Below, piece by piece: positions 1-37,376 of a stretch of DNA of 37,376 nt. This DNA is from Nemertoderma westbladi. Lineage: Eukaryota > Animalia > Xenacoelomorpha. How positions within the stretch are numbered: the first letter of the stretch is position 1; the number at the start of each line of letters is the position of its first letter. The stretch is taken from NCBI GenBank assembly GCA_032718475.1, contig JAUCBJ010002467.1, positions 1 to 37,376 on the forward strand, written 5' to 3'. Under the pieces are notes generated by a model. The model was not told the origin of the DNA and ran no database searches. It saw only the letters and a list, made by a program, of their open reading frames with translations. The position numbers were made by a program, and so were the translations under genes.

Positions 1-1329
1 CGGAATCCGACGACGCGGCGCACATATTGACATTTGGCGTATGTACATTTCTTACAGTAGGGAGCCACTGGGTTAAGAGTTTTTACGGTATACTTAATAT
101 GAACAAAAAGAAGAAAGTGTTGGCGATGTATCTGAAAAATAAATAAATAAACGTTGCTCTTTGTATCTCAAGTTGATTTGGATTAGGACAATGTGATACT
201 TTTAACTCCTGCAATAATTCAGGTGGTTTGATGAGACTGCTTAGGGGTGGGGTGGGGTGTGGGGGGGGGGGGGGGGGGGGTAACTGAGAAAATGTGACAA
301 AGAAATGGAAAGAAAGGCAATGTTATAGTAAATGGATTTGGGTTATGTAATACTCTGTAGCAGCTGCTGGCTCCGAGGTAACTAATTTTGTATAGCCTGG
401 GACTGACTGTCTCTGGGTAGTATATTATTGAAGACATAAGTACATGAAGGAGAGATAATGTTTACTTTAGCTTTGATTTATGTTGTCAGCCTGGGGCGTC
501 CTTCCGGTTCAATGAGTTATTGGGCAGATTTATTACATTGCAAGACTGTTTGATGCTTATGGTATATGAATCGAGGTGAAGTTATCATTATAAACATTGT
601 CAAATTAAACAGAGTTATCAGGATGGAAAACTCATTTTGTATAATGTAGTATCCTCAGACCACACCTGTGACAAAAATTGATGGATTGGGATAAATAGGG
701 CTGTAGGGTGGGAGTTGGTGTGTAAGCCGCCTATGGAATCGGAAGAATATATCAAATTGACTGTTTTAATTATAACATTGACCTGCGGAATCAATGAGAA
801 TTGTATGGAAGTAGAAATCTAATATTTATATCAAACACATGCATGGTACTGTATCCGGGGATTGCCGCCTGTCAATATGTACACGTTCTCTGAACCCAGA
901 GTTATACTGCCGTATTTGGGCGAATACGACAGGCTACTGTACTATACAGTACGTTTGTTGTGGTTAGTGACGGGTTGTTAGTATCTCATGCAAAATAAAT
1001 GTAGGACTTTGTAATTATTTTGCAAATATTGGGACCATGCATTTTCTAACTTACAGGTTTCGTTGCATTGCTTGGATCAAACTTATCCTGTATTCTATAA
1101 TGCGTGGTATTTTACTCTCCGACATCGGTAGAGGTGAAGAGGTGTGTTGTTGGTCTGCCTCTGCCTCATTGGGGCGGGGGGGGGGGGGGGGGGGGGGGTG
1201 TTGGGGCAAGTGTCAGATTTATCTATTCGTGTTGATGGTTGGTGAGGATTCTACTTCTGGCTAGGTCTGGCCTAGAGTAGAAGCAGTTCCGCGGCAATAA
1301 TAATATTGCTCCTCAAAAGAGGGCCCTTA

Positions 1330-1376
1330 CTGCATCAGGGACGCGTTTTTCGACAGAGCCCCGTCAGCTGAAACAG
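1330..1376 (-). ncRNA. Degenerate minimal hammerhead-ribozyme-like relic
   Basis: Minus strand reads CTGTTTCAG-CTGACGG-GGC-TCT-GTC-GAAAAA-C-GC-GTC-C-CTGATGCAG. Stem I arms pair at 8/9 positions and the ACGCGT palindrome is present, but the core is altered (CUGACGG, two extra A, one extra C). Confidence 0.3.
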
Positions 1377-1831
1377 CCAGTGCCGCTAGTCGGTGGGGTT
1401 GACTTGTTGACGAGAGGCTATTATGAGGCGCAATGGGATACGCATTGCGTATCTCCTTTTGTCAACCAATACTGGCCTAAGATATATTTTAAAACATTTG
1501 TTTATTAATAATGCAATAACTGAATAACCATATAACGGAAAGACAAATCGAATTGAAACTTTTAATTACTAATAATAATTGTGGTGAGAGGTGATTGGAA
1601 ATCAAGCATATATGTTATGTTATGGTAGGCAGAGGCAAATGAATTGATGTCTGTTGAGATGTATTGAAGGAGCACTATTCCTTCTACTAGACTACTACAG
1701 GTTAGGCCATGTCCTTGTGTGCTAGCCTAGGCACTGGCTTGGTCAATGACTTTAGCTTTAGCTGCCATTTTAGTAATGTACAACTTCAAGAAATATTATT
1801 GGGCACGGCTGCCCTTGTTCATGCCTTGTTG

Positions 1832-1932
1832 TCACACACACACATACACACACAGAGACTTTTGAAAAACGGCCATAGTATAATTACAGTATATCAGTTC
1901 GCTGATGGCTCGCCATTCGTGTCTCGCCCCAC
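1832..1932. repeat. Dispersed ~100-bp repeat, copy 1 (CA microsatellite-associated; near-identical copy at 3348-3451)
   Basis: gacttttgaaaaacggccatagtataatta...gttcgctgatggctcgccattcgtgtctcgccccaca occurs in both places. Confidence 0.85.
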
Positions 1933-1949
1933 ACAAAATACGCATTCAC

Positions 1950-2113
1950 GCAAACAAACAAGTAAAATTAGCCTCGAGATAGCGATAGTTTATGTGCTCG
2001 GGAAGAGAGCTTTCGATCATTTGCTCAGATTGGTGCTCGTGTGTCGGAGTGTATAGCTTGGACAGACTCACAGACTCATAGACTCACAGACAGACAATGC
2101 ATATTTATATATA
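1950..2113 (-). mobile_element. Probable non-autonomous Helitron/HINE-like fragment
   Basis: Ends in a GACA/GACTCACA microsatellite followed by TTTATATATA. The internal motifs agcctcgagatagc and gctcagattggtgctc recur at about 2883 and 3281. Confidence 0.35.
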
Positions 2114-2342
2114 ACACTAGAAACCTTCTAGTTCACAAGCTTCTATACAGTCAATCAATCAATGGACAATATCAAACATAAATAAATTAATTAATTAACT
2201 TAACAAAACTTTACATGTATAACTGCGTGTGTAACTGGAAAACTGTATAACTGCAGAGTAGTGGTTAGCGTCCTCGCAAACATAACCTATAGTGCAGTAG
2301 GTCACTGCAGCAACTCTATCGTATTAAAATGGAAGGTTGTAA

Positions 2343-2700
2343 TTTCAGACATTTCGCCCCCTAGTGGCAGACTGCCTGCCAAGTGCCAAGTATCAGCAAA
2401 AAAGCATTCATAAACAACAAAATTGTAGGTTTCCTCATTCAGACATTTCATCCCCTAATAGCGGCAGACTGGGGAACTGTAGATTGGTCATCGTCTCCCC
2501 AAGCCCAAATACACACCCTTACGGTGTAGTATACTCTGCTTGGTATCAGCAAAAAAAACATTATAAACATATTGTGTAAAGGACCTAAGTATCAGCTAAA
2601 AATCATTATTAATAACAAAATAGGATAAGATTTTCACTTTCAGACATTTCGCCTCCTAGTGGCAGACTGAAGAACCGCAAACTGGTCGGCGTCCTCCCAA
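2343..2700. repeat. Three diverged copies of TTCAGACATTTCGCCYCCTAGTGGCAGACTG (repeat-derived)
   Basis: Copies at about 2343, 2438 and 2638, each followed downstream by a GTATCAGC-like motif. Confidence 0.7.
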
Positions 2701-3347
2701 CACGCAGCTATGGTCTGGTAGAATTTATTCTGCAAAGTGTCAGCAGAGTGGTTACGATGATGCTGTTATAATTTCCTGCTTGCTGATCAGTAATTTCTCA
2801 GATAACAAAACAACTGCAGAATAATGCAATTTTACCTCAAAGACGCATTCATGCAAGTATCAAGTAAATGTGTAAAATAATCAGCCTCGAGATAGCCTTT
2901 ACAATTCATGTTCACGGGCTCAGGATGGTCTGCATCATATAGATGAACGCACATGATAGAGTCAAGATCCAACTTGTAGGATGACGGACTGACGACCTGC
3001 TAGGCCTACCTCGCTAGCACCCATCCGGTACATTGCAAAATTGAATAATTGAATCATTTTGTGTTTATGATTATAAACATTATGTGAACTGAAAAAAGCT
3101 AATCTAAGATTTACTGCTGGTTCTTACCAATGTAAGTCAAGAACCAATCACAGTAGATCCACTCCACTCTCCTGCTGGGTCCTATTTATTGAGATTACTA
3201 CTTAACCAACCCAGCCTGCTGCAGGCCACCTATGATTGGTCTGCAAGTAGCTAGCTACCTGGCTAACCGATGTATCATTCGCTCAGATTGGTGCTCTTTA
3301 GCTGAATATATTAATTTAGATTATGGCTTCCGACATTTATGGCTACC

Positions 3348-3451
3348 GACACACACACATGTCACACAAACACACACAGACTTTTGAAAAACGGCCATAG
3401 TATAATTATATCAGTTCGCTGATGGCTCGCCATTCGTGTCTCGCCCCACAC
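3348..3451. repeat. Dispersed ~100-bp repeat, copy 2
   Basis: Direct match to 1832-1932 except for a 5-bp indel and the microsatellite portion. Confidence 0.85.
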
Positions 3452-3565
3452 TGTAGGCCTATCGTAAATGATTTGGGTAATTTTAGCAGTTTTTATGATA
3501 TTGACATCAATAAATTCGACTGATGCCCAATTGGCATCATTGAGGATTTTGTGTAATTTGCAATT

Positions 3566-4495
3566 AAAACGAGCGCGAAATTGCGCAAAGGTCCGCGTCT
3601 ACTAACTCTCGAACTGTCTCCTTGAATGGCTTACTACCAAAGGTCCGCGTCTACTAACTCTCGAACTGTCTCGTTGAATGGCTTACTACCAAAGGTCCGC
3701 GTCAACTAACTCACGAACTGTCTCCTTGAATGGCTTACTACCATTAAGGTCCGCGTCTACTAACTCACGAACTGTCTCCTTGAATGGCTTACTACCAAAG
3801 TTTTGCGCCTACTAACTCACGAACTGTCTCCTTGAATGGCTTACTACCAAAGGTCCGCGTCTACTAACTCACGAACTCTCTCCTTGAATGGCTTACTACC
3901 AAAGGTCCGCGTCTACTAACTCACGAACGCTCTCCTTGAATGGCTTACTACCAAATGTTTGCGCCTACTAACTCACGAACTGTCTCCTTGAATGGCTTAC
4001 TACCAAAGTTTTGCGCCTACTAACTCACGAACTGTCTCCTTGAATGGCTTACTACCAAAGGTCCGCGTCTACTAACTCACGAACTCTCTCCTTGAATGGC
4101 TTACTACCAAAGGTCCGCGTCTACTAACTCACGAACGCTCTCCTTGAATGGCTTACTACCAAATGTTTGCGCCTACTAACTCACGAACTGTCTCCTTGAA
4201 TTACTTACTACCAAAGTTTTGCGCCTACTAACTCACGAACTGTCTCCTTGAATGGCTTACTACCAAAGGTCCGCGTCTACTAACTCACGAACTCTCTCCT
4301 TGAATGGCTTACTACCAAAGGTCCGCGTCTACTAACTCACGAACTGTCTCCTTGAATGGCTTACTACCAAAGGTCCGCGTCTACTAACTCACGAACTCTC
4401 TCCTTGAATGGCTTACTACCAAAGGTTTGCGCCTACTAACTCACGAACTGTCTCCACGAACTGAATAATAGAGGTCTCGCTACGCGGACCTAAAA
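3566..4495 (-). mobile_element. Helentron-associated (HINE/DINE-1-like) non-autonomous element carrying a central tandem array
   Basis: Subterminal inverted repeat AGGTCCGCGT (3589-3598) / ACGCGGACCT (4482-4491), terminal hairpin GCGCGAAATTGCGC (3573-3586), short IR AGGTC..GACCT at the other end, and A/T-run flanks. A second family member lies at 15498-15755. Confidence 0.7.
3590..4455. repeat. 52-bp tandem repeat, ~16-17 copies
   Basis: Unit GGTCCGCGTCTACTAACTCACGAACTGTCTCCTTGAATGGCTTACTACCAAA, starting at 3590, 3642, 3694 and onward. Confidence 0.97.
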
Positions 4496-5499
4496 GTTAA
4501 CCGTTAAGACAGTTCATCGGATAGCTTCCCTGTAGTAATAAATTTACTGTTGAAAATGAACAAATGGTACAGGTAGGCCTACATGTTATGTTACCTTCAA
4601 CCTTCACAATAAACTTACATCACCGGAATTCCTATCTTATGACGCAATTTTTAACAAATTTATTTCAGACACACCTCACATATTTTTGCTGGAGACGATT
4701 ATGTATAGTTAGTTATAGAATATATTTAGCTGTAAGATGAAATTAATAACATCCATTGTAATTATGGCATATGGTGTATTAAAGGTATTAAGATACAACA
4801 AGGAATTTAAGATTTATGTTGATGTAATGGTATATTATTGAATTATTATTTTTAAAATCAATTTAACTGTACCAAACTTCATTATCGTTACGATATAGCG
4901 CACTTTATAACTTGAAACCGGCGCAGTTCCCATTGGAATAATATTGAGTAAAAACGTTCTGGAACACACCCCTGGAGGATCGAAAATCGTGTTGATGTTT
5001 CATAAAACTCAAGTGGTGTAGAATTTGGTAACTTTTAGGAAAAACCCCAATGATGCTAGTTGTTCATCAGTCGCAATATTGATGACAACAATATTACCTA
5101 CCCGAATCAGTTAAAAACATATACTATATAGGTAGGTATATTTCTATTCAAAGTATCACAGATCTATATAGTACAGTTATAGACAGTGTAGACCTACATC
5201 ATTTATTTCAATTTTCTATATTGCGCTGACTGTTTGAATTGAAATATAGGCTGGACGGGTCACAAAACCATCACTACTTCTGGCGGGATATATCATCCCG
5301 TAAAAAATTCCAATCAATCTTAAAACAGGGACATAAATTCGACAGAAAACATAGTCAAATAGAATATTATTCATAATTCCTCTTCTATCTTCGCTTAAAT
5401 AATATTCAATAATACTATACGAATAATATAATATTCCATTGGTATCCAACACAATCAGTCGTAAAAAACCTCTAACACGTATTTCTTAAAAACGTATAT

Positions 5500-5540
5500 T
5501 TTAGTTTAATGATACCCAAATAATGTTAAACTACTTAATT
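5500..5540 (+). promoter_or_regulatory. Putative snRNA proximal sequence element (PSE) of U4 copy 1
   Basis: TTTAATGATACCCAA(A/T)TAATGTTAAACTACTT at about -63 to -31 is conserved upstream of both U4 copies, and similarity ends just beyond it. Confidence 0.55.
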
Positions 5541-5568
5541 TAAGTACAAGGGTGGAGGTTGTTTAGGT

Positions 5569-5709
5569 ATCTTTGCGCAGAGGCAGTATCGTAGCCGATG
5601 AGGTTTAACCGAGGCGCGATTATTGCTAATTGAAAACTATTCCCAATAACCCGCCCTGGGGAAACTTCGGTGGAACCAGGAGCAATTTGTGTGGGGCCCT
5701 CGGGGTACC
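5569..5709 (+). ncRNA. U4: U4 spliceosomal snRNA
   Basis: ATCTTTGCGCAGAGGCAGTATCGTAGCCGATGAGGTTTAACCGAGGCGCGATTATTGCTAATTGAAAAC matches the metazoan U4 5' half (U6-pairing stems, kink-turn). Sm-like site AATTTGTG at 5684-5691, terminal hairpin, 141 nt. Confidence 0.96.
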
Positions 5710-5814
5710 TGTATAATATAAAACAATGTACCATAACCGTCTAACTCTCTCTACCTGTATAATATACAGAGATTATCGCCTGTCCCAGAAGGTGATATAC
5801 GGTTATAAAACCTG

Positions 5815-5879
5815 AAGCAAATAAATCGTATAACTACTGAGGCCGCAGGCCGAAGTAGTTATACATGATTTATTTGCTT
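5815..5879. repeat. 65-bp near-perfect inverted repeat/hairpin
   Basis: AAGCAAATAAATC-GTATAACTACT..GGCC-GCA-GGCC..AGTAGTTATAC-(AT)GATTTATTTGCTT. Confidence 0.85.
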
Positions 5880-6898
5880 TAGTCTACAATTCCGACGCTG
5901 CCTTCCAGTCAGTCATCTTGATGTTTTTCCGTCAGTAAATGACGTCAGCGAATAACATCTAGAACGTCGGTCTAGAACTTCTATCCCATCCTTACAGCTC
6001 ATCATAGTTTCTCTTTTATCTTCATCCTGGCTTGGACGCTCCCTGCCATCCTGTTTGTTCTTAATCGCGGATGTATTTGCCGCCACGGCTTGAGTACGGT
6101 TGTTATCATCTCTCGGTAACGCTACGCTGGTGGTCCCATCAGGTATCCCTCCTACTTCCTACCGGTTGCGCCCCTCGGGACGTTTCTTATCTCGCAGGAT
6201 ATGAGCACTCATAGTAAAACCCAAAATCCACCCTGTTGTTCAATGACCACGCATCCAGGTGTCGCTGGGTATTGGTGATCCCTCCGTGCGGCGCGGTTGT
6301 TGTTACCTCCCATCAGCCTGGTGGGCGAACGGCAATTTCCTCCCAGCCAACCAAGGTTTTCCTTTATATGGAACATTCCACCTCTTTATGACATAGTCGT
6401 GGAGGGTCCTGCTGATCGTTTTATCCACCTTTACCCAGTGTCCCATGGATCCTGATTCTCCTCTCTCACCAAACTGGTTATTTCTACTGATTATACTGGT
6501 TAAATAATTATTAATTAAAATTAATGAATTGTAGACTCAGTGCCGCTCACGGCTCACTGGCCCATAATAGAAACGTGATTGGCACACGAAGTGGGCCTGG
6601 CGGCGATCTGGCAGATTGTAGGCATTCCAGCAGGCACAGCAGCAGGTGTAAAAGCTTTTGCGGACATAACAAGTCATTTTTACGCAATGCGCAGAATACT
6701 CTAAAATAGCCCTAAAATTATTCAACTACGCGTCGGAATGGAATTAGAGCCGGGATGACGAAATCTATCAGCTGATTCTCTGTGGACGTGGAGGTTTCTT
6801 TGTTCTGTCTTATTCAGCCAATCGGAGCGATTTTCACTTTACAGCTAACAGAGACCTACCTGAAAAACTCGCGCAATGCATGATGGTTATTATTTTTC

Positions 6899-8133
6899 GG
6901 CAGTGATTTTTTATGTCCTTTTATTTGACTTTTTTGTCCTCCTTTTTTTACGAATTGTGCATAATGACTTTTGTTGTCCTTTTAATGACTTTTGTTGTCC
7001 ATTTAATGACTTTTTATGTATGTATTTCTTCAAACTGTCAGACTGCTGATTTCTGGACTGTCAGACTGTTGATTTCAACATGCCAGTGCCAAAACATTCA
7101 AAATTTGTTGATTTCTGGTCTGTCGGACAGTTGGTTTCACTATGCCTGTGCCAAAACATTCCATGACTCCATGATTTATAGACTATGAGATAGAATTCCA
7201 TATGCGCCTGTAGTAAAAGACTCTAAATTTAATCGTTTGTGGTTGTTGTCGATAATCGATTACCACATGACGTAGCAAAACACTCATTTTATAGCCAAAA
7301 ACAATTACCAATTGATGGAAAGGAGCAGGTTAAGGCCGGTTTTTCTAACCAAAACAATAAACAGTCACTTTACCAAATCAGGGAAAGGAGCAGCTTGCAG
7401 AGGCGGGATTTTCTAACCAAAACAAGAAACGATCATTTAACTAATTGAGGGAAAGGAGCAGGTTACAGAGACGGGATTTTCTAACCAAAACAATAAACGA
7501 TAACATTACCAATTGAGAGAAAGGAGCATAGATTACAGAGGCGGGATTTTCTAACCAAAACAATACACAGTCACTTTACCGAATCAGGGAAAGGAGCAGG
7601 TTACAGAGACGGGATTTTCTAACCAAAACAATAAACGATAACATTACCAATTGAGAGAAAGGTACAGGTTACAGAGGGGGGATTTCCTAACCAAAACAAT
7701 AAACGATCACTTAACTAATTGAGGGAAAGAAGCAGGTTACAGAGGCGAGATTTTCTAACCAAAACAATAAACAGTCACTTTACCAAGAGGCGGGGGAAAG
7801 GAGCAGGTTACAGAGGTGGGATTTTCTAACCAAAACAACCGGTCAGCCGTTAGGCCTACCAGTACCGTATTTAAATGGTAGGCTATACAGTAGGCCTACA
7901 GCAGTACCGGTGCCGGTGCCGGTACTAAAATACAGAAATACCTGCTTTATACCTACATCTGTACATACAATACAGCAAAATAGTGCTATATATACTAATA
8001 CCGGTACTGATAGCCTGAGAGAACAGCAGTAGAGAAACCGGTAGCATGGAACCTAACATTAGATTTTTGGAGGACATAAAAATAAAAAAAACGGACAAAA
8101 AAAGGATTTAAACGGACAATAAAAATTATTGCG
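6899..8133. mobile_element. Non-autonomous Mutator/Foldback-like DNA transposon
   Basis: 9-bp direct repeat TTATTTTTC at 6890-6898 and 8134-8142. Imperfect TIRs GCAGTGATTTTTTATGTCC / GGACAATAAAAATTATTGC with reiterated subterminal TGTCC/GGACA motifs. Absent from the second copy of the host element. Confidence 0.7.
7285..7838. repeat. ~68-bp tandem repeat, ~8 copies
   Basis: Unit GGGAAAGGAGCAGGTTACAGAGGCGGGATTTTCTAACCAAAACAATAAACAGTCACTTTACCAAATCA, starting at 7381, 7449 and onward. Confidence 0.93.
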
Positions 8134-8847
8134 TTATTTTTCTGAGAATTAGATTCAGCTCAGAATTCTGTGCTTCTGTACGGAAGTTTCAGACTTTGGC
8201 CCAGGAACATCTGATGGCCTTGGTTATAAGAACGTAAATCTATTAACTTGTCATTTGACTTACTTAACTGCACATGCATTATGACTTGTAACACATATTG
8301 ACTGTTCAGCGCACTGTTTTACTTCTGTTTCATATTGTATTAATTGTTGTTTATATTAATGGATGTTATATTTGGAGAATACCGATAAATAATCATAAAC
8401 CCCTCAATCTTATTGATTACTGAGGTAAGAGGAAAAGAGTATACCGGTAGCAACTGCGACTTAAATTATAGTGGTTTTGTGTGAATTAAATGCTATTTCA
8501 TAATCCTTACGTGTGTCAGTTGCAATCCTCCTTATATATGATCAAATTCAGTGAGGGTCGGCAATTTAGTGTGAAGTAGTGTGAAGTCGTGTGAAAGTCA
8601 ATAAAGCATCTCCTAAAGAATGCGCTATTTACGAAACTCTGTGGCCATCTAGTTGTGATTATAGTATAAGTCATAACTCTGTTTTTATACTTAAAGCGCC
8701 ACGTCCTAAAGGAACTGTTAATATTTCCCCGAAAGTAAATATACTGTAGTTGTCAGAGATTATATACAGTAGTAGCGATCAATCGAATAATACAGAGTAG
8801 TCTACACCGCAATACTTCCCAGGGAACCCGAATCCAGTCTCCCCTGT

Positions 8848-10755
8848 AGAAGGTCGAGCGAACTCGGACAGTGTAAATGAGATCCTTCCAGGCTTTCCGA
8901 TTCTCCAACTACTACTAGGTCGAGCGAACTCGGACAATGGAAATGAGATCCTTCCAGGCTTCCCGATTCTACTACTACTAGAAGGTCGAGCGAACTCGGA
9001 CAGTGTAAATGAGATCCTTCCAGGCTTCCCGATTCTCCAACTACTACTAGGTCGAGCGAGCTCGGACAGTGGAAATGAGATCCTTCCAGGCTTCCCGATT
9101 CTCCAACTACTACTAGAGCGAGCGAGCTCGGACAGTGGAAATGAGATCCTTCCCGGCTTCCCGATTCTCCAACTACTACTAGGTCGAGCGAACTCGGACA
9201 ATGGAAATGAGATCCTTCCAGGCTTCCCGATTCTCCATAGTTGTCGCAATTTCATTTCTCCAAGTTCAGTATCCCTTTCAAGTTGATCTATATATGTTAT
9301 GGCCGGTCGTCCACGACTACGCTTTCCATGAGTTGGTTGCCAGAAAAGTAGATCTGGTATGACCTCGTCTTTACTTCGCCAGCAGTGCCCACTGAATCTT
9401 AATCTGCGTTCACGGAGGGTGGTTGATACAGGCGGTGTTGTACCATAAAGCTCGGCGTTTGTCATGTGCTGTCTCCAGCTGATGTTTAGGGCTGCCCTCA
9501 GTAGTCTTGTGTAGCAACCATCAATTCGTTGTTCAAATGATTTAGTCAGTGTCCAGGTCTCACCCCCGTATAAAAATACACTTTCCACTGTGGCACGAAA
9601 GAACTTAGTCTTCAGAGCCTGGAGAGATCTGATTTCCAGATGAAGCCTTTGCTTTCCTAACTTGTCCTTTTTGCTACTCTATATCCCTTGGAAGTCATCG
9701 ACCTTCCTCAGTTGATTATTATCAATGGTTGTCAAGTTTCCATCAACATTAAAGGTCATGAATTCGGTCTTGGTAGCATTTATATGCAATACAACCTCCT
9801 TAGCAGCCCTCTCCACTTTATTTAGTAGAAGCTGTGCATCTGCTAGCGTATTAGAGAGCGGCGATGTCACCCGCAAATCGATCGGTGTCCGAAGACACAT
9901 CGGTGTCTGTGACTGTAGTTGCCGGACATCTACTACAGTAGCCTACTTCTGCGTTCTTGAAGTGTGAATCCCAGATCTTCACCATTTGTGGCCGTCCTCA
10001 TTGCGTAATCCAGCACAATTACAAATAGTAATGATGCTAATGTGTCACCTTGCAGTACGCCAGCCAGGATTGAGAAAAACTCAGTTTCACCATCTAGTGA
10101 GAGTACCTGTGCTTCTGTGTCACAATATAACAATCCAATTACGCAACAATTACTTCTGGTATTCCATAAGCTCTTAGGATTTCAAGCATTTTACCTCTAT
10201 GGATGGAGTCGAATGCCTTCTTGAAGTCCACAAACGTCATGACTGCGGGGAGATTCTTTGACTTAATTCCTTCATTCAGTCTCCGTAGTGCAAGTATCTG
10301 AGCTATTGTTGATCTACTTGGTCGAAATCCGTTTTGGCTCTTACACAGAAGTTTCTCTATGTGAGGCCTAATCCTATATAGAATCATTTTATTGTATATT
10401 TTGGCAGCTACCACAAGCAGACAGACCCCACGATAGTTTGTTGGTATACCGAGGTCTCCTTTCTTGGGGAGAGGCTTTAGTTGACCTTTAGTCCAAATTG
10501 GTGGTGGCTTTCCCCTTTTTAACATCCGGTTGCAAACATTCAATAATGGTCTGTTTAGCACTCCTGTTTTCCATACCTCCGCTGGGATTTCATCTAATCC
10601 ACTCGCTTTATTATTGGACATGCTTTTAATGCTTCTTTGGAGTTCGGCAGGTGTGAAGTCCCCTGTTTCTATAGGTAGTGTCTTGTCATATATTTTCCTT
10701 GTAGGGCTGACCTCGATGTTTGGTGGCTGCCCAAGCAAGCTGCTGAAGTGAATTG
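8848..10755 (-). mobile_element. 5'-truncated, disabled RTE-clade non-LTR retrotransposon (reverse transcriptase)
   Basis: ORF pieces 10139-10738 (NYRGVCLL, QNGFRPSRST, FVDFKKAFDS), 9933-10133 (GVLQGDTLAS), 9679-9900 (LHINATKTE) and 8779-9588 (LYGGETW, RRLRFSGH, RGRP). Frameshifts and stops are present, the YADD region is disrupted, and the tail is (TAG)n. Confidence 0.93.
8852..9237 (-). repeat. 66-bp tandem repeat x6 of the RTE 3' terminus including its (TAG)n tail
   Basis: Units start at 8852, 8918, 8984, 9050, 9116 and 9182, separated by CTACTACTA. Confidence 0.93.
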
Positions 10756-11737
10756 TCTATGATATCTAGAACACAACACCTAAAACGGAAATGTTAATAC
10801 TTACCCCTTAAGTGAACATAATTGTTAGGAATTATACAATGAGAATCAATCGAATGATACATAACCAGCCCAATTCTAGTAAGCCGATATATTTCAGGCT
10901 CCCATTAAAGGTGGGTCATACGCTGCGCTAACTGATTTATATCTGATGTTAAAACGTTTGGCAAACTTAAGCAAAATTTCTGTGATAATAAAATTTGACG
11001 GTGAAAATTATCTAACTCAAAAGCGCGAACAGGTGTAAATGCAGAAGTGTAGGCGTGTGTAAGTGTCGGCGTAGCTTTTACCCCCATTTTTTATTTGGTT
11101 TTATAAATATTTTTAAACTAGTTAAAAAATTTAGAAATTGTCATTTTTATTTATAAATTTCACTAAAATATTTAGAAGAAAAAACGCTGCTCTGATATAC
11201 CGGTACAGTATTTACATATTTTAATTAAAAAATAAACTATTACCAGTATTGATTGTGAAACCTTTTCCATAAATACGTGGAAGGACGGCACATCCATTCC
11301 TAAGTTTCCATAATTACTGTACTTATCATATATAACCAAGTTCAATTCAACACAACACAGTAGTAAAGTAGTAAACTCGAACTCCATAGCATTAATCCAA
11401 ATAGGGAAATATACTGTAGATATCTATCCATAATCACTATTCATAACAAACGGACTTTGGTCAACTTCCCAGACAGGCTGTAAGCCGTACAGCAGTAGCA
11501 GTCTGCCACTCGCCACTACTGCAAGCAGCACTGCCAGTACGCAGTACAGCAGTAACCCAGCTCTGTACACTACAGCACAGCACTACATCGCATTTAAATT
11601 ACAATACTGCAATACAGCAATAGGCCTACTTCAGTACTTATTGTACCGGTACCACACTTCCTGTACTTCAGTAGGCCCTACTTCAGTACTTACTACTGCA
11701 GCAATAGGACGACTAAGCACAAACAAACCCTGAAAAT

Positions 11738-12259
11738 ATGGCAAGTAAGGCGGCAGCTTCGAAACGGGCTGGAGGTAAGAAACGCGTACAACGCGCGACT
11801 AGTAATGTATTCGCTATGTTCGATCAGAATCAAATACAAGAGTTTAAAGAGGCCTTCAACATGATAGACCAAAACCATGACGGGTTTATTAATAAGGATG
11901 ATCTAAGAGATATGTTGTTCTCTTTGGGCAAGGAGCCCGGAGATTCTTATCTGGATGACATGATTAACGAAGCTCCTGGGCCTATCAACTTCACAATGTT
12001 CCTAACCCTATTCGGGGAGCGCCTGCAGGGCACAGACCCTGAAGAAGTCATCAGAAATGCATTCTCTAACTTCGATGACGATCTTACAGGAATTATTCCG
12101 GAGGAGAACTTGCGTGAGTTGCTGATGACTATGGGCGATCGGTTTACGGAAGACGAAGTCGACGAGATGTTCCGAGACGCCCCGATAGATAAACAAGGAG
12201 GATTTAATTACCCGGAATTCACAAAGATCCTTAAACACGGAGTTAAAGAAAAGGAATAG
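11738..12259 (+). CDS. MYL12: Myosin II regulatory light chain (non-muscle/smooth type; MYL12/MYL9/sqh family), intronless CDS, 173 aa
   Basis: [17 protein letters not shown] phosphorylation motif, EF-hand [39 protein letters not shown]-terminal [11 protein letters not shown] intact from ATG to TAG. Confidence 0.97.
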
Positions 12260-15249
12260 ATGGTTTAGTGCCGGCCATATCGGTATAAATAGCAAACCGG
12301 GTTATGTTTTGTTGTTTGGTCTATTTAAATTCCATTGTTTTATATAGCTGTATAGGCTGATAGGGGTTGGCTGTACTGACTCTGTCTGACTGTGTTGGTA
12401 CCACTATGTACCGCGTACCGGTACCGGTATTAGCGGTAACAGCATTGTTCTTGCTTCCATAAGCACGCAAGCTTAGCAGCTTGCTTCAACATTGCTGCAC
12501 GATTATCGTTTAAGTATATAACAATAGGTAATTAAAAGCAAATTAAAATTAATTTGTGCAGCAATGATGAGCTGATTTCTGGGATATTCGAATCTAAAAC
12601 TCATAAATTTGTGAAATATTAATCTTCAGCTAGCTCACTTTCTTTGGGGGATGTCATGTTAGAGGCTCAGTGACAATGTTTATCTGCCAGGCTGCAAGAG
12701 TTGAGGTCTACACCCTAACTGTTATGTGGCCATAAACTGGGACCTAAACGAGAGCCTTATGGGGTTATGCACTGCACCATGGTTACATGACAGTTTCAAT
12801 TATTGTGATGACCCGACCAACTAACCCAAAACAAACACAAATCCAATTTAAATTACAGAACTATATATATATTACAGAATTAAGTATATTATACCGGAAG
12901 TCTTTGTTGTGGTAGATAGACTTTCGAAAGTTCTCTAAATTATTTTAAAACTTTCCCAATTTACTTCGTTTACACATAACATCAAAACCAAGTCGTATTA
13001 ACAAATAGGCGGAAAGTAAGTTCGCTTGCTGAATACTTAATATACTTCAAAATGAGTTTCATATTCGTATCCCACCAATACAACCTATCTCTAGGCCATT
13101 AGTTTATTTTATTTATGTGTAACGCTCTGCTCTCCTATGCTGACAATGCCGCTAAACGCTTACCTTTACTAGTCAAGCTATTAACTCTGTACATCGTACT
13201 GAGTACAAGTGTATATTTTCGACTACTCACCCTAACTAGTTACTCTTTCTACCAGGATTAGTCCATATTATCTCTCCTTTGTGCTGCTCTTTGATGGTAA
13301 CTGTACTGAAATTATTATTGGGAGGAATTAGTTATTTCTTGGGGCGGGTCATTGACTAGTAAATATAATTATGTGTTATATTATTATTATAAATCGATTA
13401 GATCGAATATTATTTTATTCCTGGGTCGATTGAAATACCTTTAACGGTGATTATTTCATTTTTAGCGAGTATTTAATTTGCTTTATTATTGCTTAGTTGT
13501 TAAATGTTTAATTATAATTAACATAATATTCCAGTTATTTTACGATATTATATTATTTTGATATCTGATGTTTAATGAATATTGTATTGGTAATATTTTA
13601 TAATATTTATAGCATGCGTGAAATATTTAGCATAATAATTGAGTTCTAAGTTATTACCCATTTTAAAGTTCGGGGGCCCTCCCGGCACTCACTCATGTAT
13701 GAAACATTCATATACTCGGGTAATTTTCTACGGTCCCACCCAATAAAACTTGAAAGAATAGATTTTCATTACCTGAAAAATTACCCCGTCTCACTTAATT
13801 TTGTAATTAAGTCAGTGGCAGTACGAATCACTGCGCTTTGTTTGACAAAATGTTAGTGGAAGAATCGTTATTTTATAATTCTAAAATATTAAATAATATT
13901 AGGCTGCGTGCGTTTACACCAGTGTTGACGTGTCACAGTTGATAGTTGACGTGTCACTATTATTGTGACCGCCAACTGTGACACATTAAAATGAAATCCG
14001 TAGATAGGACAGGGTGTACATAATGTAAAACTTTATAAGACGGCTAACTTTATACGGCAGGTGAGAATTGTTTTTACGGCGGACGAGAAACCAGCAACGG
14101 CTCTCAGACACAGCCTCATATGATTTGGGACCGTAATCTGGTACACCTGGTACAGGTCAGCCAACACTTACCTTCATTTTACCAGGTTTTGGCGCAAATT
14201 GACCGCAAGTAATTATATTACAATTAGAATCACTGAACCTATTATCTGCGTAGAAACACCATAAAATATACAAAGTTAGAAAAAGTAGAAAAGTAATATT
14301 TATTATTTTTAGAAAGACCAGAGAGTGGAAGATAATATTGCAATTATTTTCACTAAATTCACTATTTAAAATATGAATGGGATTTTGGGTTATCTTCCTC
14401 AGTAGGGCATTCATCGTTGTTTCCCAAATTACCTTGGATACCATATCGACTAGTCACGATTGAACGAACTCCAAATTAAGCGACATAAGCTAATAAGGAT
14501 CACCAACGCACTAACTGTTTGACTCAGAGAAAGTATGAATCATATGTGCGATACTTAAGTGATACGCAGATTCCCAATCTTGTAGAAAGCTAATGTATTT
14601 GAAAATAATTAAATTGGTATAAAATGTTCGGATTACTAAATAACAATTACTAGAATTATTAACTGCTTGATCTATGTAGGTACTAGGTACGGGTCTATTA
14701 TCAGTAGTACAGCCTGGTGCATGGGCTTCTATTTAATAATATTAACGCTTTTTAATACGATATTCTTAAAGTCGTGGTATCCCTCGACATGAGCATTAAG
14801 TAAGCTCATAGTTTTGTTTAAATCCGGCAGTAAAGCATAATTATGTGGTAACTATAGAGGGATAACAATAATAGATAGACTCCTTAAGTCAATTGTATGA
14901 TTCGTTTTTAACCGCTAGGTTCGTTGGTCAGGGTCAGGGTCGCTATTGTCGTGGGACAGGGTCCCGCGAGAATGTTTAAGTATTTGTGCAGTATTGTGTG
15001 TGGTAAGGTATGATCTGTGCACTGCGTATGTCGTACCAATGTACTAAGTCTGTCCTTGGTGGTGGTATTTTTATTTTGTTTCTACCAATGGAGGTAGACA
15101 AGGTGCACCTAGTGTTACTTATTATTTTGCATGTATCTCGATTGTATGGTAAAAATGATTCGTAAAGTTTACAAAACGAATGGGTTCTTTGGTGTATTGC
15201 AATTATTACTCCTCATGGTCGATACTGTTATTTTTTTTTTTTTTTTTAC

Positions 15250-15445
15250 CGGGATAGGTTTAGATAGACCCGTAGAAAGCAAAAGGTATACTGTAGACAT
15301 TGAAATTTATAAAGTGAGGACAGGTTCATAAGTTTCAATTGTTTAAATAAGATATGTGTATGATGGTCATACGGTTTCAAGAGGATTATGCGGCGGATTA
15401 TTTTTTTCTGTAATTTTATTAGCGGAAGAAGGTAGGTAGGAGTAT
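15250..15445 (-). mobile_element. CR1/L2-group LINE ORF2 C-terminal fragment
   Basis: PTYLLPLIKLQKKIIRRII..PYDHHTHILFKQLKLMNL resembles the post-RT region of CR1/L2-group elements. Confidence 0.6.
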
Positions 15446-15497
15446 GGGATTCGCCGCGGATAATCATTTAACAAACCGGGAAACAGCTAATTAATAT

Positions 15498-15755
15498 AAC
15501 AAGCGCGAAATCGCGCAAATGTCCGCGTCTACTAACGCATGAACTGTCTCCTTGAATGGCTTACTAACAATCTTACAACAGCAAAAAATTCACCGGAATG
15601 GGGGCATTGAACTCGGTACCTAGAGATTCCAAGACCCACGCTCTGCCAAATGAGCCACTGGGGCTGCATCAATCATTAATACCAAAACCTAACGAGAAAT
15701 TAACAACAACAACAACCGGGTGAATACTAGAGGTATCGCTACGCGAACCTATAAA
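15498..15755 (-). mobile_element. Second HINE-like family member with a single 52-bp-type unit and an internal tRNA-derived segment
   Basis: Same termini as 3566-4495 (GCGCGAAATCGCGC hairpin; AGGTATCGCTACGCGAACCT), one copy of GTCCGCGTCTACTAAC..GAACTGTCTCCTTGAATGGCTTACTA, and an (AAC)n microsatellite. Confidence 0.7.
15595..15665 (-). pseudogene. tRNA-derived sequence (SINE head or tRNA pseudogene)
   Basis: Minus strand GCCCCAGTGGCTCATTTGGCAGAGCG...GAGTTCAATGCCCC has A-box-like and B-box-like motifs at tRNA spacing, with a D-stem GCTC/GAGC. Confidence 0.55.
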
Positions 15756-15779
15756 CATAAGAGCATTGATTGATTTTTG

Positions 15780-16315
15780 TTCAGTTTCCGTTATGATTAT
15801 AAATTCCGAAAATACACAATTTTTTGTAGTAAATGGTTTAGATACGGATCAAGACAGTTTATTTTCGGTGATACAATTGTCGCACATTGTAATAGTTATA
15901 CTTATCTTGGACCCCCTACACTGAAAATGGTAAGATGTCTGACGTAATTAAACTACAAATAAACAAATGTGAAGTAGCGACAATAAATTTAAGTATTTTT
16001 TGGGCCAATAATACAACTATGCCGTTTGTTATTAAACGTCAAGTATTTGAAGCTTGTCTTCTGAGTAGCGTACTATATGCCTCAGAAATGTGGTTGGTTC
16101 GTGATTTTAAGAGAATTGAATCTACTACCATAAAATGAAAATGATTAAATGTCTCCTGGGTCTCACGGGTACAGACCCCTACAAACAGGTTTGAGGCAGG
16201 TTTTACACCCCTGGAGGACAGAATACTAAATTCTCGTAGAAATTTCGTTAGGATAATGTTGTCGAGACCTGACCCAGAAATACCATTTTTCCAGGCTGTT
16301 GATATTGTTAAGGCC
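15780..16315 (+). mobile_element. Degenerate non-LTR retrotransposon fragment (RT C-terminal region)
   Basis: CNSYTYLG motif near 15888, then VFEACLLSSVLYASEMW and IKCLLG, with stops and frameshifts. Confidence 0.7.
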
Positions 16316-16334
16316 CGTGCTCCACTGGCAACAC

Positions 16335-17570
16335 ATGGGTTGTAAAGGCTTTTGCGGAATTAGCTAGTCATTTTCCCCGCAAAGTACTCTGTAGGTGTTT
16401 TAGCGGACATAAAAAGCCGTTTCCTTACTGTACCGGTGTTTTAGTGGACATAAAAAGCCATTTCTTCTGTATGTGTACTTTAGCGGACATAACTAGCGAT
16501 TTTATGTCGCAATACGCCAAAATACTCTTGATACAGTGTAAGTTCAGATGACGACATCTATCAGCTGATATGTCCACGTGTAACTTTTTCTTTGTTCTTT
16601 GTTCGGTCGACCAATCAGAGCGATTTTCATTTTATTTGTACAGAAACCTCCGGGAAATCGCGCAATGCATTATGGTTTATGTTTACCTTTTTTCCTAAGC
16701 CTAGAACATCGGCTATGGAATTATTCTGTGTTTCAGACTTTAGCCAAACATTAGAACGGCTTTGATTATAGAAACGTATAACTGTTATCATATTGTCACA
16801 AACTGCATACAGCCCATATCATACCATACATACCTTTCACCGCATTATTTTACTGCTATTTACTGTCGGTTATTAATTGTATCAGTTGATGGAATATTGT
16901 TATATTTGGAGAATATCGATAAATAATCATAAAACCCCCAATCTTCTTGATATACTGAAGGTGAGAGACCGGTTACATATAGCAATTGCGACTTACATTA
17001 TAGTGGTTTTGGAGTGAATCTAATGCTATTTCATAGGCCCTACATGTATCGGTTGCTGTTCTCTTTATATGTGACTAAAATTAGTGAAGGTCGGCAGATC
17101 GGTGTGCAGCATTGTGCGGTAGTGTGCATGAATGTGATAGATAACAAAGCATCTCCTAAAGAATGCGCTTTATACGTGAATCAATAGCCATCCTGTTGTG
17201 TTTAGTGTAAGTCATAACTCTGTTTACATACTTAGAGCGCCACGTCCTAAAGGAACTGTTGATATTTCCCGAAAGTGAATAATATTTGTCAGAGATTATA
17301 TATTAACGATCAATCGAATAATACAGTAGGCCTACACCGCAATAAGGTCAGAGCTTCCGAATCCAGTCTCCCGGGTAAATCCAGCGGGTGAATGGTCGCG
17401 CATAGGCTGGCTTCGGCTAATGTAGTGCATCAAATACTTGTCATAGGCTAAAGTCGATTTATAACCTAGAAGACACCTAAATTTGGCAGGTTAAACTGCT
17501 AAAGGTCTAAAAGCGCGAACATGGGTCTTATGTCAAAAGTCGTTTTCAGATTTTGTCTGAGTCCGTATGT
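16335..17570. mobile_element. Unclassified non-coding interspersed element, copy 2 (without the nested insertions of copy 1)
   Basis: Collinear with the copy 1 segments. The left end has reiterated TTTAGCGGACATAA motifs and the right end has TATGTCAAAAG motifs, possibly degenerate TIRs. Confidence 0.7.
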
Positions 17571-17757
17571 CAAAAGTATAGGAAGGGATCTTGGGGTCTT
17601 AGCCTCGAATGATAAGTTTATTTTACCGAAAATAACTTATCTTTTATTGGCGCAATTGTAGGACTAATCCTATCACATGCTTTTTTTTTAACCGGGTAGT
17701 GTACAAATTTAGGAATCGCGTAATTTTTCTTGAAATTAATATCTCATATCTCTCCAA

Positions 17758-17800
17758 ACCACGTACGCGTTTCGACCTTACTGGGTCTCATCAGCGTGGT
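17758..17800 (-). ncRNA. Minimal type I hammerhead ribozyme (copy 1)
   Basis: ACCACG-CTGATGA-GACC-CAGTAA-GGTC-GAAA-C-GC-GTA-CGTGGT on the minus strand. The conserved core is complete, stems I and II are perfect, and stem III is the palindrome ACGCGT. Confidence 0.9.
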
Positions 17801-17860
17801 GTCGGATTCGAACCTGGGACCTCGAGGTGGAAGCCGAGACTACAACCACTAGGCCACAGG
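17798..17860 (-). promoter_or_regulatory. tRNA-like Pol III internal promoter (A and B boxes) fused to the hammerhead
   Basis: A box TGGCCTAGTGG (17846-17856), anticodon-arm-like CTCGGCTTCCACCTCGAG, B box GGTTCGAATCC (17804-17814). The acceptor stem does not form, so this is not a functional tRNA. Confidence 0.75.
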
Positions 17861-18014
17861 TTCTTGAGATATGGAGTATTAATTTCAAAGCCAGCTGCCA
17901 TTTTATTAGCCCCTGATTTTTCGATTATTGGTAGTAACAATGTGTTGGCAAGCTGTATTTATCGAGGTGTTTGTTATTATAAATTTACTTCGAGGTTCTA
18001 GGTTCGAATCCGAC

Positions 18015-18057
18015 ACCACGCTGATGAGACCCAGTAAGGTCGAAACGCGTACGTGGT
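18015..18057 (+). ncRNA. Minimal type I hammerhead ribozyme (copy 2)
   Basis: ACCACG 18015-20, CTGATGA 18021-27, stem II GACC/GGTC, GAAA 18042-45, GTA cleavage triplet 18049-51, CGTGGT 18052-57. Preceded by a B box at 18001-18011. Confidence 0.9.
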
Positions 18058-18484
18058 TTGGAGAGATATGAGATATTAATTTCAAGAAAAATTACGCGAT
18101 TCCTAAATTTGTACACTACCCGGTTAAAAAGTACGCATGTGATGGGATTAGTCCTACAATTGCGCCAATAAAAGATAAGTTATTTTCGGTAAAATAAACT
18201 TATCATTCGAGGCTAAGACCCCTAGATCCCTTCCTATAATAAATGTATAATAACAAACACCTCGAAAAATACAGCTTGCCAACACATTGTTACTATCAAT
18301 ATTTTCAAAAGTATAGCTTCCACTGACTGGTAAGTCATAAATCTTTATTAAATAATATAAGATGCATCTCACATTCAATGGAACACTTGAACATTTAATG
18401 GCTTTGCTGCTATCCAAAGTAACCAATCACAGACCTCTTGGCAGAAAGAACGGTGACAAGTTGCCTCATTCCATGAGTCAGGCG

Positions 18485-18608
18485 GCTATTGTACATTGTT
18501 TTATATTATACAGGTAGAGAGAGTTAGACGGTTATTGTACATTGTTTTATATTATACAGCGAGAGAGAGTGAGTTAGGCTGTTATTGTACATTGTTATAT
18601 ATTATACA
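18485..18608 (-). repeat. Three ~47-50-bp tandem copies of the U4 3' flank
   Basis: ATTGTACATTGTT(T/A)TATATTATACAG at about 18487, 18534 and 18584. A related duplication lies at 5707/5753 after U4 copy 1. Confidence 0.85.
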
Positions 18609-18749
18609 GGTACCCCGAGGGCCCCACACAAATTGCTCCTGGTTCCACCGAAGTTTCCCCAGGGCGGGTTATTGGGAATAGTTTTCAATTAGCAATAATC
18701 GCGCCTCGGTTAAACCTCATCGGCTACGATACTGCCTCTGCGCAAAGAT
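18609..18749 (-). ncRNA. U4: U4 spliceosomal snRNA (identical to copy 1)
   Basis: Exact reverse complement of 5569-5709, with a conserved upstream PSE-like region at about 18780-18815. Confidence 0.96.
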
Positions 18750-19076
18750 ACCTAAACAACCTCCACCCATCTACTTCAATCAAGTAGTTTAACATTAATT
18801 GGGTATCATTAAAATAAAATAAATATATGGATACATATTTTACTTATCCGGTACTAATTGTAAAAACATAAGACAACATTTATATATTATAATTTTCATA
18901 AACAATTAATTTAAAATTATTGATAAATAAAAACGTTTTAAATGTTAATAATGTTTGAATAACTTTCTATAATTTATTACCTGATCGTCTCTTAGCGATA
19001 TTTAAAAGAAGGATTGCCTCCCCAAAGTACATTACTTTACACGCCACCTAGCGTCTAATATCGTGAACTAACTAAC

Positions 19077-19248
19077 CCCAGCGCTATCAAATATCCTTTT
19101 CGTTCCGCTCTTGTTGCTATAGAGATGAGCCAGTTCTGGGTCTGGGCTAAGGTACGGAAGATCTAGGAGATCAGATATCTCCATGTCGTCTATGTGGAGG
19201 TTGCCAGGAACTATGTAGGCATCCTTACCAGATACTATGTTCTTTATT
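19077..19248 (-). CDS. IQCH: IQCH exon (7th visible): [21 protein letters not shown]...[18 protein letters not shown]
   Basis: TTTAG| acceptor and |GTTAGT donor. Phase matches the preceding exon (CG+A). Peptide resembles IQCH as recalled ([12 protein letters not shown]). Confidence 0.88.
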
Positions 19249-19434
19249 CTAAACATAACAAAACGTCGGTCAAACAATAAACTTGATTACTATCCCATTA
19301 CGAGTTTTACATCGGAAACGGTTTCCAACACTTAATCTACACAAACTCTACATATATTCATATCCTTTCCCCAAACTCCCATTGCCGATATTGAAAACTT
19401 GCTCGTCTATAGGTACCAACAAAGTCTATAGGCA

Positions 19435-21805
19435 CCAAACTTATCGCTTGAGGGCTCGATCAATGTACTTGAGCACAGTGCTTAAACCAAACTTACCGCT
19501 TGAGTGCTCGATCAATGTACTTGAGCACAGTGCTTAAACCATACTTACCGCTTGAGTGCTCGATCAATGTACTGGAGCACAGTGCTTAAACCAAACTTAC
19601 CGCTTGAGTGCTCGATCAATGTACTGGAGCACAGTGCTTAAACCAAACTTACCGCTTGAGTGCTCGATCAATGTACTGGAGCACAGTGCTTAAACCAAAC
19701 TTACAGTTTGAGTGCTCGATCAATGTACTGGAGCACAGTGCTTAAACCAAACTTACCGCTTGAGTGCTCGATCAATGTACTGGAGCACAGTGCTTAAACC
19801 AAACTTACAGTTTGAGTGCTCGATCAATGTACTTGAGCACAGTGCTTAAACCAAACTTACCGCTTGAGTGCTCGATCAATGTACTTGAGCACAGTGCTTA
19901 AACCATACTTACCGCTTGAGTGCTCGATCAATGTACTGGAGCACAGTGCTTAAACCAAACTTACCGCTTGAGTGCTCGATCAATGTACTGGAGCACAGTG
20001 CTTAAACCAAACTTACCGCTTGAGTGCTCGATCAATGTACTGGAGCACAGTGCTTAAACCAAACTTACCGCTTGAGTGCTCGATCAATGTACTGGAGCAC
20101 AGTGCTTAAACCAAACGTACAGTTTGAGTGCTCGATCAATGTACTGGAGCACAGTGCTTAAACCAAACTTACCGCTTGAGTGCTCGATCAATGTACTTGA
20201 GCACAGTGCTTAAACCAAACTTACCGCTTGAGTGCTCGATCAATGTACTGGAGCACAGTGCTTAAACCAAACTTACCGCTTGAGTGCTCGATCAATGTAC
20301 TGGAGCACAGTGCTTAAACCAAACTTACCGTTTGAGTGCTCGATCAATGTACTGGAGCACAGTGCTTAAACCAAACTTACCGCTTGAGTGCTCGATCAAT
20401 GTACTGGAGCACAGTGCTTAAACCAAACTTACCGCTTGAGTGCTCGATCAATGTACTGGAGCACAGTGCTTAAACCAAACTTACCGCTTGAGTGCTCGAT
20501 CAATGTACTGGAGCACAGTGCTTAAACCAAACTTACCGCTTGAGTGCTCGATCAATGTACTGGAGCACAGTGCTTAAACCAAACTTACCGCTTGAGTGCT
20601 CGATCAATGTACTGGAGCACAGTGCTTAAACCAAACTTACCGCTTGAGTGCTCGATCAATGTACTGGAGCACAGTGCTTAAACCAAACTTACCGCTTGAG
20701 TGCTCGATCAATGTACTGGAGCACAGTGCTTAAACCAAACTTACCGCTTGAGTGCTCGATCAATGTACTGGAGCACAGTGCTTAAACCAAACTTACCGCT
20801 TGAGTGCTCGATCAATGTACTGGAGCACAGTGCTTAAACCAAACTTACCGCTTGAGTGCTCGATCAATGTACTGGAGCACAGTGCTTAAACCAAACTTAC
20901 CGCTTGAGTGCTCGATCAATGTACTTGAGCACAGTGCTTAAACCAAACTTACCGCTTGAGTGCTCGATCAATGTACTGGAGCACAGTGCTTAAACCAAAC
21001 TTACCGCTTGAGTGCTCGATCAATGTACTGGAGCACAGTGCTTAAACCAAACTTACCGCTTGAGTGCTCGATCAATGTACTGGAGCACAGTGCTTAAACC
21101 AAACTTACCGCTTGAGTGCTCGATCAATGTACTGGAGCACAGTGCTTAAACCAAACTTACCGCTTGAGTGCTCGATCAATGTACTGGAGCACAGTGCTTA
21201 AACCAAACTTACCGCTTGAGTGCTCGATCAATGTACTGGAGCACAGTGCTTAAACCAAACTTACCGCTTGAGTGCTCGATCAATGTACTGGAGCACAGTG
21301 CTTAAACCAAACTTACCGCTTGAGTGCTCGATCAATGTACTGGAGCACAGTGCTTAAACCAAACTTACCGCTTGAGTGCTCGATCAATGTACTGGAGCAC
21401 AGTGCTTAAACCAAACTTACCGCTTGAGTGCTCGATCAATGTACTGGAGCACAGTGCTTAAACCAAACTTACCGCTTGAGTGCTCGATCAATGTACTGGA
21501 GCACAGTGCTTAAACCAAACTTACAGTTTGAGTGCTCGATCAATGTACTGGAGCACAGTGCTTAAACCAAACTTACAGCTTGAGTGCTCGATCAATGTAC
21601 TGGAGCACAGTGCTTAAACCAAACTTACCGCTTGAGTGCTCGATCAATGTACTGGAGCACAGTGCTTAAACCAAACTTACCGCTTGAGTGCTCGATCAAT
21701 GTACTGGAGCACAGTGCTTAAACCAAACTTACCGCTTGAGTGCTCGATCAATGTACTGGAGCACAGTGCTTAAACCAAACTTACCGCTTGAGTGCTCGAG
21801 GGCTG
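19435..21805 (-). repeat. 52-bp tandem array x45 built from the IQCH exon 3' end plus splice donor
   Basis: Minus-strand unit GTAAGTTTGGTTTAAGCACTGTGCTCCAGTACATTGATCGAGCACTCAAGCG. CCAAAC from 19435 to 21775 spans exactly 45 x 52. Confidence 0.97.
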
Positions 21806-22016
21806 TACTTGAGCACAGTACTCAAGCACATCTTATGATCAGGAAAACGTTTGATCGCATCAGGTACTATAACGGTAAACCGAGAGTCCACGGGACTCTG
21901 GTCATCAGCGTTGCCTGTAGCAACAGCGTTACGTAGGCCCAGAAGACGACTGTAATATTGTTCCATATCCTCTGTGATTGGCACCGGTGAGATGTAAACT
22001 ACATCAACATTGGGAT
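21785..22016 (-). CDS. IQCH: IQCH exon (6th visible): DPNVDVVYISP...HKMCLSTVLKYSPRALKR
   Basis: TTTTAG| acceptor and |GTAAGT donor, phase 1 in and phase 2 out. Resembles IQCH NVIYI..HMCLAT.LMYSPKAIKR. Confidence 0.9.
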
Positions 22017-22040
22017 CTAAAACAGGAAGTAATATTGTAA

Positions 22041-25000
22041 AATTCAATCTGCTGCACCTGTGACCCAGGGTTATTCTGATTGGTTCAGTGTATAATTCAG
22101 TCTGGTGCACCAGTGACCCAGGGTTATTCTGATTGATTCAGTGTATAATTCAGTCTTATGCACCTGTGACCCAGGGTTATTCTGATTGATTCAGTGTATA
22201 ATTCAGTCTTATGCACCTGTGACCCAGGGTTATTCTGATTGGTTCAGTGTATAATTCAGTCTTATGCACCTGTGACCCAGGGTTATTCTGATTGGTTCAG
22301 TGTATAATTCAGTCTGGTGCACCAGTGACCCAGGGTTATTCTGATTGGTTCAGTGTATAATTCAGTCTTATGCACCTGTGACCCAGGGTTATTCTGATTG
22401 GTTCAGTGTATAATTCAGTCTTATGCACCTGTGACCCAGTGTTATTCTGATTGGTTCAGTGTATAATTCAGTCTTATGCACCTGTGACCCAGGGTTATTC
22501 TGATTGGTTCAGTGTATAATTCAGTCTTATGCACCTGTGACCCAGTGTTATTCTGATTGGTTCAGTGTATAATTCAGTCTTATGCACCTGTGACCCAGGG
22601 TTATTCTGATTGGTTCAGTGTATAATTCAGTCTTATGCACCTGTGACCCAGGGTTATTCTGATTGGTTCAGTGTATAATTCAGTCTTATGCACCTGTGAC
22701 CCAGGGTTATTCTGATTGGTTCAGTGTATAATTCAGTCTTATGCACCTGTGACCCAGTGTTATTCTGATTGGTTCAGTGTATAATTCAGTCTTATGCACC
22801 TGTGACCCAGGGTTATTCTGATTGGTTCAGTGTATAATTCAGTCTTATGCACCTGTGACCCAGGGTTATTCTGATTGGTTCAGTGTATAATTCAGTCTTA
22901 TGCACCTGTGACCCAGTGTTATTCTGATTGGTTCAGTGTATAATTCAGTCTTATGCACCTGTGACCCAGGGTTATTCTGATTGGTTCAGTGTATAATTCA
23001 GTCTTATGCACCTGTGACCCAGGGTTATTCTGATTGGTTCAGTGTATAATTCAGTCTTATGCACCTGTGACCCAGGGTTATTCTGATTGGTTCAGTGTAT
23101 AATTCAGTCTTATGCACCTGTGACCCAGGGTTATTCTGATTGGTTCAGTGTATAATTCAGTCTTATGCACCTGTGACCCAGGGTTATTCTGATTGGTTCA
23201 GTGTATAATTCAGTCTTATGCACCTGTGACCCAGGGTTATTCTGATTGGTTCAGTGTATAATTCAGTCTGGTGCACCTGTGACCCAGGGTTATTCTGATT
23301 GGTTCAGTGTATAATTCAGTCTTATGCACCTGTGACCCAGGGTTATTCTGATTGGTTCAGTGTATAATTCAGTCTTATGCACCTGTGACCCAGGGTTATT
23401 CTGATTGGTTCAGTGTATAATTCAGTCTTATGCACCTGTGACCCAGGGTTATTCTGATTGGTTCAGTGTATAATTCAGTCTTATGCACCTGTGACCCAGG
23501 GTTATTCTGATTGGTTCAGTGTATAATTCAGTCTTATGCACCTGTGACCCAGGGTTATTCTGATTGGTTCAGTGTATAATTCAGTCTTATGCACCTGTGA
23601 CCCAGGGTTATTCTGATTGGTTCAGTGTATAATTCAGTCTGGTGCACCTGTGACCCAGGGTTATTCTGATTGGTTCAGTGTATAATTCAGTCTTATGCAC
23701 CTGTGACCCAGGGTTATTCTGATTGGTTCAGTGTATAATTCAGTCTGGTGCACCTGTGACCCAGGGTTATTCTGATTGGTTCAGTGTATAATTCAGTCTT
23801 ATGCACCTGTGACCCAGGGTTATTCTGATTGGTTCAGTGTATAATTCAGTCTTATGCACCTGTGACCCAGGGTTATTCTGATTGGTTCAGTGTATAATTC
23901 AGTCTTATGCACCTGTGACCCAGGGTTATTCTGATTGGTTCAGTGTATAATTCAGTCTTATGCACCTGTGACCCAGGGTTATTCTGATTGGTTCAGTGTA
24001 TAATTCAGTCTGGTGCACCTGTGACCCAGGGTTATTCTGATTGATTCAGTGTATAATTCAGTCTTATGCACCTGTGACCCAGGGTTATTCTGATTGGTTC
24101 AGTGTATAATTCAGTCTTATGCACCTGTGACCCAGGGTTATTCTGATTGGTTCAGTGTATAATTCAGTCTGGTGCACCTGTGACCCAGGGTTATTCTGAT
24201 TGGTTCAGTGTATAATTCAGTCTTATGCACCTGTGACCCAGGGTTATTCTGATTGGTTCAGTGTATAATTCAGTCTTATGCACCTGTGACCCAGGGTTAT
24301 TCTGATTGGTTCAGTGTATAATTCAGTCTTATGCACCTGTGACCCAGGGTTATTCTGATTGGTTCAGTGTATAATTCAGTCTTATGCACCTGTGACCCAG
24401 GGTTATTCTGATTGGTTCAGTGTATAATTCAGTCTGGTGCACCTGTGACCCAGGGTTATTCTGATTGATTCAGTGTATAATTCAGTCTTATGCACCTGTG
24501 ACCCAGGGTTATTCTGATTGGTTCAGTGTATAATTCAGTCTGGTGCACCTGTGACCCAGGGTTATTCTGATTGGTTCAGTGTATAATTCAGTCTTATGCA
24601 CCTGTGACCCAGGGTTATTCTGATTGGTTCAGTGTATAATTCAGTCTTATGCACCTGTGACCCAGGGTTATTCTGATTGATTCAGTGTATAATTCAGTCT
24701 TATGCACCTGTGACCCAGGGTTATTCTGATTGGTTCAGTGTATAATTCAGTCTTATGCACCTGTGACCCAGGGTTATTCTGATTGGTTCAGTGTATAATT
24801 CAGTCTGGTGCACCTGTGACCCAGGGTTATTCTGATTGGTTCAGTGTATAATTCAGTCTGGTGCACCTGTGACCCAGGGTTATTCTGATTGATTCAGTGT
24901 ATAATTCAGTCTTATGCACCTGTGACCCAGGGTTATTCTGATTGGTTCAGTGTATAATTCAGTCTTATGCACCTGTGACCCAGGGTTATTCTGATTGGTT

Positions 25001-28000
25001 CAGTGTATAATTCAGTCTTATGCACCTGTGACCCAGGGTTATTCTGATTGGTTCAGTGTATAATTCAGTCTGGTGCACCTGTGACCCAGGGTTATTCTGA
25101 TTGGTTCAGTGTATAATTCAGTCTGGTGCACCTGTGACCCAGGGTTATTCTGATTGGTTCAGTGTATAATTCAGTCTGGTGCACCTGTGACCCAGGGTTA
25201 TTCTGATTGGTTCAGTGTATAATTCAGTCTTATGCACCTGTGACCCAGGGTTATTCTGATTGGTTCAGTGTATAATTCAGTCTTATGCACCTGTGACCCA
25301 GGGTTATTCTGATTGGTTCAGTGTATAATTCAGTCTGGTGCACCTGTGACCCAGGGTTATTCTGATTGGTTCAGTGTATAATTCAGTCTTATGCACCTGT
25401 GACCCAGGGTTATTCTGATTGGTTCAGTGTATAATTCAGTCTTATGCACCTGTGACCCAGGGTTATTCTGATTGGTTCAGTGTATAATTCAGTCTGGTGC
25501 ACCTGTGACCCAGGGTTATTCTGATTGGTTCAGTGTATAATTCAGTCTGGTGCACCTGTGACCCAGGGTTATTCTGATTGGTTCAGTGTATAATTCAGTC
25601 TTATGCACCTGTGACCCAGGGTTATTCTGATTGGTTCAGTGTATAATTCAGTCTGGTGCACCTGTGACCCAGGGTTATTCTGATTGATTCAGTGTATAAT
25701 TCAGTCTTATGCACCTGTGACCCAGGGTTATTCTGATTGGTTCAGTGTATAATTCAGTCTTATGCACCTGTGACCCAGGGTTATTCTGATTGGTTCAGTG
25801 TATAATTCAGTCTGGTGCACCTGTGACCCAGGGTTATTCTGATTGATTCAGTGTATAATTCAGTCTTATGCACCTGTGACCCAGGGTTATTCTGATTGGT
25901 TCAGTGTATAATTCAGTCTTATGCACCTGTGACCCAGGGTTATTCTGATTGGTTCAGTGTATAATTCAGTCTTATGCACCTGTGACCCAGGGTTATTCTG
26001 ATTGGTTCAGTGTATAATTCAGTCTTATGCACCTGTGACCCAGGGTTATTCTGATTGGTTCAGTGTATAATTCAGTCTTATGCACCTGTGACCCAGGGTT
26101 ATTCTGATTGGTTCAGTGTATAATTCAGTCTTATGCACCTGTGACCCAGGGTTATTCTGATTGGTTCAGTGTATAATTCAGTCTTATGCACCTGTGACCC
26201 AGGGTTATTCTGATTGGTTCAGTGTATAATTCAGTCTTATGCACCTGTGACCCAGGGTTATTCTGATTGGTTCAGTGTATAATTCAGTCTTATGCACCTG
26301 TGACCCAGGGTTATTCTGATTGGTTCAGTGTATAATTCAGTCTTATGCACCTGTGACCCAGGGTTATTCTGATTGGTTCAGTGTATAATTCAGTCTTATG
26401 CACCTGTGACCCAGGGTTATTCTGATTGGTTCAGTGTATAATTCAGTCTTATGCACCTGTGACCCAGGGTTATTCTGATTGGTTCAGTGTATAATTCAGT
26501 CTTATGCACCTGTGACCCAGGGTTATTCTGATTGATTCAGTGTATAATTCAGTCTTATGCACCTGTGACCCAGGGTTATTCTGATTGGTTCAGTGTATAA
26601 TTCAGTCTTATGCACCTGTGACCCAGGGTTATTCTGATTGGTTCAGTGTATAATTCAGTCTTATGCACCTGTGACCCAGGGTTATTCTGATTGGTTCAGT
26701 GTATAATTCAGTCTTATGCACCTGTGACCCAGGGTTATTCTGATTGGTTCAGTGTATAATTCAGTCTGGTGCACCTGTGACCCAGGGTTATTCTGATTGA
26801 TTCAGTGTATAATTCAGTCTTATGCACCTGTGACCCAGGGTTATTCTGATTGGTTCAGTGTATAATTCAGTCTTATGCACCTGTGACCCAGGGTTATTCT
26901 GATTGATTCAGTGTATAATTCAGTCTTATGCACCTGTGACCCAGGGTTATTCTGATTGGTTCAGTGTATAATTCAGTCTTATGCACCTGTGACCCAGGGT
27001 TATTCTGATTGGTTCAGTGTATAATTCAGTCTTATGCACCTGTGACCCAGGGTTATTCTGATTGGTTCAGTGTATAATTCAGTCTTATGCACCTGTGACC
27101 CAGGGTTATTCTGATTGGTTCAGTGTATAATTCAGTCTTATGCACCTGTGACCCAGGGTTATTCTGATTGGTTCAGTGTATAATTCAGTCTTATGCACCT
27201 GTGACCCAGGGTTATTCTGATTGGTTCAGTGTATAATTCAGTCTTATGCACCTGTGACCCAGGGTTATTCTGATTGGTTCAGTGTATAATTCAGTCTTAT
27301 GCACCTGTGACCCAGGGTTATTCTGATTGGTTCAGTGTATAATTCAGTCTTATGCACCTGTGACCCAGGGTTATTCTGATTGGTTCAGTGTATAATTCAG
27401 TCTTATGCACCTGTGACCCAGGGTTATTCTGATTGGTTCAGTGTATAATTCAGTCTTATGCACCTGTGACCCAGGGTTATTCTGATTGGTTCAGTGTATA
27501 ATTCAGTCTTATGCACCTGTGACCCAGGGTTATTCTGATTGGTTCAGTGTATAATTCAGTCTGGTGCACCTGTGACCCAGGGTTATTCTGATTGGTTCAG
27601 TGTATAATTCAGTCTGGTGCACCTGTGACCCAGGGTTATTCTGATTGATTCAGTGTATAATTCAGTCTTATGCACCTGTGACCCAGGGTTATTCTGATTG
27701 GTTCAGTGTATAATTCAGTCTTATGCACCTGTGACCCAGGGTTATTCTGATTGGTTCAGTGTATAATTCAGTCTTATGCACCTGTGACCCAGGGTTATTC
27801 TGATTGGTTCAGTGTATAATTCAGTCTTATGCACCTGTGACCCAGGGTTATTCTGATTGGTTCAGTGTATAATTCAGTCTGGTGCACCTGTGACCCAGGG
27901 TTATTCTGATTGGTTCAGTGTATAATTCAGTCTTATGCACCTGTGACCCAGGGTTATTCTGATTGGTTCAGTGTATAATTCAGTCTGGTGCACCTGTGAC

Positions 28001-31000
28001 CCAGGGTTATTCTGATTGGTTCAGTGTATAATTCAGTCTGGTGCACCTGTGACCCAGGGTTATTCTGATTGGTTCAGTGTATAATTCAGTCTTATGCACC
28101 TGTGACCCAGGGTTATTCTGATTGGTTCAGTGTATAATTCAGTCTTATGCACCTGTGACCCAGGGTTATTCTGATTGGTTCAGTGTATAATTCAGTCTTA
28201 TGCACCTGTGACCCAGGGTTATTCTGATTGGTTCAGTGTATAATTCAGTCTTATGCACCTGTGACCCAGGGTTATTCTGATTGGTTCAGTGTATAATTCA
28301 GTCTTATGCACCTGTGACCCAGGGTTATTCTGATTGGTTCAGTGTATAATTCAGTCTTATGCACCTGTGACCCAGGGTTATTCTGATTGGTTCAGTGTAT
28401 AATTCAGTCTTATGCACCTGTGACCCAGGGTTATTCTGATTGATTCAGTGTATAATTCAGTCTTATGCACCTGTGACCCAGGGTTATTCTGATTGGTTCA
28501 GTGTATAATTCAGTCTTATGCACCTGTGACCCAGGGTTATTCTGATTGGTTCAGTGTATAATTCAGTCTTATGCACCTGTGACCCAGGGTTATTCTGATT
28601 GGTTCAGTGTATAATTCAGTCTTATGCACCTGTGACCCAGGGTTATTCTGATTGGTTCAGTGTATAATTCAGTCTTATGCACCTGTGACCCAGGGTTATT
28701 CTGATTGGTTCAGTGTATAATTCAGTCTTATGCACCTGTGACCCAGGGTTATTCTGATTGGTTCAGTGTATAATTCAGTCTTATGCACCTGTGACCCAGG
28801 GTTATTCTGATTGGTTCAGTGTATAATTCAGTCTTATGCACCTGTGACCCAGGGTTATTCTGATTGGTTCAGTGTATAATTCAGTCTGGTGCACCTGTGA
28901 CCCAGGGTTATTCTGATTGGTTCAGTGTATAATTCAGTCTTATGCACCTGTGACCCAGGGTTATTCTGATTGGTTCAGTGTATAATTCAGTCTTATGCAC
29001 CTGTGACCCAGGGTTATTCTGATTGGTTCAGTGTATAATTCAGTCTTATGCACCTGTGACCCAGGGTTATTCAGATTGGTTCAGTGTATAATTCAGTCTG
29101 GTGCACCAGTGACCCAGGGTTATTCTGATTGGTTCAGTGTATAATTCAGTCTGGTGCACCTGTGACCCAGGGTTATTCAGATTGGTTCAGTGTATAATTC
29201 AGTCTGGTGCACCTGTGACCCAGGGTTATTCTGATTGGTTCAGTGTATAATTCAGTCTTATGCACCTGTGACCCAGGGTTATTCAGATTGGTTCAGTGTA
29301 TAATTCAGTCTGGTGCACCAGTGACCCAGGGTTATTCTGATTGGTTCAGTGTATAATTCAGTCTGGTGCACCTGTGACCCAGGGTTATTCTGATTGGTTC
29401 AGTGTATAATTCAGTCTTATGCACCTGTGACCCAGTGTTATTCTGATTGGTTCAGTGTATAATTCAGTCTTATGCACCTGTGACCCAGGGTTATTCTGAT
29501 TGGTTCAGTGTATAATTCAGTCTTATGCACCTGTGACCCAGGGTTATTCTGATTGGTTCAGTGTATAATTCAGTCTTATGCACCTGTGACCCAGGGTTAT
29601 TCTGATTGGTTCAGTGTATAATTCAGTCTTATGCACCTGTGACCCAGGGTTATTCTGATTGGTTCAGTGTATAATTCAGTCTTATGCACCTGTGACCCAG
29701 GGTTATTCTGATTGGTTCAGTGTATAATTCAGTCTTATGCACCTGTGACCCAGGGTTATTCTGATTGATTCAGTGTATAATTCAGTCTTATGCACCTGTG
29801 ACCCAGGGTTATTCTGATTGGTTCAGTGTATAATTCAGTCTTATGCACCTGTGACCCAGGGTTATTCTGATTGGTTCAGTGTATAATTCAGTCTTATGCA
29901 CCTGTGACCCAGGGTTATTCTGATTGGTTCAGTGTATAATTCAGTCTTATGCACCTGTGACCCAGGGTTATTTTGATTGGTTCAGTATATAATTCAGTCT
30001 TATGCACCTGTGACCCAGGGTTATTCTGATTGGTTCAGTGTATAATTCAGTCTTATGCACCTGTGACCCAGGGTTATTCTGATTGATTCAGTGTATAATT
30101 CAGTCTTATGCACCTGTGACCCAGGGTTATTCTGATTGGTTCAGTGTATAATTCAGTCTTATGAACCTGTGACCCAGGGTTATTTTGATTGGTTCAGTGT
30201 ATAATTCAGTCTGGTGCACCTGTGACCCAGGGTTATTCTGATTGATTCAGTGTATAATTCAGTCTTATGCACCTGTGACCCAGGGTTATTCTGATTGGTT
30301 CAGTGTATAATTCAGTCTTATGCACCTGTGACCCAGGGTTATTCTGATTGGTTCAGTGTATAATTCAGTCTTATGCACCTGTGACCCAGGGTTATTCTGA
30401 TTGGTTCAGTGTATAATTCAGTCTTATGCACCTGTGACCCAGGGTTATTCTGATTGGTTCAGTGTATAATTCAGTCTTATGCACCTGTGACCCAGGGTTA
30501 TTCTGATTGGTTCAGTGTATAATTCAGTCTTATGAACCTGTGACCCAGGGTTATTTTGATTGGTTCAGTGTATAATTCAGTCTGGTGCACCTGTGACCCA
30601 GGGTTATTCTGATTGGTTCAGTGTATAATTCAGTCTTATGCACCTGTGACCCAGGATTATTCTGATTGGTTCAGTGTATAATTCAGTCTTATGCACCTGT
30701 GACCCAGGGTTATTCTGATTGGTTCAGTGTATAATTCAGTCTTATGCACCTGTGACCCAGGGTTATTCTGATTGGTTCAGTGTATAATTCAGTCTTATGA
30801 ACCTGTGACCCAGGGTTATTTTGATTGGTTCAGTGTATAATTCAGTCTGGTGCACCTGTGACCCAGGGTTATTCTGATTGGTTCAGTGTATAATTCAGTC
30901 TTATGCACCTGTGACCCAGGATTATTCTGATTGGTTCAGTGTATAATTCAGTCTTATGCACCTGTGACCCAGGGTTATTCTGATTGGTTCAGTGTATAAT

Positions 31001-31015
31001 TCAGTCTGCTGCACC
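22041..31015. repeat. 53-bp satellite, ~169 copies (~9 kb), intronic
   Basis: Unit GCACCTGTGACCCAGGGTTATTCTGATTGGTTCAGTGTATAATTCAGTCTTAT with a few recurrent variants (TTAT/TGGT, TTGG/TTGA). No spacers. Confidence 0.99.
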
Positions 31016-31185
31016 TTACCGTAAATGTCACAAACACTCACCGTAAATGTCACAAACACTCACCGTAAATGTCACAAACACTCACCGTAAATGTCACAAA
31101 CACTCACCGTAAATGTCACAAACACTCACCGTAAATGTCACAAACACTCACCGTAAATGTCACAAACACTCACCGTAAATGTCAC
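31015..31185 (-). repeat. 22-bp tandem array x8 built from the IQCH exon 3' end plus splice donor
   Basis: CCGTAAATGTCAC at 31019, 31041 and onward to 31173. Minus-strand unit TTTGTGACATTTACG|GTGAGTG. Confidence 0.96.
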
Positions 31186-31324
31186 ACAGACGTCCCATTT
31201 GTCGGTTCTGGAGGGCTGGCAGATTGGTCAGACTTTGTCGAATATGCTGAGAATATCCCCGGGATGGGATGTGAATCACTGTCCTTCTCGAATTCTTGAT
31301 TCTATTCCATTGAGATTTTAGTAA
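31174..31324 (-). CDS. IQCH: IQCH exon (5th visible): LLKSQWNRIKNSRRTVIHIPSRGYSQ...QMGRLCDIY
   Basis: TTTGCAG| acceptor and |GTGAGT donor. Motif RRTxIHIPSxGYSQ..GRLCDI is characteristic of IQCH. Not in the supplied ORF track. Confidence 0.9.
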
Positions 31325-31479
31325 CTGCAAATATAAGTTATTACCAAAGTAGGATTCAATAAATTAATTGTTGAATCCAATCCTAATCAAACAGTTATTA
31401 TTTATCGAACGATTATCGACGAACTTATTGAAGCGTGTTTGCCTACATGTCTCCTATTCACATTGTATAAGAGACTAAC

Positions 31480-31612
31480 GTTAGATCTCAGCATAAAGTT
31501 GTCCTTCTGTAAACGTCGAGTTTCGCTGAGTTGTTTTCTTATTCTCGATAATTTGGCGCTCATGATCCAAGATATCGCGATCATACCAGCGGCCCATTTC
31601 TGCTTCCGATAC
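31480..31612 (-). CDS. IQCH: IQCH exon (4th visible): YRKQKWAAGMIAISW...DNFMLRSN
   Basis: GCGTAG| acceptor and |GTTAGT donor, phases consistent with neighbouring exons. Confidence 0.88.
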
Positions 31613-31689
31613 CTACGCAGATAGAATAATATTTAAACTACTTATTACATTTTGTAACATTAAGTATGTCTTTATTTCACGCAACGTAC

Positions 31690-32280
31690 CTAACTGATCT
31701 AGACTTTGCTGACGACTTAGGGGACTGTCAGAATCACTAGAGGGAGACAAAAGGCTCCTCTGTTTCTATTAATGTAAAATTAAATTAATTAAACTCATTG
31801 GAGCAGGTTGCTTCTAGTGTTGGTCTTTTTGTAAACTCCAACAAGACTAAAATCATGATAGTGAACCTAGACAGCCCTCTATAAATGTCTGATCGTAAGG
31901 GCATAAGCTCTAGGGACGGCTTGCTTGAGCACATGGATGACTTCTGCTACTTGGGATTTGGATCATGGATCCGAAAGTCAGGTGAGGACCTTCGAATACA
32001 TAAGGGAAAGGCACGGGCAGCCTTGAATAGGCTTTCCAGGATTTGGAAGTCACCGAGAATTAATCGGAAACTTAAGGTCCGGTTATTTAGAGCAGCAGTA
32101 GTTCCAGTACTCCTCTATGGGAGTCCATGCTGGGCTCTAACTGCTGGGGACACCAAATCTCTGGATGGCACATTCACAAGAATGCTACGCCGGGTTCATT
32201 GTGTCAAGTACAATGCACACATCTCCAACCAGACACTATATAACATTGGATGTGTTTCATTGGTTCCCCAAGCTTGACAC
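31690..32280 (+). mobile_element. Degenerate RTE-clade LINE fragment (intronic)
   Basis: DLDFADDL near 31696, VNSNKTK, DDFCYLG, LFRAAVVPVLLYG..W, DGTFTRMLR. Confidence 0.85.
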
Positions 32281-32609
32281 GAGCGAGGGACGTGAGAGGT
32301 TTATTTTGTCATAAGATATAAACTTAACGTTGTTCTGAACGTTTACTGTATGACGTTAACAGTTCAATGTTTATGAATAATATTTTATGAAACTAATAGT
32401 CAGTTACTACAACAGTACTAATAAGTTCATACAGTAGTTAGAAGGAAATTGATATTTCAGGGTGCTATGAGTTCCCGATGATATAATTGCTGAAATCAAC
32501 TCCCTCATGATGGATTCCACAACATTTGTTTCTAGGAAAGGTGGAAATTCATTAAAGGCGCCATGGGGTGATGCTCCTCAGCACAGCACAAGCTTGCTCT
32601 CAATTATTG

Positions 32610-32862
32610 CGTACTGCCGGCCGACCTAATGTGCGGTCCGTCTTTCTGTCCGGTCGTGCTTACTGTCCGGGCGGGTCTACTATCAGGCCGGGCCTACTGT
32701 CCGGCTGGGCCTACTGTCCGGCCGGGCCTACTGTCCGGCCCGGTCTTCTGGCGTCCGGCTGCTACAGTACTGTCCGGCTGTCCTATTCTCCGACCGGCCT
32801 GTAGTACCTACTGTCGGGTTCTCCCTGTCCTACTGTTTAGGTCAGCCTACTGTCCGGCCGGA
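32610..32862. repeat. Degenerate ~17-bp GC-rich minisatellite (GCCTACTGTCCGGCCGG) adjoining an IQCH donor site
   Basis: Repeated CTACTGTCCGG motifs ending about 10 bp from the donor at 32873. Confidence 0.8.
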
Positions 32863-32873
32863 AACTGACTCAC

Positions 32874-33025
32874 CTTAGGTAGGCACTCCTCTCTTTATGA
32901 CACTTCCACGTTGCCTGTATCTTAGTAGCAGCCCGAATTTCCCGACCATCTCCCTCAAATTGCTGCCCGGATTTTGAAATAATTGGTAACACATCGTTGA
33001 GATTAGCAATACAGCTCAAAAGATC
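32874..33025 (-). CDS. IQCH: IQCH exon (3rd visible) containing the IQ motif: DLLSCIANL...AATKIQATWKCHKERSAYLR
   Basis: TTTACAG| acceptor and |GTGAGT donor. IQ motif KIQATWK. Not in the supplied ORF track. Confidence 0.9.
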
Positions 33026-33139
33026 CTGTAAATATTGACACAGTATCAAACTTAATCATTCAGTACACAAATTACAATTGATGAAAATTGAAAAATCAAT
33101 AGACAAAAATAAGAAATGCGTGTGTATACAGTAGGCCTA

Positions 33140-33605
33140 CGTGGAGTATGTAAGGGAAACGCATGAGGGAAAGGGATGGGCAGCATTTAATGGGGCAGTC
33201 AGACAGAATAGGGCCTGCAACAGAAACTTTAAGGTTGAATTATTTAGGGCAGCAGTAGTTCCAGTACTCCTCTATGGGATACAATGCTGGCCTCTAATTG
33301 CTGAGGACACCAAATCTCTGGATGGCACATTCGCATGAATGCTACGTCGTGATCACGGTGTAAAGTACATAGGCCGACAATGATCAGGGGCCTACATCTC
33401 CAAGCAGACACTGTATAACATTGGAGGTGTCTCATTGGTTCCCCCAAGCTTGACACTAGAACAAAGCCGCCACCGATTTGCAGGACATTGTTTTCGTCGT
33501 GAGGACCAGCATGTGACAATCTTGTGCTTTGGCGACCTCATGGAGTGAATAAGCATGGTGTGCAGCTCATGACTTTCGTGAGACGCCTTTTAAAGAAACT
33601 GGCTT
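33140..33605 (+). mobile_element. Second degenerate copy of the same RTE fragment family
   Basis: 33240-33455 is highly similar to 32085-32280 (gcagcagtagttccagtactcctctatggga; acaccaaatctctggatggcacattc). Confidence 0.82.
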
Positions 33606-33865
33606 AATTAATGAACGCCACATACTGTATAATTATAATATATAAATTATTTAGATAGATTGAATAAGACTATACAACACGAAGTGGGGACTTCGCGCAG
33701 CACTATACAACAGTATTATATTAATTTATATTACTTACAGGGAAATTACTATACCTAATTCTATACCTAAATCTAAAATTGAAAGTAATTCGCCATTAAA
33801 CTACAACAAACTGTAGCTGAAATTCATGACTCTTTAGGTTGCCTTTTAAGCCACTCTTCACTTAC

Positions 33866-34117
33866 CTGTGTAGTTGGAAGTTGATCCAATTCAAACCGGG
33901 ACGCTATATCTGCCAGACGTTCACCGATTATGTAGGCCACCGGTACCGTGTACCGTGCCAGTAGAGCTGCTAGCTGACTCAACACTGAGCTAATGCTGCC
34001 CCACTGCAGGCAGTAGAGCTGTTTGAATGCATGGAACTGGGGGTTGGGGTCCACTATCAGGCCATTGTGTAAAGGGAAACAGGCTAATCCGGTGCCGCGG
34101 TCACGTGATGGTGGCGG
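33866..34117 (-). CDS. IQCH: IQCH exon (2nd visible): PPPSRD...FHAFKQLYCLQWGSI...RFELDQLPTTQ
   Basis: TTCCAG| acceptor and |GTAAGT donor, 252 bp in phase 0/0. Resembles IQCH FLAFK..LAWG.I..YAIP. Confidence 0.85.
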
Positions 34118-34526
34118 CTGGAATAAATTTAGAAACTACAGGTAGAAAAGTAAACGAAACTGCCTATACTTTAACAACAAAAAACCCAATCTTAATCTGG
34201 GCTCGAACCCAGTTCTTTCATATCCTAAATCTGCCACTTAACGAGTGACCATCTATACCAAAGATATAATATCACCACTACAACAAAAATTACATTCTTT
34301 CTGAGGGTCCCTCTTTTCTACTACTACAACTACCTACCTCTCATAATCAACTTTGTATATAAAAAAATAACAAATAAATAAAATTTAAAAAATACCAGTG
34401 GACCATGACCATGTTCATGACCATAACAATAACCAATACACATTATAACTTATGGCTAGTGCTTCCTAACTGTATTTCTAACTGCGGCATTATTTCCGCG
34501 TGTCTCAAGAACTATGTCATTCTAAC

Positions 34527-34703
34527 CTGGGGTTGTATTTCCGCAAACTCTACTACGTTAGATAGCATACGACCTTCCACATATGATCTCTCAGAAGCCG
34601 ACCTATCCGAAATCGTCTTAGCCTCCGACTTGCTTCCGACTTGATCGGGAAGTTTACCCGTGGATGAGGAGTACACGGGGGGTTGTCCGAAGTGGGGATC
34701 CAA
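34527..34703 (-). CDS. IQCH: Probable IQCH exon (1st visible), poorly conserved region
   Basis: TTTCAG| acceptor and CAG|GTTAGA donor, 177 bp open in phase 0/0 compatible with the next exon, coding-like GC content. Peptide not independently recognised. Confidence 0.6.
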
Positions 34704-35399
34704 CTGAAATAGTTAACAAACTCGGAATAAAAAAAAATAATTAATAATTCTTTTTTTTTTACGAACAATTTAATATATTTTGGTGCAATAAAAACCATCA
34801 GGGTATATAGCCGCATGTACTGTAGTAGGCCTACTGTATGTGATTGCTCTCCTAGCCTACTACAACGTCATTCTAATCAACACATCAAGTTTCCTCTGCA
34901 TTTTTTTTTATTGTATCCACTATTATTGATTGGATTACTGATTTCTGAATTATAAGTAATACGACAACAAACTGAATCCATGATAGTTTGATATTTTGTT
35001 ACAAATTGTGCTTCTTGAATTTGCAAAATAAACATTGAGGCAAGTTGTGAAACAGAGTGAAAAAATACACGAAATACACATAAGACACGCTTTTTTAATT
35101 TACGTAGGACTATTTCAGTTGCTTACTCGTTTGTTGACCAAAATTCAGAAATTGTGTTTTCAGTTTTTCACAAAACAAAACGCGCCAACACAATCTCAAA
35201 GCATTCGAACACATAGAATAGTATCTACCATATTTTATAACTACAGTATACGTTAGAAATGAAAAGTGCATTTTATAAATAAATGGTGTCATGACAGAAC
35301 ATCATAAGTTGATTTTTAGAGTCCAGAGATTATCGAACTAAAACGTTGATTTTATTTGAATAATTAATACATTGTTTTTTAAATATTTATTTAAGTACA

Positions 35400-36305
35400 C
35401 CATGACCTGTAATCATAAAAGTAAAATGGAATAGTGCTTCTTCGGAGCAGTTTAGAATTACCAATGGAGTTAGACAAGGATCGGTGGCTTCACCAATCCT
35501 GTTTTGTGTTATTGTTAACAAGATGATAATCAAGTTGCGTCAATCTGGCGTTGGTTGTCACATTGGTTCAAGGTATTTCGGGATTGTTGTCTATGCAGAC
35601 GACATTCTGCTTCTTTGTCCATCCATTCCGACGGGTCTTCAGTATATGGTTAACCTTTGTTCTGATTTGCCAGAAAAAAACAGAATGAAATTTAGTACCA
35701 ACGTCGATCCTACAAAGAGCAAAACAACCTGTGTTCCATTTGCTGCTAAATGGTCCCCTCCGAGTTTCTAGATCGTGCTCAATGGTGACAAACTTCCATG
35801 GGTAAAAGAAATGAACCATCTCGGCAACATGTTCCACTACTCGAACAAGTTTGATAGAGATCTCTGTCTTAAACGGGGAAGTTTTATCGGGAAGATGAAT
35901 TGTCTCCGCCAAGAATTATTTTTTGCACACCCAGCTACTCAGTCAGAATTGCATAGAGTTTATACAACTAGTTTCTATGGAAACGGATTCTGGGACATCT
36001 TTTTCGGATGCTTGTGTGCGGCTCGTAACTGCTTGGAACAAGAATTTGAGAACTACCTGGAATCTCCCATATAATACACACAGGTGCATCGTTGAACATC
36101 TGAATCCCTTCCAGCATCCTTTTGTCATGCTGTGTTCGAGATTTGTAGGGTTTGCAAAACGACTGTTATTGTCGATTATGAATAAGCCATCGTTATTCTT
36201 CCTTGCGAATCTATGTCTATTCGATTGTAGAATTGTTTCTGGTAGGAACCTATACAATATTGCAGCTAAGGTCAACGTAAACGTGAAGGATCTTAATTTT
36301 TTTTT
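35400..36305 (+). mobile_element. Degenerate non-LTR retrotransposon RT fragment
   Basis: NGVRQGSVASPILF, GVGCHIG, VYADDILLL, KSKT, HLG and YG..FW motifs spread across frameshifted ORFs. Confidence 0.88.
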
Positions 36306-36936
36306 AAACTACACCCCTCTTCGGGGTAATAAAACTTTTATTTCTCAATAAAATTTAAATAAAACCGGTCCAAACTAGAAATACTGTATATACATATGAA
36401 TGATAATAATATGCTAGAGAACAATGTGAGTTATGGTTTATGTATTTGTATTTATGGTACTTTTGTGGTTAGTGGCCCAATGAGGACAACGATGGACATG
36501 ATTTGCATTTGATTGCATGGTATCGATCTTGTGAGCTTTTGTGGCAGTATTTGCAGCAGCATTCAGGAGACAGTTCGTGGAATATAGTTCGTGGAAGGAT
36601 CTTAATACGAACATGTTTAAGAGTGGTTTTGTAATCCTAGCGGATCAGATATAGTTAGGGTTGTAAGAGAATTAGTTGAGTGTCGCTATAACCTGTGTAT
36701 CACCGCGCTTCACAAATGAGGAGCTGGACTATATTATATTAAAGTTTGTTTGTACGTCATAATTCCCTTAACTTAAATTATTATATTGTGCTATTTTTAT
36801 GTATATATTTTTTTATTCTTCTTCCTTTGGTACATTATATTATATTTACTACTACTGTACGTAAGACAATGTGTATTTTTATTTTCTATATTTCCTTTCC
36901 GTATCTGTGTGCTACATTCGTTTGATCGTATGCACG

Positions 36937-36958
36937 AATAATAATAATAATAATAATA
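36937..36958 (+). repeat. (AAT)n microsatellite, possibly a LINE 3' tail
   Basis: AAT x7 following an AT-rich 3'-UTR-like stretch. Confidence 0.6.
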
Positions 36959-37376
36959 GTGTCATTTTTTGATGACACGGACCCCCGCCCAAATTTTTCT
37001 ACAAATCTTTATCATATTGCTTGAAATTTGAAACACCACTAGTTCCACTCACCGTCGTTGACCCCATGAAGCCGGAAATTTCAATTTCGCCTTAAAATGT
37101 TTTTTAATAAGCGTTTTAAAAAAGTGTCTTTCGCGTAATCGCACCCTCCGTGTCGTGGCCATTCTTCACATTAGTCGTAATTTTTCTTATCATTAGAAAG
37201 CTTGCGTTGCAAGGATTCAAAATATGTAACAATATCTGAATTTCGTTGAGAATCAGCTGAGATAAAGGCTTCCAAAGATTTCAAGAATTATCGTTCGCTG
37301 CAGGCCATTTATTCTATTTAATAAATACACAATGTTCTGGAACAATTTGTTTATGTATGATTAGCTACGCAATCAC

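Follow-up and report, generated by a model that had tools for sequence, protein, structure and literature searches.

A young 412-nt non-coding family with Pol III boxes and a type I hammerhead in Nemertoderma westbladi, likely spreading as a retrozyme by means of a Penelope-like enzyme

The window, by which we mean the entire 37,376 nt of Nemertoderma westbladi DNA analysed here (contig JAUCBJ010002467.1 of assembly GCA_032718475.1), carries six exons of an IQCH-like gene on the minus strand, running from 34078 to 19071, and the 3' part of the IQCH-like protein was not found in the window. Given the position of these exons and the absence of the 3' part, the insertion described below probably lies within a long intron of this gene, as judged from the sequence. 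Tandem arrays of 52- and 53-nt units (19434-21819 and 22036-31016, 98% matches) fill the IQCH-like introns up to the exon at 21784-22047, and an intronless, intact ORF for a myosin regulatory light chain (11738-12259, plus strand; at most 78% identity to the best relatives listed) is antisense to the gene and probably inside it. Among the named matches, the best were scattered over coral, cephalopods, arthropods and fishes, in keeping with an animal host that is probably an invertebrate. Two U4 snRNA genes, at 5497-5766 (plus) and 18548-18821 (minus), agree throughout their 138-nt coding parts and have in common 72 nt of upstream sequence and, downstream, a repeat unit of 46 nt, possibly as members of a dispersed or mobile U4 cassette. 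Broken fragments of non-LTR retrotransposons with matches to Pfam RVT_1 and DUF6451 were found at 8779-10756 (minus), 35406-36351 (plus) and 31885-32274 (plus), and the two RVT_1 reverse transcriptase (RT) fragments are, we presume from their motifs, LINE-like. A second repeat, of very high copy number, has its end at 17521, which is 49 nt left of the insertion; contigs that end this repeat at the same point with unrelated flanks number 36 in sequencing run X1 and 30 in run X4.

The insertion itself was first noticed at 17577-17987, which the preliminary description took to be a complete unit of about 410 nt. Self-alignment revealed instead that this stretch is the left, inverted arm of a larger insertion and that it contains, on the minus strand, 411 of the 412 nt of a circularly permuted monomer with a GC content of 39%. 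Read in the sense direction the left arm is ordered as tail, spacer, head, hammerhead and body, so that it extends 120 nt upstream of the head, and its folding departs from that of shuffled sequences with z scores of -4.5 as a linear and -4.7 as a circular molecule. The tail at its 5' end is an A/C-rich segment of 62 nt (17926-17987, minus strand) that was delimited by alignment of the two arms; among stretches of 62 nt, the A+C content of the monomer peaks in those that begin at 17975-17980, which makes the tail its most A+C-rich part.

The right arm is a direct copy of 315 nt on the plus strand (17987-18301, from the same alignment). It begins within the head, past the A box, and retains the B box (18001-18011) and the hammerhead (18015-18057), with the predicted cut after GUA at 18051/18052, just where the preliminary description had put it. 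It then crosses the monomer junction at 18238-18240 and continues past the end point of the left arm into a 62-nt tail (18240-18301, plus strand) that equals the start of the left arm, and the 62-nt tail stands at the outer end of the right arm only.

This head-to-head pair is bracketed by a 12-bp target-site duplication (TSD), TCAAAAGTATAG, a length that none of 5000 random window pairs reached. The left copy (17570-17581, plus strand), identified as the longest match between the flanks, shares its final 5 nt with the end of the left arm, an overlap with a chance of about 0.002, and the right copy (18305-18316, plus strand) is preceded by a 3-nt filler of T. The first 6 nt of the right copy equal the continuation of the tail in the majority of the family (taking the majority base at 17922 in X1, X4 and X5), such that target and element RNA match over 5 nt at the left end and 6 nt at the right end.

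An inverted pair of this kind might also be a fold-back chimera of assembly or amplification, or the isolated capture of a tRNA fragment, and consistent with this the exact junction of this locus was not seen in X3, X4, X5 or X7. The empty site was likewise not seen in these runs, and neither absence is informative. However, the arms carry 11 differences over their 314 shared nt and are therefore not a fold-back artefact, the TSD frames both of them, and the head and hammerhead are covered continuously in four runs of four studies. We consider an artefact exceedingly improbable.

The A box, B box and intact type I hammerhead claimed for the minus strand are all present, within 17856-17758, and stem I of the hammerhead starts 3 bases past the B box as claimed. 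The A box, TGGCCTAGTGG (17856-17846), and the B box, GGTTCGAATCC (17814-17804), are of the type 2 Pol III kind and are spaced 31 nt apart; both match the type 2 consensus exactly. A motif search found this pair of boxes once in the window, and none of 100 shuffles yielded one. The last three bases of the B box are also predicted to pair in an extension of stem I.

The head (17810-17863, minus strand) is degenerate and tRNA-derived, and folding predicts a single long hairpin rather than a cloverleaf, with the 5' end of the head pairing with the B box region and the 7 outer pairs at a probability of 1.0. Remnants of a tRNA include a D stem with 3 of 4 pairs, a bulged 4-bp anticodon stem and TCC in the loop. 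The tRNA-like character proposed for the head thus holds for the boxes but does not extend to a foldable tRNA, given that 1 of 7 acceptor pairs and 2 of 5 T-stem pairs can form. ARAGORN reported no tRNA genes, and Rfam gave no tRNA match at E<=1. We rejected a functional tRNA gene for want of a cloverleaf with acceptor and T stems. A 23-nt stem, whose 5' arm at 17866-17888 (minus strand) pairs with 17730-17752 at 87% complementarity, encloses both head and hammerhead and is predicted to join them into one domain. The sense strand has a single T4 run, at 17629-17632 (minus strand), which could act as a stop for Pol III. As one such run compares with 1.4-1.6 expected from shuffles, T4 runs are not depleted, and selection against Pol III stops was rejected.

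The hammerhead of the left arm, together with the stem I extension, occupies 17753-17806 on the minus strand, as defined by Rfam, our own descriptor and folding, with the predicted cut at 17764/17763. Stem I (17800-17795 with 17763-17758) consists of 6 bp plus a 5-bp extension that takes in the final bases of the B box, and is followed by the core CUGAUGA, a 4-bp stem II, GAAA, the palindrome ACGCGU and GUA. The descriptor search found two hammerheads in the window, one in each arm. The Rfam comparison proposed earlier gave weak matches of HH9 to both copies at 26.6 bits (E 0.013), below the gathering score of 52.

Stem III is made up of the 6-nt palindrome only, and its pairing probability as a monomer is 0.0, whereas stems I and II reach 0.76-1.0. 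Cofolding placed the energy minimum at a dimer joined through the palindrome (-44.3 versus -35.2 kcal/mol), and the canonical metazoan type I form is described as needing dimers when helix III is this short (PMC4209133). The same source, in its accessible part, characterizes the minimal hammerhead of Penelope-like elements (PLEs) by a long helix II of 7-8 bp, a short helix I and an unpaired base before helix II. None of these is seen here, where helix II has 4 bp and helix I has 6+5 bp with no extra base, and the predicted ribozyme is not of the minimal PLE type but, by these definitions, is of the 'canonical' metazoan type I form. Were the locus to be read through in a single transcript, the two arms would pair over 252 nt, likely silencing both ribozymes.

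Given a Pol III promoter motif next to a hammerhead, the obvious comparison is with Sm-alpha and Sj-alpha of schistosomes (PMC6765202, PMC2770079), which are described as short, high-copy repeats in which a tRNA-related Pol III promoter likewise precedes the hammerhead. There, as here, the promoter falls at the 3' end of the cut monomer, so that more than one unit is needed. The sequence and the host are different, and in our unit the B box overlaps the stem I extension; cleavage was demonstrated for Sm-alpha, while here it is predicted from the motif. Relative to the available accounts of Sm-alpha, the N. westbladi unit also bears PLE-type marks, namely the tail, the head-to-head pair and the 12-bp TSD. 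The novelty attributed to the combination of Pol III promoter and hammerhead was therefore overrated, since tandem repeats with a promoter followed by a hammerhead had already been described (PMC6765202): the boxes upstream of the hammerhead are there as reported, and what is added is the PLE-like footprint, an interesting extra to a known design. Outside schistosomes, our search of the accessible papers found no hammerhead retroposon with Pol III boxes.

A second group of relatives by design is formed by the metazoan non-LTR retrozymes (PMC7229834, PMC7761336, bioRxiv 10.64898/2026.07.22.740005), which the accessible text describes as non-coding, 150-450 nt long and below 50% GC, with a canonical type I hammerhead, a weak helix III, a highly self-paired predicted circle, TSDs above 4 bp and a proposed dependence on PLEs. 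Our unit resembles them in each of these respects: it is a non-coding 412 nt with GC below 50%, an intact type I core and many copies. Circles and tandem arrays were demonstrated for those retrozymes, whereas the likeness of our unit is one of sequence features. In the available part of PMC7761336 the retrozymes seem to lack a promoter and any motif that would indicate a helper; in contrast, the 412-nt unit carries A and B boxes and a PLE-like tail. The 2026 preprint links retrozymes to PLEs by homology and co-occurrence, and 'Pol III' has 0 occurrences in its accessible text (bioRxiv 10.64898/2026.07.22.740005).

The degenerate tRNA head and the internal A and B boxes are also shared with tRNA-derived SINEs (PMC10886601), and it was not unreasonable to ask whether a LINE had mobilised such a SINE with a 5' inversion, the hammerhead being a passenger or a chance motif. 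The boxes and the TSD are SINE traits, and fragments resembling LINE RTs occur in the window. In contrast to SINEs, as the available text portrays them, the unit is circularly permuted, bears a ribozyme and has no LINE-type 3' tail. Its 5' end is not at the head, as 120 nt upstream were carried along, and no A-rich or simple-repeat end was found. Furthermore, the arms share 314 nt, and the core and stems of the hammerhead are intact and have been kept in a diverged relative in run X7. A LINE-borne SINE is accordingly a very unlikely explanation.

The left arm is present in 7 of the 12 sequencing runs listed, which derive from five studies, and no RNA run is listed among those that carry it. 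Contigs aligned to 17400-17987, a stretch that includes the second repeat ending at 17521, number 4460 in X1 and 1662 in X4, most at 95% identity or above, and 1358 X4 contigs aligned to 17955-18470, of which 346 are partial. The hundreds of distinct junctions point to at least hundreds of copies, summed depth not being a copy number. Sense-strand ORFs do not exceed 36 codons on either arm. The earlier proposal of a self-promoting, self-cleaving family is supported in part, in that this is a non-coding, high-copy retroelement family combining a hammerhead with Pol III boxes.

Sequencing depth does not change over the monomer junction. In X3, the first and last 30 nt of a 441-nt contig are identical, giving a closed 411-nt loop that contains no other sequence. 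This loop shows family units joined end to start with no ORF in between, and it can be a collapsed DNA repeat. It is no proof of circular RNA, because the RNA nature of X3 is a guess and the neighbouring repeat is equally deep: its depth of 21-82 compares with 13.8 for the unit, which is thus not enriched. All closed-loop junctions exist in DNA, and no direct head-to-tail tandem array was seen in the contigs examined. One X5 contig covering the repeat at 17400-17521 is also 441 nt long. Dips in depth at 17917-17922 were considered as a terminus and dropped, as they fall where the window copy has changes of its own.

Among the joints listed, 4 of 15 change strand, at depths of 14-30 that resemble single copies. 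Inversions thus recur, at variable points, and none of these four joints breaks at the start of the tail. Loose ends with unrelated flanks were found in X4, among the matches listed, at 18248 (at least 7 contigs), 18252 (at least 7) and 18301 (at least 22), the last set being mixed with contigs that run on into the spacer, outside the aligned stretch.

These ends bear on the proposal that the unit is the pseudo-LTR and tail of an autonomous PLE with a tRNA-derived promoter, the locus then being a solo inverted pair of pseudo-LTRs. The layout is the same as that of truncated PLE insertions (PMC8557442, PMC3846280), and long, deep contigs of X5 (600-1914 nt) contain fragments of the unit. However, the tail continues into spacer and head both in the left arm and in the closed X3 loop, leaving no space for an ORF beyond the short sense frames noted above, the loose ends have no common continuation (agreement 0.45-0.48), and the hammerhead belongs to the canonical type known from retrozymes. 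Pfam found no GIY-YIG family among the 116 peptides of the window, and no PLE ORF with RT and GIY-YIG domains lies in, after or otherwise adjoining the unit. The preliminary description had named identity with the pLTR of a PLE as the result that would overturn it, and that identity fails for most copies. We therefore regard the autonomous element as an improbable source of most copies, and expect a low-copy autonomous element that shares the tail.

The diverged relative in X7 is identical to the unit at 74 of 75 nt over the B box and hammerhead (binomial 1e-6 against 80% identity) and at 36 of 41 nt at the junction, and the 162 nt between this module and the junction cannot be aligned at 80%. 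Such a pattern suggests either constraint on the B box-hammerhead module or its recent exchange, the B box being confounded with its role in stem I. An X7 contig over 17992-18024 has upstream letters that match the head without gaps at 21 of 30 positions (30 of 104 letters were compared) and carries TTC in place of TCC, an anticodon-like triplet that is presumably of Glu-type origin. The first half of these upstream letters also matches the reversed tail at 14 of 16 positions, which reflects either another head-to-head junction almost at this position or complementarity of tail and head. An X5 contig of 1831 nt over 17990-18084 (depth 401) holds a head-hammerhead piece in which G5, A13 and U16.1 are changed, by its sequence a dead ribozyme apparently within another repeat.

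Scanning for a B box followed by the hammerhead core passed the stem filter in 0 of 120 viral stretches and in 1 of 119 metagenome stretches among the matches listed. The one that passed (L221) was rejected: it is a bacterial-type tRNA in tandem, and its acceptor resembles stem I. Phage-type hammerheads with the same stem II gave 147 matches, 6 of them with a loose B-box-like word upstream, and in these matches no homology beyond the core was found. Family-specific patterns gave 0 matches in the viral and prokaryote collections.

The layout of the insertion is that reported for PLEs, in which an inverted 5' copy, a tail at one end and TSDs of 8-10 bp are described (PMC8557442, PMC3846280), and all three kinds of mark are present at this locus. 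Endonuclease-bearing (EN+) PLEs such as Pen2a of Adineta and Poseidon PAc of the anole likewise show, in the available accounts, AT-rich targets, a hammerhead upstream of an AC-rich tail and extension of both target strands; in vitro, synthesis by the anole enzyme starts at two sites that flank the AC-rich tail (PMC11167929). Compared with these elements, the unit lacks an ORF, possesses tRNA-type boxes and has a tail of 62 rather than 30-40 nt. It also differs from PAc in the microhomology of 5-6 nt between target and RNA at both ends, PAc having been primed without homology (PMC11167929).

Taking the family identity and the PLE-type insertion together, we hold this assignment with confidence. 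We consider it likely, with somewhat less assurance, that this is a young 412-nt non-coding family that spreads as an Sm-alpha-type retrozyme via a PLE enzyme, here caught as a head-to-head insertion bounded by a TSD. By analogy with Sm-alpha (PMC6765202) and animal retrozymes (PMC7229834), Pol III would start in the head, at a locus of more than one unit, and read past the T4 run, as it must if more than one unit is to be transcribed. Two hammerheads would then pair via the stem III palindrome to release a 412-nt monomer that carries the promoter at the 3' end and that a host ligase would close into an RNA circle. A PLE protein would bind the A/C-rich segment and nick the two target strands at a spacing of 12 bp. 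Every target 3' end would prime on the RNA at one of the two sites next to the tail, one on either side, and 5-6 nt of pairing would assist. The left cDNA would make one turn of the circle and stop at its own primer, the right cDNA would stop after 315 nt, and both cDNAs would be joined head to head. Priming by pairing at both ends is suggested by the 5- and 6-nt matches between TSD and RNA, and the ligation and pairing steps are unlike the behaviour of the anole PLE, which primes without target homology and uses uncut RNA (PMC11167929).

Both arms cross the predicted cut site intact, and together with the 120 nt upstream of the head this indicates that the template was either a ligated circle or an uncut multimer. 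In the latter case a linear, uncut Pol III dimer would have been primed twice by the PLE enzyme (twin priming), the hammerhead would be incidental, and circles would be a side product or absent. Several observations would fit such a dimer: the right arm ends some 35 nt downstream of where the head is predicted to begin, as would a copy that had reached the 5' end of a Pol III transcript; the RNA that the anole PLE inserts is unprocessed, with no need for hammerhead cleavage (PMC11167929); and stem III is predicted to be unstable in the monomer hammerhead. At 18213/17602 both arms also carry a minority base (some 6% of the summed X4 depth), which hints weakly at a single source for both arms and would fit one molecule.

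On the other hand, twin priming on a linear dimer predicts that the left cDNA stops near the end of the tail, at the second primer, and in fact it ran 62 nt past this point to within 1 nt of its own priming site, a coincidence with a chance of about 3 in 412. A linear template would also require that two T4 runs be read through and two hammerheads be left uncut. The one-turn stop favours the circle over the linear dimer, as a single case, noticed after the fact and resting on one insertion. On balance we see the linear dimer as a serious possibility that falls short of even, and judge a circular template for the left arm to be an even proposition. The fuller reading, in which the insertion is the genomic footprint of a PLE enzyme that copied circular RNA, with both 3' ends of a 12-nt stagger annealed at sites flanking the tail and a full 412-nt turn completed, is offered tentatively, as plausible rather than probable.

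The transcription of animal retrozymes, and the enzyme responsible for their movement, have so far been argued from homology and co-occurrence. This family unites the motif of a Pol III promoter with the marks of PLE insertion in 412 nt, outside the schistosomes. The known design limits the surprise of the family, which nonetheless offers a small, young, high-copy substrate whose copies can be read for the form of the template (circular or linear), for what the hammerhead contributes and for priming by microhomology. If that fuller reading holds, Pol III-driven, circle-forming and PLE-borne elements would make up a class of retroposons that recurs in animals, and the 412-nt unit would be a minimal test substrate for the origin of head-to-head PLE insertions and their tails.

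Two clusters of substitutions were observed in passing. An X5 contig over 18170-18294 (depth 512) has 10 differences, of which 8 are T-to-C on the sense strand within 18201-18251; this one contig, absent as such from X4, looks like a copy of ADAR hyper-edited antisense or double-stranded RNA (A-to-G on the antisense strand) that was returned to DNA. The private changes of the right arm of the window copy number three, all of them C-to-T, and lie within 17989-17999, at most 11 nt from the inversion junction, where deamination of an exposed single strand may be one reading.

Follow-up and report, generated by a model that had tools for sequence, protein, structure and literature searches.

A hammerhead-bearing, retrozyme-like insertion with head-to-head arms in Nemertoderma westbladi, probably mobilised by a Penelope-type enzyme

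The window analysed here is a stretch of 37,376 nt of Nemertoderma westbladi DNA (contig JAUCBJ010002467.1 of assembly GCA_032718475.1). It holds an intronless reading frame for a myosin regulatory light chain (11738-12259, plus strand), whose best matches in ordinary databases are 73-78% identical and spread across many phyla; judging from these matches, the host lineage seems to be poorly sampled. Two U4 snRNA copies (5497-5766 and 18475-18821) lie 12.8 kb apart in opposite orientation and, with their flanks, share 256 nt at 96% identity. Next to the second copy lies a short 46-bp tandem repeat (18475-18612), an echo of which is found beside the first. Further to the right are two adjacent satellites with 98% matches, one of 52 bp x 46 (19434-21819) and one of 53 bp x 170 (22036-31016), and a satellite of 22 bp x 7.7 with 100% matches (31018-31186). 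Broken LINE-like reverse transcriptase fragments occur on the minus strand at 8779-9678 and 10139-10756 and on the plus strand at 31885-32277 and 35406-36351; two of them give Pfam RVT_1 matches, and the first is interrupted by a 66-bp tandem array (8851-9237). Finally, a separate, very high-copy repeat (17250-17524), with no Rfam match at the gathering level, ends 52 bp to the left of the insertion described below.

The insertion consists of two arms, placed head to head, that are cyclic permutations of one unit of 411-412 nt (Table 1). By alignment, the inverted (minus) arm is 411 nt long, one unit less a single base that we call junction A; read from 17987 downwards, it starts with TAAATTTATAAT and finishes with CCCTTCCTATA at 17577. 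The direct (plus) arm covers unit positions 160-412 followed by 1-62, in the numbering of the inverted arm. It is identical to the doubled inverted arm at 303/315 positions, with a single gap at junction A (18239) and 11 differences in the 314 positions compared, and it runs across the two ends of the inverted arm, joined as CCTATA-A-TAAATG (18233-18245). A preliminary description of this DNA had presented the two copies as circular permutations, with a minus copy (17987 to 17577) of almost exactly one monomer whose ends are joined in a plus copy beginning in the middle of the tRNA-like head. All of this is borne out by the alignment and by a 411-nt loop assembled from run X4 (see below), but the right-hand end given for the span, 18304, needs correcting: the direct arm ends at 18301, unit 62.

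Table 1. Features of the insertion and its borders (positions in the window; unit numbering follows the inverted arm)
Feature	Position	Strand	Remarks
Target-site duplication, left copy TCAAAAGTATAG	17570..17581	+	last 5 nt TATAG
Inverted arm, unit 1-411	17577..17987	-	without tail at 3′ end; at least 9 changes vs. family majority
Long hairpin	17730..17889	-	arms 17866-17889 and 17730-17752, 87% complementary
Type I hammerhead motif	17758..17800	-	predicted cut after GUA (17764)
Pol III B-box-like motif GGTTCGAATCC	17804..17814	-	unit 174-184
Pol III A-box-like motif TGGCCTAGTGG	17846..17856	-	unit 132-142; plus arm lacks it
8-bp palindrome TAAATTTA	17980..17987	.	at head-to-head junction
Direct arm	17987..18301	+	5′-truncated; ends at most frequent family 3′ end
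B-box-like motif	18001..18011	+	plus arm
Identical hammerhead motif	18015..18057	+	predicted cut after 18051
'Tail'	18239..18301	+	between recurrent end zones 18238-18252 and 18300-18303
Three T	18302..18304	+	between arm end and duplication; unit has one A there
Target-site duplication, right copy	18305..18316	+	first 6 nt TCAAAA

The whole insert is flanked by a 12-bp direct repeat. As a null for this duplication, repeats of at least 12 bp were common to 2/5000 random pairs of 56-nt windows. An empty counterpart of the target site was not seen. Both copies of the duplication match the unit where they meet the arms. The TATAG of the left copy is the reverse complement of unit 407-411, while the TCAAAA of the right copy is what the family majority has at unit 64-69 (98-100% of the depth at 17922 in runs X1, X3 and X5, where coverage is low and X4 carries a length variant). 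We infer that the three T between the direct arm and the duplication are untemplated or slipped. A single base, 17987, is common to the two arms.

Within the shared 314 nt, eight changes are specific to the inverted arm and three to the direct arm. The latter, all C-to-T differences lying no more than 13 nt from the central junction, were assigned indirectly, via the difference counts with the X4 contig, and the inequality between the arms is not significant (Fisher p = 0.22). Apart from these three differences and one shared allele, the direct arm is close to the family majority. The shared allele is a C at unit 386, where T makes up 94% (X3) and 91% (X5) of the depth and is also present in X4 and X6 contigs. 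The presence of this minority C in both arms suggests that they derive from one source lineage.

The unit has 39% GC and is non-coding; a 120-codon open frame that overlaps it, antisense to the inverted arm, gave no Pfam hit. Its tRNA-like head contains two motifs that resemble the consensus Pol III A and B boxes. No tRNA gene was called in the unit by ARAGORN, and the only run of four T in the unit is at 356-359. Directly behind the head, at unit 188-230, is the hammerhead, with a predicted cut after unit 224. It is composed of a 6-bp helix I, CUGAUGA, a 4-bp helix II, GAAA and a palindromic ACGCGU helix III, and the core motifs and helices I and II are intact in both arms. A relaxed hammerhead descriptor matched twice in the window, both times in the arms. 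The Rfam match to HH9 reached 26.6 bits (E 4.2e-4), below the gathering threshold of 52; matches to mir-7386 and Ysr206, far below gathering, were treated as chance. The metagenome, prokaryote-genome and viral collections each contained 0 matches to the exact 26-nt hammerhead pattern.

A hammerhead of this type is the canonical metazoan form, for which a second copy is required for activity (Cervera & de la Pena 2014, PMC4209133). The folding predictions are in keeping with this: the co-fold minimum of two strands is exactly the double hammerhead, at -32.9 kcal/mol, vs. 2 x -12.3 for the monomer folds, and the best monomer fold (-12.3) masks the hammerhead core, the minimal active monomer having only -6.7. 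The hammerhead is thus predicted to cut only as a dimer. A long hairpin between unit 99-122 and 236-258 is predicted to enclose both the tRNA-like head and the hammerhead. The unit as a whole folded better than 100/100 shuffles as a linear molecule (z -4.5) and 60/60 as a circle.

Other copies of the family were sought in assembled contigs of five public runs, each arm being compared separately. The family is very abundant in the DNA runs, where the majority of bins in X1 and X3 have a summed depth of 3-7 x 10^5, figures that rest on the best-supported matches listed and measure depth rather than copy number; many individual long contigs carrying the unit have a depth of only about 5-50. Head-to-tail joints, in which 17981-17987 leads back to 17577 with the minus arm as reference, were found as DNA in X1 and X3 and, in a variant form, in X5. 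Li, Clavereau & Pollet (2026, 10.64898/2026.07.22.740005) take as their criterion arrays with at least two complete hammerheads; none was seen directly among the contigs listed. In X3, the depth over the bins of 18209-18276 was 446k, 448k, 462k and 591k, with no dip at the joined ends. This flat depth, together with the head-to-tail DNA joints, shows that the junction highlighted in the preliminary description is internal majority sequence. It was also rejected as a ribozyme ligation site, the predicted cut after unit 224 being about 190 nt away. RNA-seq reads across the ligation site, which had been suggested as a check, would have the same sequence as the genome and hence would not discriminate.

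In run X4, a 441-nt contig carries 18215-18244 at both ends, making a closed assembly loop of 411 nt that differs from the direct arm at 3 letters. Such an independent closed loop indicates that the cyclic unit is real. It should be noted that the identification of X4 as RNA is a guess and that its organism label differs. The depth of the loop contig is 13.8, and a neighbouring repeat, unrelated to the unit, reaches the same depth or more (summed depth 20-150). We did not count the loop as evidence of circular RNA, because the neighbour is no less deep and tandem DNA would give the same loop. No RNA run was listed among those with the unit, which weighs neither way.

The copies in the runs have recurrent 3′ ends. 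In X3, the best-supported among those listed were at 18301 (22 contigs), 18248 (7) and 18252 (6), together 35/322 partly matching contigs; beyond them the contigs leave the element for unrelated flanks, with an agreement of 0.46-0.48 (0.46 at 18301). In X5 and X6, single ends fall at 18245-18252 and 18300-18303 among the best 18 of 256 matches. The first of the two end zones holds two TATAAT repeats (18235-18240 and 18246-18251), and the tail that the zones bound has 66% A+C, vs. 54% in the remainder of the unit. The end of the inverted arm is equivalent to 18238, in the first TATAAT repeat, 10-14 nt before the cluster of ends at the second; no other copy ended exactly there among the best 18 of 256 matches. 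A candidate recurrent terminus at unit 411 (an X5 match at 17577, 2 contigs) was rejected as the reverse complement of the X5 match at 18252. The preliminary description had named fixed termini in the other copies as an observation that would speak against it; the recurrent 3′ ends form part of that pattern and to this extent count against it.

Several contigs with other junctions were also observed. At loose ends at 18243 and 18300 in X5 and X6, a CAAA(A)GT motif flanks 2-3 other insertions at the element end. One of these flanks resembles the duplication at 17570-17581 in 11/12 positions and adjoins a tail-only piece of 56 nt. A target preference is possible from these flanks, which are anecdotal. 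In X5, a contig of 1,831 nt (depth 401; window 17731-17839) carries the tRNA/hammerhead head and, after it, about 1.7 kb of other sequence, and one of 1,914 nt (depth 1,032; window 18087-18155) has 1,668 nt of other sequence followed by unit 260 onward. These two contigs may come from a longer relative that is possibly autonomous. A further X5 variant (joint 18043-18124, loose end at 17772; depth 1,158) leaves the unit inside GAAA and rejoins it downstream; the idea that it is a sister hammerhead whose helix III is stable was dropped, because the match stops inside GAAA and so does not show an intact core.

Taken together, these data are best explained by a single insertion of a non-autonomous, non-LTR retrozyme mobilised by a Penelope-type element (PLE) from a template that exceeded one cleaved unit in length, a reading to which we give a probability of roughly 70%. 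The mobilising enzyme is likely to have been a Penelope-type reverse transcriptase/endonuclease. PLE insertions are described as leaving a tailed arm, a head-to-head inverted arm without a tail and a short duplication (Craig 2021, PMC8557442; Arkhipova 2013, PMC3846280). Here, too, a head-to-head inverted, 5′-truncated copy lies beside the 5′ end, and only one end bears the tail, whose limits are two recurrent 3′ ends in X3, X5 and X6. A study of the anole PLE reports that its protein nicks and extends both target strands, and that synthesis starts at two internal RNA sites bounding the tail (Frangieh 2024, PMC11167929).

Some observations fit a PLE origin less well. The reverse transcriptase fragments in the window are LINE-like by eye, with only the generic RVT_1 from Pfam; the tail, at about 50-62 nt, is longer than the published 30-40 nt; and the end of the inverted arm falls 10-14 nt short of the commonest ends in the first zone. 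As in L1 twin priming, the two target ends share matches of 5-6 nt with the RNA, whereas the anole PLE began at RNA sites non-homologous to the cut DNA, and TC/AAAA is similar to the L1-type nick motif. No autonomous PLE reading frame (reverse transcriptase plus GIY-YIG) was found in or beside the insert, which is therefore not an autonomous PLE, and no PLE frame with the same ends as the unit was seen.

In the mechanism that we propose, Pol III would transcribe from the A and B boxes through tandem or partial-tandem source copies. The PLE enzyme would then cut the target with a 12-nt stagger and extend both DNA ends on element RNA. The bottom-strand end, TTTTGA-3′, could anneal to the A-run at unit 64-69 and prime the tailed arm, cut short at unit 160, while the top-strand end, TATAG-3′, could prime the inverted arm by annealing to unit 407-411, on the margin of the other start zone. 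The two cDNAs would be joined with a 1-nt overlap, the templates of both arms presumably coming from one source lineage. With a dimer-dependent hammerhead, monomers would be set free from multimeric transcripts, and their ligation could then give circles.

What can be said of the template follows from the extent of the arms. As both arms span the cut site, the template must have exceeded a cleaved monomer in length. In addition, 124 nt of the inverted arm lie upstream of the predicted Pol III start; given the crossed cut, neither a cleaved monomer nor a single primary transcript would suffice without a jump. This leaves a multimer, a terminally redundant RNA or a circle. The preliminary description had concluded from the permutation that the template was circular or tandem; the part of this that stands is a template exceeding the cleaved monomer, while permutation by itself does not imply a circle. 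As between a multimeric or terminally redundant RNA and a circle, we place the odds for this insertion at about 65:35.

The inverted arm might alternatively represent one lap round a ligated monomeric circle, with synthesis stopped at its own primer. This reading shares the PLE assignment and differs in the template only. If the TATAG matching unit 407-411 came from the target, the lap would end at junction A (unit 412) and the arm would be 1-2 nt short; under a uniform null, the chance of an agreement within 2 nt is 1.2%, and that of one within 5 nt is 2.7%. The sequence of both arms continues intact through the predicted cut, and a linear RNA with two hammerheads should, by the folding model, tend to cleave itself. 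Moreover, the retrozymes of coral, mussel and axolotl make abundant circles, and circles have already been proposed in the literature as PLE templates. Set against this, we have a single case, noticed post hoc, and the stop lies in a stretch of 0.85-0.90 AT, among the AT-richest of the unit and a plausible site of fall-off. Since the arms overlap by 252 nt, one circle cannot give both of them with a stop by collision. Uncleaved RNA was the main substrate of the PLE enzyme in vitro, ribozyme activity being unnecessary, and anole RNA-seq had no reads ending at the hammerhead cut site (Frangieh 2024, PMC11167929). In addition, 8/9 Xenopus dimers failed to cleave in vitro, and head-to-tail DNA yields multimers without circles.

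On balance, the single-lap reading is possible but tentative, a circular template for the inverted arm having a chance of about one in three. Its most specific form, in which the arm would be the fossil of exactly one lap round a Pol III-driven circle and both strands of the staggered cut were primed on circles by microhomology, is more doubtful still. If true, it would provide direct evidence for retrozyme circles as templates of Penelope enzymes, and dual priming would explain the Penelope footprint of an inverted copy plus a tail. Arm lengths across the family's copies would then be expected to peak at whole units, counted from the site at which the arm in question was primed.

For the inversion itself, the leading alternative is a fold-back, in which the cDNA would have primed itself at the junction palindrome and 159 nt would later have been lost from the centre of the resulting palindrome. 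The 8-bp palindrome lies exactly at the junction, the minority allele is common to both arms, and junction palindromes have been read as signs of self-priming (Arkhipova 2013, PMC3846280); the 5-nt match on the left would fit the annealing of a fold-back strand equally well. In its simple form, however, this process predicts an inverted arm that is shorter than the direct arm and a subset of it. The observed inverted arm is longer and holds unit 63-159, absent from the direct arm, so that a second event, the central deletion, is needed. There is also only 1 nt of homology for a fold-back to unit 160, and the palindrome depends on one base unlike the family majority. We consider this explanation unlikely.

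A tRNA-derived SINE moved by a LINE with an AP endonuclease, and inverted by twin or dual priming of the L1 type, would account for the tRNA-like head, the priming at an A-run, the nick motif resembling TTTT/A and the presence of LINE-like reverse transcriptase fragments in the window. A duplication with microhomology at the ends is likewise as in L1 twin priming, according to Meyer 2010 (PMC2837659). The same source, however, describes twin priming as giving non-overlapping fragments with an internal deletion, and the arms here overlap by 252 nt. A poly(A) tail is absent, including at 18301, and there are two internal end zones about 50 nt apart, with sequence running head-to-tail through both. 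Such an origin is improbable. Least credible of all is a chimera of assembly or amplification (a fold-back read) or a rearrangement of satellite DNA, for although none of the contigs listed spans either whole arm stretch and the arms were compared separately, neither the 12-bp flanking duplication, nor 11/314 differences between the arms, nor a plus-arm end at the commonest family terminus would be expected from it.

PLE mobilisation of a retrozyme thus remains the preferred reading, and the element can be compared with known systems on that basis. On the features tested, it is an animal non-LTR retrozyme, as the preliminary description had rightly classed it, with self-cleavage predicted and circle formation possible. 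It shares with these elements a low-GC, non-coding unit in the range of 150-450 nt with less than 45-50% GC, a type I hammerhead, high copy number and head-to-tail copies, as well as duplications of more than 4 bp (12 bp here) and a proposed mobilisation by PLEs; monomer copies are common among them (Cervera & de la Pena 2020, PMC7229834; Li, Clavereau & Pollet 2026, 10.64898/2026.07.22.740005). The position of Pol III A and B boxes directly 5′ of the hammerhead is not mentioned for animal retrozymes in the accessible text of the same two papers. Unlike the retrozyme arrays described there, the present locus does not have two hammerheads on one strand.

The likeness to PLEs with an endonuclease extends to the head-to-head inverted, 5′-truncated copy, the tail at one end and the short duplication (PMC8557442; PMC3846280; PMC11167929; PMC4209133), and to an A/C-rich stretch with two recurrent ends that has the hammerhead upstream of it (PMC11167929; PMC4209133). 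As far as the accessible parts of these papers go, the unit differs from PLEs in having no reading frame, a tail of about 50-62 nt rather than 30-40, and a hammerhead with canonical helices (6 and 4 bp) rather than the minimal (min-HHR) shape of PLEs (PMC4209133). It also differs from the anole PLE in the 5-6 nt match between target ends and RNA, vs. non-homologous start sites (PMC11167929). With L1 twin or dual priming, the insertion has in common that both overhangs prime with microhomology, that inverted fragments lie between duplications and that there is little homology at the central junction; the lack of poly(A), the overlapping arms and the recurrent internal start zones set it apart (Meyer 2010, PMC2837659). 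The unit resembles tRNA-derived SINEs in its tRNA-like head with internal A-box-like and B-box-like motifs, but it has neither a fixed 5′ end at the head nor a 3′ tail of poly(A) or simple repeats shared with a LINE, the sequence continuing upstream of the head and through both 3′ end zones. The small-RNA LTR elements Helenus and Ajax were judged not relevant.

The combination of a tRNA head and a hammerhead has a precedent in Sm-alpha and Sj-alpha of schistosomes, which are likewise tRNA-derived, SINE-like repeats with a hammerhead and are present in tens of thousands of copies (PMC2770079). Sm-alpha is tied there to tRNA-Gln-TTG, whereas the loop of the present unit, by eye, is TCC in a degenerate stem; the two are likened by description. 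A PLE-type footprint for Sm-alpha was not found in the literature searched, in which subscription papers were mostly out of view, and we do not claim its absence. The unit described here is short, young and abundant, and its junctions are readable. The arm lengths of its copies could therefore inform two open points, namely whether circles, as proposed in the literature, serve as templates for reverse transcription, and how inverted insertions of the Penelope type originate.

Follow-up and report, generated by a model that had tools for sequence, protein, structure and literature searches.

Which 5′ splice site is taken when a coding exon ends inside a tandem repeat, each further copy of which carries the donor again within the intron, and does such an array serve a purpose? 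This question was raised by a gene on the minus strand of a Nemertoderma westbladi contig (JAUCBJ010002467.1, assembly GCA_032718475.1), of which positions 1 to 37,376 were analysed (hereafter the window). The first-pass annotation had named the gene IQCH and had proposed strict first-donor selection, a copy-number-tunable switch based on unproductive splicing and nonsense-mediated decay (NMD), or a sink for U1. Here the array is considered, with good confidence, to be a near-neutral minisatellite spanning the exon-intron junction. The spliceosome is predicted to choose the donor lying furthest upstream, so that the others would likely go unused, and rare decoy use would be removed by NMD.

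The identification of the gene as IQCH was upheld by the best matches of its exons and by Pfam. Exon E6 matched two invertebrate IQCH-type proteins best (61% and 56%; 2 matches among 22 candidates). Using these two proteins in tblastn, six exons were located on the minus strand and delimited with a splice model: E2 (33866..34135, 270 nt), E3 (32874..33025, 152 nt, with the IQ motif PF00612) and E4 (31480..31612, 133 nt), all three with ordinary donors, followed by E5 (31174..31324, 151 nt), E6 (21785..22016, 232 nt) and E7 (19077..19248, 172 nt). E6 is bounded by AG and GT, has an open frame and aligns to residues 610-692 of oyster IQCH (59%, tblastn); its last 42 nt form the first, functional repeat copy. 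A probable exon E1 (34527..34703, minus strand, 177 nt), which encodes a poorly conserved part of the protein and has weak homology, was placed by splice signals and frame continuity. Pfam matches, to the IQ motif and to the start of the IQCH ATP-grasp domain, were obtained in two of the five exon stretches scanned; the latter, in E7, scored below the curated cut-off (PF24923, E 3.6e-5). E7 starts with AATAAA (19243-19248, minus strand), a canonical polyadenylation hexamer that here codes for conserved residues, probably by coincidence.

In the resulting seven-exon model, every intron is of the GT-AG type and the exons join into one frame that runs open through 429 codons. The spliced part shares 208 of 426 aligned residues with oyster IQCH and scores highest with hemichordate proteins (54-55%), barely above those of molluscs and echinoderms. 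When aligned with the best 120 of 314 homologues, five junctions showed 0-1 gapped cells of 600; near the E6-E7 junction, where the exons join in frame, none of the 600 cells was gapped. The remaining exons, from about residue 750 onward, were sought in positions 1-19070, where no candidate was backed by more than 2 of the 120 homologues (best E 0.05); judged by this search, the 3′ half of the gene is either beyond the window or missing. An intronless myosin regulatory light chain gene (11738-12259, plus strand; 173 aa, EF-hands, at most 78% identical to the matches listed) lies antisense to and downstream of the last IQCH exon found. It is probably nested in a long IQCH intron and is possibly a retrogene. 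In a metagenome scan, three of 503 pattern matches (L001-L003) encoded IQCH relatives, on short contigs resembling ciliate-type nanochromosomes, with in-frame stops read as residues and, in L001 and L003, C4A4-type ends. No intron was present in these three at the two IQCH junctions studied, the loci being ciliate-type and not close animal relatives.

Tandem Repeats Finder (TRF) delimited the array behind E6 at 19434-21819 (period 52, 45.9 copies, 98% matches, score 4590), without indels. On the minus strand, 46 sites stand in exact 52-bp register; the first is the true donor, with its G of GT at 21784, and the other 45 are copies, the last of them at 19444. The minisatellite (19435..21784, minus strand) thus holds 45 intronic copies of nine unit types, counted from one assembled haplotype, and each unit joins 42 exon-like to 10 intron bases. 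This agrees with the 45 tandem copies of exon end and donor reported by the first-pass annotation, whose peptides for copy and exon, LSTVLQYIDRALKR versus LSTVLKYSPRALKR, were likewise reproduced, with synonymous differences at −39 and −36. Its estimate of about 44 decoy donors, mostly in the context of the true one, was also correct. GT is retained in 44 of the 45 copies, the hexamer being GTAAGT in 43, GTACGT in copy 32 and ATAAGT in copy 45; the three exon-side bases plus GTAAGT are unchanged in 38 copies, and 11 bases around the donor in 36. In copies 1-3, the donor is identical to the true one. The claim that only the most distal donor is mutated held for the GT; elsewhere, copy 32 differs at +4, six copies at −3 and/or −1 and two copies at +7. 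That most distal position (19435..19444, minus strand, GT to AT) borders on the unique tail of the intron, where the 3′ splice site lies (19249..19434, minus strand; splice model), and is likely the donor position used before duplication. The E6-E7 intron now measures 2536 nt and would measure 196 nt without the 45 copies, a swelling of about 13-fold.

Comparison of the 52-bp copies with their consensus gave 21 differences in 2340 positions (99.1% identity). The exonic copy differs from this consensus at 8 of 42 bases and the last copy at three positions; the array is homogenised inside, as in concerted evolution, and the edge units are left out. Variation is polar, with four of the 21 intronic differences falling in copies 1-22 and the remaining 17 in copies 23-45. 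Inflation of a short duplication by the assembler would account for the long runs of identical units, the sequence being that of an assembly alone, and is nonetheless judged highly improbable. The nine unit types are interspersed, differences are in excess distally, the 53-bp array described below contains block-duplicated variants, and the window has no N; both flanks of the 52-bp array are unique and lie in IQCH exon order. Erroneous copying of the exon would, moreover, not give a consensus that departs from it at eight positions.

The origin of the array may be pictured as a 52-bp tandem duplication across the donor of an intron of about 196 nt. The start of the intron has four bases in common with the exon at −52, and this similarity possibly seeded the first duplication. 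Slippage or unequal exchange would then have expanded and homogenised the intronic copies, with selection holding the exonic one. Loss of the GT at the last site would fit relief from constraint after an upstream donor took over, or may simply mark an edge unit. Two further features of the unit were recorded. An A-to-C change at −26, present in 39 of 45 copies, places a CAG 23 bases upstream of the decoy donors and formally creates a frame-shifting micro-exon per unit; its use is unlikely given several earlier AGs and a weak tract. Four adjacent substitutions separate the copies from the exon at −19 to −16. Together with bases 8 nt further downstream they make up a short inverted repeat, a pattern suggestive of a single template switch and not of four point changes.

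The protein alignment distinguishes the first copy from all others. K, S and P encoded by the exonic copy in E6 are matched in 115, 120 and 119 of 120 homologues, and at these positions the 52-bp copies encode Q, I and D, found in none of the 120, so that the conserved K-Y-S-P is kept by the first copy alone. Because homologues share K, S and P and none has Q, I and D, the exonic copy is read from the alignment as the ancestral, selected state, from which the intronic copies have drifted.

Reading through the true 5′ splice site (21779..21787, minus strand; GT at 21784-21783) meets an in-frame TAA at +2 to +4, so that the immediate stop noted previously (CGG TAA) stands. All 44 GT decoys lead to this stop, which is codon 373 in the partial frame and lies upstream of the ATP-grasp domain and of the later junctions; functional protein would therefore require the first donor. 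The idea that every third decoy might be used in frame was considered and ruled out, as the stop lies ahead of them all. A stop after reading through nearly any donor is the default for introns, and for that reason the stop after decoy use is no evidence of design. Likewise, the conservation of the protein implies no more than that the functional product would come from the first donor.

Size and predicted folding were compared between true and decoy donors. If E6 used the donors of copies 1-3, the exons would be only 284-388 nt long. The predicted unpaired probability of the donor 9-mer at three window sizes was 0.032, 0.005 and 0.003 for the true donor, with decoy medians of 0.016, 0.008 and 0.003. 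Concealment of the decoys by RNA structure was rejected, since predicted folding does not separate the two kinds of donor; by the same prediction, accessibility would not favour the true donor, which speaks against near-neutrality.

The variant sites of the array give no indication that the decoys are preserved. No depletion of variant sites was detected at the decoy donors, four of the seven sites falling within the 9-base donor against about 1.2 expected. The hypergeometric P for at least four is 0.013, a value to be read with the low power of seven non-independent sites, in which changes at −3 and −1 mostly travel together. Purifying selection on the decoys, as expected under alternative splicing coupled to NMD, did not appear in this low-powered test. 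A weakening change at −1 occurs in five copies and most donor changes weaken the decoys; the +7 change raises the match to a U1-complementary 11-mer from 8 to 9 of 11 in two copies. The pattern amounts only to an absence of any sign that decoys are preserved. That 36 of 45 copies match the true donor over 11 bases and two match U1 better counts against the near-neutral reading.

The density of these sites (43 GTAAGT in 2.35 kb, most matching 8 of 11 bases of the same 11-mer) is what would lend weight to the idea that U1 snRNP, bound in quantity by the nascent array, changes splicing or shields the transcript. U1 is among the most abundant snRNPs, and a few nascent transcripts with 44 sites each can for that reason not deplete it; nor is there a conservation signal at the sites. 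The U1 sink proposed earlier was left without support and is hardly credible.

A second donor-spanning array, unmentioned in the first-pass annotation, was found by TRF and the splice model at the end of E5 (31018..31186, minus strand; 22 bp × 7.7). The true donor of E5, at 31173, is followed by seven further GT donors, each leading to a stop within five codons. Five nt past the last 22-bp donor, a 53-bp array of 169.5 copies begins (22036..31016, minus strand; TRF, splice model), which fills the E5-E6 intron. This intron measures 9157 nt, or about 99 nt when collapsed (166 anchors plus three units in three 106-bp gaps), a swelling of about 90-fold. The 53-bp array comprises 11 unit types with block duplications. 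It contains 165 CAG-GT sites, at which an acceptor is directly followed by a weak donor, an arrangement that formally resembles recursive splicing and has a poor pyrimidine tract. The possibility that this array spans the E6 acceptor was examined and rejected; the real acceptor lies in the unique tail at 22017 and gives an in-frame junction.

Tandem repeats are frequent in the window as a whole, where eight arrays cover 13,578 of 37,376 bases (36%). The array at 3586 matches a single dispersed copy at 15495-15570 (89-93%), and the array at 18475 matches a single dispersed copy at 5706-5747 (90%). Because two arrays thus grew from dispersed repeats, the amplifier looks blind to sequence, striking non-genic repeats as well. 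The former array (3586-4455, 16.7 copies), amplified from the dispersed repeat at 15495-15570, also has a 52-bp unit, unrelated in sequence to that in IQCH. When the array by which the window was selected is discounted, the six other arrays counted would include one or more that span any of the seven donors with a probability of about 0.065, and the occurrence of donor arrays at two consecutive exons counts to that extent against near-neutrality. A bias of arrays towards donors is possible; in ancestral introns that were short, any unit would come to lie close to a splice site.

Repeats of other kinds were also recorded. An inverted pair (17577-17828 and 17987-18238, 252 bp, 97% identity), together with a 62-bp inverted match (17926-17987 and 18240-18301), has the appearance of a foldback or MITE-type element, and an inverted copy of the 274-bp repeat at 5497-5766 is present at 18548-18821. 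Decayed coding-like repeats occur in introns and flanks of IQCH (32067-32283 and 33223-33459, 81% over 237 bp; approximately 9300-10750 and 35400-36300), which, by their motifs, resemble non-LTR retrotransposon remnants.

The arrangement at E6, treated as unusual in the first-pass annotation, belongs to a described class. Borensztajn et al. (2006; PMC1557585) described minisatellites that begin with a unit lying across an exon-intron boundary. The IQCH array is another case, with head-to-tail minisatellite units, a boundary-spanning first unit, a repeated intact donor and concerted evolution, and is notable for its copy number and for the second array. Among the papers listed by a literature search, none dealt with this IQCH locus. 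In the 37-bp VNTR of human F7 intron 7, the first unit likewise reaches from exon into intron, and the intron contains further, identical copies of the donor as pseudo-sites. According to the text cited, splicing is confined to the first of 5-9 identical donors and shifts to the next one once the first is inactivated, and 50 further clones gave no other splice product (PMC1557585). The F7 array differs in having 5-9 copies with 4 exon-like bases per unit, against 45 copies with 42 exon-like bases in IQCH; in addition, the IQCH copies have drifted from their exon, the host is an invertebrate, and first-donor use, shown for F7, is predicted here.

Four further arrays summarised in the same article have the same architecture and similar unit sizes. 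Only the authentic donor is used in LAMIN B2 (LMNB2; 100 bp × 10-15) and in PDGF intron 4 (81 bp × 16-18), whereas two pseudo-sites are also used in CBS intron 13 (15-20 units) and two proximal ones in human 6-16, which has 25 (PMC1557585). Use of such nearby pseudo-sites sets 6-16 and CBS apart from the first-donor use predicted for IQCH. The copy number in IQCH is about twice that of the largest human case listed, with 44 decoys against 4-25, an excess that also weighs against the near-neutral reading.

Invertebrate precedent is provided by the amphioxus 'mirages' (Adh3 and the globins BflGb6 and BflGb9), repeats of exon-intron borders that, as described, leave regular splicing undisturbed and show concerted evolution inside the cluster with its boundaries excluded (PMC3087553). 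Shared with IQCH are the presence of splice signals in border repeats, concerted evolution, excluded edges and more than one locus per genome. The globin clusters contain 3-6 units of approximately 150 bp, compared with 45 units of 52 bp; in the present gene, the exon before E6 ends in a donor array of its own, a 9-kb array separates the two, and the host is one whose IQCH is only about 55% identical to its best matches. Of the three readings offered by the first-pass annotation, strict or near-strict first-donor selection is thus the best supported, by analogy with the human and amphioxus cases and by the conservation of K, S and P; the first-donor step itself is extrapolated from mammalian and amphioxus precedent.

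Arrays of this class are not always silent, since 6-16 and CBS use pseudo-sites and ABCA7 shows both retention and length effects; by analogy, these exceptions count against the near-neutral reading. In the 25-bp VNTR of ABCA7 intron 18, the donor likewise lies within the repeat, and the units start at GT, without a copy of the exon. The cited text states that splicing at the second-unit donor produces a transcript with a premature stop, a target of NMD, that retention of one unit is independent of array length, and that, with longer arrays, expression is lower and the next exon is skipped more often (PMC5954066). With length effects measured, ABCA7 is the closest precedent for an influence of copy number; repeat length can alter splicing generally (PMC10078293), in passages that do not deal with donor arrays.

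On such grounds the IQCH array could be leaky, the nearest decoys being used measurably or array length disturbing the splicing of neighbouring exons, with copy number modulating IQCH dose without selection. The identity of the first three decoy donors with the true one, the modest exons that they would produce, the stop before the ATP-grasp domain and the human precedents for proximal decoy use and length dependence all fit this alternative. It is set back by the indifference of ABCA7 unit retention to array length (PMC5954066), by the uniform F7 clones (PMC1557585) and by the fact that growth to 45 copies was tolerated, and is considered unlikely.

Splicing regulators often limit themselves by unproductive splicing, and a selected switch, in which decoy use would be regulated, possibly by IQCH itself, and coupled to NMD with copy number as the dial, has to be weighed as well. 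In its favour, all decoys at both E5 and E6 lead to early stops, and two consecutive donors have been amplified; positive support was otherwise absent. Variant sites are not depleted at the decoys and most donor changes weaken them, the read-through stop is the intron default, the copies lack the conserved residues, and similar arrays in the window arise on dispersed repeats, seemingly regardless of sequence. Upstream-first selection, as described for F7, predicts in addition that distal copies add nothing (PMC1557585). Such a switch is very improbable. Self-regulation stays thinkable because mouse IQCH has been reported to occur in nuclear speckles and to affect isoform use in testis during spermatogenesis (PMC10112910). 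In its fullest form, IQCH would limit its own dose through two stop-coupled donor arrays (7 and 44 decoys), repeat number would act as a heritable dial and array births would be biased to 5′ splice sites; this is a long shot.

The preferred reading remains the near-neutral, junction-spanning minisatellite. Exon definition or 5′-to-3′ selection would take the first donor, and with the first donor picked, the array would therefore be spliced out whole. Were the second or third donor occasionally chosen, the resulting transcript would contain a stop and likely be degraded by NMD, a cost that would be small and unregulated. The array would matter more only if decoy use were substantial and dependent on length. 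The most-upstream-donor rule has been tested mainly in mammalian cells, and the locus offers a natural test bed, in which the eight differences between exon and copies, all within −42 to −16, would let RNA data gauge how strictly an invertebrate follows it. As interpreted here, the N. westbladi locus shows that tandem amplification can enlarge two introns of a conserved gene about 13- and 90-fold and add 44 near-perfect decoys to its donors, with the reading frame left intact.

Follow-up and report, generated by a model that had tools for sequence, protein, structure and literature searches.

A 22-bp minisatellite across the donor site of an IQCH exon in Nemertoderma westbladi, and its relation to known splice-junction repeats

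The donor site of one IQCH exon (exon d) in Nemertoderma westbladi is spanned by a 22-bp minisatellite carrying eight donor positions, and the assembled transcript that covers this exon ends it at the most upstream one. We consider it likely that the array belongs to the splice-junction minisatellites known from lancelets, as "mirage", and from human F7, that ordinary slippage or unequal crossover produced it, and that it is tolerated through the use of the first donor. The window, meaning the whole stretch of DNA that was analysed, comprises 37,376 nt of contig JAUCBJ010002467.1 (assembly GCA_032718475.1), and 36% of it lies in arrays.

IQCH exons and the arrays in their introns

Of 22 candidate proteins, the exon e query (22014-21787) matched two, both resembling IQCH, one from a bivalve (61% identity) and one from a ribbon worm (56%). 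With these IQCH-like proteins, six consecutive minus-strand exons, named a to f, were located by tblastn; X4 designates a public sequencing run, which is described further below.

33866..34117, minus strand: exon a, 252 nt (tblastn, X4 contig); array at neither end
32874..33025, minus strand: exon b, 152 nt, with an IQ motif (Pfam) and its donor at 32873 (tblastn, X4 contig)
31480..31612, minus strand: exon c, 133 nt (tblastn); fits the X4 contig gap 1656-1788; array at neither end
31174..31324, minus strand: exon d, 151 nt, donor at 31173 (tblastn, X4 contig, phases)
21785..22016, minus strand: exon e, 232 nt (protein search, tblastn and model, that is, sequence comparison only)
19077..19248, minus strand: exon f, 172 nt (tblastn); weak Pfam match, below the cut-off, to the start of the IQCH ATP-grasp domain

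When the first donor is taken in each array, joining exons a to f at GT-AG ends gives 364 codons without a stop, and the six-exon reading frame is open only with donor 1 of exon d. The sequence GTTAGT is found at 2 of the 6 IQCH donors. At the exon f donor (19066-19076, minus strand), a 4-bp stutter (GTTAGTTAGTT) places GT at two or three sites spaced by 4 nt. No additional IQCH exons were detected by tblastn at E < 1 in 1-19000 or above 34120. An intronless open reading frame for a myosin regulatory light chain with EF-hands (11738-12259, plus strand, 173 aa) lies downstream of exon f on the strand opposite to IQCH and may sit inside a long intron of IQCH; the light chain has at most 78% identity among the best 120 of 770 hits.

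Four arrays lie within the span of these exons.

31018..31186, minus strand: 22-bp minisatellite across the exon d donor (TRF and unit alignment)
22036..31014, minus strand: 53-bp intronic satellite, 169 full units and a partial one, from 5 nt after the last donor copy of the 22-bp array to 19 nt before the acceptor
19434..21825, minus strand: 52-bp minisatellite across the exon e donor, with 46 donor positions (TRF, unit comparison)
32608..32861, minus strand: degenerate 17-bp intronic repeat (TRF), from some 12 nt downstream of the exon b donor, which it excludes

The 22-bp array was reported by TRF with a period of 22, 7.7 copies and 100% matches over 31018-31186, and its seven full units are all identical. 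Every unit combines 9 nt of intron with the last 13 nt of exon d (13/13 identity to the exon end). On the minus strand, the G of the GT falls at 31173, 31151, 31129, 31107, 31085, 31063, 31041 and 31019, that is, at eight donor positions with an exact 22-bp spacing. The eight copies proposed in the initial annotation are thus confirmed by TRF and by the donor positions. As for the composition of the unit, described there as the exon end plus GTGAGTG, the total of 22 bp is right, but the intronic part is 9 nt (GTGAGTGTT) and not 7 nt, because 13 and 7 add up to 20 instead of 22. Donors 1-7 read TACG/GTGAGT (the slash marks the splice boundary) and donor 8 reads TACG/GTAAGG; all eight match the donor consensus at 6 of 9 positions, with no difference among them. 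The last copy, with its GTAAGG, does lead into the 53-bp satellite, as had been stated, and the latter begins 5 nt beyond the GT. The tail after this last copy (GTAAGGTGC) agrees with the intronic 9 nt of the unit at 4 of 9 positions.

Past donor 1, the frame reads GGT GAG TGT TTG TGA, in agreement with the read-through given earlier, and a stop is encountered as the fifth codon. The same TGA is included by all seven later donors, whatever the frame. A coding role of the 22-bp repeat was therefore rejected, since every later donor leads to a stop after four codons. The units of the array are minisatellite-sized and arranged head-to-tail, and the splice signal is reiterated in the intronic copies (seven further GT donors). 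The inner 22-bp units are homogenised and the last tail is divergent; the 52-bp and 53-bp arrays likewise have distinct terminal units.

The 52-bp unit consists of 11 nt of intron and 41 nt derived from the exon, 34 of which are identical to exon e. Its last donor has decayed to ATAAGT, and several internal donors have decayed too; the array is unrelated to the 22-bp array and looks older. The observation that consecutive exons carry unrelated arrays which duplicate the donor is thus correct for exon d (22 bp) and exon e (52 bp). The donor at 32873, which was also said to abut a minisatellite, is real, being spliced in the X4 contig, but the repeat begins about 12 nt into the intron and leaves the donor out.

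Tandem repeats make up 99.8% of intron d-e and 93% of intron e-f. If one unit per array is kept, these introns measure about 99 and 196 bp, respectively, and the repeat-free intron c-d measures 155 bp. Elsewhere in the window, the 22-, 52-, 53- and 17-bp units gave only chance matches of 10-11 nt, and a transposon origin of the four units was rejected because the window holds no other copies.

Several further features of the arrays were recorded. The 53-bp unit contains CAG/GTGCA, a proto-splice-like sequence, at 162 places and without a pyrimidine tract; one variant (GTGCAGCAGA) is common to both terminal units of this array and absent from the inner ones, and variants recur in higher-order blocks. 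A recursive-splicing chain, based on an AG/GT ratchet, was also considered and rejected: the 22-bp and 52-bp units have ACG/GT and GCG/GT, respectively, neither with AG, and the 53-bp unit lacks both a pyrimidine tract before its CAG/GTGCA and GTRAG. Finally, a hairpin-driven origin was rejected because the folding of the three array stretches did not exceed that of shuffled sequences (z = -0.03 for the 22-bp, +0.32 for the 52-bp and -0.60 for the 53-bp array). Two of the six stretches folded, both at junctions, did fold somewhat better than their shuffles, namely the exon e end (z = -1.72) and the exon b donor with the 17-bp repeat (z = -2.49).

Placement of the arrays relative to donors

The initial annotation took the two donor-spanning arrays to suggest a mechanism rather than chance. 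For a null expectation, seven arrays were used out of 22 TRF rows (period of at least 15, at least 5 copies), 15 short, few-copy or overlapping rows being excluded. Each array was reduced to a single unit, which was then set at all permitted positions except those lying entirely within an exon. The four arrays outside dispersed repeats all lie within the exon a-f span. The other three long arrays are located away from any exon found, those at 3586 and 7307 in or between dispersed repeats and that at 8851 on a LINE 3' end.

Arrays span 2 of the 6 donors and none of the 6 acceptors (sign test, P = 0.25). With placement across the whole window, the expectation is 0.07 donor-spanning arrays, and the probability of two or more is 0.002 (7 arrays, post hoc), or 0.0003 for the four arrays outside dispersed repeats. 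When the same four arrays are confined to the exon a-f span, the expectation rises to 0.26-0.50 and P (two or more) to 0.02-0.07; the values vary with the removal or retention of LINE pieces and with the treatment of acceptor-spanning units as purged or not. It should be mentioned that all these P values are post hoc, the window having been chosen for looking odd. The claim of a mechanism therefore stands as far as an excess over uniform placement is concerned (P ~0.002), but not as donor-specificity (P = 0.02-0.07 within the gene; 2 versus 0, P = 0.25). The short introns explain part of the donor pattern, which is suggestive, and a donor-directed mechanism is not established.

Nevertheless, 5' splice sites might seed tandem duplications above chance, for instance through polymerase pausing or R-loops in co-transcriptional splicing. 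The unrelated units on two consecutive donors, the repeat 12 nt away from a third donor, the lack of any spanned acceptor and the whole-window P of 0.002 would all fit such a bias. Against it stand the small, post hoc counts and the P values obtained when the gene is taken as given; in addition, lancelet mirages are described at 5' and 3' boundaries alike (PMC3087553), and survival alone, in which the first donor wins, predicts donor-spanning arrays with no need of a mutational bias. We regard this origin as unlikely. Slightly less likely still is its fuller form, in which a transcription- or splicing-coupled mutational bias at the 5' splice sites of this lineage is joined to a turnover of donors by the arrays. 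The limit of the 53-bp array coincides with +5 of the last copy (GTAAG), which would fit this having been the working donor when the array spread, later replaced by a newer GTGAGT upstream. No genome-wide test of donor bias corrected for intron length was found in the literature searched, which consisted mostly of papers outside the subscription journals.

The remaining repeats of the window were noted separately. The array at 8851-9237 (minus strand) has a 66-bp unit in about 6 copies, made up of the 3'-terminal part of a LINE-like reverse transcriptase open reading frame plus its short TAG tail, and one reading frame is open throughout. The array at 3586-4455 has a 52-bp unit in 16.7 copies; on the minus strand this unit carries GTGAGT, and one copy of it is found within a dispersed repeat at 15495-15570. 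A hidden IQCH exon beside the latter array was rejected, as tblastn gave no match and the unit is that of the dispersed repeat. Fragments of one very high-copy LINE-like family, 81-87% alike and in the same orientation, are found in adjacent IQCH introns (31686-32283 and 33140-33600). Inverted repeats of 252 bp (17577-17828 and 17987-18238; 97% identical, 158 bp apart), accompanied by further inverted pieces, look like a foldback or MITE-type element.

Donor choice in public sequencing runs

Seven public runs were listed, none of them recorded as RNA, and four (X3-X6) were compared over 31120-34200. Run X4 carries the label "DNA?", but its pattern is that of spliced RNA: bins of repeat-free intron are without depth, and the depth of the first bin is 26.1, compared with 25.8 expected from exon-only cover. 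One X4 contig of 3002 nt (record 9) covers exons a, b and d in order, with the pieces 34121-33865, 33024-32872 and 31324-31174 corresponding to record positions 1248-1504, 1505-1657 and 1789-1939. The exon model predicts exactly 1789-1939 for exon d. The gap before this piece fits the 133 nt of exon c, whose own piece is absent from the matches listed.

The exon d piece stops at 31174, where the exon ends immediately ahead of donor 1; the contig itself has 1063 nt more, which lie elsewhere. By the model offsets it extends about 660 nt past exon f, yet tblastn located no further IQCH exon in the 19 kb that follow exon f (1-19076); the missing IQCH exons may lie beyond a long intron or may have escaped the search for lack of sensitivity. 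No X4 contigs cross the array end of the 31120-34200 stretch. The main transcript is thus seen to use the most upstream donor of exon d, in one assembled contig from one run, contigs being a form of data in which rare forms are lost.

These data bear on the possibility that the array acts as a regulatory decoy, the number of spare donors tuning IQCH output by diverting transcripts to a premature stop and decay. One in-frame TGA is shared by all later donors, the eight donors do not differ in their 6/9 consensus match, and extra donors are reported to be used in CBS and 6-16 (PMC1557585). On the other hand, the sole assembled transcript seen uses donor 1, no X4 contig lies over the array end, and selection need not be invoked for a stop codon when the unit length is not divisible by three. 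Moreover, the tail donor and several internal donors of the 52-bp array have decayed, and the identical later donors of F7 are described as silent (PMC1557585). A decoy role consequently appears very improbable.

The least credible explanation is an assembly artefact, in which the perfect repeat would have been made or inflated by the assembler: seven units are indeed 100% identical, but the unique contig of DNA run X3 is interrupted at 31157, within the first 22-bp unit, and the surplus depth at the array edge corresponds to 5.5-8 single copies, with 6-7 expected for eight donors. This depth argues against an artefact as evidence from reads, not from a second animal, given that X3 is possibly the window's own source.

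Runs X5 and X6, which carry other organism labels, matched only LINE fragments over 31120-34200, and nothing in them bears on the age of the array. Both runs yielded near-identical contigs, of 855 and 870 nt, that match the LINE-like family of the IQCH introns.

Origin of the array and comparison with known splice-junction minisatellites

A splice-junction minisatellite tolerated through first-donor use remains the explanation that we favour. It is supported by the 13/13 identity of unit and exon end, by the frame that is open with donor 1, by the end of the contig piece at 31174, by the minisatellite-prone region, by the ordinary folding of the array units and by the like arrangement described in F7, LMNB2, PDGF and lancelet mirages. 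The somewhat better folding of the two junction stretches speaks against it. Against it can be set the low whole-window P, with the P for the exon a-f span at or near 0.05. Minor use of later donors would also be compatible with the contigs, which drop rare variants, and the 4/9 tail match is not explained by a single recent duplication without later change. As for this tail, either it was overwritten by the 53-bp repeat, or GTAAGG is an old donor and the array was refreshed from its exon-side edge, in which case the working donor has been replaced.

We suggest that a short segment across the exon d junction was duplicated and that slippage or unequal crossover subsequently multiplied the copies and made them uniform. 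Before the arrays grew, the introns would have been short (about 99 and 196 bp), and a duplication of 20-50 bp would often have touched a splice site. Duplications within exons would presumably be purged, and those spanning a donor would place the extra copies in the intron with the coding sequence intact. So long as splicing starts from the first donor, the copies stay in the intron and would leave the coding sequence as it was. If a later donor were occasionally used, a premature stop and probably nonsense-mediated decay would result.

The human counterpart is the 37-bp VNTR of F7 intron 7 (Borensztajn et al. 2006, PMC1557585), for which the choice of the first donor was shown experimentally. 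The same source lists donor-spanning minisatellites in CBS intron 13, LMNB2, PDGF intron 4 and 6-16, and describes first-donor use for F7, LMNB2 and PDGF and the use of two further donors in human CBS and 6-16. As in the F7 array described there, the first IQCH unit lies across the exon-intron boundary, identical donors follow one another into the intron (5-9 in F7, 8 in IQCH), and the most upstream donor is the only one seen to be used. The IQCH unit differs from that of F7 in being shorter (22 bp) and in its larger exonic share (13 nt versus 4 nt). Further differences from the F7 description are the second donor array on the next IQCH exon and the intron that consists of tandem repeats to 99.8%.

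The original paper on the lancelet Adh3 mirage is reportedly that of Canestro et al. 2002. Lancelet mirages are described for Adh3, the globins BflGb6 and BflGb9, troponin C and PGBD5 (PMC3087553, PMC3902484); according to these sources, they leave splicing undisturbed at both 5' and 3' boundaries, and their edge units escape homogenisation. The IQCH array resembles them, as they are described, in its boundary-spanning repeats, in a unit size within the 10-72 bp of Adh3, in its homogenised inner units and differing edge units, and in normal splicing being unaffected, for IQCH in one assembled contig. It differs in belonging to another animal and in that only donors are spanned (2/6).

In human segmental duplications, internal tandem repeats were reported at exon-intron boundaries (De Grassi and Ciccarelli 2009, PMC2812944). 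These share with the IQCH array the position and the approximately 30-bp scale of the minisatellites; the human cases presented there create new introns or alternative transcripts, whereas none was seen in IQCH. More generally, repeats adjacent to splice sites are stated to be common in humans and at times to shift splicing (PMC2812944, PMC13196383, PMC10078293).

The IQCH array is thus a clean example of a repeat type that has already been described. It adds transcript support, from one contig, for first-donor choice outside mammals and lancelets, among eight near-equal donors, and in the adjoining intron about 100 bp have grown to 9.2 kb through minisatellites alone. If a genome-wide donor bias proved true after correction for intron length, splicing would be tied to germline mutation, which would bear on the origin of mirages, a matter called unclear in PMC3087553.
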